64,000 bases of DNA from Thermoplasmatota archaeon (GTDB lineage: Archaea; Thermoplasmatota; SW-10-69-26; JACQPN01; JAJPHT01): the NCBI GenBank assembly GCA_035526585.1, contig DATLCC010000027.1, forward strand, positions 2,660 through 66,659, in the 5' to 3' direction. The notes below the pieces were generated by a model, which did not search any database, was not told the DNA's origin, and saw only the letters and a program-made list of their open reading frames with translations. Positions 1 to 64,000 of this stretch are shown here, piece by piece. Numbering within the stretch: the first letter of the stretch is position 1; the number at the start of each line of letters is the position of its first letter. The translations under genes were made by a program, and so were the position numbers.

Positions 1-262
1 CGGCGGCGTCCTCCTCGTCCTTCAGCATGCGGTAGAGGACCTCGCCCTCGGGCGCGCGCTCGCCGAAGTCGAGGAGCACGGCGTCGGCGCGGAGGATCCC
101 CTTGTCCTCGCCTTCGACGAAGAGAAAGATCCAGTCGCCCGGCACTCCGAAATGGCGCGCGTCCTGGATGACCAGGGACTGGCGAGAAAGGATGTCGTCC
201 CCGAGCGCCGCCTCGAGCTTGGCGCGGGCGGCGGAGGGGAAACGATAGACCTGGTGCGGCAC
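1..262 (-). CDS. hypothetical protein, N-terminal 87 codons only (gene runs off the window start)
   Basis: This ORF is absent from the track because it has no stop inside the window. Reading the minus strand from GTG (262-260) gives VPHQVYRFPSAARAKLEAALGDDILSRQSLVIQDARHFGVPGDWIFLFVEGEDKGILRADAVLLDFGERAPEGEVLYRMLKDEEDAA. Composition is balanced and codons are almost all G/C-ending, like the confident genes. A TATA-like box lies about 25 nt upstream. Confidence 0.5.
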   Translation of the reverse strand, partial: MPHQVYRFPSAARAKLEAALGDDILSRQSLVIQDARHFGVPGDWIFLFVEGEDKGILRADAVLLDFGERAPEGEVLYRMLKDEEDAA

Positions 263-283
263 GCGCCCTCATGGGCGCGTGCC

Positions 284-290
284 GATAAAG
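284..290 (-). promoter_or_regulatory. TATA-like box (CTTTATC on minus strand) for the gene starting at 262
   Basis: This is an A/T island (gataaag on plus) in otherwise GC-rich DNA. Its centre is about 25 nt upstream of the GTG at 262, which fits an archaeal leaderless transcript. Confidence 0.35.
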
Positions 291-317
291 TCGCTTCGCG
301 ACGTCCCGAAGGCGTGC

Positions 318-560
318 CTACGGCCCGCGGGACGCCATCGCCACGATGAGCGCGACGACGAGCACGGCGAGCACGATGAGCACGATCACGACGGTCGTGC
401 TGAGGCCAGCGAACGTGGATTCGTCCGCCCCCCCGTCCCCATCGTGCACGTTCACGTCGATCGTAGGAGGCGTGTAGATGTTGGTCTCGTTGCCCGCGGC
501 CGCCATCGGCAGCGCGAACAGGGTCAGCAGTCCAAGGATGGCCAGCAGCTTGTGTGCCAT
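318..560 (-). CDS. small secreted/membrane-anchored protein (80 aa)
   Basis: This is the track ORF 318..587, trimmed to the ATG at 560 (MAHKLLAILGLLTLFALPMAAAG, signal-like). It has a short exposed segment with an NET sequon and a hydrophobic C-terminal helix ending in a basic residue (VVIVLIVLAVLVVALIVAMASRGP). Confidence 0.5.
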   Translation of the reverse strand: MAHKLLAILGLLTLFALPMAAAGNETNIYTPPTIDVNVHDGDGGADESTFAGLSTTVVIVLIVLAVLVVALIVAMASRGP

Positions 561-644
561 GGCAAGCCCTTGGCAGCTAGGCATCACGTTGGTTCTGGCC
601 AGTTCTGCGATAGGCGGCCTCCCTTCGTCGTTCGTGGCGAAAGC

Positions 645-651
645 CCTTAAG
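645..651 (+). promoter_or_regulatory. TATA-like box (CCTTAAG) upstream of pgk
   Basis: This is an A/T island about 34 nt upstream of the ATG at 683. The same CTTAAG/CTTATC-type element recurs upstream of several other genes in the window. Confidence 0.3.
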
Positions 652-682
652 ACCGGGCGCCCGGTTGGGCGCTTCGAGGCCC

Positions 683-1963
683 ATGCCCGAGGAAAAGCCC
701 TACTTCACGGTGGACGACCTGAAGGTCAAGGACAAGACCATCCTCCTTCGCGTCGACATCAACGCGCCCATCGTGGACGGGAGGATCGAAGGCAAGGACC
801 GCATCCAGGCGGCCGCCGCCACGGTCGACCAGCTCGCGTCTCAAGGCGCGAAGGTCGTGATCCTCGCCCACCAGGGGCGCAAGGGCGACGCCGACTTCAC
901 CTCGCTGCGGGAGCACGCGGAGGTGCTCGACACCTTCACCGCCTGCAAGGTCAGCTTCGTCGGGACCCCCGACAAGGCGCCCGTCGAGGAATACGGCGAG
1001 TACATCGGCGGCCGCGCGGCCCTCGCCCGCATCAAGGACCTTCCCGCCGGCCACGCGCTCATGCTGGAGAACGTGCGCGCGCTCGACGACGAAACGAAGA
1101 AGGGGAAGCCCCACGACCACGCGCAAGCGCCCTTCGTCAAGGCGCTCGCCGCCGTCTCGCAAGGCTTCGTCAACGACGCCTTCAGCGCCGCGCACCGCGC
1201 GCAGGCGTCGCTCGTCGGCTTCACCGAGCTTCTCCCGAGCGCCGCGGGGCTCACCATGGACCGCGAGCTCACCGCACTCGCGAGATCGGTCGACGCGCCC
1301 GAGCCGCCCGCGGTCTACTTCCTCGGCGGCTCCAAGCCCGAGGACAGCATCGCCGTCATGCGGGCCAACTTCACGAAAGGCACGCTCGACACCGCGCTCC
1401 TGGGCGGCCTCGTCGCGAACCTCTTCCTCGTCGCGCGCGGCCACGAGATCGGGAAGCCCAGCCGCGAGCTCCTCGAGAAGAAGGGCATCCTGCAGCTGCT
1501 GCCCGAAGCCGAGAAGCTCCTCGAGGAATTCGACGCGCAGATCGTGACGCCCGTCGACGTCGTCGTGAAGGACGGCCACGGCGTCCCGCAGACGCTGTGG
1601 GTCGAGGACATGCCCGTGAACCACCCGATCGTCGACATCGGCGCAGAGACCATCGCGATGTACGTCGAGGAGATCAACGCCGCCGGCTCCCTCATGATGA
1701 ACGGCCCCGCCGGCCTCTACGAAGAGCCGCCCTACGACAAGGGCACGCGCGCGGTCCTGAACGCCTTCGCGCACAGCGACGCCTTCAGCCTTCTGGGCGG
1801 CGGCCACACCATCACCGCGATCGGCGAGTTCGGACTGAAGTTCGAGCAGTTCGGCTACGTCTCGCTCGCCGGCGGCGCCCTCATGGCGTACCTCACCGGC
1901 GAAGCGCTCCCCGCCGTCGAGGCCCTCAAGAGCAACAAGGCGAAGTTCAGCCACAAGCCGTGA
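683..1963 (+). CDS. pgk: phosphoglycerate kinase (archaeal type)
   Basis: This is the track ORF 665..1963 (TTG start), trimmed to the ATG at 683. PGK-family motifs are present: FTVDDLKVKDKTILLRVDINAP, KVVILAHQGRKG, FVNDAFSAAHRAQAS, PIVDIGAETI, MNGPAGLYE and GGGHT. The length of about 426 aa is typical. Confidence 0.9.
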   Translation: MPEEKPYFTVDDLKVKDKTILLRVDINAPIVDGRIEGKDRIQAAAATVDQLASQGAKVVILAHQGRKGDADFTSLREHAEVLDTFTACKVSFVGTPDKAPVEEYGEYIGGRAALARIKDLPAGHALMLENVRALDDETKKGKPHDHAQAPFVKALAAVSQGFVNDAFSAAHRAQASLVGFTELLPSAAGLTMDRELTALARSVDAPEPPAVYFLGGSKPEDSIAVMRANFTKGTLDTALLGGLVANLFLVARGHEIGKPSRELLEKKGILQLLPEAEKLLEEFDAQIVTPVDVVVKDGHGVPQTLWVEDMPVNHPIVDIGAETIAMYVEEINAAGSLMMNGPAGLYEEPPYDKGTRAVLNAFAHSDAFSLLGGGHTITAIGEFGLKFEQFGYVSLAGGALMAYLTGEALPAVEALKSNKAKFSHKP

Positions 1964-2010
1964 GACCGCGCCTGCGCGAGACGGGGAAGCCCTTATCCCC
2001 GGTTTCCCCC

Positions 2011-2409
2011 ATGGCCGCGCCCATGACGACAGGCGAGGCCGCCGCAAGCTCCACCAGGACCGACGCGGATCGGCTGGCGAAGCTCTGGGAAGCCTACAAA
2101 GCGCAGGAGGAGGAGCTCAAGGACGCGCTCGCCCGCGCCCAACGCCTCGCCGACGACCTCACCCACGCGGGCCGCACGAGCGGCGAACGCGAGCACGCCA
2201 TCGCCGAGAGGGACAGCGAGATCCGCCGCCTCCACGAGACGATCGCCCACAAGGACGCACGCATCCGCCAACTCGAGCAGGTCGAAGAGGACGCGAAGGC
2301 GATCCAGATGTACAAGGACCGCATCCGCGAGCTCGAAACCGCCTACGCGCAAGAGAAGGAGCGGCTCGCCAAGCTCTTCCTCCTCTACGAGCAGGCGACG
2401 AAGTCTTGA
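2011..2409 (+). CDS. coiled-coil protein (about 130 aa), function unknown
   Basis: Only the last 133 codons of track ORF 478..2409 look like real protein: MAAPMTTGEAAASSTRTDADRLAKLWEAYKAQEEELKDALARAQRLADDL...RIRELETAYAQEKERLAKLFLLYEQATKS, with a heptad-like E/K/R/L/A pattern. The upstream part overlaps pgk in another frame. The start is either ATG 2011 or ATG 2023. A CCTTATC element at 1991-1997 favours a leaderless start at 2023. Confidence 0.55.
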   Translation: MAAPMTTGEAAASSTRTDADRLAKLWEAYKAQEEELKDALARAQRLADDLTHAGRTSGEREHAIAERDSEIRRLHETIAHKDARIRQLEQVEEDAKAIQMYKDRIRELETAYAQEKERLAKLFLLYEQATKS

Positions 2410-2461
2410 CCCTCCACTCGCGCGCACGAGCCGCGCCCGCGGCGGACCGACACAAAGCGTG

Positions 2462-2782
2462 CTACAGCACGCGAGTCCTGAGCTTTCCCAGCCGCTCGTC
2501 CAGGATCGCCAGCAGCTCGTTCTGATAGCTCGGGTTGTCGAGCGAGCGGCGCTGTCCGACGCGCTCCACCTTGCGCGCGAGCGCCGGGTCGCCGAGGATC
2601 CCGTGGAGCCACGGACCATACTGGTCCTTGTGGAAGTGGACGAGGGACGCGCTCTTGGACGCGATGGCGTGCCGGAAGTCGTTGAGGTCGCGCACGCTCG
2701 CGCCGTCCGCAAAGCGGAACGCGTCGCTCGCCGCGCAGGGGGTGAGGGCCCGCCGCGCGACCGTCTGAAGGTTCTTGGCCAT
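2462..2782 (-). CDS. small conserved-looking hypothetical protein (106 aa)
   Basis: This is the C-terminal 106 codons of track ORF 2462..4441, from the ATG at 2782: MAKNLQTVARRALTPCAASDAFRFADGASVRDLNDFRHAIASKSASLVHFHKDQYGPWLHGILGDPALARKVERV.... Composition is balanced, whereas the rest of that ORF is R-rich antisense of the PLP-enzyme gene. It loosely reminds me of the DUF5752-type small proteins. That is recollection only and has not been verified. Confidence 0.5.
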   Translation of the reverse strand: MAKNLQTVARRALTPCAASDAFRFADGASVRDLNDFRHAIASKSASLVHFHKDQYGPWLHGILGDPALARKVERVGQRRSLDNPSYQNELLAILDERLGKLRTRVL

Positions 2783-2817
2783 CGGATCCCAGCTTCCTCC
2801 AAGCTCGGCGGGGAGCG

Positions 2818-2824
2818 CCTTAAG
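2818..2824 (-). promoter_or_regulatory. TATA-like box (CTTAAGG on minus strand) upstream of the 2782 start
   Basis: This A/T island lies about 36-40 nt upstream of the ATG at 2782 on the minus strand. Because it is near-palindromic it could also serve the plus-strand PLP-enzyme gene, but that ATG is 85 nt away. Confidence 0.3.
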
Positions 2825-2908
2825 CTCGTCGCCTGCCAGGTCCTTCCCTCCGACGAACGTTCGACGCCGCGTGCGTGGCTTCAAGCGGGCGCGGGCGCTC
2901 GCTTGCGC

Positions 2909-4111
2909 ATGGAGAAGCCTCCGCAGGGAGAGAGGACGACGAAGGGAGAAGGGACGCTGGGCGTGCACGGCCGCGCGCCGCACGCCCGAGGCCCGCTCAC
3001 GACGCCCATCTACCAGACGAGCACGTTCGCGCTCGACGATGCAGCGGACGTGGACGCCGTGTACGAAGGGCGCCGCGAGGGCGACGTCTACTCGCGCTAC
3101 ACGAACCCATCGACGACAAGCGCCGCCGACCGGATCGCCGCGCTCGAGGGCGCGCCCGCGGGGCTCGTGAGCGCAAGCGGCATGGCCGCGATCGCGAACG
3201 TCGTCATGACCTTCGTCCCGGCAGGAGGCCGCGTCGTCGCCAACGAAGACCTCTACGGCGGCTCGCTGAAGCTGCTCTCGGAGATGGGCGCGCGCTTCGG
3301 CGTGCGCACGGACTTCGTCCCGAGCGGCGATGCCGAGGCGCTGCGCCGCGCGCTCGCGACGGAGGCGCATCTCGTCTACCTCGAGACGCCCACGAACCCG
3401 ACGCTGCGCCTCGTGGACCTCGCGGCCTCCGCCGAGATCGCGCGCGCGGCGGGCGTCGTGTCCGCGGTCGACAGCACCTTCGCGAGCCCCGTGAACTGCA
3501 AGCCCCATGCGCTCGGGATCGACCTCGTCCTCCACAGCGCCACCAAGTACCTCGGCGGCCACGCCGACCTCACGGCAGGCGCACTCGTGGGATCGAAGGA
3601 GCTCGTGAAGCGGGTCGACGCGACGCAGCGCACCTTCGGGGGGATCCTGGACCCGCACGCCGCGTTCCTCCTCGAACGGGGCCTGAAGACGATCGCGCTC
3701 CGCGTGAAGGCCGCGAACGCGAACGCCCAGCGCGTCGCGGAGCACCTCGCGACGCACCCCGCCGTGAAGAAGGTCCACTATCCGGGGCTTCCCTCGCACC
3801 CGCAGCATGCGCTCGCGAAGCGCCAGATGCCCGGCGGCTTCGGCGGCGTCGTGAGCCTGGATCTCGCAAGCTTCGACGAGGCGAAGCGCTTCGTGGACGG
3901 CCTGAGGATCGTGCGGAACGCGGCGAGCCTCGGAGGCGTCGAAAGCCTCTCGATGATCTCCGTGCAACAATCGCACCGACATCAGCCGCCGGACGTGCTC
4001 GCGCGGTGCGGGATCACACAGGGCACGGTGCGGCTCGCGCTGGGGGTCGAGGACACGCACGACCTGGTGGCGGACGTGGATCAGGCGCTCGCGAACCTCG
4101 GAAAACGATAG
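2909..4111 (+). CDS. Cys/Met-metabolism PLP-dependent enzyme (cystathionine gamma-synthase / gamma-lyase / methionine gamma-lyase family)
   Basis: This is track ORF 2459..4111 trimmed to the ATG at 2909 (400 aa). Family motifs are present: PIYQTSTF, YSRYTNPS, LYGGS, VYLETPTNPTLRLVDL, DSTFASP, the PLP-lysine motif HSATKYLGGHADL, and SLGGVESL. Substrate specificity cannot be assigned by eye. Confidence 0.9.
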   Translation: MEKPPQGERTTKGEGTLGVHGRAPHARGPLTTPIYQTSTFALDDAADVDAVYEGRREGDVYSRYTNPSTTSAADRIAALEGAPAGLVSASGMAAIANVVMTFVPAGGRVVANEDLYGGSLKLLSEMGARFGVRTDFVPSGDAEALRRALATEAHLVYLETPTNPTLRLVDLAASAEIARAAGVVSAVDSTFASPVNCKPHALGIDLVLHSATKYLGGHADLTAGALVGSKELVKRVDATQRTFGGILDPHAAFLLERGLKTIALRVKAANANAQRVAEHLATHPAVKKVHYPGLPSHPQHALAKRQMPGGFGGVVSLDLASFDEAKRFVDGLRIVRNAASLGGVESLSMISVQQSHRHQPPDVLARCGITQGTVRLALGVEDTHDLVADVDQALANLGKR

Positions 4112-4247
4112 CTTTCTCCACGCATCCCGGCAGGAACACGATGGACGCGATACACGCGATGGACCTATCGCGACCACGCGTTCCCTGCGGAGTCCGAAGC
4201 GTTGGATGTGGGCAGATTGAAACGTGGGGGCGCAACTCGCCGGCACG

Positions 4248-4919
4248 ATGTCCTTCTGCCCTCGCTGCGGCGCGCCCACCACGGCGTCCGAGACGTTCTG
4301 CACGGCCTGCGGCGAGAGCCTCGCGCCCGCGATCCTGCGGCCCAGCGCCCCTCCTTCCGGCTTCCCTTCCCCCGCCATGCCGCAGCCCGCCTCCCGGCCC
4401 GCAGGCCGGGTGCAGGACCCCATGCTCGTGCTCCTTCTCACGCTCGTGACGTTGGGGATCTACGGATTCTTCTATTGGCTTCGCGTCTCGCGCGAGGTCG
4501 ACGCCTACATCGGCAAGCCAGGGCACTCCCACAAGCTCATGCGGAACGGCTACCTCATCGCGCTCGTCGGCGGCCTCGTGCTCGTCGTCGGCCTCGTCTA
4601 CTTCAGCGTGGCGGCGCCCGATGCGCTGGATGGCGCCACGGGCGCGAACGCGGCGGCGCAGCTTGGAGGCCTGTTCCTCTTCATCGTGGCCGCCGCGATC
4701 GCGGCGGGGGTCGGCGGCATCATGACGCTCGTGGGACGCTGGCGCGTGTGGCAGGCGATCGAGGACGCGGAGCGCGCGCAAAACCACCCGAAGCCGTTGA
4801 GCCCGATCGTGCAGCTCCTGTTCACGATCATTCCCTACCTGAACATCGTCACGAGCTGGATCGCGCTCTATCGCAACCAGAAGCACCTGAACGGGCTGTG
4901 GACCGGGCGCACGGACTGA
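4248..4919 (+). CDS. zinc-ribbon plus DUF4234-like multi-pass membrane protein
   Basis: This is track ORF 4224..4919 (GTG), trimmed to the ATG at 4248. The N-terminal zinc ribbon is MSFCPRCGAPTTASETFCTACG, followed by a Pro-rich linker and then TM helices with the TLGIYGFFYW motif typical of DUF4234. Confidence 0.7.
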   Translation: MSFCPRCGAPTTASETFCTACGESLAPAILRPSAPPSGFPSPAMPQPASRPAGRVQDPMLVLLLTLVTLGIYGFFYWLRVSREVDAYIGKPGHSHKLMRNGYLIALVGGLVLVVGLVYFSVAAPDALDGATGANAAAQLGGLFLFIVAAAIAAGVGGIMTLVGRWRVWQAIEDAERAQNHPKPLSPIVQLLFTIIPYLNIVTSWIALYRNQKHLNGLWTGRTD

Positions 4920-4947
4920 CAGCAGGAAGCGGAAGAGCTTCTCTCCC

Positions 4948-6189
4948 TCAGGAGGCCAGCAGCACAACGAGGCGCTCCTCGAGGAGCTTCGCGCTGATGT
5001 CCGGGAGCGAGATGATGGTCGTCGTCCCGATGATGCCCTTGCCGCTCCTCTCCGTCCGGATGAGACCCAGCGAGTCGAGATCCTTGAGGAACGTCCAGAA
5101 CTGGGTGTGCGCGCGCGGCTTCTCGCCGTACTCCTCGCACGCGATCGCGTAGATCGCCTCCGCCTCGCCCGTCGTCGCGAACGCGCCGCCCTTCTTGAGC
5201 ACGCGCGCGATCGCGAGGAGTGTGAGCGACTTGTGCTTGTCGAGGTCCGCGAGCTTGTCCTCCGACAAACGCTCGGCGCCCGCCGCCGCGCGCACGTCCT
5301 CGGGCGCGACGCGCCCGCGCCCCTCGCCCTGCGCGAGCTTCCCCGCGTCGTGGATGACCGTGATCGCGAAGCGCGCGTTCCCCTGCTCGTGGGCGCGCGT
5401 GGACACGGCATCGATCGCGGCATCCAGGGTCTCGCCCGGGAACGCGCCCTTGTTGAACGCAAGCTCGGAGCGGTACGGGATGATCTTCGTGTAGTCGCCC
5501 GCGGAGTAGGGCTTGAGCTCGATGACGGTCGAGCCGAACGTCGAGCGCGCCGCGGGATCGAGGAGCTCGCGCGGATCCACCTGCGAGACCATGAGGAGCG
5601 ACACGCTGTACTTCGACCGGCTCGCCTCCTCGTTGAAGCGCGTCAGGTTGTACACGAGGTCGCCGCCGCTCTTCTTCAGGAGCACGTCCGCCTCGTCGAG
5701 GATCACGATGAGATGCGCTTCCTGGCGCTCGAGCCGCTTGCGCAGGTTCTCCAGCATCTCGGTGTTCGAGAAGCCGCGATCCGGGAAACGCGGGTCGAAG
5801 TGCGTCAGCACCTGCAACAGCGCCGCGCCCTCGGTGGATCGGCGCCGGCAGTTCACGTGCGCATACTCGACGTTGATCCCGCGCTCCTTCGCCACGCCGC
5901 GCAGGTCCTCGCAGAACCGTCGCGCGAGCGCCGTCTTCCCCGTGCCGACCGGGCCCGTGATGAGCGCATGCTGCGCACTCCCGCCCTGCAAAAGGCCCCG
6001 GAAGGCACGGGAGAGCTGCTGCACGGCCTCGTCCCGCTGCGGCAGCTTCTCAGGAAGATACTCGAAGGCGAGCGTGGCCTCCCCCGAGGGCTTGAAGACG
6101 CTCGGGCCGCCCATCTCGCCGGCGATGAGGTCGCGCATGGGCCGCGGGACGAGGGCGGGCGGGAAAAGGATTTCGTAGTTTCGGTCCAC
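4948..6189 (-). CDS. cdc6: Orc1/Cdc6 replication initiator
   Basis: The protein carries LPQRDEAVQQL, Walker A (ITGPVGTGKTA), Walker B (IVILDEADVL), a sensor region, and a C-terminal winged helix (FWTFLKDLDSLGLI). The track start at 6189 is GTG. An in-frame ATG at 6138 (MRDLIAGE...) is an alternative start. Confidence 0.95.
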   Translation of the reverse strand: MDRNYEILFPPALVPRPMRDLIAGEMGGPSVFKPSGEATLAFEYLPEKLPQRDEAVQQLSRAFRGLLQGGSAQHALITGPVGTGKTALARRFCEDLRGVAKERGINVEYAHVNCRRRSTEGAALLQVLTHFDPRFPDRGFSNTEMLENLRKRLERQEAHLIVILDEADVLLKKSGGDLVYNLTRFNEEASRSKYSVSLLMVSQVDPRELLDPAARSTFGSTVIELKPYSAGDYTKIIPYRSELAFNKGAFPGETLDAAIDAVSTRAHEQGNARFAITVIHDAGKLAQGEGRGRVAPEDVRAAAGAERLSEDKLADLDKHKSLTLLAIARVLKKGGAFATTGEAEAIYAIACEEYGEKPRAHTQFWTFLKDLDSLGLIRTERSGKGIIGTTTIISLPDISAKLLEERLVVLLAS

Positions 6190-6311
6190 GTGGGGCGAAA
6201 GTGGGCATCCCGGTCATTCCCCGCGGGTGACGCGTCACCTGCGGGCGCGAGTAGGCCTCATGAGCCTTGTCCCCGCCTCCCTGCGAGCTACCCACTCCTG
6301 CACCTGACGCG

Positions 6312-7505
6312 TCACCCGCGGCGACGGCCCGCGAGCAGCGCGCCCACGACCCCGGCCAACGCCGCGATCGCGGCGCCGGCGCCCGGCACGACGAGGAGGC
6401 CGGTCTTCGTGTCCTTGAGGACGACCTGGAGCCCTTCGTCGTCGTCGCCGCGCTCGACGGTGAGCGTGTCGCGGAGGCCGACCTTGCCGTCGTGGTCCTT
6501 GTCGGCGAAGGTGATCGTCAGGCCGTCCTGCGTCTTCGTGCCGACGGTGAGCGGCATGGTCCAGGCCGGGTGCGTCATGTCCTCCATCGAGCCGACCTGC
6601 GCCTCGACCTCGCCGAGAGGGATCGTGGCGGGCGAGGCCTGGAACGTCCACATCTCGGGCTCGCTCGCGTCGCCGCCACCGAAGGTGAAGCTCATGCGGT
6701 TCGACTCGTAGCGAAGCCCGAGCGCGCGCGCGAGGTCCGCGGGGATCCGGGTCGTGACCTCGTCGTCGTAGAGGAGGTCGATCTGCATGGTCGCGCCGCG
6801 GAAGGGATCCGGGGTGTCGCCCTCGTCCCCGTCCCCGCCCGAGCCCTCCGCTGGCATCGCTGCTTCGAGGCGCGCGATGCGGGTCGGGTCCTGGAAGAGC
6901 CACACCGTTACGTTCTGGCGCGCGCCGTCCTCGACGACGGTCGCGTCGAGCTTGAGCGCGCCCTTGCCGCGCAGCGTCGTCGGCGTCACGCTGTTCACGG
7001 TGAAGTTGTCGCTCTTCATGCCTTCGAGGAAGGCCTCGGGGTCGGAGAGCGTGCTGAAGCCTTCGGAGTCTTCGCCAAAGCCGTTCTGCTCCGGCTTGGT
7101 CAGCATGACGGTGCCGTTCACGAGGATCGCGTTGCCCTGCGGCGACGCGTAGACCGAGACGTCCTTGAACGCGCTCGCGTCGCCCATCATGCCGCCCATG
7201 CCGCCGGCGCCGCTGCCCATCTGCTCGAGGAGGGTCTCGTCCATCGTCATGTGGAAGAAGGAGACGTTGGCCGTCTGGTCGTAGGCGGCCTGCGCGCCCA
7301 TGAGCTGCGTGGAGCCGCGCACGGCCTTCATGTCCATGCCGTATTTCTCGGGCACGTTGCCGGACGCTTGCGCGAAGAGCGACTGCGCCTCCGCGTTCGT
7401 GACCTGGGCCGGCGGCTGGGCGTCGCCGCCGTTCTTGTTCTCCGCGCAACCGGCGAGCGCGACGCTGAAGGCGAGGATGGCCACGAGAAGGAGCCGCATC
7501 TGCAT
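6312..7505 (-). CDS. secreted lipoprotein with PGF-CTERM-like C-terminal anchor (397 aa)
   Basis: This is track ORF 6312..7739 trimmed to the ATG at 7505. The N-terminus MQMRLLLVAILAFSVALAGCAENK is a signal peptide with a lipobox Cys. The C-terminus LLVVPGAGAAIAALAGVVGALLAGRRRG has a P-G-x motif, a hydrophobic helix and a basic tail. The upstream 78 codons of the track ORF are S/R/W-rich junk. Confidence 0.75.
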   Translation of the reverse strand: MQMRLLLVAILAFSVALAGCAENKNGGDAQPPAQVTNAEAQSLFAQASGNVPEKYGMDMKAVRGSTQLMGAQAAYDQTANVSFFHMTMDETLLEQMGSGAGGMGGMMGDASAFKDVSVYASPQGNAILVNGTVMLTKPEQNGFGEDSEGFSTLSDPEAFLEGMKSDNFTVNSVTPTTLRGKGALKLDATVVEDGARQNVTVWLFQDPTRIARLEAAMPAEGSGGDGDEGDTPDPFRGATMQIDLLYDDEVTTRIPADLARALGLRYESNRMSFTFGGGDASEPEMWTFQASPATIPLGEVEAQVGSMEDMTHPAWTMPLTVGTKTQDGLTITFADKDHDGKVGLRDTLTVERGDDDEGLQVVLKDTKTGLLVVPGAGAAIAALAGVVGALLAGRRRG

Positions 7506-7557
7506 CGTCGACCCGTGAGGCGGCGCGGAGTTTGAACGTTCCGCTGAGATCGCTTGA

Positions 7558-7728
7558 CTATGCGAGGTCGACGAAGGCGATGCCGAGCAGGAACCCGAGC
7601 CCCAGGAGCGCCACGAGCGCGAGGGTGAGCCCGAAGGCCGCCGTGGCGGGCGCGACGAAGATGGCGCCCACGAGGAGCAGGGGCAGGAGGACAAAGAGCA
7701 CCCCGAAGACGAGGAGGCCGCGTTCCAT
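7558..7728 (-). CDS. small two-TM membrane protein (56 aa)
   Basis: This is the C-terminal part of track ORF 7558..8127, from the ATG at 7728: MERGLLVFGVLFVLLPLLLVGAIFVAPATAAFGLTLALVALLGLGFLLGIAFVDLA. The remainder of that ORF is antisense to alaX. Because the ORF is short, support is moderate only. Confidence 0.4.
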   Translation of the reverse strand: MERGLLVFGVLFVLLPLLLVGAIFVAPATAAFGLTLALVALLGLGFLLGIAFVDLA

Positions 7729-7762
7729 CGGCGCGCCAATCCGAGCGCGGCGCAAGAACCTT

Positions 7763-7768
7763 CTTATC
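7763..7768 (+). promoter_or_regulatory. TATA-like box (CTTATC) upstream of alaX
   Basis: This A/T island (ttcttatcga) has its centre about 27 nt upstream of the ATG at 7792. That is the classic archaeal TATA-to-TSS spacing and implies a leaderless mRNA. Confidence 0.4.
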
Positions 7769-7791
7769 GAGACCGGCCCGATGGCGCGGGC

Positions 7792-8592
7792 ATGACGGAC
7801 CTGCTCTGGATGCCCGCGTCGGAGGGCGCGAAGGGACCGCAAGGCAACCCCAACTACGTGCGCAGTTTCGACGCGAAGGTCCAGAAGACGCTGGAGGACT
7901 GGATCCTCCTGGACCGGACGGCCTTCTATGCCGAAGGGGGCGGACAACCCTCCGACGTCGGCCGCCTCACGTGGGATGGCGGCGAAGCGAGCGTCAAGCA
8001 CGTTTCGAAGAAGGGCGCCGTGAAGCACGTGCTCGAAGGCCCGGCGCCGCCCGCCGGGACCACGGTCCGCGGCGAGATCGACTGGGACCTGCGCCACCGA
8101 CACATGCGGATGCACACGAGCCAGCACATCCTTTCAGGCGTCGTGTGGAAGCTGCGCGCGGGGCGCACCGTCGGCAACCAGCTCCACGCGGAGCGCTCAC
8201 GCATCGACTTCGAGCCCGTCAAGTTCGGCGCCGAGGACCTGCGCGAGATCGAGACCGAGATCAACGCCATCCTCGCCGAAGACCTGCCGGTGCGCACCTA
8301 CGAGGAGGACCGTGCCGCGCTCGAAGCGAGGCTTGGCGCGGATCGAAATCTGCTCAACCTCGTCCCTCAGAGCGTGAAGCGGCTGCGCGTCGTCGAGGTC
8401 TACGACCCCGAAGAGAGGGACGCGCGCTTCGGCCGCACCATCGACGTCTGCCCCTGCGCCGGCACGCACGTCGCGCGCACCGGCGAGATCGGCACGTTCG
8501 AGTTCGTGGGGCGCGAGACGAAGGGGACGAACAAGGACCGCGTGGAATACGTCCTCAACGATGGCCGCCACGAAGTGGCGGGTCATCTTTGA
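7792..8592 (+). CDS. alaX: AlaX-type alanyl-tRNA editing protein (AlaRS second-additional-domain family)
   Basis: The protein carries FYAEGGGQPSD and the zinc-binding editing motifs HMRMHTSQH (HxxxH) and CPCAGTH (CxxxH). At 266 aa its size fits AlaX-M. Confidence 0.85.
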   Translation: MTDLLWMPASEGAKGPQGNPNYVRSFDAKVQKTLEDWILLDRTAFYAEGGGQPSDVGRLTWDGGEASVKHVSKKGAVKHVLEGPAPPAGTTVRGEIDWDLRHRHMRMHTSQHILSGVVWKLRAGRTVGNQLHAERSRIDFEPVKFGAEDLREIETEINAILAEDLPVRTYEEDRAALEARLGADRNLLNLVPQSVKRLRVVEVYDPEERDARFGRTIDVCPCAGTHVARTGEIGTFEFVGRETKGTNKDRVEYVLNDGRHEVAGHL

Positions 8593-8607
8593 GGATCGCC
8601 ACCGCGA

Positions 8608-8637
8608 GGCGCGAAGCGCCGGTCCGCCGCAGCGGAC
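8608..8637. terminator. two adjacent GC hairpins between convergent genes (possible bidirectional terminator)
   Basis: GGCGC-gaa-GCGCC (8608-8620) and GTCCGC-cgca-GCGGAC (8622-8637) lie in the 78-nt gap between the alaX stop (8592) and the GNAT stop (8671). Archaeal termination normally uses oligo-T, which is absent here, so the function is uncertain. Confidence 0.25.
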
Positions 8638-8670
8638 GCGGTGGGATGCTGGAAGAGGGCCGCCGCGAGA

Positions 8671-9105
8671 TCAGCGGTCGCCTTTGACGAGCACCTTCGT
8701 CGGCGCTTCCGTGAACCCCAGGCTCTTGAAGTAGGGCTCGAGCGTCGCCGTCTCGGGGTCCACGAGCGTCTGGATGCGCGTGACGCCCAGGCGGTGGAAC
8801 TGGTCCAGCACCTTCTCGCCGAGGAGCTTGCCAAGGCCGTGCCCCTGCGCCTTCGGGTCGACGCCCAGCGCGATGATCCAACCGACGTGCGCGCGGCGGC
8901 CGAACTCCCAAGGACGGATGTCCGCCAGCACGAAGCCGACGAGCCTTCCCTCCTTCTCCACGCCAAAGCACGTGGTCGTCTCGGCGATCAGGCGCCAGAG
9001 GTCGTTGTCCCCGTTCTTCACCGGCGTCTTCGTCACGGACGCGTCGATCTCCAGGATCCGGTCGACGTCCTTCAGCGTCAGCGAGCGCACGCGAGTGTCC
9101 GACAT
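8671..9105 (-). CDS. GNAT-family N-acetyltransferase (144 aa)
   Basis: This is the C-terminal part of track ORF 8671..9759, from the ATG at 9105. The acetyl-CoA binding core is IIALGVDPKAQGHGLGKLLGEKVL (the Q/R-x-x-G-x-G/A motif). Length and layout are typical of RimI-like GNATs. Confidence 0.8.
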   Translation of the reverse strand: MSDTRVRSLTLKDVDRILEIDASVTKTPVKNGDNDLWRLIAETTTCFGVEKEGRLVGFVLADIRPWEFGRRAHVGWIIALGVDPKAQGHGLGKLLGEKVLDQFHRLGVTRIQTLVDPETATLEPYFKSLGFTEAPTKVLVKGDR

Positions 9106-9160
9106 CGAGCGTGCGAGCGCCGACCCATGGTTTGAAACTGCGCGAACGGGCAGCGCCCGC

Positions 9161-10108
9161 ATGCGGCCGATCGTCGCTCTCGCCGCCCTCCTCCTGACCG
9201 GATGCATGGGGACCCCCGGATCCTCGGACGCGCCCACGCCCACGGTCGCGACCGCGACCGCTCCCCAGGCCTCCCCCTCCGGAACCCTTGCGTTCGCCTC
9301 GTATGCGATCGCGAGCGACGCGCGCTGGCCGGAGACGACCACGCTCGACGACCTCGACCGCTTGTACTCGCTGGAGCTGCGCGTCGAGATCCCATGGCCC
9401 GAAGCGTCCGACCCGACCACGGCCACGATGGCGCTCACCGACGCGGGCCACCCGCTCGCCACGCACGTCGAGCGCGGCTCCGCGAGCGTCGGGCCGGGAC
9501 CGGACGCCGCGCGCGACCACCTCACCTTCTGGATCCAAGCTGGCCTACACGCGTTCGACGGCTCCGACCTAGTCGGCGACAAGATCGTCGACTTCGCAGG
9601 ACGGAGCCTCGCCGTCCCCACGCTCGCGCACAATGCCACGCTCGTCGCGCACCTCGTCTGGGCCGACGACAACGGAACGCACGAGCGCAACGAGACGCTC
9701 CGGCTGCCCACGAGACCGCAAGGTCTCGCGCCCGACACGCGGGATCTCCTCGTCCTCACGGGACTTGGTGGATGGGTGGAAAGCGTCCCGTCGGACGATC
9801 GACATCAGCCGGCGAGCTGCAGGTACAGCACGAGCGGCAGCGCGAGCGCGGCGACATCCAGGCCCTTCTTCGTGAGCGAGTACTCCACGCGCACCGGCAT
9901 CTCGTCGAACATGCGCCGCTCCACGAGCCCCTGCTCCTCCAGGTCGCGCAGGCGCTGCGTGAGCGTGCGCCCGCTGATGCCGGAAAGCGAGGTCTTGAGC
10001 TCGCTGAAGCGCAACGTCCCGTGCTGCCCAAGGACGATCAGGATCTCGACCGTCCATTTGTTGAAGAAGACCTGCAGGTTCGCGACCACGCGATCCATCT
10101 CGCGCTGA
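9161..10108 (+). CDS. secreted lipoprotein, function unknown; 3' end uncertain
   Basis: This is track ORF 8774..10108 trimmed to the ATG at 9161. The N-terminus MRPIVALAALLLTGCMGTPGSSD is a signal peptide with a lipobox Cys. Sequence is plausible up to about 9800. The frame has no stop until 10108, so the last approximately 100 codons (S/R/C-rich) are antisense to the HxlR gene. See the corresponding finding. Confidence 0.5.
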   Translation: MRPIVALAALLLTGCMGTPGSSDAPTPTVATATAPQASPSGTLAFASYAIASDARWPETTTLDDLDRLYSLELRVEIPWPEASDPTTATMALTDAGHPLATHVERGSASVGPGPDAARDHLTFWIQAGLHAFDGSDLVGDKIVDFAGRSLAVPTLAHNATLVAHLVWADDNGTHERNETLRLPTRPQGLAPDTRDLLVLTGLGGWVESVPSDDRHQPASCRYSTSGSASAATSRPFFVSEYSTRTGISSNMRRSTSPCSSRSRRRCVSVRPLMPESEVLSSLKRNVPCCPRTIRISTVHLLKKTCRFATTRSISR

Positions 10109-10176
10109 AGGCCCGCCGACGCCGCGAGCCGTTCACGCCAGGGCTCCATCAGGCGCTCGCGGCTCTGGGCAGCCAT
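9805..10176 (-). CDS. HxlR-family winged-helix transcriptional regulator
   Basis: The HxlR signature is present: FFNKWTVEILIVLGQHGTLRFSELKTSLSGISGRTLTQRLRDLEEQGLVERRMFDEMPVRVEYSLTKKG. The track start at 10242 is TTG. I prefer the ATG at 10176 (124 aa), with the ATG at 10149 as an alternative, because a 10-bp inverted repeat occupies 10234-10243. Confidence 0.8.
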   Translation of the reverse strand: MAAQSRERLMEPWRERLAASAGLQREMDRVVANLQVFFNKWTVEILIVLGQHGTLRFSELKTSLSGISGRTLTQRLRDLEEQGLVERRMFDEMPVRVEYSLTKKGLDVAALALPLVLYLQLAG

Positions 10177-10233
10177 GGAGCGCAGGAGCGCCGCGACGAG
10201 CGCCGCCTCCGAACCTGCTCGCGGTGTCTTCGG

Positions 10234-10288
10234 AGATACCAAGGGGATCCGCCTACACCTCCCACGTTAAGACGTGTACTTGGTATCT
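10234..10288. promoter_or_regulatory. candidate operator in the divergent HxlR / acyl-CoA dehydrogenase promoter
   Basis: There is a perfect 10-bp inverted repeat, AGATACCAAG (10234-10243) and CTTGGTATCT (10279-10288). It flanks CACGT-TAAG-ACGTG (10263-10276), which contains a TTAAGA TATA-like core. GAACC-A-GGTTC follows at 10294-10304. Confidence 0.35.
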
Positions 10289-10316
10289 TTGTTGAACCAG
10301 GTTCAGGAGCAACACC

Positions 10317-11507
10317 ATGGTCGATTTCCATCTCACGCCCGACGAGCAGCGCATCATCCGCGACCTCGACGCCTTCCTCGAAAGCGAGGTCCTCCCCGTC
10401 ATGGAGGCCAACAAGCACCGCTACGACACCGACGCCGGCTGGCTCAACCCCGACGGCTCCGTCCAACCCGACGTCCTCGAAGTCTCCCGCGACATCCGCC
10501 GCCGCAGCGCCAAAGCCGGATTCTACGCCCTCCACCTCCCCAAAGAGGTCGGCGGCCTCGGCATGAGCTACTGCGGCTACCTCCAAGCCAACAAGACCGT
10601 CTTTCGCCACGGCCTCGGACTCACCCTCGCCGTCCTCGCCGCCATCGAAGGCCCCAACAAGATGCTCCTCAACCTCGACGAAGAACACCAGAAACGCTGG
10701 CTCCACCCCCTCATCCGCGGCGAAAAGACCACCTGCTTCGCCCTCACCGAACCCACCGCAGGAAGCGACGTCCGCAACATCCAGACCACCGCCACCAAGG
10801 ACGGCAACGACTGGATCATCAACGGCTCCAAGATCTTCATCACGAACGGCCCCTACGCCGACTTCGCACAAGTCTTCGCAAAAACAAGCAACGAAGGCGG
10901 CATGGGCGACATCACCGCCTTCATCGTCGAACGCGACACACCAGGATTCCAGACCGGCCCCATGCTCGAGACCGTCGCCAACAACGGCCTCCCCTGCGAA
11001 CTCCACTTCAACAACGTCCGCATCCCCGAAGAAAACATCATCGGCGGCATCGGAGAAGGCTTCTACCACGCCCTCCAGAACATCAACGACACCCGCATCC
11101 AGAACGGCGGCATGGCCATCGGACTCGCCCAACACTGCCTCGACAAGACCCTCGGCTACCTCACCACCCGCACTGCCTTCGGAAAACCCATCGGAAAATA
11201 CCAAGGGGTCAGCTTCCAAATGGCCGACTCCCTCACCGAACTACGCGCCGCTGAAATGATCAGCATGTACGCCGCCTGGAAGATCGACCAGGGCGAAGAC
11301 GCCATCCAAGAAACAAGCATGACCAAACTCTACAGCACCGAAATGCTCTGGAACGTGGCCGACCGCTGCATCCAAGCGCACGGCGCCATCGGCACCCTCC
11401 GCCGCACCGGCATCGAACGCATCCTCCGCTGGGCACGCGTCATGCGCATCTGGGAAGGCACGAGCGAGATCCAACGCATGACCATCGCGAAGACGATGGG
11501 GCTGTGA
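10317..11507 (+). CDS. acyl-CoA dehydrogenase
   Basis: At 396 aa it carries ACAD motifs: CFALTEPTAGSD, WIINGSKIFITNG, a conserved C-terminal helical domain (QGVSFQMADSLTELRAAEM, YAAWKID), and the catalytic-base region IWEGTSEIQRMTIAK. Confidence 0.92.
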   Translation: MVDFHLTPDEQRIIRDLDAFLESEVLPVMEANKHRYDTDAGWLNPDGSVQPDVLEVSRDIRRRSAKAGFYALHLPKEVGGLGMSYCGYLQANKTVFRHGLGLTLAVLAAIEGPNKMLLNLDEEHQKRWLHPLIRGEKTTCFALTEPTAGSDVRNIQTTATKDGNDWIINGSKIFITNGPYADFAQVFAKTSNEGGMGDITAFIVERDTPGFQTGPMLETVANNGLPCELHFNNVRIPEENIIGGIGEGFYHALQNINDTRIQNGGMAIGLAQHCLDKTLGYLTTRTAFGKPIGKYQGVSFQMADSLTELRAAEMISMYAAWKIDQGEDAIQETSMTKLYSTEMLWNVADRCIQAHGAIGTLRRTGIERILRWARVMRIWEGTSEIQRMTIAKTMGL

Positions 11508-11677
11508 AGCGGGAGGTCTCCACGCCGCACGTGACCATCACGTACCGCTTACGTGAGCATCCGGTGGCCATCGGGTATCGTGCACGTGATCGCCACGCGC
11601 GACGCACATGGCTCCTGCGCCTGAACCCCCGAGATGGGGTGATGGCGCGAGATCCTTGATATCCATCCTGCGTCTTT

Positions 11678-12013
11678 GTGCCCGCGTGCTTCCGATCCCC
11701 CCTTTTGCGTCGCGCGTTCCGGCGCAGCCGTTCGCGGGTGGGTGCGCTCATCGAGCTGCTTCATCGTGGTGAGCTGAGTGAACGATCGTTCGATCGCGCT
11801 TGGCGCTTTGCCGCAGAATGTCCGGTGCCTTGGTCGGCAACGATCGTTCGTATCGTCGCGTCGATCCGCTCGCGCGTTGGTCTCGTGACGTCGCGCATCG
11901 TGCGCGGGATGGAGACGTATTCGCTGACGCCCTGGGGTCTCGTGGTCGCTCGCATGCTCGAGGCGGAGTTGCAGGCGCCTCGGCCTTTGCAGCTCGCGCT
12001 GCGTGTGCCGTAG
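11678..12013 (+). CDS. possible small winged-helix DNA-binding protein (weak call)
   Basis: The track ORF reads ...VGALIELLHRGELSERSFDRAWRFAAECPVPWSATIVRIVASIRSRVGLVTSRIVRGMETYSLTPWGLVVARMLEAEL, which resembles a helix-turn-helix-wing layout. Codon third positions are noticeably less G/C-biased than in neighbouring genes. The start is uncertain (GTG 11678 or GTG 11738). A TTGATATC element lies at 11656-11663. Confidence 0.3.
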   Translation: MPACFRSPLLRRAFRRSRSRVGALIELLHRGELSERSFDRAWRFAAECPVPWSATIVRIVASIRSRVGLVTSRIVRGMETYSLTPWGLVVARMLEAELQAPRPLQLALRVP

Positions 12014-12014
12014 G

Positions 12015-14915
12015 TCATTCGACGTATCGCACGGCGATCGCGGGCGGGAGGGCGGCGGCGCGTTTCGCGGGTCCGCGTGACGCGTAGGCAGCGAGCGCGA
12101 GGACCGCGATGGCGAATGCTGCGAGCATGAGCCATGGTGGCCGGAAGGGGACGTCCTGGTCGTTGAGGGCGCGGTACCAGATGGTGTGGGCGACGAGGAC
12201 GCCGACGAGGGTGCCGATGAGGAGTCCGCCGGCGCTCGTGAGGGTGCTTTCGAGGATGAAGGCGCGGCGGACGTCGCGTTCTTCGTAGCCGAGCGCGCGC
12301 AGCGTGCCGATGTCGCGCATGCGTTCGTGGACGGCGCGGCTGGCGAGGAATCCGGTGGCGGCGAGGCCGACGAAGAGGCCGAGGGCGAGGAAGCCTTCGA
12401 AGACGAGGACGAGGGCGCGGATGCTGGCGAGGGCGGTGGCGACCTCTTCGGGGATGCTGGTGAAGGTGACGCCGTCCTCGTCGTAGAGCGCGGCGAGGCG
12501 ATGGGCGACGTCGTTGGGGTCGGCGCCGTCGCGGACGCGGACGAAGGCGGTAGCGCTCGTGGGGAATCCCATGGCGCGGACGTGGTCGGCGGCGAGCCAG
12601 GTCTGGAAGGCGAATTGGCTGCGGACGCCGCCTGCGACGACGTACTGTCGTGGGCCTCCGATCGCGGTCTCGAGCGTGATGTGGTCGCCTGGGTGGAGGT
12701 CGGTGTTCTCGAGGACGAAGTCGGGGAAGAGGATGGCGTTGCCGGCGGCGACGGCGTGCCATGCGTCGCGGTCGCTGGCGTAGTCGGGGGCCCGGTCGCT
12801 CAATTCGTACTCGTTCGCGTCGGCGAAGGCGGGTGTGGCGCCAAGGTATTGGCGGGCGCCGAACTCGAAGGGGATCTCGTGGCCGTCGCGGGTGACGTTG
12901 GCTTGCCGGAATTCGGTGTGGCGGGGTAGGAAGTCCGTGCGCTCGATGTCGCGGGCGATGTCGGGCGGGAGCGGGTGCGGGAAGGCGTCGAGGCTCGTCG
13001 CGGATTGGCCGATGATCGCGTAGCCCGCTTCTTCGCTGGGGATGGTCCCGCCGAAGACGACGAAGAGCGTCCCCATGACGGTGACGACGACGACGACGAG
13101 CGCGATCATCGCCATCGTGAGTCCGACGGGGCGTCGGCGCGCGACGAGGTATTTCGCGGCGAGGAAGGGCGCGCGGCCGTTGCGGCGCGCGAGGAGCAGG
13201 TAGGGGCGCGCGCTTGCGACGGCGAGTGCGGCGAAGCCGAGCGCCATGACGGCGCCGCGGGCGAGCGTGAGGATCGGGTCGAGCTCGCCGCGCTCTTCGG
13301 GGAAGCTGTCGAACGTGTAGAGCGACCAGACCATGTGCGCGAGGGCGGCGACGGCGGGCGCGGCGGCGAGCCAGCGCTGCTTGAAGGCGACGAGCGCGAG
13401 GGCGAGGCCGACGAGGGCGATCGGGATCCCCACCAGCCAGCCGACGCCGGCGAACGAGAGCGCGGCGCCCGCGAGCAGGAGCGCGCCGCCGAAGCCGAGC
13501 GCGAGGTTGCGCTTGCCTTTCGGGTCGTCGGGGATGCCACGGATGGCGCGCGCCGGGTCCAGGCGCGCGAAGCGCAGGCTCGCGAAGCCGATGGTCGCGA
13601 GCGGGATCAGCGTGCCCAGCGCGAACGCGAGCGCGATCGTGCCTGGCGAGACGTGGACGGCGAACTGCGGCGCGTCGTCGGGGGCGAACTGGCGGATCCC
13701 GACGAAGATCGCGACGAGGAGCGCGAGGCCGAGGGCGAGACCGACGATCGCGCTCGCGGCGGCGTACAGGCCGCCTTCGATCGTCATGCTGAGCGCGACC
13801 TCGCCGCGCGTGAGGCCGAGCGCGCGCGCGATGCCGAGCTCCGCGCGACGCTCTTCGACGAGCGCGCTGAAGAGCGTGAAGGCGAGGAGGGCGGCTGCGA
13901 GGAGCGTGAATCCGCCCATGACGAGGAGGAATCCTGTGAGCCCGGCGCCGGTCTCCTTCGCGTCGTCGATGCGATCGGCCTTCTCGGCCGTGATGTCGAA
14001 CTGCGTCGCGTTCTCGCTTGGAAGCGCGGCCTGCATCGCGGCGACGGCGCGTCGCGGGTCGCCCTCGCTGTGGTAGTAGGCGATGGTGGCGTGGCCGTGC
14101 TGTCCCATCGCGCGTTGGAGGTCGGCCAGCGGAACGAGCGCGCTCGGGCGGCCCGTGATCGCGGCGCGCCCTTCGTCCGCTGCGATCCCCACGACCTGCG
14201 CGTCGAGCGTGACCGTCGCGCTCGCAAGCGACGCGGGCAGGTAGGCGACGGCGGCGCCGCCCGCGTAGACGACCGGGACGTCGCTTGTCACGCGGAACGT
14301 CCACGTGCCCGTCTCGAGCGGGGGCTCGACGACGAGGCGCAGCGGCGACGAGGTGGAGGCGTTGGCGAACGCGATGCCGCTTGGCGCCGTGGCGGTGATC
14401 GTGACGTTGGGGCCAGGGGTCTCCCAGCCGATCTCGGCGCCGATGCCGATCGCGTTGTCGCGGACCTCCAAGGTGTGGCCCACCGACGTGGGCACGTTGC
14501 TTGCGCCGACGAGGCGCGCGACATCCGTGTCGACGCTGGACGCGCCCGGGTCCGGCGCGCGCAGCGTCACGCGGTCCCCGATGCGCGCGTCGAGGCGCGT
14601 GGCGAGCTTCTCCGAGAGGACCACCTGGCCGGGCCCGGGCTCGGGCGCGCCCGAGAGCGGCCCGAGCGTGGTCGCCTCTTGCGCCGAGACGCCGCGGATC
14701 GAGGCGAAAGGCTCGGCGCGTCCTGCGCGAGGGTGGAGCGCCGAGCCGATGACGCTCATGCTCGACGCGCCCTGCACGTACGCGACGCCGGCCGCCTGCG
14801 GGAGGCGATCGGCGATCGTCGCGTCGAAGGGCTGCTGCGAGCGGAGCACGATGTCGATCGGGCCGAACTGCGCGAGCGCCGTCTCCTCCAGCGAGACGGC
14901 GATGCTCTGCCCCAT
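12015..14915 (-). CDS. ABC exporter permease with two FtsX/MacB-type domains (at least 966 aa)
   Basis: There are two FtsX-like four-helix modules, each preceded by a large extracytoplasmic domain. Examples are ...FSALVEERRAELGIARALGLTRGEVALSMTIEGGL... and ...SRAVHERMRDIGTLRALGYEERDVRRAFILESTL.... The coordinates start at the first ATG. The conserved N-terminal helix (LRRAPLLARLARRYALRHKGQTIRAILGLLVATTVLATGLG) is encoded upstream at 14916-15041, with no canonical start codon. See the corresponding finding. Confidence 0.85.
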   Translation of the reverse strand: MGQSIAVSLEETALAQFGPIDIVLRSQQPFDATIADRLPQAAGVAYVQGASSMSVIGSALHPRAGRAEPFASIRGVSAQEATTLGPLSGAPEPGPGQVVLSEKLATRLDARIGDRVTLRAPDPGASSVDTDVARLVGASNVPTSVGHTLEVRDNAIGIGAEIGWETPGPNVTITATAPSGIAFANASTSSPLRLVVEPPLETGTWTFRVTSDVPVVYAGGAAVAYLPASLASATVTLDAQVVGIAADEGRAAITGRPSALVPLADLQRAMGQHGHATIAYYHSEGDPRRAVAAMQAALPSENATQFDITAEKADRIDDAKETGAGLTGFLLVMGGFTLLAAALLAFTLFSALVEERRAELGIARALGLTRGEVALSMTIEGGLYAAASAIVGLALGLALLVAIFVGIRQFAPDDAPQFAVHVSPGTIALAFALGTLIPLATIGFASLRFARLDPARAIRGIPDDPKGKRNLALGFGGALLLAGAALSFAGVGWLVGIPIALVGLALALVAFKQRWLAAAPAVAALAHMVWSLYTFDSFPEERGELDPILTLARGAVMALGFAALAVASARPYLLLARRNGRAPFLAAKYLVARRRPVGLTMAMIALVVVVVTVMGTLFVVFGGTIPSEEAGYAIIGQSATSLDAFPHPLPPDIARDIERTDFLPRHTEFRQANVTRDGHEIPFEFGARQYLGATPAFADANEYELSDRAPDYASDRDAWHAVAAGNAILFPDFVLENTDLHPGDHITLETAIGGPRQYVVAGGVRSQFAFQTWLAADHVRAMGFPTSATAFVRVRDGADPNDVAHRLAALYDEDGVTFTSIPEEVATALASIRALVLVFEGFLALGLFVGLAATGFLASRAVHERMRDIGTLRALGYEERDVRRAFILESTLTSAGGLLIGTLVGVLVAHTIWYRALNDQDVPFRPPWLMLAAFAIAVLALAAYASRGPAKRAAALPPAIAVRYVE

Positions 14916-15042
14916 GCCAAGGCCCGTGGCGAGGACGGTGGTCGCGACGAGGAGGCCGAGGATGGCGCGGATCGTCTGGCCCTTGTGGCGCAGCGCATAC
15001 CTGCGCGCGAGGCGAGCCAGGAGGGGCGCGCGGCGCAGCGTC

Positions 15043-15720
15043 CTAGACCACCCGTCCGTTCGACATGCGGATCGTCCGCTGGCAGATGGCCGCGACGTTC
15101 GGGTCGTGCGTGACGACGATGAACGTCTGTCCGTCCTCCCGGTTCGCGCGGCCCAGGATCTCGAGGACGTCGCGCGCCTTGTCCTGGTCGAGGTTGCCCG
15201 TGGGCTCGTCGGCGAAGACGATCGCGGGACGAGGGGCGAGCGCGCGCGCGATCGCGACGCGCTGCTGCTCGCCTCCCGAGAGGTCCTGCGGAAGGCGCGC
15301 CTCCTTGCCGGCGAGCCCGAGCGAGGCGAGGGTCGCGCGCGCAGCCGTCCGCGCGTCCCTCTCTGCGTCGCCGCGCGTGAGCAGAGGCAGCATCACGTTC
15401 TCTTCGGCCGTGAGGACGGGGATCAGGTTGTACGCCTGGAAGACGAAGCCCGCGGAGCGCGCGCGGTGGCGCGTGAGCGCGGGCTCCTTGGCGTCCGCGA
15501 GCGATGCGCCCGCGAGCACGACGTCCCCTTCCGTCGGCTTGTCGAGCCAGGAAAGGCAGTTGAGGAGCGTCGTCTTCCCGCACCCTGAGGGACCCATGAT
15601 CGCGACCATCTCGCCGCGGCGGACCTCGAGGTCGACGCCCTTCAGCGCCGCCTGGGCGAGCTCCCCTTGCCCGTAGACGCGGGTGACGCTCCGGGCGGCG
15701 ATCACGACATCGTCGGACAA
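15043..15720 (-). CDS. ABC transporter ATP-binding protein (MacB/LolD-like)
   Basis: The protein has Walker A (GPSGCGKTT), a Q-loop (FVFQAYNL), the signature LSGGEQQRVAIARAL, Walker B (IVFADEPTGNLD) and an H-loop (VVTHD). The track ORF extends to a TTG at 15867, but those 49 extra codons look non-coding. The TTG at 15720 (MSDDVVIAARSVTRVYG) gives the usual length of about 225 aa. The start remains uncertain. Confidence 0.88.
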   Translation of the reverse strand: MSDDVVIAARSVTRVYGQGELAQAALKGVDLEVRRGEMVAIMGPSGCGKTTLLNCLSWLDKPTEGDVVLAGASLADAKEPALTRHRARSAGFVFQAYNLIPVLTAEENVMLPLLTRGDAERDARTAARATLASLGLAGKEARLPQDLSGGEQQRVAIARALAPRPAIVFADEPTGNLDQDKARDVLEILGRANREDGQTFIVVTHDPNVAAICQRTIRMSNGRVV

Positions 15721-15868
15721 CGCGCGCTCGACCGGGGCGCTCCCTGAAAAGGCTGGTGCCAGGGCGAGGACGAGGTGGAGGACGAGGACGTGTAACCATT
15801 CGGTTACGGCCCTTGCGTTCGCGCTGCCCTCTCGCGGGCCCTCGTAGCGCCGTTTCGAGAACACCAAG

Positions 15869-15876
15869 CCTATATC
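15869..15876 (+). promoter_or_regulatory. TATA box (CCTATATC) upstream of the zinc-finger gene
   Basis: This is the clearest TATA-like element in the window. Its centre is about 27 nt upstream of the ATG at 15900, which fits a leaderless transcript. Confidence 0.45.
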
Positions 15877-15899
15877 GGACCCGCCCGTCGAAGGGGGCG

Positions 15900-16319
15900 A
15901 TGACCGACACGGCCCGACCCATCTGCGTCCACTGCGGCGCCGCCCTCTTCGCCCGCACCCACGGCGACATGACGTGCGTCACGCACGGCCACTTCTTCTC
16001 CCACGAGCTCCTCGACAGCGCCTTCGGCATCGGAAGCGCAGAATACTCCCGCCAGCAGGCCGAGCACGGCCCGCAAGCGCCGATCAAATGCCCTCTCGAC
16101 CGCTACGCCATGAGCCACGTCCACAGCCCCAGCGGCCGCGTCACAGGCCAAGCCTGCGGACGCTGCGGGAGCCTCTGGATCGACCTCGCCGTCATCGAGT
16201 CGGTCGGCCAGACGACGCCCGTGAGCGCGGAGTCGCCCGCGGAGAAGCGCAGCCTCCTGGCCTTCGCCTGCGCGCGCGGCATCCTCACCCCCGCGAACAA
16301 AGCGCCCCGCGCGCGCTGA
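15900..16319 (+). CDS. zinc-finger protein (two Cys/His clusters; zf-TFIIB-like C-terminal ribbon)
   Basis: This is track ORF 15756..16319 trimmed to the ATG at 15900: MTDTARPICVHCGAALFARTHGDMTCVTHGHFF...KCPLDRYAMSHVHSPSGRVTGQACGRCGSLWIDLAVIESV. The pattern C-P-x...C-x-x-C-G-x-x-W-x-D resembles the transcription-factor zinc-ribbon family (PF13453-like). This is recollection and has not been verified. Confidence 0.6.
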   Translation: MTDTARPICVHCGAALFARTHGDMTCVTHGHFFSHELLDSAFGIGSAEYSRQQAEHGPQAPIKCPLDRYAMSHVHSPSGRVTGQACGRCGSLWIDLAVIESVGQTTPVSAESPAEKRSLLAFACARGILTPANKAPRAR

Positions 16320-16367
16320 GGCAGTGGCGGGGAAGAGAAGAGGCCCGAAGGCCCAGCTTTTGCGCCT

Positions 16368-17423
16368 TCAGTATTCCTTCAGCAGGTACGGGTCGAACAC
16401 GCCCATCCGCTTCTGCCAGTCGTCGGGGTGGAGCTTGCGGACGGCCATCGCGATGCTTGAGAGGAGCGCGTTCCCGTCCTGAGGGGTGAACGCGTAGCCG
16501 GTGACGTCGCGGCCGTTCTCGCTCACGTGGAGGGAGGGCGTGACGACGACCGTCTGGGAGAGGATGCGGCCGAAGGGTCCGTGCTCGCGGGCGAAGCTGA
16601 AGACGAGGTTCGTCGCGGTCTTCTCGGTGAGGCCGATGAACCGATCGTCCTTGAGCTGCTTCTTCACAGCGTCCAGCGTCGTGGGCGTCTTCAGGCGGAA
16701 GTGGAAGTGCGCCGTGTGCATGAACTGGGTGTTGAGCTTCATCGCGCTGGAGAAGAGGTTCACGTCCTTGTTCAGCGTCGACCTGTAGAGGTTCGCCGCG
16801 TCGGTCGCGTGGTGCGTGCCGCGCGCCTCCTTGTGCTTCTCGACCGTCGGGGCCTGGATGAATTTGCTATCCCCCACGTCGCCCGCGCGACGGATGAGGA
16901 CCAGGCGTCCTTCCTCGAGGTCCGCGCCATCCTTCGAGAGCGTGTGGACGAGGCGCACCGTCGTGTGCGTGTTGCACGACACGATGTGCACGAACCGCTC
17001 CTTCGCGGGGTCGACCGCGTGGTCGTTGATGCCCAGCGCATACATCGCGCCAAACCCTTCCTCGCTGCCTTGCGCGAGGACGAGCTTGTTCCCTGCGAGC
17101 TTGGAGTAGATCGTCTCCTTGTTCTCGAGGCCGGAGTCCTCGGGGGTGCAGTCGATGACGACGGTGGCGCGCTCCAGCGCGGCCTGCGCGGTGAGGTCCG
17201 GCGCGAGCCCGATCTTCTCGAAATCGGCGCGCTTGTCGTCCGCCACGGCGAGCTTGGCGCCGCTCTTGCGGAGCGCGTTCACCATCGGGCGGTCCTCCTT
17301 GCGGGGGCTGTGCTTGTAGAAGGTGACCTCGTCGAGGCCCAGCTCCGTGCGGTACTTCGCGAGGAGGCCGATGATGGGCTCGCCGATGGTGCCGGTGCCG
17401 ACGACGTGCACGATGTTCGCCAT
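16368..17423 (-). CDS. gap: type II (archaeal) glyceraldehyde-3-phosphate dehydrogenase homologue, divergent
   Basis: It aligns by eye to archaeal GAPDH. Matching elements are the N-terminal Rossmann motif VVGTGTIGEP, VVIDCTPE, the catalytic-Cys motif VSCNTHT, LIRRAGD, GTHHATDA and TQFMHTAHFHF. It is more divergent than typical GYGTIGKR-type enzymes, so substrate and cofactor are not certain. Confidence 0.72.
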   Translation of the reverse strand: MANIVHVVGTGTIGEPIIGLLAKYRTELGLDEVTFYKHSPRKEDRPMVNALRKSGAKLAVADDKRADFEKIGLAPDLTAQAALERATVVIDCTPEDSGLENKETIYSKLAGNKLVLAQGSEEGFGAMYALGINDHAVDPAKERFVHIVSCNTHTTVRLVHTLSKDGADLEEGRLVLIRRAGDVGDSKFIQAPTVEKHKEARGTHHATDAANLYRSTLNKDVNLFSSAMKLNTQFMHTAHFHFRLKTPTTLDAVKKQLKDDRFIGLTEKTATNLVFSFAREHGPFGRILSQTVVVTPSLHVSENGRDVTGYAFTPQDGNALLSSIAMAVRKLHPDDWQKRMGVFDPYLLKEY

Positions 17424-17780
17424 GATGTTCGGCTAGGACCTACTCTCAGGGGGTTCTTGAAAGCTGCGCCAGACCACGGTCATCTGTGACCTCGGGTCCC
17501 GCGAAGCGCAGAGGCGCGCGGGGACGCGACGAGGCGACGACCCGACGAGGCAACGAACGCGAGGCCAGGATCGTCGGCTCTGCCGGGTCGCGTCGGTCCT
17601 GATCCATCGCTTTGGCGCAGGCGTCATCGCGACACGTCGTGTGACCGGAGGGTCACGCGGCGACCTTGGCCCGCGCAAGGTCCGCGACCAAGCAAGGAGT
17701 GACGAGGGAGGCGCCCTCGGTGTCTGCGGGCCGATGCCCAGACAACGGTGTCGCGGGCCGATGCGAGGCGCTCCGCTGCG

Positions 17781-20700
17781 CTATCCCCGCCGTCGGCGCA
17801 GCACGAGCATCGCCGCTCCGATCGCCGCCAGCACCAGCACGAGGGAGGGCGCCGGCAGTGGGGACCCGGGCTTTGCGCTGAACACGACGGCGCTCTCGGC
17901 GATCTTCACGTTGCCGGCGCTGTCGCGGGCCGTCACGTCGATGCGGTAGTCGCCTTCGGGCGGGTTGAACTTGACGACGAACGTGCTCGCGCCCTTGCGC
18001 GTCGCGTTCAGCGTCTGCACGACTTGGCCGTCGCGCTTCACGAGCACGTCGACGCCGGCCACGTTCGCCTCGGTGGCGATCGTGAGCGTGACGTCCTCGT
18101 TGGCGCGGGGGCGTTGCGGGTCCATCGTCACCTTGCTGATGCCCGGCGGCGAGTTGTCGACGGTGAGCGCGAACTTGGCGCTCGTGGCGACGCCGTAGAT
18201 GTTCTCGGCGGTGACGGTGACGTCGACCGGGCCCGCGGCGAAGGTGGACGTGTCGATCTGGAAGTTGGGGCCGCGCAGGTCGTAGCTCACGCCCTTGATG
18301 CTGTAGGTGACCTTCCCGACGCCCAGCGGGTCGCGGATGTCGAGGCGGACGGGCGTGCCGGCGCGGATCGTCGTGCCCTGGTCGGTGGCGAGCTTCACGG
18401 TGGGCGCGCTGCCGGGATTGAGCACGAACGTGCCGACGGTGACGCGCGTCTTGTTGACGTTGGGCGGGTCGGCGGCGTCGGCGGCCTCGGCGGTCACGCG
18501 GTACGTGCCCGCGACGGTGAACGTGCGCGTCGCGTTCCAGCGCCCTTCGCCGACCTTGCTGAGGACGACGGCCTGCGACTCGTTCGTGGGGAAGACGACG
18601 TACGCCGTGACGGACGAGATGCCGGTCGCGTCCTGGAGGTAGACGTCGAGGCTCACGGGCTCGCCCAGCTTCGCGGTGGCGGGCGTCGCGACGATGCGCT
18701 CGATGTGCGGGTTCTCCTCGTCGAGCACGTTCGTGATCGTCGTGGCGCGCAGCGTCTGCTCGGGGCGCAGCTGCGGCTGGACCGTGATCGTGAGCGTGTC
18801 GCGGCCCGCGCCGGGGATGGTCGGCACGTCGATCGTCGCGAGGATGGGGAGCGGCGTCCCGCGCGGGAGCGCGACGGCGAGCTCGGACTGCGACGAGAGC
18901 CAGCCGTGCTCGCTCTCGAAGCGGATGAGGACGGGCTCGTTGGGCTGGTTGCCCTGGTATTCGATGATGAAGGCGTTGGGCGCCTCGCCGTACGTGATGC
19001 TCTGGCCGGGGCGCGCGGAGAGGCCGAGCGCGGGCGTGAGCTTGATGTCGAACGTGCGCAGCGTGAGCGGCTTCGTCCTCTCGTTGGAGGCGGCGCTGTC
19101 GTCGATCTCGGGCACGTTGTCGTCCACGTCGACGCGCGCGAGGATCACGCCGGGGCCTTCGACGCCCACCGTGTCCCACGTGAAGATCTCGACGAGCCGG
19201 CGCTGCCCGGGGATCGCGAGCGCGGGGTACGTCTTCTCGCCGATGACGCGCTCGACGCCGTTCTGCACGAAGTACAGGCGCAGCGTCGTGTTCTTCTCGG
19301 CGGCCTTGTTGCCGTTGTTGCCGACGACGACGCTCACCTCGAGCGGGTCGCCCGTGTAGGGGCTCGTCGAGTTGACGAGGATGTTGTCGACGAAGAGGTC
19401 GGGTCCGCTCACGCGGCCTTCGAGCGTGAGGCTCTTCTCGCGCGTCGGGTCGCTCTTGGAGACGACCTTCACGACGGCGGTCGCCTTCTCGCCGACGATC
19501 GCGCTGCCGGGCGCGCGGAGGGTGACCTGCACGACGCCTTCCTGCGTGGGCTGGAGCTCGAGGTAGCCCAGGCCGTTGACGCTCGGCGTGACCTCGATGC
19601 CCCAGTCGGAGGGGCGCGTGGGGAGCGGGATGGTGAAGTTGTCGGCGACGTTGCCGACGTTCATCACGCGCACGTCGAAGGTGACGTTCGTGCCCGCGTC
19701 CACGAAGGACGTGTTGAGCGGCGCGTCGAGGCGCATGTTGGGGCCGCGGATCACGGTCATCTTGCTCTCGATGCTGACGCGGCGCTCGTCGATCGGCCGG
19801 TCGAGCGGGCCGCTCGAGGTCGCGTTCACGTAGAACGACGCCTGCGTGTCGGGCGCCACGTTGGGGGGCGAGGTGACGGTGAGCGTGAACATCGTCGTGT
19901 TGAACGGCGTGAGGTGCGCCGTGCGCTCGGAGAGGCGAGCGTCCCAGCCGCCCACGGTGGGCACGAGGTCGAGCGAGAGGTTGTCGTAGCCGTTGCCCAG
20001 GTTCTCGATGCCGATGTTGTACACCTGCGGCTCGCCGGGCACCAGGCGCGCGGCCGCGTCGAGGACGGGCGCGACCTCCCAGCGCTGCGCGACGTGCGCG
20101 GTGAAGGTGAGCGTGCAGAAGCCGACGCTCGGGACCTCGTTGGCCTTGCAGCGGCCCGTGCCGGCGTCGCCGAGGCTCTCCATCCTGACCTGCCACGTGT
20201 AGGTCCCGTTCGTCGCGTTGGGCGGCGCCTTCACCTGGATGGTGACGTTCTTGAGCTCGCCCTTGCGGACGACGAGGGTGCCATCGCGGCCGACCGCGTC
20301 GACGCCGGCGCCCGTGATGATGGGGGACCAGCTGTCATTGATGGTCATCGTCTCGTTGATGAACGAGACGTTGAACCGGTCGTCGGCGTTGCCCGTGTTG
20401 TTGAGCGTGATGTTGAAGAAGCGCGTCTGGCCGACCTGCATCTCGCGCCACGTCTCGTTCGAGGTGGCGTTGAGGCTGTGGCGGACGTCCACGATGAAGC
20501 TCGGGAGCGTCGGGTTCTTGCCGCAGTAGATGTCGTCGACGCAGTTGCTCGACACGGCGGTGGTCGTGGTCACGCTGCGCGTGGAGCTCCACTGCACGAA
20601 GTCGCTGGCCTGGCCGACGTTCGTCTCGTTCCCCGCGGTCTCGTTCTCGGGGACGATGATCGTCACGCGCACGACGCGCGACTGCGACTTGCCGAGGCTG

Positions 20701-21545
20701 AAGCGCTCGGGCGCGAAGCTGATGGTGTAGTTGCGGTACTTCGCGAAGTCGAAGTCCGCGGGGAGCCCGCCGATGAACGTGTCCTCGACGGTGCCGGTGT
20801 TGCGGACGTTGTACTCGGCGACGATCGTCTTGCCGGCGACCACCTTGCAGCCGACCTGGACGGCCGGGAACGGCTTCACGGCGCCATCGGGGCACGGCTC
20901 GGTGATCTGGTTGCGCGCCCACGGGCTGTTGAGCGTCTTGTCGGCGCCTTCGGGCGCCGCGCGGACGGGCTTCGCCGTGACGCCGAGCACGCCGACGCTC
21001 ACGCCGTAGATCGTGACCTGGTCGTTCTGGCAGCGCGTGTCGGGGCCCTGGCAACCCGTGAGGTTCTGGCCGGGCGTGCTGCCGATGCTGCCGATCTCCA
21101 GGAAGAGGGACGAGGCATCCGTGCGCTGGTTGGGCTCCGGGTGCCAGACGAGGGAGTAGAGTCGCGATGCGCCCGCGGGGACGGTGAAGGCGTTCGAGCC
21201 GTCGGCGCGCTGCTGGCTCGTCGGCGTCATGCGGATGTAGCACGGGGCGAGCTGCCCGGTGGGGTCCGTGACGCCGTCGCCCGGCTCGACGCAGTCGTTG
21301 CCCGTGCCGAAGCCGACGAAGATCTGCCAACCGGTGGGCGGCGCGAAGTCGACGGTGCCGCCGTTGTGGACGGTGATGTTGATCGGCGCGTCGACGCCGA
21401 TGACGGGCGACCCATAGTTCACGTCCGCGACGAAGACGTCCGAGCCTACGACGGGCTGCGTGCCCTGCGCGGTCGCGAGACCGGCGAAGAGCTCGAGCAC
21501 GAAGAGGCCGACGATGAACGCGGCGACGGTCTTATTCGGCAACAT
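17781..21545 (-). CDS. giant envelope protein E (1254 aa): signal/anchor, NEW3/CARDB-like and Ig-like repeats, C-terminal TM anchor
   Basis: The N-terminal hydrophobic segment is MLPNKTVAAFIVGLFVLELFAGLATAQG. Repeated modules of the COG1470/NEW3 type are present (e.g. FTLTVTSPPNVAPDTQASFYVNATS, VTLRAPGSAIVGEKATAVVKVVS). A CARDB-like module is present (DLFVDNILVNSTSPYTGDPLEVSVVVGNNGNKAAEKNTTLRLYF). C-terminal Ig-like modules are bounded by D-x-x-P-P. The anchor is LPAPSLVLVLAAIGAAMLVLRRRRG. I count about 27 N-x-S/T sequons. The ATG at 21545 overlaps the upstream gene by 14 nt. Confidence 0.85.
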   Translation of the reverse strand: MLPNKTVAAFIVGLFVLELFAGLATAQGTQPVVGSDVFVADVNYGSPVIGVDAPINITVHNGGTVDFAPPTGWQIFVGFGTGNDCVEPGDGVTDPTGQLAPCYIRMTPTSQQRADGSNAFTVPAGASRLYSLVWHPEPNQRTDASSLFLEIGSIGSTPGQNLTGCQGPDTRCQNDQVTIYGVSVGVLGVTAKPVRAAPEGADKTLNSPWARNQITEPCPDGAVKPFPAVQVGCKVVAGKTIVAEYNVRNTGTVEDTFIGGLPADFDFAKYRNYTISFAPERFSLGKSQSRVVRVTIIVPENETAGNETNVGQASDFVQWSSTRSVTTTTAVSSNCVDDIYCGKNPTLPSFIVDVRHSLNATSNETWREMQVGQTRFFNITLNNTGNADDRFNVSFINETMTINDSWSPIITGAGVDAVGRDGTLVVRKGELKNVTIQVKAPPNATNGTYTWQVRMESLGDAGTGRCKANEVPSVGFCTLTFTAHVAQRWEVAPVLDAAARLVPGEPQVYNIGIENLGNGYDNLSLDLVPTVGGWDARLSERTAHLTPFNTTMFTLTVTSPPNVAPDTQASFYVNATSSGPLDRPIDERRVSIESKMTVIRGPNMRLDAPLNTSFVDAGTNVTFDVRVMNVGNVADNFTIPLPTRPSDWGIEVTPSVNGLGYLELQPTQEGVVQVTLRAPGSAIVGEKATAVVKVVSKSDPTREKSLTLEGRVSGPDLFVDNILVNSTSPYTGDPLEVSVVVGNNGNKAAEKNTTLRLYFVQNGVERVIGEKTYPALAIPGQRRLVEIFTWDTVGVEGPGVILARVDVDDNVPEIDDSAASNERTKPLTLRTFDIKLTPALGLSARPGQSITYGEAPNAFIIEYQGNQPNEPVLIRFESEHGWLSSQSELAVALPRGTPLPILATIDVPTIPGAGRDTLTITVQPQLRPEQTLRATTITNVLDEENPHIERIVATPATAKLGEPVSLDVYLQDATGISSVTAYVVFPTNESQAVVLSKVGEGRWNATRTFTVAGTYRVTAEAADAADPPNVNKTRVTVGTFVLNPGSAPTVKLATDQGTTIRAGTPVRLDIRDPLGVGKVTYSIKGVSYDLRGPNFQIDTSTFAAGPVDVTVTAENIYGVATSAKFALTVDNSPPGISKVTMDPQRPRANEDVTLTIATEANVAGVDVLVKRDGQVVQTLNATRKGASTFVVKFNPPEGDYRIDVTARDSAGNVKIAESAVVFSAKPGSPLPAPSLVLVLAAIGAAMLVLRRRRG

Positions 21546-22215
21546 CCGGCAACAACTCCTTCGGGGTGGCCTCGCCGCGGAGCTTGGCTCCGCGCGCGAG
21601 GATGAACAGGGATGCGGCGCCCGCGAGGGCGAGCGCGGCGACGGCGACGCCCAACGGCGCCGTCGTCTCGACGGCGGCGCGCAGCTGCGCGGGGCCGATC
21701 GCGGCGAGGGCGAACGCGGCGCCGATCGCGGCCGCGACGGCGAGCGCGGCGATGGCGGCGCGGCTCGCGAGCGTCTTTAGCGCCTCGTCGGTGACGCGGT
21801 TGATGTGCTCCTCGGGCACGTTCTCCTTCTCGACCGCGCGGTGCGCGCGCTCGTAGCGCTCCGTCATGTGGACGAGCTCGCTCACGAGGAGGAGCGCGAC
21901 GCCGAAGAGCACGCCGATCGCGTACGTGAGGAGCCCGGGGCTCCCGACGCCGCCCGGGATCACGGCGAGGACCATCGCGCCCACGCCCGCGAGGGCGAGG
22001 ACGCTGGAGCGGCGGGCCACGGCGACGAGCGCCGCCACCGCGCCCACGGCGAGGAGCGCGAGGAGCGCGATCGCCGGCACGTGGGCGCCCAGGATGCGGC
22101 CGTCGCCCTTCGACACCTGCACGACGCCCAGCGCGGCGGCCACGACGGCGGCGCCGTACGCGTAGCGGAGAACGCGCTTCTCGTGCGGGAACGGCTCGGT
22201 CTTGGCGGCGCTCAT
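21532..22215 (-). CDS. polytopic membrane protein (227 aa), unknown function, operon member
   Basis: This is the C-terminal part of track ORF 21532..22992, from the ATG at 22215: MSAAKTEPFPHEKRVLRYAYGAAVVAAALGVV.... It has several Ala/Val/Leu-rich TM helices around a charged loop (MTERYERAHRAVEKENVPEEHINRVTDEALK). Its start forms an ATGA overlap with the DUF58 stop. Confidence 0.7.
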   Translation of the reverse strand: MSAAKTEPFPHEKRVLRYAYGAAVVAAALGVVQVSKGDGRILGAHVPAIALLALLAVGAVAALVAVARRSSVLALAGVGAMVLAVIPGGVGSPGLLTYAIGVLFGVALLLVSELVHMTERYERAHRAVEKENVPEEHINRVTDEALKTLASRAAIAALAVAAAIGAAFALAAIGPAQLRAAVETTAPLGVAVAALALAGAASLFILARGAKLRGEATPKELLPDVAE

Positions 22216-23459
22216 GCGACGAGCATCCTCCCTTTCTCCATCGTGGCGGCGAGCAGGTCGCCGGGGTCGAGCTCGATGACGGTGGCGCCGAGGCCCGCGA
22301 CCTCGCGCAGGAGCGTCTCGCGCTCGGCGAAGAGGGCGCGCGCAAGGGCCCCCTCGGCGCCGGGGAGCGCCGGCGGGCGTGGCGCGATGACGGCGACCTG
22401 CATGTTGTTGGCAAGGAGCGTGGAGACGGCCTCGGTGAGCGTGCCGTCGTCCACGCCGGCGGTGAAGAAGATGCAGGGCGTCAAGGGCTTCAAGCTCGGC
22501 AGAGCTTGAGAAACGGCGAACTTCACGGGGAAGTTGCCCTTGGGCTGGAGCTCGGCGAGCGTCTCCAGCATCATGGGGATCATGCGCTCGGGCGGCTGCG
22601 GCTCGATCTCGCGCACGTGGTCGCTGTAGAGGTAGATGCGCGGCTGGTCCTTCTTCACGAAGACGAACTCGGTGAAGCTCGCGACGGCGCGGGCGATCAT
22701 GACGCGCGCGCTCTGGTCCTCGGGGCCGGCGAGCGTGATGCCGCGCGCGTCGACGAAGAGCGTGACCTCCGCCGCGGTCGTGCGCATCATCTGGTTCACG
22801 AGGAGCTTCGACGAGCGCGCGCTCGCCTTCCAGTTGACGCTGCGCAGCGTGTCGCCCGGAACGTATTCGCGGATGCTGAAGAAGTCGAACCCGTCGCCAG
22901 GGCGGTTCACCTGGTGGTCGCCCATGAGCGGCATCGGGAGCGTGGAGAGGAGCGCGGCCTTGCGCAGGTCCTCCGCGCGAGGCAGCACCCACAGGGTGTG
23001 GCTGGCCTCCGTGTGCCGCTCCTCGTAGAAGAGCCCGAACGGGTCCTCGAGGCGCAGGTCGGTGGGGCCGATCTCGTAGACGCCCAGGAGCGGCGCCTTC
23101 ACCTCATACTTCAGGTCGTCCACGGCGCCCGAGGGGAGCGCGAGGAGATCGTACGCCTGCCCGCTCTCGACGGCGAGCTGGCGCGGGAGGCGGTCGCGGA
23201 CCTCGAGGAAGAGGAGCCTGTCGCCCGGGTTCGTGAGGCGCAGCTCGACCTGCGTGCGCTCGCCCTCGAAGACGCGGTGCAGGTCGACCTGGCGCTCGCT
23301 GATGATCTCGTCGCTGCCGCGGAAGAGGAGGCGGTTCACGACGACGAAGGAGAGGAAGACGAGCCCCGTGCCCAGAGCGCCCGCGCTGCGCGAGGCCACG
23401 CCGGCCGCGACGAGCGCGAGACCGGCTCCCGTCAGCAGAACGCTCTTCCTGGTCCACAT
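22212..23459 (-). CDS. DUF58 (VWA-like) domain protein, N-terminally membrane-anchored
   Basis: There are two N-terminal TM helices (LLTGAGLALVAAGVASRSAGALGTGLVFLSFVVV). The DUF58 hallmark follows: FDFFSIREYVPGDTLRSVNWKASARSSKLLVNQ. The position immediately downstream of a MoxR ATPase is the canonical pairing. Confidence 0.85.
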   Translation of the reverse strand: MWTRKSVLLTGAGLALVAAGVASRSAGALGTGLVFLSFVVVNRLLFRGSDEIISERQVDLHRVFEGERTQVELRLTNPGDRLLFLEVRDRLPRQLAVESGQAYDLLALPSGAVDDLKYEVKAPLLGVYEIGPTDLRLEDPFGLFYEERHTEASHTLWVLPRAEDLRKAALLSTLPMPLMGDHQVNRPGDGFDFFSIREYVPGDTLRSVNWKASARSSKLLVNQMMRTTAAEVTLFVDARGITLAGPEDQSARVMIARAVASFTEFVFVKKDQPRIYLYSDHVREIEPQPPERMIPMMLETLAELQPKGNFPVKFAVSQALPSLKPLTPCIFFTAGVDDGTLTEAVSTLLANNMQVAVIAPRPPALPGAEGALARALFAERETLLREVAGLGATVIELDPGDLLAATMEKGRMLVA

Positions 23460-23466
23460 GCGGCGG

Positions 23467-24525
23467 TTACACCTTGGGTACGGGCACGCTGTCGAGGATG
23501 TTCTGCATGATGTCCTGCGCCTTGATGCCCTTGATGCGGGGCTCAGGCTTCAGGATCACGCGGTGCGCGAGCACGGGGATCATGAGGCGCTTGATGTCGT
23601 CGGGCACGACGTAGTCCCTCCCGTGGAGCGCGGCCCAGCCGCGGGCGAGCTTGAACAGGTTCTGCGAGCCGCGCGGCGACGAGCCGGCCACGAGCATCGG
23701 GTGCTTGCGGGTCGCGTCGATGAGGTTCGCGATGTAGTGGATGAGCTCGTCCGTGACGTACACGTGCTCGATCGCCTTCTGCATGGCGACGACGATCTCC
23801 GCGTTCGTCACGGGCTTCACGTCGAAGTCGTCCTTGCCGCGCTTGGCGCGGCGGATGAGGATCTCCGCCTCTTCCGCGGCCGTGGGGTAGCCCATGCTGA
23901 GCTTCATCGCGAAGCGGTCCATCTGCGCTTCCGGCAGCGGGTACGTGCCGGCCTGCTCGACCGGGTTCTGCGTCGCGAAGACGACGAAGGGCTTGGGCAG
24001 CTTCTGCGTGTAGCCTTCCACCGTCACCTGCTTCTCGGCCATCGCTTCCAGCATGGCGGACTGCGTCTTGGGGGAAGCGCGGTTGATCTCGTCCGCGAGG
24101 AGGTAGTTCGTGAAGATCGGACCGGGGCGGAAGTCGAACTCGTGCGTCCTCTGGTTGAGGATGAACGTGCCGTTGATGTCCGCCGGCAGGAGGTCGGGCG
24201 TGAACTGGACGCGCTTGAAGTCGCAACCACTCGCTCGAGCCAGAGCGGCCGCAAGGACGCTCTTGCCAAGCCCCGGCATGTCCTCGAGGAGGACGTGGCT
24301 GCCTTCGCTGAAGATGGCGAGCACCACGAGCTTGAGCTGGTCCTTCTTGCCGACGATCACGCGGCCGACCTCGTCGGTGAGCTGCGTGGCCGTCACGCCC
24401 ACGCTCTGGATCTGGGCGCGGACCTTGGGGTCGCGCACGGGCCCGGGGGCGCTGCCGGCGCTCGCGGGCTGGACGGTCGGACCGACGGTGGTGTTGATAC
24501 GTGTGGCTTCAGGCGGCGGGGTCAC
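23467..24525 (-). CDS. moxR: MoxR-family AAA+ ATPase
   Basis: The protein carries VIVGKKDQLKLVVLAIFSEGSHVLLEDMPGLGKSVLA (Walker A), FTPDLLPADINGT, LLADEINRASPKTQSAMLEAMAE (Walker B / sensor), ATQNPVEQAGTYPLPEAQMDRF and GSSPRGS. The GTG start at 24525 forms a GTGA overlap with the upstream stop. Confidence 0.93.
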   Translation of the reverse strand: MTPPPEATRINTTVGPTVQPASAGSAPGPVRDPKVRAQIQSVGVTATQLTDEVGRVIVGKKDQLKLVVLAIFSEGSHVLLEDMPGLGKSVLAAALARASGCDFKRVQFTPDLLPADINGTFILNQRTHEFDFRPGPIFTNYLLADEINRASPKTQSAMLEAMAEKQVTVEGYTQKLPKPFVVFATQNPVEQAGTYPLPEAQMDRFAMKLSMGYPTAAEEAEILIRRAKRGKDDFDVKPVTNAEIVVAMQKAIEHVYVTDELIHYIANLIDATRKHPMLVAGSSPRGSQNLFKLARGWAALHGRDYVVPDDIKRLMIPVLAHRVILKPEPRIKGIKAQDIMQNILDSVPVPKV

Positions 24526-25775
24526 TCAGATCGGGCCTCCGAGGGGCGTGAAAAGGATGCGAAGAGCGGCGCGGGGTCGCTGCGCAGCGTCCCGGCGGCG
24601 GCCTGGGAGAGGGTCGCGTCGCCGGTCAGTCTGGCGAGCTCCTCGGCCGTCATGGCCGCGACCTGCTCTAGGGCTATGTTAAACCTTTCGCTGATGCGGC
24701 GTCGCGCCATGCGCTGGGCACGCTCCAGGTCGGGCCGGACGTCCGCCGGCACGGGGACCTCGACGCCGAGGTTGTGCTCGTGGTGGGTCCAGTCCTCCGT
24801 CTCGCGCGTGGACCACCACGCGACGAGGCTCGCGACGATCACGAGGGCGAGGGTGACCAGGGGCGCGACGGCGCCGCTCGTCGCGCGGCCCAGCGCGCGG
24901 ACGGACGCGTCGTAGCCCGCCACAAGGGGCGCGGGGGAGTGCCGGGCCTCGTCCAGGACGATCGTGCCATCGCGGGGGATCAGGCTCCCGGCGAGCGCCT
25001 GGATGAAGGGCCCGTTCTCGAACTCGACGAGCTTCACCTGCGCATCCATGAAGAGGCCCGTGTCGGCGACGAGGACGAGCGTGCCCTGGCCCGCGCCGTA
25101 CTTCGTGCGCACGATGAGCGGGAACCCTTCGCCAGTGGAGGACGCCTGGTCGCCCACGTCGATCTCGCCGTTGTCGTTCACGTCGAGGTAGCTCCCGTCC
25201 GGGTACACGGCGACGCTCGACTCGGCCAGCACCTCGTGGTCGCCGACGTTCGAGAGGGGCGTGAGGGCGGTCGGGGCGTTGAACAGGATGCGGTAGTCGC
25301 GGCCATCGAGCGCGCCCGTCGTCGCGACGAGCGTCTCGTCGTCGAGGTGGTTGCGCGAGTCGACGAGCGAGGTTCCCATGAACGCGAAGCCGACCTCGCG
25401 CGCGATGTCGCTGCCGTACCCGCCCTCGTCGGCGAGGATGACGTTGCCGCCGCGCGCGAGGAAGTCGAGCACGGCCCGCGATTCGCCCTCGCTGTAGCGG
25501 CGCTCCGTGCCGATCACGACGAGGAGCGCGCGTTGCGGCTCGCGGATGTCGGCGAGCTGGTAGGGCGTCGAGAGGTACGCCTCGACCTTGCCCGCGCTCC
25601 CCGAGAGCGAGGAGAGCGCGAGGCTCGCGTCCTCGTCCCCCTCGCGGTACGCGGTGAGGTGCCGCCCGTCCGTGTTCCACACGAGGGGCGCCAGGAGCCC
25701 GACGGCGAGGAGCGCGAGGATGGTGACGAGCGTGTACGCGCGCTTCTGGGGGTCCTTGAGGAAGCCGAAGATCAT
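24522..25775 (-). CDS. DUF4350-like bitopic membrane protein (417 aa)
   Basis: The layout is an N-terminal TM (AYTLVTILALLAVGLLAPLVW), an extracytoplasmic domain (RALLVVIGTERRYSEGESRAVLDFLARGGNVILADEGGYG), a second TM (VAPLVTLALVIVASLVAWW), and a cytoplasmic tail of about 95 aa. The DUF4350 assignment rests on layout and context. A GAGGTG Shine-Dalgarno-like motif lies 5 nt upstream of the ATG. Confidence 0.7.
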   Translation of the reverse strand: MIFGFLKDPQKRAYTLVTILALLAVGLLAPLVWNTDGRHLTAYREGDEDASLALSSLSGSAGKVEAYLSTPYQLADIREPQRALLVVIGTERRYSEGESRAVLDFLARGGNVILADEGGYGSDIAREVGFAFMGTSLVDSRNHLDDETLVATTGALDGRDYRILFNAPTALTPLSNVGDHEVLAESSVAVYPDGSYLDVNDNGEIDVGDQASSTGEGFPLIVRTKYGAGQGTLVLVADTGLFMDAQVKLVEFENGPFIQALAGSLIPRDGTIVLDEARHSPAPLVAGYDASVRALGRATSGAVAPLVTLALVIVASLVAWWSTRETEDWTHHEHNLGVEVPVPADVRPDLERAQRMARRRISERFNIALEQVAAMTAEELARLTGDATLSQAAAGTLRSDPAPLFASFSRPSEARSE

Positions 25776-25869
25776 GCATCCACCTCGCGGCGCGGAGCAA
25801 CGCGGATCCGCGAACCCTGGACGCGACGCGCGCGGGTGCGCGGGTCCTCGTTGTTGCGTGGGATGGAGA

Positions 25870-28800
25870 TCACGCGCTCACCTTCTTCTCGCCGAGCACC
25901 TTGTTGAGCTCATTCCGGACCGTCGCCAGCGAAGCCACGGCCTGGTCGCGCTCGCGGGATCCGATCGGGTGGTCCGAGTAGCGCGCCTCCTCGAAGAGCC
26001 CGATGAGCGCGCGCAGCGGCGCCGCGCCGATGGGGAGCGCCTTGCGGACGCCGGTCGCGAACTCGCGCGGCGTGTCGCTCGCCTTCTCGGCGAAGCCGTG
26101 GCGCGAGAGGTGCGCGGCGAAGCGCCGGTACGCGAGGAAGATCGTGCCCGCGTACTCGTTGCCTGCGAGGAGATCGCGGATCGCCTCGTCGAGGATCTCG
26201 CGCGCCTCCTGGAGCTGGCGCCGGCGCAGCATGATCGCCGCGAGGACGACGCCGATGAGGGCGAGGACGATCACGACCGCGAGCGCGAGCGCCGCGTAGC
26301 CGATCGGCGTCGCGGGCCCGACGACCTTCATCGTCGTGCTGCGGAACTGCGCGGCGACGACGTCGTTCCCTCCGCGCACGGTGAGCGCGAGGGCCGCGTC
26401 GCCCGAGATGGGCGCGACGCCGGCGAGGGCGCCCTTGCCATCCGCGTTCGTGGCCGCGACGACGGCGCTCGTGCTGGTGCCGATGACGTACGCGAAGCTC
26501 GTGTTGCGCAGGGGCTGCCCCTGGTCGTCCTTGAGGGTGACGCCGCCGCCCAGCGCGAAGCCGCGCACGACGAGCGTCGGGAGCTCGACCTCGACCTTGG
26601 GGCGGATCTTCACGACGACGGGGAACTCCTTCGTGAAGCCGTCATACGCGTCCGTCTGGGGCGCGACGATGCGCAGCGTGGTCGCGCCGCGAGGCAGGTC
26701 CGCGGGGATCTGGATGCTGGAGACGAGCTTGCCATGCGACGAGCGCAGCGCGCCGAGGTCGCGTCCGGCGAGGAACATGCGGAAGGTCGCGTCCACGGGC
26801 GCCCCGCGGTCGTCCGTGACGCGGCCTTCGAGCGGCGCCTGCTCGTTGCGCACGAAGGGGCCAAGCGTCGTGAAGTCGACGTTGAGGGGACTGCGGACGT
26901 ACCACACGACCTCGCTCGTCGCGTTCGCGACCGTGGAGCTGCCGACGAAGCGCGCGCTCGCGCGGTGCGCGCCAAGCTTCGTGTCGTCGCCGAGCACGCG
27001 CGCGAGCTCGAAGGAGCCGTTGCGGCTCGTGCGCGCCTCGCCCACGCTCACGCCGTCGATGGCGAACAGGATGGCGGCGCCGGGGAGCGGGTGCTTCTCG
27101 TCGTCGACGAGGCGTCCCGCGAGCGAGACGGGGCCGCGCGTGACGCTCGCGTTCCCGAGCTCGAGGCGCACGCCCTGCACGACGCGCACGGTGGCGGCCG
27201 CCGAGGTCGGCTGGTAGATGCCGTTCGCGAGCGGCGTGAAGTCGGCGCCCAGCGACGCGAGGGCGGGGCGCTCGCTCGCGTTGGTCGGGACGAGGAAGCT
27301 CACGCTGCCCGACGCGTCGGTGACGATGACCTCGAGGCGCTGGCCGCGCCAGTAGCCCGCGATCGGCTGCGAGACGATGGCCTTGCCCTTGTCGTCGACG
27401 AGGTGCGCGCGCATCGCGAAGACCTCGCCGCGCACGATCGTGTCGGGCGCCTCCTCGATGACGAGGCGCGTCGTGGACGTGACGCGCGCCTGCGTCAGGT
27501 TCTCGGCGCGCGCGTGCGCGGTGTCGCCGGGGAAGACGACGCGCAGCGCCTGCGTGCCGAGGTCGAGGCCGGCGAGGGGCACCGTCACGGCGAACGCGCC
27601 GTCGCTGTCGGCGAGCCCGCGCGCGAGCATGCCAGCCTTGTCGGAGTGCACCTCGATCACGCCGTCGAAGCCTTGGCCCTCGTTGTCGAGGAGCTTGCCG
27701 CGGATGGACACCTCGATCGTGCGGGGGCCTTCCACGCGGTTGAGCTCGACGACCCTCGCGGTGCGTTTGATGTCGAGCGGGAGGGTGACGTTCGTCGGGG
27801 CGGCGGTGTCGCTTCCCGCGAAGGTGAGGCGCAGCATCTGGGGCCCCGCCGCGATCGAGCCTGGCACCTCGATGCGCACGGCGAAGCGGCCGCCCGCGTC
27901 GGTGGTCGCGCTCTCCTCCACGCCGCCAAGCTCGAGCGTGACGGGCGCGGTGCCGATCGCGCCGCCCGCGCGCTCGGTGCCATCCGCGAGCGTGACGGCG
28001 CGCGCAAGGAGCTGGCCGCTCACGGTGACGGTCTCGCCCACCGTGGCGGACGCGCTCTCGGCGCGCGCGTCGAAGCGCGTGGGGTCCCGCACCTTGATCG
28101 GGAGGATCCTCTCGGTCGAGAGGAGGAAGGGATCGAGGCTCGTGAAGCTCGCGCTCAGCTGGTGCTGGTCGGGTCGGGCGACGCCGACGGGGATGCCGAC
28201 GCGCGTGAGGTTGATCTTGCCGTTGCGGTCGGTGCTGAGGTTCTTGAGCTCAAGCGGGCTCGTGGAGCCCGTCCACTTGACGATCACGGTGCGGTCGATG
28301 AGCGGCGCGCCCGAGCTGTCGGCGAGCGTCAGCTCGCCCACGAGCGTCCCGCCGTTGTCCGCCGTGTCGGCGACGTCCATCTCGATGTCCGTCGCGGCGC
28401 GCACGCTCACGGGCACGGGCGCGGAGACGGCGAACCTCGTCGCGTGCACGTTCACGTCGCGGACGACGCCGTTCCTGTCCGCGACGCGCGCCTTGTGCGT
28501 GCCGTACGTCGGGTCGCCGGGGACGGCGCCGACGCTCGTGTTGTAGACCCACGCGACGAGGCGGTTCTGCTCGCCGTGCGTCTGCGCGCCGGTGTCGAGC
28601 TGCGTCGGGTCGAAGTGGCCCAGCGCCGAGCCCTGGATGTTGCCAAAGAGGACGAGCCCGGGCGCGGGGATCGCGTAGACGCGGTCCTCGGTGATGTTCA
28701 CGCTGAGGTTGAACGCGCCCGTCGCGTTCGTGAAGCCCGCGCCGACGACGCGGTCGCCGCCGGGCGCGAACACGCTCACGAGGACCGTGCGGTTCGCGAC

Positions 28801-31800
28801 GCCGACGCGGCTTGCTTCGCTCCCTTCGAGGAGCGCGCCCGAGGCGCCGCACACGCCGCCCGCGCGCTCGTTGAGCACGACGCGGCCGCTGACGTTGAAC
28901 TCGACGCCCTTGTCGACGGTGGTGGGCGCTGCGAGGTCGAGCACGGCCACGCACGCGCGCATGTCGCGCACGAGGACGCCGCTCGGGTCCGCGAGGTTGA
29001 GCGCAGCCTCGCGCGCGGCCTGGGGCGCGCCGGCGCCCTCGCCGATGCGCTGCGCGCGCAGGCGCTGCGCGTCCGCGGGGCCCGCGGCCTTGACCCACGC
29101 TTCGAGCTCGCGCATGTCGAGGATGGTGGTCGCGCCGTCCACGACGCGGTTCAGGCGGTTGATCGCGGGGAAGGGATCCTCGCCCGTCGCGTCGTGGAGG
29201 CCGTCGTGGTCGGCGTCGGCGACGGCGCCGGCGGGGTCGTCGCCCCACCACCAGACGCCCTCCGTCGCCTCGACCCACCAGTCGGGCTTGTGCGCCTCGT
29301 AGGCGGCCGTGATCGCGTCGCGCTCCTTGGGGTCCTGGTCGTAGTACGCGATCCACCCGTCGGGCACGCCGGGGACGACGCTGTCGAGCTTGTCCGGGCG
29401 CATGTTGAACGGCTCCTGGCCGTAGTTGCGCTCGCCGAGGAAGTTGATCGTGCCGTCCGTGAGCGTCTCGTGCGCGATGCCGCGCGCGAGCCATTTCGCG
29501 ACGAGGGTCGCGTCCGCGAGCGGATCGAGGTTCACGGTGAGCCCGTCGAGGAGGCCGTCGCCGTCCGTGTCCTCGTCCTTCGGGTTCGTGCGGATGCTCT
29601 CGCCGAAGAACGTCTTCGCGTCCTTGCCGGTGAGCTCCTGGAAGTCGGGGACCGTGTCTCCGTCCTTGTCGACGCCGCCGGTCTTGAAGCTCTCCACGTC
29701 CGTCGTGTCGAGCGCGTTGTTGCCGGCGGTGACCTCGATGCCGTCGTCGATCCCGTCGAGGTCCGTGTCGAGCGCGTTGGGGTCGGAGCCCGCCCCGAGC
29801 GTCTCGTCGCCCTGCTGGAACGTCACGATCTCGCAGCGCCCGGTCGGGCCGGCTTCGCATTCCTGCGCGACGTTCAAGCCGTCGCCGTCGGGGTCCTTCG
29901 AGCGATCGTCCGTCGCCGGGTCCGGATACGCGGAGCCGCCGCTGCTCTGGACGCGGTAGTGCGCCTCGAAGGCGTCGGGCGCGCCGTCGCCGTCCGTGTC
30001 GCCCATGTAGGGGTTCGTCCGCAGGCGCGCCTCGTCGGCGTAGGTCAACGTGCGCGCGCCGTAGATGCGCGCGGCCTTCACCGCGACGTTGTCGAGGTTG
30101 AGATCGGCGAAGCAGTTGTTGTCGTCCGCGAGCCGCTCGCCGCTCTTGAGCTCGCCCGAGAGATCGCCCGGCGGGCAGCCCGCGATCGCGGTCGTGAAGC
30201 GCACGTAGCCCGTGGTCTTCGCGCCCATGCCGCGCAGGTCGGCGATGGGCGTGATGGGCGAGTCGGCGAGCGCCTCGTCGATCTCCGCCATCGCCGCGAG
30301 CGCGACGCCGCCGAGGCTCGCGTCGCGGGCGGCCACGAGGCTCGGGTACGTGCCGCTCGTGATGCGGCTGCCCCAGAACGCCTTCCAGCCGTCGGGCACG
30401 CCGTCCGCGGTCGTGTTGAGCTCGTTGGGGTCCGTCTCGGCCTTGAACTCGAGCTCGTTCGTGAAGACGAAGGCGTGCGCGGTGCGCTCGTTGGACGCGC
30501 TGCGCGCCTCGAAGGAGTACCAGACGACGGAGTCGCCGTCGTTGTTGGCCTTGTCGTCGGTGACGCCGTCCGCGTCGGAGTCGGCGCGCCCTGGGTCGAG
30601 GTCCCACAGCCCGCGCGCGGCGTCGAAGCGTCCGTAGCGGATCTCCCACGCGTCGGGCAGGTCGTCGCCGTCGGTGTCGGGGTTCGCCGGGTCCGTCGCC
30701 GTGTGCGGGACGGGCGTGGCGAACTCGGTGAGCCGGTACGCGGCCGGGTCTATCTCGGGGCCGCCGAGGAAGTAGACCTTGTCGCGCGCGGTGCCCGGCG
30801 CGGCGAACTTCTCGACGAAAAGACCGCCCGAGGGGTCGGGGTCGGCGACGTTCATCACGCCGTCGCCGTCGACGTCCGCGTCGGGGCGATACTTCGCGAC
30901 GCGGTCCGCGTCGGAGAGGCTCGCGAGGCTCGGGTAGAGCTTCATCCAGTCGTGCACGGTCGAGAAGCGCGTCTGCGCGACGGAGCCGTTCCCGTTGTAC
31001 GGGTAGCGCGGGCTCTGGCGGAGCGCCTCGTACGTGTCGTGCCAGAAGGAGACGCGCGCGCCGTCCTTCACGTGGTCGCCGGCCGAGTCCGCCTTCGTCG
31101 GATCGAGCCCGGCGCTCGTCCCGGAGGGGCGGACCTCATACTTCGCTTCGCCGCGGACGACGCCGCACACCTTCTCCTCGTCGGAAAGCTGCGAGAAGGC
31201 CGTGTCGCGGTTCCTCGGGTCGGTGGGCGGGAAGGAGCGCTCGGTCGTCGTGCCGCACGCGGCGCGCCCGAGGTACTCCTCGATGTCGGTGAGGCCGTCG
31301 CCGTCCGAGTCGGGCTCGAGCGGGTTCGACGTCGCAAGGTAGGCGCGCGGCTTCGCCTCGGGGCCGGTGTCGAACGTGACGTTCGCGTACCAGCCGCGGA
31401 TCTCGATCGGGTCGGGGAGGCCGTCCGCGTCGCTGTCGAGCGTGACGGGGTTCGTGCCGCCCCACCAGACGCCCTTCACGGACTCGTTCCAGTCGTCGGG
31501 GCGCGCGTATTCGTACGCGCCGCGCACGGTGAAGACGATGTCAGGGAGCGCCTTCTGGCCTTCCGGCGCGTAGGTGCGGTATTCGGCGAAGTCGCTCGCC
31601 CTGCCGATCACCTGGTCCACGTCCGCGCCGAACGGGGAGAGACCGTAGCGGACGTACCAGCCATCCGGGATGCCCGTCTGGGCGGTCTGCCAGTCCAAGG
31701 GGTTGAGCCCCTTGGCGTACTGCGTCGGCCGCCCCTCGGCGTCGGCGAGGGTCGGCCGGCTGGCCTCGAACTCCTCGAAGTTCGTGAGGCCGTCGCGGTC

Positions 31801-32637
31801 GGGATCCTGCGTCGCGACCGTCGGGTCCGTCACGGAGAGCTTGTAGCGCAGGAGCCAGCCGTCCGCGATCCCGATGCCGGCGGTGCTGAACTTGTTGGGA
31901 GCGGTCTGCGTGACGTGGATCTCCGTCCAGTCGTCGAGCCCGTCGCGGTCGCTGTCGGCTTCGAGCGGATCCGTGTCCGCCTCGAACGCCTCGAGGAGCG
32001 TCAGGTTGCCACGGCTCCCGGAGGCGACGCGGTCCGGCTGCACGTCCTTGAGCGGGACGCCGTGGTGGAGGAGCCAGCCGACGGGGAGCCCGCCCGTCGC
32101 GGGCGCGTCCGCGAGGGGGCTCGCATGCTCGGCCTTGCGCCACCAGGGGGCGTCCACGCCGGGCCTGTAGTCCGTGGGCTTGTTGTAGCTGTAGTAGACC
32201 GAGAGCGGGGGCGTGTACGCGCTCGGGTATCCTGCCGCGTAGACCGCCGGGAGCTTCGACGCGGCCGGCGCCTCGCCGTGCGCGTCGCGCGTGCTCGGGT
32301 CGAGCGGGTCGAAGCGGAACTCGACGAGCCATCCGTCCGGGATCCCGATGCCGGCGCTGTCCCAGTTCTGCGGGTCCGTGCCGTAGACGTAGTTCTCCAG
32401 CGCGTCGGAGAGGCCGTCGTTGTCCGCGTCGCGCTCCGTGAGCCCGCCTGCGCTGATCCGGTCGAGGTCCGTCGTGTCCGAGACGCGCGCGGCGGTGATG
32501 CCAAGCGCCCCGGGAGAGACGAGCGCGGTCGCGGCGATCGCGACGAGGAGGAGGACCGCGACGGCGCCGATCGCGATGGGGACCGCGTGGCGCGCAAGGC
32601 GCGTGGTGACGCTCGCGGGGACGAGCCGTGATATCAA
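25870..32637 (-). CDS. giant envelope protein D (2255 aa): N-terminal TM, thrombospondin-type-3-like Ca-binding repeats, tandem prealbumin/Ig-like domains, second TM, cytoplasmic DUF4129 tail
   Basis: The TTG start lies 2 nt after the upstream stop. The first TM is AVPIAIGAVAVLLLVAIAATALV. There are at least 14 D-x-D-x-D-G-x-x-D motifs (DADNDGLSD, DSDRDGLDD, DPDRDGLTN, DSDADGLPD, DSDGDGLTD, DTDGDGAPD, DPDGDGLNV, DTDLDGIDD, DKDGDTVPD, DTDGDGLLD...), often followed by G-I-P-D-G-W. There are about 8 tandem modules of the v-x-G-x-L-x-D-x-x-G-x-P type (e.g. LAGRLVDDEKHPLPGAAILFAIDGVSVGEARTSRNGSFEL). The second TM is YAALALAVVIVLALIGVVLAAIMLRRR. The C-terminus FLAYRRF...LIGLFEEARYSDHP matches the DUF4129 A-R-Y motif. 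Confidence 0.88.
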   Translation of the reverse strand: MISRLVPASVTTRLARHAVPIAIGAVAVLLLVAIAATALVSPGALGITAARVSDTTDLDRISAGGLTERDADNDGLSDALENYVYGTDPQNWDSAGIGIPDGWLVEFRFDPLDPSTRDAHGEAPAASKLPAVYAAGYPSAYTPPLSVYYSYNKPTDYRPGVDAPWWRKAEHASPLADAPATGGLPVGWLLHHGVPLKDVQPDRVASGSRGNLTLLEAFEADTDPLEADSDRDGLDDWTEIHVTQTAPNKFSTAGIGIADGWLLRYKLSVTDPTVATQDPDRDGLTNFEEFEASRPTLADAEGRPTQYAKGLNPLDWQTAQTGIPDGWYVRYGLSPFGADVDQVIGRASDFAEYRTYAPEGQKALPDIVFTVRGAYEYARPDDWNESVKGVWWGGTNPVTLDSDADGLPDPIEIRGWYANVTFDTGPEAKPRAYLATSNPLEPDSDGDGLTDIEEYLGRAACGTTTERSFPPTDPRNRDTAFSQLSDEEKVCGVVRGEAKYEVRPSGTSAGLDPTKADSAGDHVKDGARVSFWHDTYEALRQSPRYPYNGNGSVAQTRFSTVHDWMKLYPSLASLSDADRVAKYRPDADVDGDGVMNVADPDPSGGLFVEKFAAPGTARDKVYFLGGPEIDPAAYRLTEFATPVPHTATDPANPDTDGDDLPDAWEIRYGRFDAARGLWDLDPGRADSDADGVTDDKANNDGDSVVWYSFEARSASNERTAHAFVFTNELEFKAETDPNELNTTADGVPDGWKAFWGSRITSGTYPSLVAARDASLGGVALAAMAEIDEALADSPITPIADLRGMGAKTTGYVRFTTAIAGCPPGDLSGELKSGERLADDNNCFADLNLDNVAVKAARIYGARTLTYADEARLRTNPYMGDTDGDGAPDAFEAHYRVQSSGGSAYPDPATDDRSKDPDGDGLNVAQECEAGPTGRCEIVTFQQGDETLGAGSDPNALDTDLDGIDDGIEVTAGNNALDTTDVESFKTGGVDKDGDTVPDFQELTGKDAKTFFGESIRTNPKDEDTDGDGLLDGLTVNLDPLADATLVAKWLARGIAHETLTDGTINFLGERNYGQEPFNMRPDKLDSVVPGVPDGWIAYYDQDPKERDAITAAYEAHKPDWWVEATEGVWWWGDDPAGAVADADHDGLHDATGEDPFPAINRLNRVVDGATTILDMRELEAWVKAAGPADAQRLRAQRIGEGAGAPQAAREAALNLADPSGVLVRDMRACVAVLDLAAPTTVDKGVEFNVSGRVVLNERAGGVCGASGALLEGSEASRVGVANRTVLVSVFAPGGDRVVGAGFTNATGAFNLSVNITEDRVYAIPAPGLVLFGNIQGSALGHFDPTQLDTGAQTHGEQNRLVAWVYNTSVGAVPGDPTYGTHKARVADRNGVVRDVNVHATRFAVSAPVPVSVRAATDIEMDVADTADNGGTLVGELTLADSSGAPLIDRTVIVKWTGSTSPLELKNLSTDRNGKINLTRVGIPVGVARPDQHQLSASFTSLDPFLLSTERILPIKVRDPTRFDARAESASATVGETVTVSGQLLARAVTLADGTERAGGAIGTAPVTLELGGVEESATTDAGGRFAVRIEVPGSIAAGPQMLRLTFAGSDTAAPTNVTLPLDIKRTARVVELNRVEGPRTIEVSIRGKLLDNEGQGFDGVIEVHSDKAGMLARGLADSDGAFAVTVPLAGLDLGTQALRVVFPGDTAHARAENLTQARVTSTTRLVIEEAPDTIVRGEVFAMRAHLVDDKGKAIVSQPIAGYWRGQRLEVIVTDASGSVSFLVPTNASERPALASLGADFTPLANGIYQPTSAAATVRVVQGVRLELGNASVTRGPVSLAGRLVDDEKHPLPGAAILFAIDGVSVGEARTSRNGSFELARVLGDDTKLGAHRASARFVGSSTVANATSEVVWYVRSPLNVDFTTLGPFVRNEQAPLEGRVTDDRGAPVDATFRMFLAGRDLGALRSSHGKLVSSIQIPADLPRGATTLRIVAPQTDAYDGFTKEFPVVVKIRPKVEVELPTLVVRGFALGGGVTLKDDQGQPLRNTSFAYVIGTSTSAVVAATNADGKGALAGVAPISGDAALALTVRGGNDVVAAQFRSTTMKVVGPATPIGYAALALAVVIVLALIGVVLAAIMLRRRQLQEAREILDEAIRDLLAGNEYAGTIFLAYRRFAAHLSRHGFAEKASDTPREFATGVRKALPIGAAPLRALIGLFEEARYSDHPIGSRERDQAVASLATVRNELNKVLGEKKVSA

Positions 32638-32639
32638 GC

Positions 32640-35600
32640 TCAGCGCTCGTCACGCTCCCTCTGTCCGGAGGCGCTGCGCGCTGCCAGCCGGAGCGCCGGA
32701 GCCGACGAAGTCCCGAAGGCGTCCTTCGGCGCTTCGCTCCGTTCGGCGCTTGGGTGGCCCGGCCGTACTGCGGCACGTCTTCGCCTCGCTGCGCTGCGGC
32801 CCCGCTGGAGGCGCGTCGTCGTCGCGACGAGCGCGATGACAGCGAGAAGCGCGAAGAGCCCGGGTCCAGGCACTCCGATCTTGGAGCCGAAGTGGACGCC
32901 CTGCTCGCTCGCGCTGCGGTCGCTGAGGCTCATCTCGTTGTCGGGGTCGAGCACGACCTTCACGTCGCCGCCACGCTGCGTGCTCACCCACGAGAGCGTC
33001 GCGAGCGCGCTGGACCCGACGGGGATGCGCGAGAGCTGCACCTTGTCGACGGTGCGGCCGTCGACGACGAGCGCGACGCTCACGTTCTCGGCCTCGATGC
33101 CGCCGGCGTTCTGCACGGTCGCGGAGACGAGGATCAGCTCGCCGGCCTTGAGCGAGCCGCTGCCGGTGACGCTCGCGAGCGAGAGCTGCGGCCGGGCGAC
33201 GTTGACGTCGAGCGGCGCTCCGCCGGCCGCGGCGCCCGCGACGGCGGCGTGGAGCTCGACTCGCACGGCGCCGTCAGGCGCGTCCTTCGTGGCGTTGAGC
33301 GAGAGGAGCGCGTCGACGGCCTCGCCGGGCGCAAGGTGCGCGCGGGTGGGCGCGAAGGTCGCATTCCACCCTTCGGGCGCCTGCGCCGTGAGGTCGAAGG
33401 TCCCTTCGACGTTGCCGACGTTCTTCACGTGATAGCTCAGCGCGATCGGGCGCCCGGGTGTGAGGCCGACGCTCTTCGGCCCGCCGAAGTCGACGCGGGA
33501 GACGGCCTTCACGTTCACGGGGATGGAGACGTTCTGGAGGGCCTCGCGCGAGAGGCGCGTGGTGAAGGTGAGGTTGTAGGCGCCCGGCGGCGTGCCGGCG
33601 GGGACGTCGATGCGCAGGGGAAGGTCCGCGCTGTCGTTCACCTCCAGCGTGAACCCCTCGGATTCGAGCGTGACGGGCCACGCAGGCGTGACGCTGGACG
33701 CGCCTGCGGGCGCGTCCGCGCCCCGCTTCACTTCGGTGGCGCCGGCGAGGAGCTCGACCGCGACCTGGCCGTTGCCGCGGTTCGTGACGGGGAGGACGAA
33801 GTGGAGGACCTCGCCCGGCTCAGCCTCGGGGTCGAACACGGGCGCGGTCGCGAGGTCGTAGATGCGGCGCACGACGACGACGGCGGAGACCTCGTCGCCC
33901 GCGACGCGGCCGCCTGTGCCGCCCGTGTCGATCTCGGCGGCGATCTTCACGCTCGCGAGGTCGCCCGCGCGGGCGCCAGGGGGCGGGGTGACGTCGACGT
34001 GCAGGACGTAGCTCAGGTTGGGATCGTTCGCGGGGTTCGGATTGAGCGTGATCTCGCCGACCGAGAGGTCGGCTCGCCAACCTTTCGGCAGGATGCTGTC
34101 CTCGTGGAAGATCACGGTGAAGACGTCGTTGCCCTTGTTGCGCGTGGTGAGGTTGAACCGGACCGTCTCGTTGGGCTCGGCGAGGCGCGTCTGCGGGTCG
34201 AGGTTGAGCTCGAGGTCCACCTTGGGACGGATGCGCGTCGCCGTGTTCACGACGTCGGCGGCGAGCGCGCTCGCGGCGCTGCGGGCCGTGATGCTCACGA
34301 TGTTCTGGGGAGCGGTCTCCGCGTTGGGCGCCTTCACGCGGAAGGTGAGCGTCGTGCTCTCCCCGCCATCGAGGCGCAGCGAGGTCACGGGCTCGTCGTC
34401 GAGGAGGAGCGCCTGCTCCCAGCCGGGCCGCGGATCCTCCACGGCGAGCGCGAACGTGTCGGTCGTGCTGCCGGTGTTCTTCACGACGATCTGATAGCGA
34501 TGCTCCGCGCCGGGATCGAGGCCGATGGGCGGGTCGATCGTCTTGCGGCCACCTTCGACGTCGAACCACATGCCCACGCCGTAGGCGATCTTCACATAGA
34601 CGCTGATCTTGAACGTCGCAGCCACCCCGCCGGCCTTGCTCCGGGCCTCGACCAGGATGGTGCGCGACTTGTTCACGTCTTCAGCAGACGGCGTCACCAC
34701 GACGTTGAGCCGCTCCGACGAACCGCTGGTGAGCGTGAACTCCTTCGCGCACCCTTCCACGGTCCACCCTTCGGGCGTCGAGCAGGCGACCTCGATCGTG
34801 TCGGTCAACCCCTCGCCCGCCACCCAGCGGCCCAGGTTCAGGACGTCGAGGCGCACGGAGAGGGGCGAGCCGGGGCCGGTGCTCAGCGGCAGCGAGCGCT
34901 GCTCGGTCTGAGGGCTGCGGATCTCGACGAGCGGGCCGCGGAACTCGGCGCGGCCGATCGTCGCGTCGATCGGGACGGGACGCCCGGGCGGGTAGTAGGA
35001 GTAGCCGATGCCGTGCGGCAGCCGCTCGCGCGTGACCGAGTCCTCGGTGAAGAATTCGGCGGGCGAGAGCGAGACGGCCGAGATCGGCTTCGTGCTGAGG
35101 AGGTGCACCTGGCCCGTGAGGTCGCCCGTGGGCTCGCGGAGGCTCACGAACTCGTCGCGCTGCAAGGAGCGCACCTGCGTCGTGTAGTTGAGCTCGCCGT
35201 TGCGGTCGTGCTCCGTCACGATGGTGAGCTTCGTGTTGTTGTAGTGGCCGAAGATGCCGACGCCCTGCGAGTCCTTCGTGTCCACGTAGTAGTCGATGCC
35301 CGCGAGGCCCGCGTAGGGGCCGATCATGGGGCGCGTGACGTTCTTCGTGGGATCGCCCATCTCGCGCTCGCGCGCGCCCACGAAGAGGCGGAAGGCGGCC
35401 GGAGGCGCTGGCGGGTCGGAGCGCGCGTCGGGCGTCGTGTAGAACTCGTAGAGCGGTTGCGGGCTGACGCTCTTCTGCACGGCGACCTCCTCGCACCCCT
35501 GGCGCTTCTCGAGCTCCTTGCCGGGCGCGTTGGGCAGAAGCCCTTCCGGGTAGATCTGCAGCGAGCCCGACTCGTAGTTGAGCACGCGCACCGTGGCGTT

Positions 35601-36911
35601 CGACTCGGGGCAGAGGCGGAAGTAGCCCGCGTCGTCCTGGATGAAGCTGAAGAAGTCGACGCCGCTCGCCGCGCCCGTGAGGGAGGGCACGGGGTGCGAC
35701 ACGAACGGGCGCGCCTGGCTGGGCTCGGGCGAGTCGCGCTCGCCCACGCCGTCCATCGACACGAGGAACTTGCCGGTGCCCAGGAGCAGGGCGACGCTGC
35801 CCGCGGGGACCAGCACCTGCGCGGTGGGGGCCGCGTTCGTGAGCGTGACGCCTCCCGGGCAGTTGCCGGGCGCACCGTTGACGCAGACCGAGACCGTGCC
35901 GGGGCCCGCCTTCTCGACGCGGAAGCGCTGCTGGCCGTTGAAGTCCGCGAACGACGCGACGACCTGGAACGCGTCGTCCGCGAAGCTGCCGCTCATGCCC
36001 GGCACGTAGCCGCCGGGGGACCAGTCGGCCGAGGTGTCGCCGATCGCGTAGACGGCGATCGGGTGGTCCCCTTCGATCTTGTAGGGACGGTTCGTGGGGA
36101 CCGTGACGACCTGGGTGGAGCCGGGCTGGAGGAGGAACGGGTTCGCGAACTGCGGCGTCGCGGGGACGAGCGTGAAGCCGAGGTCGTACGTGGAGACGCG
36201 CACGCTCGTGGGCGCGCTCGTCAAGGCGCGCACGACGAGCGTGTGCTTCTGCGTGGGCTGCTTGGGCTCGTAGCCGAGGTACGTGTTGCCGCGCGTTCCC
36301 CACAGGAAGGCGTCGAGCGGCGACTTCTCCAGGGCGTCGAAGGCGGGGGGCGGCGTCTTCCCGAACTCGAGCGGGTTCGCGTACACGTAGAAGAAGAGCT
36401 TGTCGTGCGGCTTCACGGAGCCGGGGATCTGCCACATCACGGTGCCCGCGGGGTTCTTGTCGGGGCTGAAGTCGCGGTACTTGCCCGTCTCCAGCATCGC
36501 AGGGTAGAAGACGTGGGGCACGGGCCTCGTCGTGGGCCCGTCCTTGGGACCCGTCACGAAGCCGGCGTTGTAGGGCACGACGCGGAGGCTGTCGACGTCG
36601 AGGGTGAACCCCCGCGCGCGCAGCTCGCCGCCCGCCGTCTCGTTGGTCCAGCCCGCCTGCACGAGGAGCGCGCCGAAGTCCAGCTCCGCCATGACGAAGG
36701 GGTCTTGCATGGCGACGTCGAGCTTGTTCTCGACGACGATCGGCACGCGCAGCGCCCAGCCTTGTGTGGGCTGCGCGCGGTCGCTTGGGCCCCACCAGGG
36801 GTCGCTCACGCTCTGCGCAGGAGCGAAGGGGAGGAGCGGGAGAAGGAACAGGAGCGCGAAGGCTACCGCTAGGCACAGCCTCTGGACGCCCCGGCCCCCC
36901 CGAACGCTCAC
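32640..36911 (-). CDS. giant envelope protein C (1423 aa): signal peptide, DUF2341-like N-domain, NEW3/CARDB-like repeats, PGF-CTERM-like helix plus basic tail
   Basis: The GTG start forms a GTGA overlap with the upstream stop. The signal is RLCLAVAFALLFLLPLLPFAPAQS. The N-terminal WALRVPIVVENKLDVAMQDPFVMAELDF resembles DUF2341 (recollection). Repeated modules are present, e.g. RYQIVVKNTGSTTDTFALAVEDPRPGWE and VRFNLTTRNKGNDVFTVIF. A terminal CARDB-like module is present (ELILVSATVQNAGGIEAENVSVALVVDG). The protein ends IGVPGPGLFALLAVIALVATTTRLQRGR followed by about 50 more residues. Confidence 0.85.
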   Translation of the reverse strand: MSVRGGRGVQRLCLAVAFALLFLLPLLPFAPAQSVSDPWWGPSDRAQPTQGWALRVPIVVENKLDVAMQDPFVMAELDFGALLVQAGWTNETAGGELRARGFTLDVDSLRVVPYNAGFVTGPKDGPTTRPVPHVFYPAMLETGKYRDFSPDKNPAGTVMWQIPGSVKPHDKLFFYVYANPLEFGKTPPPAFDALEKSPLDAFLWGTRGNTYLGYEPKQPTQKHTLVVRALTSAPTSVRVSTYDLGFTLVPATPQFANPFLLQPGSTQVVTVPTNRPYKIEGDHPIAVYAIGDTSADWSPGGYVPGMSGSFADDAFQVVASFADFNGQQRFRVEKAGPGTVSVCVNGAPGNCPGGVTLTNAAPTAQVLVPAGSVALLLGTGKFLVSMDGVGERDSPEPSQARPFVSHPVPSLTGAASGVDFFSFIQDDAGYFRLCPESNATVRVLNYESGSLQIYPEGLLPNAPGKELEKRQGCEEVAVQKSVSPQPLYEFYTTPDARSDPPAPPAAFRLFVGAREREMGDPTKNVTRPMIGPYAGLAGIDYYVDTKDSQGVGIFGHYNNTKLTIVTEHDRNGELNYTTQVRSLQRDEFVSLREPTGDLTGQVHLLSTKPISAVSLSPAEFFTEDSVTRERLPHGIGYSYYPPGRPVPIDATIGRAEFRGPLVEIRSPQTEQRSLPLSTGPGSPLSVRLDVLNLGRWVAGEGLTDTIEVACSTPEGWTVEGCAKEFTLTSGSSERLNVVVTPSAEDVNKSRTILVEARSKAGGVAATFKISVYVKIAYGVGMWFDVEGGRKTIDPPIGLDPGAEHRYQIVVKNTGSTTDTFALAVEDPRPGWEQALLLDDEPVTSLRLDGGESTTLTFRVKAPNAETAPQNIVSITARSAASALAADVVNTATRIRPKVDLELNLDPQTRLAEPNETVRFNLTTRNKGNDVFTVIFHEDSILPKGWRADLSVGEITLNPNPANDPNLSYVLHVDVTPPPGARAGDLASVKIAAEIDTGGTGGRVAGDEVSAVVVVRRIYDLATAPVFDPEAEPGEVLHFVLPVTNRGNGQVAVELLAGATEVKRGADAPAGASSVTPAWPVTLESEGFTLEVNDSADLPLRIDVPAGTPPGAYNLTFTTRLSREALQNVSIPVNVKAVSRVDFGGPKSVGLTPGRPIALSYHVKNVGNVEGTFDLTAQAPEGWNATFAPTRAHLAPGEAVDALLSLNATKDAPDGAVRVELHAAVAGAAAGGAPLDVNVARPQLSLASVTGSGSLKAGELILVSATVQNAGGIEAENVSVALVVDGRTVDKVQLSRIPVGSSALATLSWVSTQRGGDVKVVLDPDNEMSLSDRSASEQGVHFGSKIGVPGPGLFALLAVIALVATTTRLQRGRSAARRRRAAVRPGHPSAERSEAPKDAFGTSSAPALRLAARSASGQRERDER

Positions 36912-39900
36912 CTTCGCTGCCTCCGGGACCCGTTCCTCAGGGTCACGAGCGCGCAGGCGACGAGGGCGACCGCCAGGATGGCGGAGAGATCGGGCGCGGG
37001 CGTCTTGGCCCGACCCGCGGCGACGCCACCGGGCGCGATGTCGGAACCGACGGTCGCGAGGGCGCTCACGGCGTTGTCGGCGCGGTCGGACTCGACGGTG
37101 TCGCTGTACGGGTCCACGACGGCGGTGAGCGTGTGCGCACCGGCGAGCGCGGTCCAGTTGAACGTCACGTCGGAGCGGGAGCCGCTCGCGATCGCGGGCA
37201 CGGTCACCTCATCGACGAAGACGTCGTCGACGAAGAGGTGCACCGGCACGTCCTTGACCTCGCTGAGGCCGCGGTTCGCGACGGAGACCTTCACCGTGAC
37301 GCGGTCGCCCGTCTCGAGGCCCGCGCGGGGCGAGAACTCGAGGGGCGCAAGGCGCAGGTCCTGGCGCACGATGGGGACTTTGAGCGACTGCACGTTCGCG
37401 CGTCCTTCCTGCGTCTGCGGCGACACGCCCTCGAAGAACGTGTAGCCGGCGATGGCGTACGTGCCCGCCTCGACGCTCGCGTTGGGCTTCACGATGAGCT
37501 GCGCGACGGCCTTGCCGCCCGGCGGCAGGTCGAAGCTCGACGGGGACACGCGCAGCTCGATGCCCGCGGGCGCGTCCACGAGGAGCACCTCGAAGGGCTG
37601 CTGCACGTTGCCCTTGTTCTCCACCACGATGGGCATGGTGAGGGCGCCGTGGTCCGCCTTGGGGACCGCGTCCGTGACGCTCACGCCCGCGGCGCGCATG
37701 GGCAGCACGCTCGTGCGCGCGAGCCCGTCGCGCTTGTCGCCGTTGGGGAGCGTGGCCTTCACGGCGAGGACGCGCTCGCCCGGCGACGTCGTCGGCGGGA
37801 CGTGGAGGTGGAGATCGAGCGTCGTCTTCCCGTGCGCGGGGACGCTCACGTTCGCGGGCATCGCCTCGTCGGCGCTCCAGCCTGCCGGTAGGCGCACGAA
37901 GACGCTCCACGGCTCGAGGCTGTTGCCTTCGTTCACGAGCTCCACGGGGAGGACGAACCCGGGCGGCGCTCCGACGCCGAGGCCTCCGGCGATGCTGCCT
38001 CCGTAGGAGGCGTTCACGCGCATCGCGCCGCGACCCGAGGCCACCTTCATGGGGTTCTCGCGTGCGACCGCGTCGATGCTCATGAACTGTTCGCCGGCGA
38101 CGGCTTCGGCAGCGAGGACGAGGCGCGCCTTGTCCGAGTACGTCTCGCCCGCGCGCAGGAAGAAGCCCTCCCTGGGGAGCGCGAGGTGGGTGCCTTCGGG
38201 GGCGTGGGCCACGAGCAGGAGATCCTCGCCCGCGTTCCCGGCGTTGCGGATGCTGAAGGGGACCTCGATCGTCGTGCCCGGCTCGAGGATGGCGGTGACG
38301 TCAGGGATCTGGATGTCGATCTCGTACCCCTTCACCGTGAGCAGCGTGACGCCCGTGCCAGGGTAGCGGTTGTTCGCCGTGGAGAGCTCGACCTGCTCGC
38401 TCCTCACGAGGAACTCGATCTCGTGCTCGCCCTTCTGCGCGAGCCAGTTGAACGTCACGATCGCCTCGGATCCTGGCGCGATGTAGGGGATCGTCTTGGG
38501 CGGGAGCGAGAGCGCGCCGATGAACGCGCGCACGTCGACGTTCGTCGCGCCCGCGCGGCCGTTGTTCGCGACCTTGAGCTCGAAGCTCACGAGCTCGCCG
38601 GCCGTGACCTCGTAGCGCGCGACGTCCGCGTCGATCGCGGGCGACACGACGCCGCCCGCTGCGTTGCGCAGCGACAGCGCGCTCACGTTGGCCACGTGGA
38701 GGTCCGGGATCAGGAGGTCGCTCACGGGCACGTGCAGCGTCACGACGTTGTTGCTGCGCGTGTACTCCTGGTAGTGGCCGTCCGGGTCGACGGTGATCGT
38801 GAGCGTGTGCATGCCCAGGCTCCCGGTCTCCGGGTGCCACGCGAAGTCGAGGATGCGCGACGAGCCGTCCGGATCGAGCGCGTAGGGGGGCAGCGGGTCG
38901 AGGTCGCGGTCGGCGACGATCGAGCCGCCCGGCCACGTGTCCACGATGCGCACGAGGACGCTCTTGCTCTCGACCACGCCCAGGTTCTGGATCGTGATCG
39001 GGATGAACGCCTCGGTGCCTTCCTGCACGAGGGCCGTGGGCGCTTCCGCCTGCACGGCGAGCTCCGCCCATTCGCGCGGGGCGAAGGCGATGTCGATCGT
39101 CGAGAGGCCGCCCGCGTTGCGGTCCGTGAGGCTGCGCGCCGCGAGGCGGACCTTGAAGTCCGTCGGGAGCAGGCTCGGGTCGCGAGGCAGCGTGATCGTG
39201 CCGTCCACGATGCGCCGCTCGCCGGGCACGAGGACGAACGCGTCCGAGTCGACCGCGACCGACCCCTGCGGCGCGGAGGAGTTCAGCGCGTCGTATTCGA
39301 GGCGCTCCGTGTCCGCGACGGAGCCGCGGTTCTCGACGACGACGTGGAACGTCTTCGTCGTGTTGTCGAGGAGCGTCGCGCGCTGCACGCTCATCGGGCG
39401 CACCGAGAGCGCGACCGGGCTCACCGACATGTCGTCGATGAGGATGCCCTGGCCGAGGCCGCGGCTGAGCGGACCCACCGTGAAGGGGCCGGCGAAGACC
39501 TCGATCTCGAAGCGCACGGTGTTGCCCACGAGCGAGAAGCTCTTCGCGCGGTTCGTCGTCTGCACGCAGCTTTGCGCGAGGTCGAAGGAGGCGAGCGACC
39601 AGCTCTCCTCCCACCGGCCATCCTTGGTGATGAAGAACTCAGGGTACGACTCGTTCACCGTCCGGTTCTGGGGCGGGTTGAAGCTGAACAGCGGGTTCGG
39701 GTCGGAAGGAGGCGTCTGCGCCTGCGGGCCCTGTCCTTGCGCCGCCTGGACCGGGATCTGGCGGATGATGCCCTCGTATCCGCCCGTGGGCACGAGCACG
39801 CACGGGGGCGACCAGGAGCTGAAGGAGCCGGGCTGGTTCTCGTTGAGGAGCTTCCGCGCGACGACGCGCGCGCCGTCGTAGCGCGCGAGGCGGTCCATGT

Positions 39901-42900
39901 GGTAGAAGCTCAGGAACGCCGGGTTGGACGCGCTGAAGTTGTGGAGGTCGATCGGCTCCGTGACGGCGCGGCACGAGTCCGTGTCCGAGCAGACGAACGC
40001 GTACGTGTTCCCGTTGATCTGCGTGTCGTTGTCGTCGATGCCGACGACGATCGAGCCGGGCGCGTCGTGTCCGCGCAGGTACTGGAACTTCGTGTTCGGG
40101 CTGCGGCTGAAGTTCTCGGTGAACGCGCGGTTCTCGTCGAACGTCTGCGACCAGACGACCGGCGTGACGCCCACCTGGACGCCCGTCGATCGGTCCGTGA
40201 AGTTCAGGCTCGCCTTGCCCGAGGTCGCGCTGCCGTTCAGGGCGAAGCGGAGGAATCCGTTCGCGCTCGGCGTGACGCGGAAGACGAGCGTCGTCGTCTC
40301 CTTGGGCGCGAGGATCGTCGCGCCCGAGACGAGGGGGCACGGGTAGCTCGCGGCGACGATGGGCGTGTCCGTGTCCCCGCCGAGGTTGTGGTTCGCGGGG
40401 AGATAGCCCGTCACGGTCTGCGCCTTGCACGCGAGCGAGAGCGTCGCCGGCGCGTAGCCGTCGTTGCGGTACGAGGCCTCGAGGTCGACCGGCTCGCCAA
40501 GCGTAGGCGTCGGGTCGCGGACGACGGTCGTCGTCGCGACGACCTCGGGGAGCGTCTGCAGGCGGAAGACCACGTCGCGCGTGAGGAGCCCCTGCACGTC
40601 GTTGTCCGTGATCGTGAGGAAGTCCTGCGAGTTCACCGAGTAGCGCTTCACCTCGAAGTGGAGCGTCGTCGTGGGGTCGATGGACGAGAACGTCCTCGGC
40701 GTGTGCACGTACAGGTCGATGGTCTTCGATTGGCCCGGACCCAGCGTGATGCCTTCGATCTGGAAGCGGTCCGGGGCGAGCGCACGCGCGGAGGGCGCTT
40801 GTGGCGCCTCGAACGTGAGCGGCGTGTCGTCCATCGTGATCACGCGGACGGAGAGGTTCGTCTGCACGTCCTCGCCGAGGTTGCGCAGCGTGACGGGGAT
40901 CTTCACGACCGAGTCGGGCATCGCGCCGAACGCGTGCGGCGTCTCGTCGACGAAGAGGCCCACGTTCCTGCGGTAGCGCGAGCCGTAGACGCCGATGTCG
41001 TCGAACTGCCACGCGCCTTCGTCGACGTTCGCGTCCGTGCCGGCGCGCCAGCGCAGCTGCACGGGCTCGCCGACGATGACCTTGCCCACGATGGCGACGT
41101 CGGTGATCCACCAGCCGCCGTGCGCGAGGCCGTCGCCGTTGGCGTCCGGGTAGCGCAGCGGAGGACGGTTGACGAAGTCCTCGCTCCACGCGATGTGGAA
41201 GCCGACTCGGACCTTCTTGCCGATGTACTCGCTCACGTCGTAGCTCGCGTCCCTCCATCCATTCGAGCTGCCGGAGTAGAGCGCCTGATAGCGTTCTCCC
41301 GTGGACGAGACGAGCGTCTCGAAGGGCGGGTCGTAGCGGAAGACGCCCGCGCTGCGCTTCGAGTAGTTCGCCGTGACCGCGTTGTATCCGCCCTGCGAGG
41401 CGTAGATCTGCTTCCACGGGCCCCAGGTCTTCGTCTGCGAGTCGTACGTCTGGATCTCGACGACGCCTCCCGACGCGAGGGGCGTGCTGCCGAGGACCGA
41501 GAGGCTGCCGAAGGCGAAGCGGTGTCCGAAGCTCAGCCGCGCGTCCGTGCCGGCGATCGCGCCGAGGTCGAAGGCGGGCGTGACGAGCCGGCTCTCGGAG
41601 CCTGGCACCGGGCACGCGACGCTGTTCGCGAAGAAGACGTCCGTCGCGTTGAGCGCGCCGCACTTGTGGTAGATCGCTTCGCCCGTGGAGTTGGCATTGA
41701 GGGGCAGCTCGCCGCTCCACCAGGCCTTGGGCTCCTCGCCCGTCTTGAGCTTCACGCCGGGCGCGTGACCTGCGCCGTCCTTGACGGGCACGACGCCCCA
41801 GCCGCCCTCGACGCTCGGGAGCTCGGTGACGAGCGCCCAGTTGCGGCCGACGGTCTCGGCGGGGATGAGCGGGTCGGCGCGGTTGAAGACGGTGTTGCTC
41901 GTCATGCAGCCCAGCGCGTTCAGCGTCGCGCCCTGCCAGTAGTTGGGCTCGGGCGTGCCGCCGGTGCCGCATTCGCTGACGTGCTTCTCGCTCCAGGCGC
42001 GCGTCTCGTCCATGAGGATCGTAGGCTGGCCGAGGGGCTGGCCGCGAACGATGCGCGTGGCGCGGATGTCGAGCGCGTCGATCGCGAAGCCTGGGTCGTC
42101 ATGGTAGAAGCCGGCGCCCGTGTATTCGCCGCCGATGGCGCTGTCGCGCGAGCGCATGGCGACGTCGAGGTCCGCGGGCCAGGAGCTCGGGTATTTCGCG
42201 ATGGGCGTGTAGGCGAAGCCCATCGTGATCCTGTCGTGGCCCTTGGCGCGCATCGTCGCGACCTCCTTCGTGAGGTCGGCGTGCATGTGGTACCACTTGC
42301 CGCGCGTCTCGACGATCTCCGGGTTGCCGAGGTTGAAGCGGTACGTCTGCGGGATCTCGTTGCCCGACGCGAACGTGTACGCGGTCTCGAGCTCATCGGG
42401 CCACACGTGGCCGGGGATGTCGCCAAAGCCCGCGCGGCTCATCGAGACGACGCGCTTGTTGAAGCGCGACGCGTACTCCCACCAGTCGGCCGTGACGACC
42501 TGGTCGGTCGTGACGGTGGAGACGTCCACCTCGAACTCGAGGAGGTGGTTCTGGATCGGCCGCTTGCCGTCGTCGTCGAGGCTCGTGGAGCCGGACCACA
42601 GGATCGTGTTCTTCTCCTCGCCGGGCGCGGGCTTCCCTGGGCCGACGCGCGTTCCCTCGCTCAGGTTCTCGACGAGCCAGCAGCGGTCGGCGTCGATGGT
42701 GCCGGGGCACCAGCTCTCCGAGTAGTGCGCGTTGCCGCGTTGCTTGTCGGCCTTCGCGTAGTTGCCAAGCTCGAGCGCGCCGTACGCCTCGTACTCGACC
42801 GCATCCTCCGTGATGTCGTCGAGGCCCGTGAGGTCGAACTGGGAGAGGACCCAGCCGTCGACGCTCGCGGGGTGGCGCGAGGAGTTGGACGTGAAGGCGT

Positions 42901-45900
42901 AGACGCCGGGCGTGTCGGGGTCGCGATCCGGGTGGAGCGGCGAGCTCGCCTGGACGGGGAAGGACGCGTTGTAGCCCGCGGTCGTCTCCGAGTCCGGCAT
43001 CGGCGTGAGCCGCTTCCACGTCTGGCCTCCATCCGCGCTCGCTTCGAGCATGCCGCCGTCGAAGCCGTCCTCGAAGCGGTACTTGTGGAAGAACGCGACG
43101 CTCGCGGTGCGGGCGCTGCCGAGGTCCACCGTGGGGGAGACGAGGCTGGCGTTCGCGCTCGCGGGGTAGCGGCCCACGAGCGGCTCGCCGAAGGCGTACG
43201 AGTCGGTGGAGCGGAAGCCGGGCTGCGTCGCGTTCCAGCCTGGGCCGAAGACCCACGCGCCGCGCTGCGCCTCGCCGCGCACGCCGCCTTCGACGTCGTC
43301 GAAGAGGTACGTCGCGAAGGCGCTCACGCGGCGGTCGAGGCCGCTCTGCAGCGTGTCGGTCTGGGCGGAGACGGACACGAGGTAGTTCGCGCGCTCGGGC
43401 GCCTTCCAGAAGAGGTCGGCGGTCGGGCTCACGTCGTCGGAGATCGCCGTGAGCGCCGTGCGGGCGCCCGCGGGGGCGGCGCGCGCGGTGGTCCACTCGC
43501 GGCAGTCGACGATCGCGCTCGGGCGGCCGCTCGCGACGAGGTCGCGCCAGTGCGCGCACGTCGGCGCGTCGGCGCCCGCGTCGCGACCGATCATGCTGAT
43601 GCGGCGCTCGACGTGGATGCCGCTCACGGGCACGTTGCCCGTGTTGTTGATGAACATCGGGATGTAGCGCGTGATGTCGATCGTCGCGTTCTCGGGGCTC
43701 ACGAGGAACTCGGTGTCGAAGCGGCGCACGGTCTGCGCGGGGACGGGGATCGCGGCCGTGCCGATGTGCGCGGCGTTGTCGAGCCAGTCCTCGTCGCGGT
43801 CGATCCCGATCGGGTCGACGGTGAACTCGAGGACGTACTGCGCGCCTTCCTGGGCGGGCACGTTCCACGCGAGCGTGTGGTTCGCGCTCTTGCCGGCTTC
43901 CAGGAGCGGCTGCTGGGAGAGCGTGATCGTCTCGACGGGCACGCTGATGCCGAGCGCGCGGTCCACGACCTGGCTCACGCGGAGGCGGCCGCCGTAGCCG
44001 AGCGCGTCGAACGTGCCGTTGTTGAGGACCGTGACGTTCACGGGCACGCGCGTGCCGGGGCCGACGCCGATGGTGCCGACGTCGTAGCCGACGCGGAACG
44101 TCATGTTGTTGGCTTCGAGGTCGATGCCGAGCTTGCGCGCGCCGAGGACCTTGAAGTCGGTGATGTACCAGCCTTCGCCGGGGAAGCTGAGGCGCGAGGC
44201 TTCGGGGTCGACGCTCGCGTTCCAGCTCGGGGGGTCGTCGTTGTAGGTGCCGGCAGACGCGAGGACGCCGACCGGGGGCGCGACGTGCCCGCGGTCTCCC
44301 GCCGTGACGAGGTGGAAGGAGACGCGCACCTGGCGACCGGAAAGGTTCGTCGGGACGCAGGGGATGCTCTTCCCCTTCGTGAGGATGTCGTTGAGCTGTG
44401 TCGTCGTGCACGAGACGTTCGCGAAGGTGATCTGCTCCTCGTCGTACGTGTCCGTGCGGCGGGGCCCGCTGATGACGCCTTCCTCGTCGGGGAGCGCCAT
44501 GCGGCCCCAGTAGGAGCGGTTCTCGGCGATGAGGCCCGTGTCTCCGGCGTTGGGCGATCCCGTCGCGAGCCCCACGAAGCCGAGGTCGGTCTTCTGCGGG
44601 TACCCCTGGTCGGGGACGACCGGGTAGAACGGTGACCAGCCGCACGTCGTCGCCTGGAGCGAGGATCCGCAGTCCTGCCCCTGGAGCAGGTACTGGATCT
44701 CGACGACGCCGCCGTCGCCCAGGTGCACGTTGAACGGGCTGCTCTTGTCGAGGAGCGTGCGGAAGGCGTACGAGTGGCGGAAGCTCACGGCGGGATCGTA
44801 CGCGTCGCGCAGGTCGATGATCGGCGAGACGAGGCGCGAGTCGAGGTTGTTCATGAGGCGCGGAGCGGTCGGCGACGAGAGCGCGGGCGTGCGGTACATC
44901 TCGTTGTTCGCCGCGAAGACCGGGCGGTCCGCGTACTGCTCCGTCACGTGCCAGGGCGACACGCTCGCCGCGTCGAAGGCGGGGCCGGGCCACATCTCCC
45001 AGCGGCGCGTCTGGTCGCGGGCGATGTCGATGGCGGCGTCGCCCGCGCTCGCGGCGGCCGAGACATCGTGCTCGAGGAACGTGCCGGCGTCGACCGTGAA
45101 GACGTCGGCGGCGTGGTAGGCGGGATCCGGGCCGCGCCATTCGAGGACGTCGACCCACTTGCCAGCGACGAGGCCCATGAGGTGGAAGTCGTCCAGCGCG
45201 TAGCGCGCGTTCTTGCTCACGAAGAACTCGAGGCCGGCGAAGGTCGTCGGGCCGGGGGTGGCGACACCCAGCGTCGCCGAGGAGGCCGGCGGGAGGCCGT
45301 CGTAGAAGCGCGCGTCCCAGCCGCTGAGGTTCGTCGGCGCGGCGAAGCTCGCGACGGTGTGGCGGACGCGCTCCGCGTTGCAGACCGTGCTCACGCCGAG
45401 GTCGGGCGACTGCGAGGCGGGACGGCAAGCTGCGCCCGACTGGTTGACGTTCTGCGACGCCACGGCGGGAACGACGGGCACGTGGAGGTAGACGAGGCGC
45501 ACGTCCACCGGGGCGAAGGCGCTCGCGTTGCGGATGCTCTGGTTGAAGAAGAGGCGGAACTCGGTGGAGTCGTTCGCGGCGTCGCGGCCCGCGCCCACCG
45601 GCTTCGCCATGAAGGCGACGCTCTCCGAGGCGGCCGAGATCGCGGTGCTGGCGACGGTCTGCAGGATGCCGCCGTCGTGCGCCGCGAGCGGCGCGACCGT
45701 GGTCCACCCTTCGTCGTTCGGGTATCCGCCGCGGTACGCGCGCTGGAGCACGAGGCCGCCCTGGCCGAGAAGGAAGCTCGCGTCGGATCCGCCGACGCCC
45801 AGGAGCACCTTCGCGGGGTGGACGGCGGAGACGCCGAAGACCGGCGGGAGGGCGAGCTCGGGGTAGGACCAGTCGCGTTCGTACGCGTCGCAGGCGCGGC

Positions 45901-48900
45901 ACGTGGCGAGGCGCCCTTCCTGGTCGATGAGGACGAGCGCGCCGGTGTCCTCCGTGTACGCGCTCACGTAGGCTTCGAGCGCGTCGGGCGCGGGGAGGGC
46001 GAGCGGGGGGCGCGCGACGGGCGTCGCGAGCGTGCGGAAGCTCGCGGCGGCGCCGCCGATGCCTTCGAGGATGACGTCGTCGCCGACGAGGATGAGGTGC
46101 CCATCGCGCAGGGTGCCATCGCGCAGCGTCCGGTTGTGGATCGCGATCGCGACCGGCTGCTCGCCGACGAACGCGTCCGCCCAGGCCGTCGTGCCAGGGG
46201 CGTTGCGGAGGACGATGCCGTCCTCGCCCAGGAGGACCGCGTCGCCATTCTGCGCGTGGAGCAGGTCGGTCACGACGCCGTGGTAGTCCGTGTGGCCGAC
46301 GGCGGCGTCGCCCTCGGCGTCCGTGGTCGCGAAGGCGTTGCGGACCGTGAAGCGCGTGGCCTCCTCGCCGACGACGTTCGCGAGCGTGCCGTTCGCGCCG
46401 CCCACGACGAGGTGGTCGCCGTGCCAGAGCGCGGCGGTGAGGTCCGTGTGGTCGTCCGCGGGCACGGTGACGTGCGCGAGGATGCCGGTGGAGCGCAGGT
46501 GGAGGAGCGTGCGGTTGTCGCCGGCGAGCCAGAAGCTGCCGTCGGAGGCGGGCGCGATGGCGCGGATGGAGCCCCACGCGCGCTCGGTCTCCGGGCCTTC
46601 GGCGAACGTGTCGTTGAGGACGCTCGCGCTGAGGTTGGCGAGGACGCTCCACGCGCCCGTCGTCGGGTCGCGCGCGGCGAGCTGGCCGCTGTGGACGCCC
46701 TCCTGGGCCTCGCGGACCTCGGTCGCGACGTAGAGCGTGCCATCGGCGCCCATCGTGGCGGCCGTGACGTCCTCTCCGCGCAGCGCGGGCACGAGGCCGC
46801 CCTCGTACGTGGGTCCGCACTCGCGCTCGACGATCGTGTCGAGGCAGATGAGGCCGGTGGAGCGCTGCACGAACATGCGGCGCTCGGCGGCGGGGCCGTT
46901 GCCCACGCTCGTGCCGGGCGGGAGCCCGAGCTGGAGCGTGTACGCGCCAGGCTCGCTGGGCGTGACGGTCCACTGGACGATGCGCGTCTCGCCCGGCTGC
47001 ATGTCGCGCAGCAGGCGGCTCGGGCCGTCGCTCACGAGGTCGTCCTTCACGATCCCGCCGAGGGTGACGACGAGGTCGGCGGTGACGTCCTGCGGAGCGT
47101 TGCCGTCGTTGCGGATGCCCACGAGGACGATGCGCGTCTCGCCCTTGCGGGCAGCGTACTGCTCCTCGCAGTGGAGGCCGCTGACGCTGCTGCACACCTG
47201 GATGGCGAGGCCGCGCTCGCCGTCGGCGCGGACGGGCGTGAGCGTGCGCACGGTCGCGACGCGCAGGAGCTGCGAGACGTCGAGCGTGCCGGCGCCAAGC
47301 TGCGCAAGGCGCGGGTCGGCCGCGTTCGCGGGGCGCACGCGCGTGTTGTTGGGATCGATCGCGGTCGGGCTCTCCTCGGGCACGCCGAGCTGGTCGCCCA
47401 GGCGCGTGTCGTTCATGTCGTAGACGTCGAGGTGGCCGGTGAGGCGGTAGAGCGTGCCTTCCTGGAGCGAGACGCCTCCCTTGAGCGCCTTCGACCAGGG
47501 GATGACGAGCGTGCGGACCTCGTCCGGGATGAGCGTCACCGTCTGGCCGTAGGTCCCGAGGAGCTGGTTGTTGGCGGCGTTGAAGACGTTGAGCGTGAAC
47601 GTCGCGTTCTCGGTGAAGTCGCCGGCGTTGTGCAGGTACGCGGCGATGCTCTGGTTGCCGGAGGGGAGCGTCGTGCGCACGGTGCGCCCGTCGTCGAACG
47701 CGTTCCCTTCGACGACGTAGGGGAACGTCGCGCCGACGTCCTTGAGGCGCACGTTGCGGTGGTACCCATCGCCTTCGGCGTGCACCTTCGCGAGCTCGAA
47801 GCCGTAGTGCTCGTGGTGCTTGAAGCGGCCTTCGTCGGTGAAGATGTCGACGCCGCGGTCGTTGGGGAGCGTCTTCACCTCGAAGAGGACCCAGATGCGC
47901 TCGTCCATGTAGGGAGTGAGGTTGAGGCGCTGCGTCACGAAGTCGGTCGTGTTGCCGGTGAAGGCGACCGTGCTCTGGATGCGCGAGTCGGGCGTGCCCG
48001 TCTTGAACGCCTTCGTCTGCACCATGCCGGGGAGGACGACGACGCTTCCGCCATCGAGCGACGGCGTGCACGTGGCGTTCCCGGCGTCGTTGCTCCCCGG
48101 AAGCAGCGTGCCGTTCACGGCCTCGTAGGCCGTCTTCGTGAGGACCGGGCGCGCCTGCTCGTGCGCGCACGCGTAGCCGTTCGAGAGCTGCGCGAAGTCC
48201 GGGTCGAAGAGCATGGTGCGGTCGGGCTGGCGGTCGCCCGCGAAGACCCACATGCGCACGCCGTCCTCGGTGGGCGCGAGGTTCATGCGGTACGTGAGGT
48301 CGAGGAACGCGCCCTGCTGCATCACGGGGAGCTGATCGATGGCCGCGTCGAAGGCGGCCTCGTAGGCGTCCACGAGCGCCATCGCCGCCGGCTGCGCCTG
48401 CGGGTTGCCGCGTTGGCAGAGGAAGATCGGCTGGACGGGCTGCGCGCCGCGGTTGCAGAGCGTGTCGAGCTCGTCGTGCGCTCGCTGGCGGATGACGAGA
48501 AGGTCCTGCACGGCGGTCTTGTTCTGCTTGAGCGAGGTGAGGTCGAGCTCGGGCGAGACGAGCCACTGGTGCGCGCCGCGCTCGTACCCTTCCTCGTCGC
48601 CGAAGCGGTAGGTGTGGCGCGTGCCGTTGGGCGTCTGCGTCTCCGCGAGGCGCCACGCGGCGTCCTCGCCGCGCTCGGTCACGACCTTCCAGTCGCCAAA
48701 GCCCGTGAAGCGCGAGCCGTCGAACGTGTCGTCGAGGAGGACCGTGCGCGGCTCGACGAGGTCGGCCGGGTAGTCGGAGTCGGGGAGCGTGGCTTCCGTG
48801 CGCTCGTCCACCTGGCGCTGCACCTCGCGCGAGGCGTTGCGCAGGTCCTCGAGGATGAGGTCCATCTGCACGATGGCCGTCTGGTACTGCTCGATGGGCT

Positions 48901-49153
48901 GATCGTTGACGCAGACCGCGGGCGCGCCGACGTCGTTCTCGAAGAACGCGGGGTCCGCGGGATCGTTCACGAAGGCCAGGATGTCCGCGCCGATGCCAAG
49001 CTGCGCGCAGCTCTGCGACGGCTTCACGTGCGGGAGCACGGGGACGTCCACGTCGGCGGGAAGGATCGCGCCCGTGTGGCTGGCGCTGGCGCTGGGGATG
49101 CCGCTCACGAGCATGAGCATCGCGAACGTGAATGCTAGGGCGCGCTGGTTCAC
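36908..49153 (-). CDS. giant envelope protein B (4081 aa): signal peptide, five MAM/jelly-roll-like modules, beta-propeller-like region, many NEW3/CARDB-like modules, C-terminal TM anchor
   Basis: The GTG start forms a GTGA overlap with the upstream stop. The signal is MNQRALAFTFAMLMLVSGIPSASAS. Five modules share L-V-S/T-P-x-x-D-L ... F-x-H-x-x ... DGG-x-x-E ... W, with core motifs near 48.55, 44.8, 43.1, 41.55 and 39.9 kb. The clearest is ASLVSPTVDLGSARTASVAFFHKYRFEDGFDGGMLEASADGGQTWKRL. Terminal CARDB-like modules are present (e.g. DRVTVKVSVANRGLSEVKDVPVHLFVDDVFVDE). The anchor is LSAILAVALVACALVTLRNGSRRQRR. Confidence 0.88.
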   Translation of the reverse strand: MNQRALAFTFAMLMLVSGIPSASASHTGAILPADVDVPVLPHVKPSQSCAQLGIGADILAFVNDPADPAFFENDVGAPAVCVNDQPIEQYQTAIVQMDLILEDLRNASREVQRQVDERTEATLPDSDYPADLVEPRTVLLDDTFDGSRFTGFGDWKVVTERGEDAAWRLAETQTPNGTRHTYRFGDEEGYERGAHQWLVSPELDLTSLKQNKTAVQDLLVIRQRAHDELDTLCNRGAQPVQPIFLCQRGNPQAQPAAMALVDAYEAAFDAAIDQLPVMQQGAFLDLTYRMNLAPTEDGVRMWVFAGDRQPDRTMLFDPDFAQLSNGYACAHEQARPVLTKTAYEAVNGTLLPGSNDAGNATCTPSLDGGSVVVLPGMVQTKAFKTGTPDSRIQSTVAFTGNTTDFVTQRLNLTPYMDERIWVLFEVKTLPNDRGVDIFTDEGRFKHHEHYGFELAKVHAEGDGYHRNVRLKDVGATFPYVVEGNAFDDGRTVRTTLPSGNQSIAAYLHNAGDFTENATFTLNVFNAANNQLLGTYGQTVTLIPDEVRTLVIPWSKALKGGVSLQEGTLYRLTGHLDVYDMNDTRLGDQLGVPEESPTAIDPNNTRVRPANAADPRLAQLGAGTLDVSQLLRVATVRTLTPVRADGERGLAIQVCSSVSGLHCEEQYAARKGETRIVLVGIRNDGNAPQDVTADLVVTLGGIVKDDLVSDGPSRLLRDMQPGETRIVQWTVTPSEPGAYTLQLGLPPGTSVGNGPAAERRMFVQRSTGLICLDTIVERECGPTYEGGLVPALRGEDVTAATMGADGTLYVATEVREAQEGVHSGQLAARDPTTGAWSVLANLSASVLNDTFAEGPETERAWGSIRAIAPASDGSFWLAGDNRTLLHLRSTGILAHVTVPADDHTDLTAALWHGDHLVVGGANGTLANVVGEEATRFTVRNAFATTDAEGDAAVGHTDYHGVVTDLLHAQNGDAVLLGEDGIVLRNAPGTTAWADAFVGEQPVAIAIHNRTLRDGTLRDGHLILVGDDVILEGIGGAAASFRTLATPVARPPLALPAPDALEAYVSAYTEDTGALVLIDQEGRLATCRACDAYERDWSYPELALPPVFGVSAVHPAKVLLGVGGSDASFLLGQGGLVLQRAYRGGYPNDEGWTTVAPLAAHDGGILQTVASTAISAASESVAFMAKPVGAGRDAANDSTEFRLFFNQSIRNASAFAPVDVRLVYLHVPVVPAVASQNVNQSGAACRPASQSPDLGVSTVCNAERVRHTVASFAAPTNLSGWDARFYDGLPPASSATLGVATPGPTTFAGLEFFVSKNARYALDDFHLMGLVAGKWVDVLEWRGPDPAYHAADVFTVDAGTFLEHDVSAAASAGDAAIDIARDQTRRWEMWPGPAFDAASVSPWHVTEQYADRPVFAANNEMYRTPALSSPTAPRLMNNLDSRLVSPIIDLRDAYDPAVSFRHSYAFRTLLDKSSPFNVHLGDGGVVEIQYLLQGQDCGSSLQATTCGWSPFYPVVPDQGYPQKTDLGFVGLATGSPNAGDTGLIAENRSYWGRMALPDEEGVISGPRRTDTYDEEQITFANVSCTTTQLNDILTKGKSIPCVPTNLSGRQVRVSFHLVTAGDRGHVAPPVGVLASAGTYNDDPPSWNASVDPEASRLSFPGEGWYITDFKVLGARKLGIDLEANNMTFRVGYDVGTIGVGPGTRVPVNVTVLNNGTFDALGYGGRLRVSQVVDRALGISVPVETITLSQQPLLEAGKSANHTLAWNVPAQEGAQYVLEFTVDPIGIDRDEDWLDNAAHIGTAAIPVPAQTVRRFDTEFLVSPENATIDITRYIPMFINNTGNVPVSGIHVERRISMIGRDAGADAPTCAHWRDLVASGRPSAIVDCREWTTARAAPAGARTALTAISDDVSPTADLFWKAPERANYLVSVSAQTDTLQSGLDRRVSAFATYLFDDVEGGVRGEAQRGAWVFGPGWNATQPGFRSTDSYAFGEPLVGRYPASANASLVSPTVDLGSARTASVAFFHKYRFEDGFDGGMLEASADGGQTWKRLTPMPDSETTAGYNASFPVQASSPLHPDRDPDTPGVYAFTSNSSRHPASVDGWVLSQFDLTGLDDITEDAVEYEAYGALELGNYAKADKQRGNAHYSESWCPGTIDADRCWLVENLSEGTRVGPGKPAPGEEKNTILWSGSTSLDDDGKRPIQNHLLEFEVDVSTVTTDQVVTADWWEYASRFNKRVVSMSRAGFGDIPGHVWPDELETAYTFASGNEIPQTYRFNLGNPEIVETRGKWYHMHADLTKEVATMRAKGHDRITMGFAYTPIAKYPSSWPADLDVAMRSRDSAIGGEYTGAGFYHDDPGFAIDALDIRATRIVRGQPLGQPTILMDETRAWSEKHVSECGTGGTPEPNYWQGATLNALGCMTSNTVFNRADPLIPAETVGRNWALVTELPSVEGGWGVVPVKDGAGHAPGVKLKTGEEPKAWWSGELPLNANSTGEAIYHKCGALNATDVFFANSVACPVPGSESRLVTPAFDLGAIAGTDARLSFGHRFAFGSLSVLGSTPLASGGVVEIQTYDSQTKTWGPWKQIYASQGGYNAVTANYSKRSAGVFRYDPPFETLVSSTGERYQALYSGSSNGWRDASYDVSEYIGKKVRVGFHIAWSEDFVNRPPLRYPDANGDGLAHGGWWITDVAIVGKVIVGEPVQLRWRAGTDANVDEGAWQFDDIGVYGSRYRRNVGLFVDETPHAFGAMPDSVVKIPVTLRNLGEDVQTNLSVRVITMDDTPLTFEAPQAPSARALAPDRFQIEGITLGPGQSKTIDLYVHTPRTFSSIDPTTTLHFEVKRYSVNSQDFLTITDNDVQGLLTRDVVFRLQTLPEVVATTTVVRDPTPTLGEPVDLEASYRNDGYAPATLSLACKAQTVTGYLPANHNLGGDTDTPIVAASYPCPLVSGATILAPKETTTLVFRVTPSANGFLRFALNGSATSGKASLNFTDRSTGVQVGVTPVVWSQTFDENRAFTENFSRSPNTKFQYLRGHDAPGSIVVGIDDNDTQINGNTYAFVCSDTDSCRAVTEPIDLHNFSASNPAFLSFYHMDRLARYDGARVVARKLLNENQPGSFSSWSPPCVLVPTGGYEGIIRQIPVQAAQGQGPQAQTPPSDPNPLFSFNPPQNRTVNESYPEFFITKDGRWEESWSLASFDLAQSCVQTTNRAKSFSLVGNTVRFEIEVFAGPFTVGPLSRGLGQGILIDDMSVSPVALSVRPMSVQRATLLDNTTKTFHVVVENRGSVADTERLEYDALNSSAPQGSVAVDSDAFVLVPGERRIVDGTITLPRDPSLLPTDFKVRLAARSLTDRNAGGLSTIDIAFAPREWAELAVQAEAPTALVQEGTEAFIPITIQNLGVVESKSVLVRIVDTWPGGSIVADRDLDPLPPYALDPDGSSRILDFAWHPETGSLGMHTLTITVDPDGHYQEYTRSNNVVTLHVPVSDLLIPDLHVANVSALSLRNAAGGVVSPAIDADVARYEVTAGELVSFELKVANNGRAGATNVDVRAFIGALSLPPKTIPYIAPGSEAIVTFNWLAQKGEHEIEFLVRSEQVELSTANNRYPGTGVTLLTVKGYEIDIQIPDVTAILEPGTTIEVPFSIRNAGNAGEDLLLVAHAPEGTHLALPREGFFLRAGETYSDKARLVLAAEAVAGEQFMSIDAVARENPMKVASGRGAMRVNASYGGSIAGGLGVGAPPGFVLPVELVNEGNSLEPWSVFVRLPAGWSADEAMPANVSVPAHGKTTLDLHLHVPPTTSPGERVLAVKATLPNGDKRDGLARTSVLPMRAAGVSVTDAVPKADHGALTMPIVVENKGNVQQPFEVLLVDAPAGIELRVSPSSFDLPPGGKAVAQLIVKPNASVEAGTYAIAGYTFFEGVSPQTQEGRANVQSLKVPIVRQDLRLAPLEFSPRAGLETGDRVTVKVSVANRGLSEVKDVPVHLFVDDVFVDEVTVPAIASGSRSDVTFNWTALAGAHTLTAVVDPYSDTVESDRADNAVSALATVGSDIAPGGVAAGRAKTPAPDLSAILAVALVACALVTLRNGSRRQRR

Positions 49154-52100
49154 TTGGATCCCTCCTTCTTCTTGCGGCCAAGGACAGCCGCGATGCCCAC
49201 CGCCGCGACGAGCGCGAGCGCGAGGCCCGCGATGCCGCCCAGGGGCACCTTCTGCGCGAACGACGCGAGCCCGGACGCATCGCCGCCGGCGAGCGCGTCG
49301 CCGGAGACGAGGGGGCCGCGAAGGACGCTTCCGTCCTCGGGGAAGCGGGCCGTGTAGCGCCCGTCCGACGCTTCAAAGGCGTAGGTGTGTGGCGCGTCGC
49401 GCTTGTGCGGCGCGAGGCGGGTCTCGTAGGTGTACGCTGCGCCCGTCTTGGCGTCGCCGCTGACCAGGGTCATGTTCTGAGGGACTCCGTCGAGGATGAC
49501 GCGCACGTACGCGGGCGCCTTGCCGCCCGGGCTCGCGTAGGTGACTGCGTAGTGGAACGTCGTGGACACCGTGCCGATCGTCGGAGTGGCGGCTCCGACG
49601 GTGAGGCGGGGCACCGCGGTGGCGGATGCGCGCAGCACGCCGTCCGTGGGGCCTTCGTTGGCGCCGTAGTCGAGGGCCGCCACCTTGTAGGTGTACAGCT
49701 TCTCGTAGGGCAGGCCGGCGTCGTCGTAGCGCGTGCCGGTGACCTCCGCGACCATGCGGAAGACGACGGCGTCCTCGCTGCGGTAGACGCGGTACGCCGC
49801 GACGGCGACGTCGTCCGTCGCCGCGTTCCACGAGAGGCGGAGCGTGCCGTTCAGGAGGTCGAGGACCGAGAGGGGCCCGACCGTGGTCGGCGCCTTCGTG
49901 TCCTGCAGGGTCGCGAAGCTGCCGTGGAGCGGCACCTCGTTCCCCGCGAGGTCGGTGACCTTCAGGTCGTACTGGTAGCTGCGGCTCGGGAGGAGCCCTT
50001 CGAAGGCGAGGTCGACCGTCGGCGCCGCGACGATGCTGGAGACCGTGACGGCGGGAGACGCCGGCGCGGTCGCGGTGCCCGTGACGAGGATGGGCTCGTT
50101 GGCGGGGACCTTCACGACGACGCGCGTGTGCTTCGTCTCCGAGATCGTGGTCGATCCCACCGTGGGCGCCACGTTGTCCACGGGGATGCTCACGTCGATG
50201 TCCTTCTCGTTCCCGGCAAGGTCCACCGCGTGGACCTTGACGGTCTTCGTGGCGGCGGCCTCGGCGGACGACACGGAGAACGTGCCCTGCCACTCGTCCG
50301 CGTTCACGATCTTCACGAGGCGCACCGATCCGACGTCGGAGAGCGCGCTCGTGTCGGCGGTGACGATGCTCACGCCGCTGAGGTCGTGCACGGTGAGGTT
50401 GAGCGTCACGGTGCCGCCCTGCTTCGCGGCGCCGGTGCCCGGCGCGTAGCGCGTCGGGTTCACGGTGATGACGGGCGCGTCGCCGTCGATCGCGACCTTC
50501 CACGTCTCCTTCGCGACGTTGCCCGCGTTGTCGAGGATGCGCAGCTCGAAGGTGCGCATGCCGGCCTCGAGCGCGTCGGGGATGTCGTAGGAGAGGCGCA
50601 GCCGCGCGTCGGGGAGCGCGTCGATGGTGAGGTTCTTCGTGACGAGCTCGCCGTCCACGTAGAGCGCGGCGGGCACGCTCGGGAAGCCCGAGAGCGCGTC
50701 GCTCGTCTCCGCGAGGAGGCGCGGCGTCGTGTCGTTCGTCGCAAGAAGCGGCGAGGAGACGATGACCGCGGGCGGCGTGTTGTCGCTCGTGAAGGGACCG
50801 ATGACCGCGCTTGCGACGTCGTGCCCGGCCTCGGCCGTGAGGCGCAGCTCGTAGGTCGTGCCGTCGAGGAAGCGCGTGCTGTTCCAGCGCAGCTCGTGCG
50901 AGTCGCCCTGGCGCGTCGCGGTCGTGACGAACGTCCACGCGCTCGTCGTCGCGTTGCGCACCTCGAGCGTGTAGCTCACGAAGTCCGCGCTGTCGAGGAG
51001 ACCGCCGCGGAAGGCGACCTTCACGAGGCCGCTCACGTTGTCGCCGCGCGCGGGGAGCTGCGGCTGCAGGAAGAGCGCGGTGATGGTCGTCGCTTCCACG
51101 ATGTCGCTCTCCTTCGAGAAGCCGCCCGTGGACGCGGAGACCGCGCGCAGCGAGTAGCGCGTGGAGGGCTGGAGCCCTTCGACCTTGAGCGCGTGCTCGA
51201 CGCTCGCGTTCGTGTCGAGCGGCGTGCGTCCGTTGAGGGCGATGGCGCTCGTGCCGAACTTCGCCATCGCGCTCGTGGGCTCGGAGGTCTTCCAGTGCAG
51301 CACGAGGCTGTTGTGCGTGACGTTCGTGACGCGGAAGCTGCCGGGGACGAAGTCGAACGCCTTCGCGTTCACGGCGAGGGGGACGAGCACGGTCGTGACG
51401 TTGCCGGCGAGGTCGGGGACGCGCACCGTGATCGTGTACGCGGCGTCCGCGAGGTTCGGCTTGTCCACGAAGAACGTCGCCTCCTGATAGATGAGGCCGT
51501 TCACGCGCACGGGGCGCACCTTGAGCGCGCTCGCGTTCTTCGCGAACGCGGACGCATCGACGGTGATCCTGCCTTCGTCGACGCCGAAGGCGTCCTCGGC
51601 GGTGAGCCGGAGCTTGACCTGGTCGCCCGGCTTCACGGCGGTCTGGCCCGGCGGAAGGATGGGCGGGAGCACGTGCACCGCGGGGCTCGCGTGGTCGAGG
51701 ATCACGCGGCCGGCGGAGACGCTGATGCTGTTGCCGGCCTTGTCCTCCACGTCGAACTGGGCGAGCCAGATGCCTTCGGGGAAGACGCTCTTGTCCACGT
51801 TCTCGCGGCTCCATCCGCCGAAGGACCACATCGTGCCCTCCTGGCCGGCAGGGCAGGCGCCCGCGGGGGTCGCCGCGCGCGACGCCTTCGTCGACTCCTG
51901 CGTCGTGGGGTCGATGTGGTAGAGCTGGAGCGTGACGGTGCCGATGCCGGTCTCGAGGTCGCGCACGCAGATGCCGAACGCGATCGGCTGGCCCGCGCGC
52001 ACGAACGTGTAGTCGGAGCCCTGGAAGCTCGAGAGGAGGCCGCCGGTGAGGGCGAGACCCGAGAAGACCGGCTGCCCCTGGTCGACGACGAGGCGGGCGT

Positions 52101-55100
52101 AGCCGTGCTGGACGTCGGCGCCGCGCGAGAGCTTCGCGTAGAAGGCGGAGCGGACGGCGTCGAGGAGCGTCGCCTCGTTCGCCGTGCCCTCGACGTTGTG
52201 GGCCCGGTCGACGGCGACCGTGAGGAAGAGGTGCACCGGGTCGCCCGAGGAGGAGACCGTGCGCGAGGTGCGGGTCGCGGGGATCGCGCGCGCGAGCGCG
52301 GGCGCGAAGTTGTCCTCCACGATGGGGGCGGGGTCGCCGGTCGCGCCAAGCGCGCTCCATCCCGTCGCGAGGTCGCCTTCTTCGCCATGGCGGTAGAAGA
52401 CGTACACCTGCGACACGCCCGAACCGGGCGCGGGGACGTCCGACCCGCTCGCGGCCGAGAGGTCCACCGACGCCCATTCGACGGGGACGCCGCCGGCGCC
52501 CGCGAGCGAGCCCGAGCCGACGTAGACGGTCGCCGTGCTTCCGGGCGTGACGCTGCCCGTCGTGAGGAACGACGCGGGCGGCGTGCGGTCGATGAGGACG
52601 GAGTCGACGCGGCTCGTCGAGAGCCCCTGCGCGTCGGTCGCGGTGACGTTCGCGAGGAAGACGCCCTCGCGGGTGAGATCGTTGCGGGTCGTGTTGTGCT
52701 GCGTCCAGCGGTCGCTCGAGCCGGAGGCGGACCAGTTCGCGAGGGGGCGGTGGCCGATCGCGTTCCAGTAGGCCGTGTCGAGCTCGCCGCCGCCGCGGCG
52801 GGGCGAGCCGTCGACGTCGCCTTCCACGTACGAGGTGTCGCGCAGCGTCTCCTTGACCTCGCCCGTCGCGGGGTCGTCGAGCGTGACGGAGACCTGCGTG
52901 GACGGGGTGGCAGGCGTGCGGAACTCGATGCGCGCCTGGTAGTCGGGGTGCCCGCCCGACTTGTAGAAGAAGAACGAGCCGGGGAGCGAGCCGAGGCCGC
53001 CCACGAGGCTGTTGAGGTTCTGCCCGTTCGTGTTGCCGAAGTTGCGCAGGACCGTCGTGACGTTCTCGCGCACGTCCGTGCGGTTGAGGACGGGGACGCC
53101 CGTCCCGCGCGTCTCCTCGATGCCGGGGACGAGGTGGTCGCCGGTCGCGGGGTTCTCGGTGTCGTTCACCGCGTCCGCGGCCGCGTTGAAGGCGCCCGAG
53201 ATGCTGTCGCCGGGGCCGGGCTGCGCGTTGTCCGTGACGAGGCCGACCGTGACGGTGAGGCGCATGTCCTTGGGCACGACGATCGTGCTGCCGTCCGAGA
53301 CGATGCCCGCGGCCTGCACGGTCGCGTCGGGCTCGTTCGCGTCGAGGTAGAAGTCCGTGAAGTCGACGTTGTCGAGGTCGCCCGCGCCGCCGCTGCCGCC
53401 CTCGCCGCCCTCGTCCTTGCAGGGGATGAGGCCGCAGAGGTGGGGGATGCCGTCCGTGACGGGCGTGACGACGTCCGTGAACGCGGAGGCGACGTCGTGG
53501 AGGTTGCCGTTCACGTCGACGCAGACGTGCACCGGGCCCGTCGGGAGGGTCTGGTTCGGGATCAGCGCCTGCTGGCCGCCGGGCGCCGTGTTCGGGCGGA
53601 AGACCCCGCCGCGCTCGAGCACCTGCACGGGGTACCAGACGAGCCAGGCGGGAAGGTTCACGCCGGGGCCGTTCGCGATGGGCTGCGGCGACGCCTGGCA
53701 GGGCTTGAGCTGGCCGCTGCGGATGTCGCCGTTGTACGTCGCGCACGTGTCCGCGCCGCCCTGCGTGCAGACGGGGGCGGCGATGGAGTCGACGACGTTG
53801 AAGATCACGTTGCCGTGGACGTTGTCGTCCACCTGCTTCGCGGTCGTGCCGAGGCTGTCGATCACGAGCTGGCGCACGGGGCCAAAGAGCGACGCGATGC
53901 CGCCCACGTCGGGAAGCGGCACGCCGTCGGTGGCGGAGCGCGACTTCGTGAACGTGCCGCTCGCGAGGTACCAGTCCTTGCCGAAGGCGTCCTTCACGTT
54001 CGTCCCGTTCGCGTACTTGACGCCGACGAGGATCTGCGTGTTGAGCGGCGCGGTCGTGATGAGCGCCGTGCGGTTGGGGAGCGCGACGTGCACGCTCTGC
54101 TTGCTCGTGACGCGCAGGTCCGCGCCCAGCGGCTCGATGCGCGAGGCGAAGGGCTCGCCGTTGATGGTCTCGACCTTGAGCTTCGCGGGCGTGCCGAACG
54201 CGTCGCCGCCGGGGTTCGTGTCGCTCTCGGTGTTGGCCGCGTTGTCGAGGTAGAACGTGAGCGCGTTGCAGAGCTGGGGCTGGTCCTGGTCGATCGCGAG
54301 GCCCTCGCACGGGAAGCTGCGGTTCCACGCGGGGATGCGCCAGCCGTTCGCGGCCTCGAAGGGGTCCTCCTCCGCGTCGAAGGAGGCGCTCCAGTTGACG
54401 TAGAGCTGCTGCGCCTCGCCGTAGGCGTACGGGGAGAACGTCGCGTTCGCGATGCCGGTGTATTCGGGGGCGAGCTCGAGGCGCTTCACGACGGGCGCGT
54501 TGTTCACGACGAGCGTGCGCGTCGCGTTGCGCGTCACGGTCTCGTTGGCCGAGTTGCCCATCTCGTCGCCAAAGAGGAGGACGGAGCGGTCGGCGAGCTG
54601 CGCGCTGAAGGTCGGGAGCGCCTTCGCGAGCTTGACGCCGTCCGAGAAGTTGCCGAGGTCGACGACGGCGCTCCAGAGCGTGACGCCGCGCTGGACGCTC
54701 GTGACGTTCGTGGACGTCGCGACGCGCTCGCGGTCGAGGAAGAAGTCGACCGAGCGCACGTCGAGCGAGCGCGTGGCGTTCTCCACGTCGGCCGAGCCGT
54801 CGGTGGGGTCCCCACCGGCGAGCGTCGCGAGCTGCTTCGTGAGCGGCGCGAGCGTGCGGTTCTCCGCGCCAGTCGAGGTGTTGACGGTCGCGAGGAAGCA
54901 GACCTTGCCCGTCGCGAAGAAGGAGCGGCCCCGCGGCTCGATGATCTCGGAGGTGCAGCCCAGGCCGTCGACGTAGCGCGTGAAGTTGAGCGTCGTGCGC
55001 GTCGTCCCGTAGAGCGTCTGCGCGAGCGCGCCCGCGGTGACGTCGCGGATCGTGGACGCGAGCACGTAGTCCGCGCCAAGGCCCGTTCCGTTCTGCGTCC

Positions 55101-58100
55101 ACGCGACGTTGTTGCCGAACGCGGGCGCCATGTGGCCAGAGGGCTGGTTCACGCCGCGGCCCTGCTCGATGAAGCCGGGCGCGCCGTCCGCCGCCGCTCG
55201 CGGCGCGAAGTGCGAGACGTAGCGGTCGTCGCCGCCGAGGTCGAGGAAGAACGCGGTCGCGCCGCCGAAGCTGTTGCCGCCGGCCGCCTGCGCGCGCGGC
55301 ACCCAGCCGTAGGATTCGTTGTCCGCGTCGTAGATGTCGTTGCCTTCGACGTCGATGAAGATCGCGGCCGAGAACGATTCGGCGGCGCCCTGGACGGCGT
55401 GCGTGCCGACGTATTCGTCGCTGCCGCCCGCGTCGAGCAGCATGCCCAGCCCGCCGTACGTGGCGTAGCCCTGCGCGCGGTCCGCCGCGACGAGCTTGCT
55501 CTCGGAGTCTCCGTTGCCGAGCATGGCGAGGACGCCGACGCCCGCGAAGCCGGCGCCCTGCGCGAGGCTGGGCTTGAGGGCCGTCACGGGCGCGACGCCG
55601 TCGTAGCGCGCGGGGAGGCCGGTCGCAAGGCCGATGCCGGCCCAGCGCGCCATCTCGTCGGAGATGTCGCTGTTGCGGATGCCCGTGTAGTTGCCGTCGC
55701 GGTTGGCCGCGCCGACGGGGAACGTGAAGTTCTCGAGGGAGGAGGTCGCGGTCTGCGCGTAGCTCGCGCCCGCGTCGGCGAAGCCGATGTAGAGGCCGAG
55801 CTCGTCGCGCGGGTACTCGCACCCGCTCGCGCCCACGTAGCCGAAGCCGACGGAGTCGGCCCAGCAGTAGGCGAGGTCGTAGATGCTGGGCGGGATCTCC
55901 GTCTGGATGAGGTCCTTGCGGATCTCGTAGACGACGTGCCCGTCCTCGCTCGCGTGGCACTTCACGTCCACCGCGCGCGGCGTGAGGCTCGCGTCGAGGC
56001 CGTCCAGCTGCATCGTGGTGAGGCCCGCCTTGGGGGCGCCGAGGTCGGTGAAGACGCACGCGTGATCCTCGCCCTGGTAGGCGATCTGCAGCTCGTCGAT
56101 GCCGCTGTGGCCCGCGGCCGTGTCGTACTGGCGGCCGAAGTGGCCGATGTCGAGGTCGACGAAGAGCATGTCGCGCGCGCGATCCTTCTCGGTCTGAGAG
56201 AGCGTCGTGCCTTCGAGCGCGAGGTAGAGGGAACGGTTGTCGTTCGCGATGCGCAGCGTCCAGTCGGACGTGTAGCGCGCGTCGCGCTGCGAGCCAAGCT
56301 CGATCGGGATGGGCTCGCCGAAGAAGTCCCACTCGGGGCCGATCGCGCCGTCGATCGCGATCGCGTCGCGGGAGCGGTCGAGCCACTGGCTGCCAAAGCT
56401 CGGGATCGCCTGCTCGAGCGCGCGGTACTCGTCGCGGCCGCCAAGGTCGGCGAGGACGCCGATGCCGAAGTAGCCGACGCCCTGCGAGAGGCCGTGGGCG
56501 ACGTCGTAGGTGGACGCGCCCGTGCCGGCGTCGAGGAGGAACGTCACGGGGAAGAGGTTGAGCGGCTGCGAAACGGCCGAGAACGGCGTCTGCGTGCCGG
56601 CGGCCGCCGCGCCGTTCTGCGGCGGGCCCTGGGCGAGGTAGTCGCGGATGAGGCCGGCCGCGCTGTAGTCGTACGAGTTGTTGCCGCCGAGGTCCACGAC
56701 GAAGGCGTACTCGTCGGAGAAGGTCGTGTGGCCGGAGTCGCCGATGGCGAGGCGCGCGGTGGGCATGTCGACCAGGAAGCCGGCGTGATCGATCGCGGAG
56801 CCGCCGCCCACGAGGCCGGCGAGGAACGCGCCGGTCGGGTCGTTGGTCTCCGTGTCGATGTGGACGCCGACGTCCGCGTAGAGGCGCGGGTTCGTCTGCC
56901 CGTTCGTGGCCGTCTCGGCGCGCGTGAGGGTCGTGTTCTGGTTGCGCGCGAGGGAGACGGAGCCCGGCTGGAGGTAGACGTCGCTGCCCGAGAGATCCAC
57001 GAGGATCGCGGCGGCGGGGCGCGGCGCGTTCGCGGGCGCAACGTCGCGCGTGGCCACGGTCTGGGAGAGCGTCCAGCCGAAGCTCCACTTGTCGTTCGCG
57101 AAGTAGCGGTCGCGGCCCTTCACGTCGAGGAGCGCGCCCACGCCACCGATGCCGCCGACGCCGTGCGTCTGCGTCGCGCTGGGGCGCGCAGCGTACGTCT
57201 CGTTCCCCTCCGTGGACGCGAGGAGGCCGAGCGCGTAAGGCGCGTTCTTCGGCGTGTCCGCGCCGCTGCCGCGGTTCATCGCGCTCGCGAAGCCGCGACC
57301 GAAGCCTTGGCTGTGGTTGCCGGCGACGAAGGTGTCGTCGCCTGCGCCCAGGTCGAGGAGGAGGCCGACGTCGCGGCGCGCGCTGCCAAGCGGCGTGTCG
57401 CTCGTCGCGTCGTTCGTGACGTTGCCGCCCTGGGGGAAGCCCGCGGTCTCGCGGTCGTCGGGGATGCCGGCGAGGTTGGCGCCCTGGCTCAGGTCGCCCG
57501 CAGCGTAGCTGTCGGTGCCCGCGAGGTCGATGAGCGCGCCGCCGAGCGCGCCCTGGCTGCCGGCGCCGGCGACGTACGCATCCGCGCCGGCGGTGTCGAC
57601 GAGGACGCCGTAGAGGGAGCCCTGCGCGTAGGAGCGCGAGGCGTTCACATACTCGTCCGCGTCGCTCGCGCCCGCCGCGAGGGCGCTGCCCGTCGCGCTC
57701 GTGAGGTCGACGTTCACGACGAGGCTCGGAGCGAGGAACGTGTCGTTGAGCTGCGGCGTGAAGTTGCCCTTCTCGTCCGGGATCGAGCGCGTGACGACGG
57801 GGAGCGCGCCGCCGGCGCTGTTCACCAGGTGGTCGCGGCCGCCCAGGTCGATGATGACGAAGTAGTCGTCCTGGTACGTCGTCTCGACGACGTCGCCGAT
57901 CGCGAGGATCCCCGCGGGGACCTGGAAGGAGAATCGGCTCTCGCTGAAGTCGCCGCCGTTCTGCAGCGTGCCGGCGCCAGGGACGCTGCCCGTCCCTTCG
58001 CCAGGCGCTGCCGTGTCGTAGGCCACGTACGCGCAGCGCTCGATCGTGCGCTCCTGGGGGCGCGCGGGGCGCGTCGTGTTCGGGTCGGTCTGCCCGAAGA

Positions 58101-61100
58101 TGGGGTTCTGGTCGCCCACCACGCGCTCGCCGGGGAAGAAGCCCAGCGGCGCGGAGCCGTTCACCATGAACTCGCCCGTGCAGGCGTAGTCGATCGAGCC
58201 GGCGTCCTGGAGCGGGAGGCGCAGGTCGACGATCTTGTCGCTTCCGCGCATCGACGTGTCGTTCTCGTCCGCCGGGTTCGAGGCGAGCGGATCCACGCGG
58301 CGACCGACGCCCGCGCCGTCGAGGCCGTTCTCCTCGATGACGGTCCAGACGGCCTGCGGGATGACGATCGCAGGGCCCGACGGGAAGCCCGCGGGGTAGG
58401 ACGTGGGAGCGTCCGGGTCGGTGGAGAGCGCTCGCTCGACGTAGTTCGGATAGCCGTCGCCGTCCGTGTCGTTCGCGATCGCCTCCGCGCGCGCGGTGGG
58501 CTGCGTGAGCGGGCTGCTGCGCTGATCCGCAGGGTCCGTGCCCGCGAGGAGCTCGACGAAGTCGGGGAACGCGTCGCGGTCGGGATCCGCGTTGCTGACC
58601 ACGACCTCCGTGTCGACGCCGAGGCCCGCGGAGAGCGCGCCGGGGCCGTCGAGCCAGACGCGGTTGTCCGCGCGCTCCGTGAGCGTCGTGAGGTTGCCGC
58701 CGGGAACGATCTCGAGGTTCACGAGCGGCGCGCCGTTCGGGGCGTGCTCGTTCTCGTAGGCGTCCTTGCCTCCGAGGTCCACGAAGACGCCGCCGAGGCC
58801 GTACCCCTGGCCCGACATCGCGGCGTACTGGTCGTCCGCGCCGTCGTCGAGCAGGATGCCGACGCCCAGCGTGAACGTGTCCGACGCGGCGCCCTGCGAG
58901 AGCTGCTGCGCATGGTAGATGTCGCGGCTGCCGGAAAGGTCCGCAAGAAGCGCGAGGCCGAGGCGGGAGTAGCCCTGGCTCATGGAGGGCGCGTCGTAGC
59001 TGTCGCCGCCGTCGGCGTCGACGAGCACCGCGACGCCGCCCACGGGCGCGGACGCCTGCGACGGGTGGCCGCGCGCCGAGCCGAGGGCCAGCTCGAGCGG
59101 GGAGAAGATGTCGTAGAACGACGTCGGGTCGTTGTAGCGGTCCGCGCCGCCCATGTCGAGGTGGAGCGAAACGGGGAGCGACGCGTTCGTGTGCACCATG
59201 GCGACGGGCATGTTGTACACGTCGTTGCCGTCGAGGTCGAGCGAGACGGTGGGCGCGCCGTAGCGCATGACGGTCTCGTAGTGGCACGTCGCCGACGCGC
59301 GCGCGGGCTCGACATGGGCCGGGACGGAGCCGCTGCTTCCGGTCGAGAAGCCACCGCCGCCGATGGTGGGGCCGGTGCTGGGCTGCGGCGGCTGCGCAGC
59401 GATCTGGTTCACGGGGCACACGAGGCGGCGCGCCTCCTCGGGCGTGTGCGTCGTCGAATCCGCGCCGGTGATCACGAGGAGCTCGAGGCTCGCCTCGCCG
59501 CCGGTCGGGTAGTGGCGGATGCCGTCGTGCACGTCGCCGGGGTCCTGGTAGCCGTAGACCATGCACTGCGCGTCGGTGCACGTGTAGACGCCGCCAGAGT
59601 GCGCATCGTCAGCATACGAAGGCATCTGGCCGGCCGCGTTCGACTCGGCGGGCGTGAAGCCGAAGCTGTCGACGGGCCAGCGCAGGCGGAGGAGGACGTC
59701 CTCGCCGCACTGGTCCACGATGCCGGGGACGATCTGGCACGCGGGCGTGTCGCCGTCGTCGATCTGGGCGCGCGCGCCTCCGAACGGGAGGAGGTGGCGC
59801 AGGAAGGAGAGGACGCCCGTCTCGACGGGCGTCGCGGACGCGGAGGCGCTCGCGTAGGCGCCCGCGCCCTGGAGGATCGCGCGCGCCTGCTCGCCCGCGA
59901 GCGTCGCGACGATGCCGGCCTGCGCGAGCGCGTCCTCGTCGACGCGCGCGGCGAGCGCGGTCGCGAGCGCGAGCTCCTCGAGCTCTGCGGCGGTGAGATC
60001 CTCGCCGTAGAGCGCGTCGAAGCCCTGCGCGCGGCGCAGCGTCTCGATCTCGCTCGCGGAAAGGTGCGCGAACGCCTGCTGCTGGAGGCGCGCGCTCTGC
60101 GCCGCGCCGCTCATGAGGACAGCGGCGGCGTCGCGCGTCGCGGGGTCGAGGCGGGCGGCGCCCTCGTCGGCGGCCGCGCGGTGCTCGGGGAGCACCGTGT
60201 AGCCCGCGAGCGTCAGCATGTCGACGTACGCGTCCGTGAAGGAGAGGACCTTGAGCTTCGGGACGGCGGGGTCGGTGCCGGTGATGATATCACCCGCGCG
60301 GACGGCGTCCACGAGCGCGCCGTGCGTCGAGGCGAGAAGCGCCGCGTGGTGCGCGGCCCAGCCGACGCGCGCGCCCGGCGTCCATTCGCCCACGCGCAGC
60401 GCATCGGGCGCGGCGCGCCAGTACAGGCCGTACTTCTCGAGCGTCGGGAGCGCGGCGGAGGTCGCGACGAGCACGTTCGCGAGCGCGGCGGACTGCGACG
60501 TGGGCGTGAGGCCCGAGGGGCTCGCGGCGGTGATGGCCTGCGCCTCGGCCATGACGAGGCGCGCGATCGCGGCCTGCAGGTCGAGCGGGAGCGCATGCGC
60601 GCGCGCGAGCACGTCGGCCTGCGCGGCGGGCGAGGGCGCCTGGCCGCTCGCGGCGAGGAGCGCGGCGAGCGCATCCTCGAACGAGGGCGCGACGCCCGCG
60701 TCCGCGAGAGGGACGTTCGCGGCGAGCGAGACGAGCTTCGCGGCGAGGAGGACCTTCTGCGCGTCGCTCGCCTTGTCGTCGGAGGCGACGATGAGAGAGA
60801 GGATGGCCTTCGTGGTCTCGTCCAGCGACGCGGTGTCGAGCCCTTCGAGCTCGGCGCGGGCCGCGTGGTCGGCGAGGGAGCCGCGCGTCGCCTCGACGGC
60901 CTCGAGCACGAGGAGCGTCGCCTCGATGCTCTTGCGCATGTCCACGAGCGACGCGAGGATCGCCATGCGGCGCGTCTCCGGCGTGCTGATCCCCTGCGCG
61001 AGGTCGCTCGCGACGTCCGGGTGCGAGTAGACCCACGCGAGCTCGTCGGGCGTGAGGAGCGCCAGCGCCTCGCGCTGCATCTGCGTCGCCGTGATGGTCG

Positions 61101-61638
61101 AAAGGAGCAGGAGCGCGACGTCGCGCTGCACGTCGAGGGGCAGCGCGTCCGCGCGCGCAAGCTGCGCCGCGAGCTCCGCGGGCGGCACGACGGAGCCCGT
61201 CGCCGCGACCCACGCGAGGATGGCCGCGCGCAGCGGCGCCTCGGGCGCGATCGCGTCGACGGGAAGAGGAGGCACCGCGAGGTCGCGGTAGCCCATGAGG
61301 TCCGCGGCGCCGAGGACCTGGCCGAGAAGGACCGAGCTGCTGGCATCAGCTCGGACCGGGGAGGCAAGCTCGTCGGCGGAGGGACGGGAGGAGGATCCGT
61401 CCGTTCCATCGGGAGCACGTGATCCGGAGGAGGGGGGCGACGTCGAGCCGCCTGGAACGACGAAGGGAAGGTCCGAGCCTCCATCGGCGGCGCTGCCGCC
61501 GTCGGAGGCGTGGCGAGCCGCCGCTGCCGCCCGCTCGTCGGCGGCCTCGAGGGCCACCTGCGCCAGGGGGAACGCGGAGACTACCAGGGTAAGAACAAGA
61601 GTCCCAGCTAGGACCTTCAGTATCGTCGCTCGCTTCAC
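49150..61638 (-). CDS. giant envelope protein A (4162 aa): signal peptide, Ala/Leu-rich helical domain, long D-x-G-G-x-D-x-Y repeat (solenoid-like) region with an inserted CBM9/DOMON-like domain, Ig-like/FN3 array, C-terminal TM anchor
   Basis: The GTG start at 61638 is preceded by GGAGG. The signal is MKRATILKVLAGTLVLTLVVSAFPLAQ. The repeat region is described under the findings. FN3-like modules are present (e.g. LRLSWNAATDDVAVAAYRVYRSEDAVVFRMVAEVTGTRYDDAGLPYEKLYTYKVAALD and FRVTNVTHNSLVLHWKTSEPTSAMAKFG). Ig-like modules are bounded by D-x-T/A-P-P/A. The anchor is GIAGLALALVAAVGIAAVLGRKKKEGSK. Confidence 0.88.
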   Translation of the reverse strand: MKRATILKVLAGTLVLTLVVSAFPLAQVALEAADERAAAAARHASDGGSAADGGSDLPFVVPGGSTSPPSSGSRAPDGTDGSSSRPSADELASPVRADASSSVLLGQVLGAADLMGYRDLAVPPLPVDAIAPEAPLRAAILAWVAATGSVVPPAELAAQLARADALPLDVQRDVALLLLSTITATQMQREALALLTPDELAWVYSHPDVASDLAQGISTPETRRMAILASLVDMRKSIEATLLVLEAVEATRGSLADHAARAELEGLDTASLDETTKAILSLIVASDDKASDAQKVLLAAKLVSLAANVPLADAGVAPSFEDALAALLAASGQAPSPAAQADVLARAHALPLDLQAAIARLVMAEAQAITAASPSGLTPTSQSAALANVLVATSAALPTLEKYGLYWRAAPDALRVGEWTPGARVGWAAHHAALLASTHGALVDAVRAGDIITGTDPAVPKLKVLSFTDAYVDMLTLAGYTVLPEHRAAADEGAARLDPATRDAAAVLMSGAAQSARLQQQAFAHLSASEIETLRRAQGFDALYGEDLTAAELEELALATALAARVDEDALAQAGIVATLAGEQARAILQGAGAYASASASATPVETGVLSFLRHLLPFGGARAQIDDGDTPACQIVPGIVDQCGEDVLLRLRWPVDSFGFTPAESNAAGQMPSYADDAHSGGVYTCTDAQCMVYGYQDPGDVHDGIRHYPTGGEASLELLVITGADSTTHTPEEARRLVCPVNQIAAQPPQPSTGPTIGGGGFSTGSSGSVPAHVEPARASATCHYETVMRYGAPTVSLDLDGNDVYNMPVAMVHTNASLPVSLHLDMGGADRYNDPTSFYDIFSPLELALGSARGHPSQASAPVGGVAVLVDADGGDSYDAPSMSQGYSRLGLALLADLSGSRDIYHAQQLSQGAASDTFTLGVGILLDDGADDQYAAMSGQGYGLGGVFVDLGGKDAYENEHAPNGAPLVNLEIVPGGNLTTLTERADNRVWLDGPGALSAGLGVDTEVVVSNADPDRDAFPDFVELLAGTDPADQRSSPLTQPTARAEAIANDTDGDGYPNYVERALSTDPDAPTSYPAGFPSGPAIVIPQAVWTVIEENGLDGAGVGRRVDPLASNPADENDTSMRGSDKIVDLRLPLQDAGSIDYACTGEFMVNGSAPLGFFPGERVVGDQNPIFGQTDPNTTRPARPQERTIERCAYVAYDTAAPGEGTGSVPGAGTLQNGGDFSESRFSFQVPAGILAIGDVVETTYQDDYFVIIDLGGRDHLVNSAGGALPVVTRSIPDEKGNFTPQLNDTFLAPSLVVNVDLTSATGSALAAGASDADEYVNASRSYAQGSLYGVLVDTAGADAYVAGAGSQGALGGALIDLAGTDSYAAGDLSQGANLAGIPDDRETAGFPQGGNVTNDATSDTPLGSARRDVGLLLDLGAGDDTFVAGNHSQGFGRGFASAMNRGSGADTPKNAPYALGLLASTEGNETYAARPSATQTHGVGGIGGVGALLDVKGRDRYFANDKWSFGWTLSQTVATRDVAPANAPRPAAAILVDLSGSDVYLQPGSVSLARNQNTTLTRAETATNGQTNPRLYADVGVHIDTETNDPTGAFLAGLVGGGSAIDHAGFLVDMPTARLAIGDSGHTTFSDEYAFVVDLGGNNSYDYSAAGLIRDYLAQGPPQNGAAAAGTQTPFSAVSQPLNLFPVTFLLDAGTGASTYDVAHGLSQGVGYFGIGVLADLGGRDEYRALEQAIPSFGSQWLDRSRDAIAIDGAIGPEWDFFGEPIPIELGSQRDARYTSDWTLRIANDNRSLYLALEGTTLSQTEKDRARDMLFVDLDIGHFGRQYDTAAGHSGIDELQIAYQGEDHACVFTDLGAPKAGLTTMQLDGLDASLTPRAVDVKCHASEDGHVVYEIRKDLIQTEIPPSIYDLAYCWADSVGFGYVGASGCEYPRDELGLYIGFADAGASYAQTATSSLENFTFPVGAANRDGNYTGIRNSDISDEMARWAGIGLATGLPARYDGVAPVTALKPSLAQGAGFAGVGVLAMLGNGDSESKLVAADRAQGYATYGGLGMLLDAGGSDEYVGTHAVQGAAESFSAAIFIDVEGNDIYDADNESYGWVPRAQAAGGNSFGGATAFFLDLGGDDRYVSHFAPRAAADGAPGFIEQGRGVNQPSGHMAPAFGNNVAWTQNGTGLGADYVLASTIRDVTAGALAQTLYGTTRTTLNFTRYVDGLGCTSEIIEPRGRSFFATGKVCFLATVNTSTGAENRTLAPLTKQLATLAGGDPTDGSADVENATRSLDVRSVDFFLDRERVATSTNVTSVQRGVTLWSAVVDLGNFSDGVKLAKALPTFSAQLADRSVLLFGDEMGNSANETVTRNATRTLVVNNAPVVKRLELAPEYTGIANATFSPYAYGEAQQLYVNWSASFDAEEDPFEAANGWRIPAWNRSFPCEGLAIDQDQPQLCNALTFYLDNAANTESDTNPGGDAFGTPAKLKVETINGEPFASRIEPLGADLRVTSKQSVHVALPNRTALITTAPLNTQILVGVKYANGTNVKDAFGKDWYLASGTFTKSRSATDGVPLPDVGGIASLFGPVRQLVIDSLGTTAKQVDDNVHGNVIFNVVDSIAAPVCTQGGADTCATYNGDIRSGQLKPCQASPQPIANGPGVNLPAWLVWYPVQVLERGGVFRPNTAPGGQQALIPNQTLPTGPVHVCVDVNGNLHDVASAFTDVVTPVTDGIPHLCGLIPCKDEGGEGGSGGAGDLDNVDFTDFYLDANEPDATVQAAGIVSDGSTIVVPKDMRLTVTVGLVTDNAQPGPGDSISGAFNAAADAVNDTENPATGDHLVPGIEETRGTGVPVLNRTDVRENVTTVLRNFGNTNGQNLNSLVGGLGSLPGSFFFYKSGGHPDYQARIEFRTPATPSTQVSVTLDDPATGEVKETLRDTSYVEGDVDGSPRRGGGELDTAYWNAIGHRPLANWSASGSSDRWTQHNTTRNDLTREGVFLANVTATDAQGLSTSRVDSVLIDRTPPASFLTTGSVTPGSTATVYVGSGSLAGAGGVPVEWASVDLSAASGSDVPAPGSGVSQVYVFYRHGEEGDLATGWSALGATGDPAPIVEDNFAPALARAIPATRTSRTVSSSGDPVHLFLTVAVDRAHNVEGTANEATLLDAVRSAFYAKLSRGADVQHGYARLVVDQGQPVFSGLALTGGLLSSFQGSDYTFVRAGQPIAFGICVRDLETGIGTVTLQLYHIDPTTQESTKASRAATPAGACPAGQEGTMWSFGGWSRENVDKSVFPEGIWLAQFDVEDKAGNSISVSAGRVILDHASPAVHVLPPILPPGQTAVKPGDQVKLRLTAEDAFGVDEGRITVDASAFAKNASALKVRPVRVNGLIYQEATFFVDKPNLADAAYTITVRVPDLAGNVTTVLVPLAVNAKAFDFVPGSFRVTNVTHNSLVLHWKTSEPTSAMAKFGTSAIALNGRTPLDTNASVEHALKVEGLQPSTRYSLRAVSASTGGFSKESDIVEATTITALFLQPQLPARGDNVSGLVKVAFRGGLLDSADFVSYTLEVRNATTSAWTFVTTATRQGDSHELRWNSTRFLDGTTYELRLTAEAGHDVASAVIGPFTSDNTPPAVIVSSPLLATNDTTPRLLAETSDALSGFPSVPAALYVDGELVTKNLTIDALPDARLRLSYDIPDALEAGMRTFELRILDNAGNVAKETWKVAIDGDAPVITVNPTRYAPGTGAAKQGGTVTLNLTVHDLSGVSIVTADTSALSDVGSVRLVKIVNADEWQGTFSVSSAEAAATKTVKVHAVDLAGNEKDIDVSIPVDNVAPTVGSTTISETKHTRVVVKVPANEPILVTGTATAPASPAVTVSSIVAAPTVDLAFEGLLPSRSYQYDLKVTDLAGNEVPLHGSFATLQDTKAPTTVGPLSVLDLLNGTLRLSWNAATDDVAVAAYRVYRSEDAVVFRMVAEVTGTRYDDAGLPYEKLYTYKVAALDYGANEGPTDGVLRASATAVPRLTVGAATPTIGTVSTTFHYAVTYASPGGKAPAYVRVILDGVPQNMTLVSGDAKTGAAYTYETRLAPHKRDAPHTYAFEASDGRYTARFPEDGSVLRGPLVSGDALAGGDASGLASFAQKVPLGGIAGLALALVAAVGIAAVLGRKKKEGSK

Positions 61639-61646
61639 GTGAACCG

Positions 61647-61651
61647 CCTCC
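61647..61651 (-). promoter_or_regulatory. Shine-Dalgarno-like GGAGG upstream of the operon's first gene
   Basis: The minus strand reads TGAGGAGGCGGTTCAC-GTG, placing GGAGG 8 nt upstream of the GTG at 61638. This contrasts with the apparently leaderless genes elsewhere in the window. Confidence 0.4.
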
Positions 61652-61863
61652 TCAGGCGTGCTCCAAAGTGGCCCGCTGCCAGGCGAGCCTCCCAGGGTAG
61701 CCGGGTAGTCCCCGGGCCCCCTCTTGAGTTTTGCTACACACGGTTTGACCGTCTCCGCCGGCGTGGCAAAGGGGCGTTCCGCCTGTTGAACGGGCGTTCT
61801 AGACGTGAGATGGTCTCACGAGACTCTGTGCGCTTCGGGAGGAGCGACGTTGCGCCCTGGCCT

Positions 61864-61883
61864 GCCACGTGGCGCCATGTGGC
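61864..61883. repeat. palindrome copy 1: GCCACGTGGCGCCATGTGGC (one mismatch from perfect)
   Basis: This was read directly from the sequence. The flanks extend the dyad to CCTGCCAC...GTGGCAGG (61861-61886). Confidence 0.9.
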
Positions 61884-61949
61884 AGGACGGGGCGGCGCGG
61901 GACACGTGTGAGCATTTGGTTACGCGAGCTGCGCGCCGCCGCCCGCGAT

Positions 61950-61969
61950 GCCACATGGCGCCATGTGGC
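61950..61969. repeat. palindrome copy 2: GCCACATGGCGCCATGTGGC (perfect 20-bp dyad)
   Basis: This was read directly from the sequence and is identical to its own reverse complement. Confidence 0.95.
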
Positions 61970-62021
61970 CGGGCGGGCGCCCGGCGCTGCCCGCCACAGC
62001 GGCGCACACGGCCCCCCGGCT

Positions 62022-62041
62022 GCCACATGGCGCCATGTGGC
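62022..62041. repeat. palindrome copy 3: GCCACATGGCGCCATGTGGC (perfect; dyad extends to 24 bp, CTGCCACATGGCGCCATGTGGCAG, 62020-62043)
   Basis: This was read directly from the sequence and is identical to its own reverse complement. Confidence 0.95.
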
Positions 62042-62280
62042 AGGACGCCCAACGCGTGCGCCCTCGCCCCCGCCCTCGCCCCGGCCCCGTCCCCCCGTCG
62101 TGATATCAGCCCGTCGCACGTCGGCGGTTGCGCAGGAGCGCGCATCGTCGCGGCCCGCTTGCGTCGGTATCTCCTCGTCGTGACACGCGATAGGCTTAAC
62201 TCCCGTACGCCCGCTGCACGCCTCAGCGAGGAGTGCTAGAGGCTAGGCCCTCCCCGCGCGCAATAGGGAGTGCTTCCAAC

Positions 62281-64000
62281 ATGAGTACCATCAAGATCAC
62301 GCTGACCATGGCGATCGCTGCGGTCCTGGCCACCCCCGCCGGGATCGCGTCGTGGAACGCCTTCGGCGACAGCGAGCCCAGCACGCCGTACGACGACGCG
62401 ACCTTCATGTGGCAGGATGGCCCGGTCGCGTCGAAGGACCGCGTCTACTTCAACGGCTTCGTGAACGAAGCGGCCGGCATCGTGAGCGTCGGGGCGAACC
62501 CGAACGTCGCGCTCCTCGCCACGCACAACGAAGCGGTCGGCATCGAGACGTACGTCGCGATCCTCGGCAACTGGGTCGACTGCAACGGCGACGGCTACGT
62601 CGGCCTGCAGGAGAGCGCGCTTCGCGAGTACGACGCGGCGCTCCTGCTCGACACGAGCATCTGCCCGCCCTCGTCTGGTGACATCAACGCCTGGAACGGC
62701 GAGCACAACTACAACGGCTGGGTCACCGAGCTCGTGCCCGTGGGCACGAACGGCGGCCAGCCCTCGGCGAGCCCCGGCTCGACGCCGGACTACGAGGACG
62801 ACGGCCTCGACCAGCGCATCTGGCGCGATGAGACGGCGCGCGTCTGGGGCGACTACGGCAAGCCCGACGACGGCGCGGCGGAAGGCAGCGGCGGCACGTG
62901 CCCCATCCGTCCCTTCCCCCGCGGGACGGCGCAGAGCACCGGCGGCATCCTCGACTACGCGGACTGCAGCACCGGGCTCCTTGCGCGCTGGAACTCCATC
63001 TGGGCTGACGAGCTCACCGTGCAGGACCAGACGGTCCCCGGCCCCGGCGACCCGCTGGGCCTGCGCTTTGCGGACGAGGACGACGGCCACTCCGGCGTGC
63101 TCGGCAGCGTCGAGACGCTGGGCACCGAGGACTCGGGCCGCGCCGCGGTCGTCCTCACGGACTGCACGGCGGAGCCCGTGTTCGACTCCAGCGCCACCTT
63201 CAACGCGACGAACGAGCAGCTCGACCTCGTCGGCGACGAGGACCAGGCGTTCATCGACGAGAACACGCGCACGAAGATCTACCCCGCGGCTCCCGCGACG
63301 CGCGACACGACGGACCCGACGGTCCCCGGGCAGTTCAACCAGACGAACGAAGAGTTCGGCGGCGACTGCGACACGACGAACGACGCCGGCCACGACACGT
63401 ACGGCACCGTCGAAGGCGACTTCGAGGGCACGAGCGCGACGGACAAGCGCCAGTCGGACTTCAACATGGAGTTCGAGGACAACGGCGTCCTCGGCTGCAC
63501 GCCCCGCGGCCAGGTCACGGACTGCGGCTTCTTCGGCGTTGACTCGACGCCCTACCCGGACCAGCTCCACCCCGGATCGGCGGGAGCAGGCTTCACGAAC
63601 GAGGTCGTCTTCCACGACTGGTTCGCGCGCGTCGCCCTCGTGAAGGGCCCGCCCGCGACGACCCGTGGCTCCGTGCTCGGCACCGTGAGCGGCGAGAACC
63701 CGATCGGCCTCGCGGACGCGCCGTGGATCACGTTCTACGCGTACGTCGGCTCGAACACGACCTCCACGCACGGCCTCAAGACGCCGGGCGGCAGCGGCGT
63801 GTACGGCAAGCCCCAGTGCGGCTCGTTCACGAGCGAGACCCACAACGGCTGGAACTGCGACGCGAGCCTGTGGAACCTGAACGGCGACGGCACGGCGCAG
63901 CCCCAGACGCAGGGCGGCTTCGCGGCTCCGGGCGCGCTCTACAACCTGCGCGACGCGGACTGCTTCGACGGCAACAACGGCCTCGGTGTCCCGCTGGGCG
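62281..64000 (+). CDS. secreted acidic Cys-rich protein, N-terminal 573 codons (runs off window end)
   Basis: This ORF is absent from the track because it has no stop in the window. From the ATG at 62281 it reads MSTIKITLTMAIAAVLATPAGIASWNAFGDSEPSTPYDDATFMWQDGPVASKDRVYFNGFVNEAAGIVSVGANPN...VDCNGDGYVG.... It has a signal peptide, strongly G/C-ending codons and balanced D/N/T/G-rich composition. The opposite-strand track ORF 62236..63843 is R/A/V-rich shadow. Confidence 0.72.
   Translation, partial: MSTIKITLTMAIAAVLATPAGIASWNAFGDSEPSTPYDDATFMWQDGPVASKDRVYFNGFVNEAAGIVSVGANPNVALLATHNEAVGIETYVAILGNWVDCNGDGYVGLQESALREYDAALLLDTSICPPSSGDINAWNGEHNYNGWVTELVPVGTNGGQPSASPGSTPDYEDDGLDQRIWRDETARVWGDYGKPDDGAAEGSGGTCPIRPFPRGTAQSTGGILDYADCSTGLLARWNSIWADELTVQDQTVPGPGDPLGLRFADEDDGHSGVLGSVETLGTEDSGRAAVVLTDCTAEPVFDSSATFNATNEQLDLVGDEDQAFIDENTRTKIYPAAPATRDTTDPTVPGQFNQTNEEFGGDCDTTNDAGHDTYGTVEGDFEGTSATDKRQSDFNMEFEDNGVLGCTPRGQVTDCGFFGVDSTPYPDQLHPGSAGAGFTNEVVFHDWFARVALVKGPPATTRGSVLGTVSGENPIGLADAPWITFYAYVGSNTTSTHGLKTPGGSGVYGKPQCGSFTSETHNGWNCDASLWNLNGDGTAQPQTQGGFAAPGALYNLRDADCFDGNNGLGVPLG

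Follow-up and report, generated by a model that had tools for sequence, protein, structure and literature searches.

Three near-identical palindromic dyads in the divergent region upstream of a giant surface-protein operon of a Thermoplasmatota archaeon: a possible binding-site cluster for a dimeric protein

Three near-identical dyad-symmetric sequences lie within 180 bp of one another in the intergenic region that separates a giant surface-protein operon from a divergent secreted-protein gene, in the 64,000-nucleotide stretch of a Thermoplasmatota genome analysed here (the window). The triplet is real and non-random. As far as we searched it is specific to this locus, and it is constrained in sequence in the core only. 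We tentatively read the three dyads as a lineage-specific cluster of binding sites for a dimeric DNA-binding protein, a reading that we favour while rating it somewhat short of probable.

The first dyad (61864-61883, GCCACGTGGCGCCATGTGGC) carries an A-to-G substitution at 61869, which produces a G.T opposition with position 61878; with this one mismatch included, its symmetry reaches 26 bp (61861-61886, CCTGCCAC...GTGGCAGG). The second (61950-61969) is a perfect 20-bp palindrome, and the third (62020-62043, CTGCCACATGGCGCCATGTGGCAG) is a perfect palindrome of 24 bp built around a 20-mer core at 62022-62041. No strand is assigned to any of them. The 20-mer common to all three is GCCACATGGCGCCATGTGGC, which in pattern form becomes TGCCACRTGGCGCCAYGTGGCA. 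The initial annotation of this DNA had already described three such dyads, with the substitution in the first copy, the extension of the third to 24 bp and distances of 86 and 72 bp between neighbours, and the sequence confirms each of these points. Measured from start to start, neighbouring copies are 86 bp (dyads 1 to 2) and 72 bp (dyads 2 to 3) apart and the outer two 158 bp, which makes 8.19, 6.86 and 15.05 helical turns. A T followed by the 20-mer forms a 21-nt core that is the same in all three copies bar one base, and outside it identity drops to background within a few nucleotides. The exception among the flanks is the right one, which is semi-conserved (MGGRCG). Beside both dyad 3 and dyad 1 it reads GGACG, an asymmetric sequence, and an asymmetric 28-nt unit (CTGCCACRTGGCGCCATGTGGCAGGACG) is common to these two copies; because this unit and flank are shared, the copies must all lie in the same orientation. 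In addition, 32-nt arms at copies 1 and 3 are inverted relative to each other, with 88% complementarity, and enclose 120 nt. The odd ATWRHVA-type peptides that had been attributed to the palindromes do come from them: ATWRHVA, PHGAMW and HMAPCG, found in small ORFs on both strands, are the palindrome translated in different frames.

A lone 20-bp perfect palindrome had been called highly improbable even in GC-rich DNA, and that part of the argument did not hold, as a perfect palindrome of at least 20 bp appeared in 164 of 400 (41%) first-order Markov simulations of the 64-kb window, and one with at least six A/T positions in 48 of the 400. The improbability of three copies did hold: none of 100 dinucleotide shuffles contained any match to GCCACATGGCGCCATGTGGC at up to three mismatches. 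Since lone palindromes of this length are frequent in 70%-GC simulations, only the triple recurrence within 180 bp is non-random. Across the window, palindromes of at least 12 bp are as numerous as chance predicts (59 observed, 57.6 expected); the two perfect dyads are the longest, and they are the sole long ones of mixed composition. Those of at least 16 bp are also at chance level (6 observed, 5.4 expected). Elsewhere, an 18-bp palindrome, CCGCCGCGATCGCGGCGG, and its 16-bp core flank orc1/cdc6 (4948-6189) at 4690-4707 and 6360-6375, both inside coding ORFs, and GCGATCGC is marginally enriched (19 observed, 11 expected). Restriction-site bias was also considered and rejected, CATG and GGCGCC not being avoided (observed/expected 1.56 and 1.17).

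We found no further copy of GCCACATGGCGCCATGTGGC at up to three mismatches in the 64-kb window, and a 12-nt half-site probe gave one stray match there, at 55124, inside the giant gene. Beyond the window, the pattern GCCACRTGGCGCCAYGTGGC was scanned in GTDB representatives, JGI metagenome contigs and IMG/VR, which returned 12, 14 and 0 loci respectively. Each of these 26 loci holds a single site, they are spread over unrelated phyla, and no genome or contig has more than one copy. As relatives of the dyads they were set aside: 22 of the 26 have the form (GCCACGTGGC)x2 in place of the CATG one, all lack homology to the window, and the one exact match (L017) lies within a 524-aa ORF. The dyad-bearing segment shows no similarity to known plasmids and phages; in the literature searched, three 12-13-nt sub-strings of the motif were not found and a 10-mer occurred only in PCR primers. 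No known repeat family has the dyad core. The earlier proposal that a dispersed motif would speak against operators is answered in part, for the motif is locus-specific within 64 kb and multi-copy in no public genome searched, while the window itself has few intergenic regions. Confined as it is to one intergenic region in 64 kb, the motif looks more like a locus-specific site than a generic repeat. Two further identities were rejected. A CRISPR array does not fit periods of 86 and 72, differing flanks at copy 2, a loop-less palindrome and scanned ORFs without cas domains; nor does a replication origin of the ORB kind fit a locus 56 kb from orc1/cdc6, where positions 61001-63000 have a GC content of 0.70-0.72 and hold no AT-rich stretch longer than 13 nt.

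The window has a GC content of about 0.70 throughout and is archaeal, with Orc1/Cdc6 encoded at 4948-6189; relatives of the plus-strand gene beside the dyads are annotated as Candidatus Thermoplasmatota MAGs. To the left of the dyads, the first gene on the minus strand (49150-61638) encodes a secreted protein of 4162 aa that combines a signal peptide, Fn3, Big_13 and TSP3 domains and a C-terminal membrane anchor; it begins with GTG at 61638, preceded by a GGAGG Shine-Dalgarno, and has no in-frame start farther upstream. The translationally coupled operon that it opens spans ~44 kb (17781-61638) and encodes, besides this protein, a 4081-aa CARDB protein, a 1423-aa protein, a 2255-aa DUF4129 protein, DUF4350, a MoxR AAA+ ATPase, DUF58 and a 1254-aa protein. 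It brings together giant secreted Ig-like/CARDB proteins, two of them longer than 4000 aa, with a MoxR/DUF58/DUF4350/DUF4129 module. To the right, the divergent plus-strand gene (62281-64000, 32 nt past the window end) starts with ATG and encodes P0001, a 583-aa product with a signal peptide and many invariant cysteines. P0001 had no match in Pfam or NCBIfam, its AlphaFold model (moderate, pTM 0.68) had no fold neighbour in the PDB, and no relative above 44% identity was present in 5.8 billion proteins. Its family, an orphan one made up of secreted, cysteine-rich proteins of ~520-590 aa, occurs only in Ca. Thermoplasmatota MAGs, where relatives carry tandem arrays of 2-8 paralogues (L027, L028, L032-L034, L039, L040). 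The only transcription factor gene in the window is of the HxlR/MarR type (9805-10266), 51 kb from the dyads, and the scanned ORFs of the window include no transposase, RAYT or recombinase.

The intergenic region between the minus-strand start at 61638 and the plus-strand gene at 62281 covers 642 bp (61639-62280), as had been stated. It contains three strong AT-rich patches and no more, at 61724-61736, 61914-61922 and 62101-62108. The first falls in a non-coding block (61639-61752, minus strand) that is ~86-88% identical to its counterpart at a related locus, L033, and that excludes the dyads; the block also holds an invariant 25-mer, GTGTGTAGCAAAACTCAAGAGGGGG, at 61741-61717 (minus sense), and a 5' leader with the GGAGG Shine-Dalgarno. 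It is probably the core promoter of the operon, with BRE/TATA at the 25-mer, plus its 5' leader, and the patch at 61724-61736 is the likely operon TATA. The second patch (GCATTTGGTTAC, no strand assigned), 44.5 and 41.5 nt from the centres of dyads 1 and 2, is a possible TATA-like element, one not conserved in L033. The third, an AT-rich 8-bp palindrome (TGATATCA, again without strand), could be the TATA element instead; it lies 73 nt rightward of the dyad 3 centre. For the plus-strand gene, the putative TATA-like box is GATAGGCTTAACTCC (62189-62203, plus strand), with the element GATAGGCTTAAC at 62189-62200. Paralogous genes at L027 are preceded, at a distance of 25-90 nt, by ATA-N3-4-TTAAY boxes that it matches. 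The array genes of relatives have GGAGG and, for the most part 45-90 nt before the start, a TATA-like box of the form TATATG, TTTATC or ATA-N3-4-TTAAY. A sigma-70 promoter scan of the region came back empty and is not applicable to an archaeal host.

Taking these inferred promoters as they stand, the conserved stretch 61717-61750 is at least 110 nt away from the dyads and the box at 62189-62200 ~150 nt away, so that all three dyads would sit in a ~450-bp spacer between divergent core promoters and outside both transcription units. The centre of dyad 2 (61959.5) is the exact midpoint of the start codons at 61638 and 62281, and the inferred TATA elements are near-symmetric about it, at 229.5 and 235.5 nt. 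On its right, dyad 3 is adjoined by a C-rich tract (62059-62097) with a 12-nt tandem repeat (CGCCCTCGCCCC, 2.4 copies), whose minus strand has six G-runs and is G-quadruplex-prone.

A single orthologous operon start was found for comparison, L033 (the same place as L032, NCBI GCA_035687045.1); a second was absent from the P0018, P0019, P0008 and P0020 contigs. On its minus strand L033 encodes the N-terminus of a giant protein that is 58% identical over 354 aa and has a near-identical signal peptide, followed by a 608-bp divergent spacer and then a paralogue array. The only significant match between the two loci joins window 61592-61750 to L033 1016-1175 (86% identity, E = 4e-46). Within it fall the ~115 nt that precede the start codon, together with the invariant GTGTGTAGCAAAACTCAAGAGGGGG; beyond this block the two spacers are at background similarity. 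The L033 spacer holds no copy of the dyad at up to five mismatches and no strong dyads of its own. Two apparent resemblances were discarded: a look-alike, GCCACGCTGGCGCGGTGGC, at the same offset as dyad 2, which 31% of null windows equal in score, and residual homology in the distal spacer, where shared 8-10-mers reach p ~0.1 against shuffles and 0.05 against pieces of real sequence. TTCTAGACGT and GCTAGAGG do occur in both spacers in the same order, at different distances, in a setting where k-mer sharing overall is not significantly enriched. The dyads thus appear to be specific to the lineage of the window, as they are absent from the L033 spacer, and the conservation upstream of orthologous operons that had been proposed for true operators is not seen in this one genome, at 58% protein identity. 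Turnover of binding sites is common at such evolutionary distances, and the absence is for that reason only weak evidence against operators.

Two other features were noticed in these spacers. The ~115 nt of the conserved block (61639-61752; L033 1063-1175) are 86-88% identical while the proteins are only 58% so, and the hairpins predicted in its leader, among them one with the GGAGG Shine-Dalgarno, show two base-pair changes that are compensatory; judged from these two sequences, it may be a conserved structured 5' leader. The tetranucleotide CTAG is strongly under-represented across the window (11 observed, ~65 expected), yet four of its 11 sites lie in or beside this intergenic region (61608, 61799, 62236 and 62243), and L033 has it at 1032, 1463 and 1509.

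Were the dyads operators, one sequence-specific, dyad-symmetric protein, a dimer or a dimer of dimers, would be expected to bind all three sites with high affinity, each 20-24-bp site taking one dimer through the half-site TGCCACATGGC. The 158 bp between sites 1 and 3 amount to 15.05 turns, and site 2 departs from that phase by ~0.2 turn at most. Since the sites lie near one helical phase, bound dimers could share a side of the helix and might interact by looping or wrapping, and it is this interaction that would govern how active the giant surface-protein operon, the secreted-paralogue gene, or both are. Here we infer the binding of a protein, the promoter positions and the transcriptional effect alike from the DNA.

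Several observations are consistent with such an arrangement. The combination of a near-identical core with flanks at background suggests constraint on the sequence and not merely on pairing, and the potential for larger hairpins around the cores is weak. In an operator array one would expect repeated symmetric sites of 14-26 bp; there are three here of 20-24 bp, placed in the divergent control region of two secreted-protein units. Other observations count against it. We found neither a regulator gene nearby nor further sites in the 64 kb, and a small element that inserted independently at each site would leave just as sharp a boundary between core and flank. Archaeal regulators mostly work at BRE/TATA/TSS or directly beside them, and distances of ~110-150 nt between the inferred promoters and the outer dyads are unusual for archaeal repressors. 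The suggestion in the initial annotation that the dyads are operators therefore fares unevenly: it is the best single explanation for repeated, locus-specific dyads of 20-24 bp in a divergent region, but the sites are not conserved and lie far from the inferred promoters.

Among known systems, lac O1/O2/O3, gal OE/OI and deo O1/O2/O3 are bacterial multi-operator looping systems. The dyads resemble them in that several palindromic operators, tens to hundreds of base pairs apart and roughly in helical phase, are served by one oligomeric repressor. They differ in that the bacterial systems have known repressors, sites that are conserved in relatives and at least one operator overlapping the core promoter; the present host, moreover, is an archaeon with TATA/BRE promoters. 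An archaeal parallel may be drawn with Ss-LrpB, where a control region holds three similar palindromic boxes that take one dimer each, with wrapping of the DNA (PMC1802622). The likeness lies in three copies of one dyad-symmetric box and, in the mechanism proposed here, in one dimer per box with cooperative contacts. The Ss-LrpB boxes, however, are 15 bp long, degenerate and A+T-rich at the centre, and are closely and regularly spaced in the promoter of the regulator's own gene, whereas the present dyads are 20-24 bp, G+C-rich with a GGCGCC centre, near-identical and 86 and 72 bp apart, with no adjacent regulator gene and with predicted binding. If they are operators, they would offer a handle on the control of a ~44-kb operon of 4000-aa surface proteins and of orphan secreted paralogues in an uncultured soil Thermoplasmatota. 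The regulator could then be sought by DNA-affinity capture or DAP-seq with the 22-nt site as ready bait, and the absence of this site at L033 would point to rapid rewiring of a control region around a conserved core promoter.

It is also conceivable, though in our view unlikely, that the dyads are a small palindromic element (REP, MITE or hairpin) or a locally duplicated ~28-nt unit that landed or was copied three times over in a spacer under little constraint, without a regulatory role of its own. They are missing from the L033 spacer, whose distal part is unalignable and apparently unconstrained, and they combine the same cores with unrelated flanks across a sharp border. The direct orientation of the copies, evident from CTGCCACRTGGCGCCATGTGGCAGGACG in copies 1 and 3, is what duplication or oriented insertion gives, and the 32-nt inverted arms of these copies around their 120-nt interior are MITE-like. 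In being short, clustered, intergenic palindromes that are absent from the orthologous site of a relative and sharply bordered, the dyads do look like REP/BIME or MITE sequences. REPs and MITEs, however, number tens to hundreds of dispersed copies, and REPs are imperfect hairpins, usually at gene 3' ends, of which perfect loop-less palindromes are atypical. The present dyads are three copies, perfect and loop-less, in one divergent 5' region, and the many dispersed copies of such a family were not found, there being only this one locus in 64 kb. Against an element speak also the lack of any further copy or half-site cluster in the 64 kb (which has few intergenic regions), of a family with this core in the genome and metagenome collections, of a transposase, RAYT or recombinase among the scanned ORFs, and of a convincing target-site duplication around 61861-62044. 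Should the dyads be a local repeat and nothing else, the finding would have little wider consequence.

A function at the level of RNA seems to us improbable. The dyads would here act as hairpins, or as a helix of copy 1 with copy 3 enclosing a hairpin of copy 2, in a long 5' leader or non-coding RNA, and would control stability, processing or translation. Compared with shuffles, the segment 61840-62070 does fold far better on either strand (z -6.1 and -4.9), copy 1 being paired with copy 3 and copy 2 forming a hairpin, but z-scores of this kind follow automatically from repeated palindromes. The substitution in copy 1 would be a G.U wobble in plus-strand RNA and a C.A mismatch in minus-strand RNA, and the folding energy of this copy is -36.1 kcal/mol in the former and -27.4 kcal/mol in the latter. 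Selection on structure alone would permit compensatory changes, however, and the cores are identical in sequence. The RNA reading calls for a distal promoter, and the sole candidate is the unconserved patch at 61914-22. With that patch as promoter, dyads 1 and 2 would lie ~10-28 nt downstream of divergent starts, and the first array gene of L033, which has no TATA-like box within 130 nt, hints at long leaders; the best-supported promoters nevertheless leave all dyads upstream of both transcription units. Nor are the dyads conserved in L033, and no Rfam match reached its gathering score in the window, where only sub-threshold miRNA-hairpin noise (E<=1) was returned. Extended 40-bp hairpins around the cores were considered and dropped, as shuffles of the flanks only gave weak and inconsistent values (z -0.3 to -2.9).

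Were site-specific recombination at work, the dyads would be crossover sites at which a recombinase inverts or excises the 66-nt and 52-nt segments between them, with phase variation of both surface units as the outcome, and we regard this as very unlikely. Bacterial invertible promoters with inverted repeats cluster beside surface-structure genes (PMC11892184, PMC11602134), and the present locus resembles them in that inverted repeats bracket a short promoter-like patch between genes for surface or secreted proteins. Any pair of copies can be read as direct and as inverted repeats alike, the sole central AT-rich TATA-like patch falls between dyads 1 and 2, and secreted or surface proteins are encoded on both sides. 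The differences weigh more heavily with us: the sites are fully symmetric, the central GGCGCC included, which gives no directionality and allows deletion; segments of 52-66 nt are much shorter than typical invertons; and no recombinase gene was found among the scanned ORFs of the window. The particular form of this idea, in which inversion or excision of 61884-61949 (66 nt, with the TATA-like patch) would turn transcription from the giant operon to the secreted-paralogue array or back, and so provide programmed phase variation from fully palindromic sites in Thermoplasmatota, we hold to be a shade more improbable again. Chance or an assembly artefact we consider to have next to no likelihood, for although single long palindromes are frequent in GC-rich DNA of this kind, the same 20-mer three times is expected zero times in shuffles, and an assembly duplication is at odds with copies whose flanks differ and whose spacing is irregular.

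The paralogue family next to the spacer gave rise to some further observations. Degraded paralogues were considered as a source of the dyads and rejected, because a tblastn search of the family against the spacer gave only scattered, non-colinear weak matches. Within the plus-strand gene, CATGTGGCAGGATGG (62406-62421) agrees at 14 of 15 nt with the right half of dyad 1 and its flank (CATGTGGCAGGACGG); it encodes MWQDG, of which MW is conserved across the P0001 family. With no colinear pseudogene remnant in the spacer by tblastn, this likeness is probably a coincidence. In one of the related arrays (L039), an 826-nt gap at 2924-3749 reads like the C-terminal part of the family (...YYGENPCP...) and is probably a decayed or mis-called paralogue.
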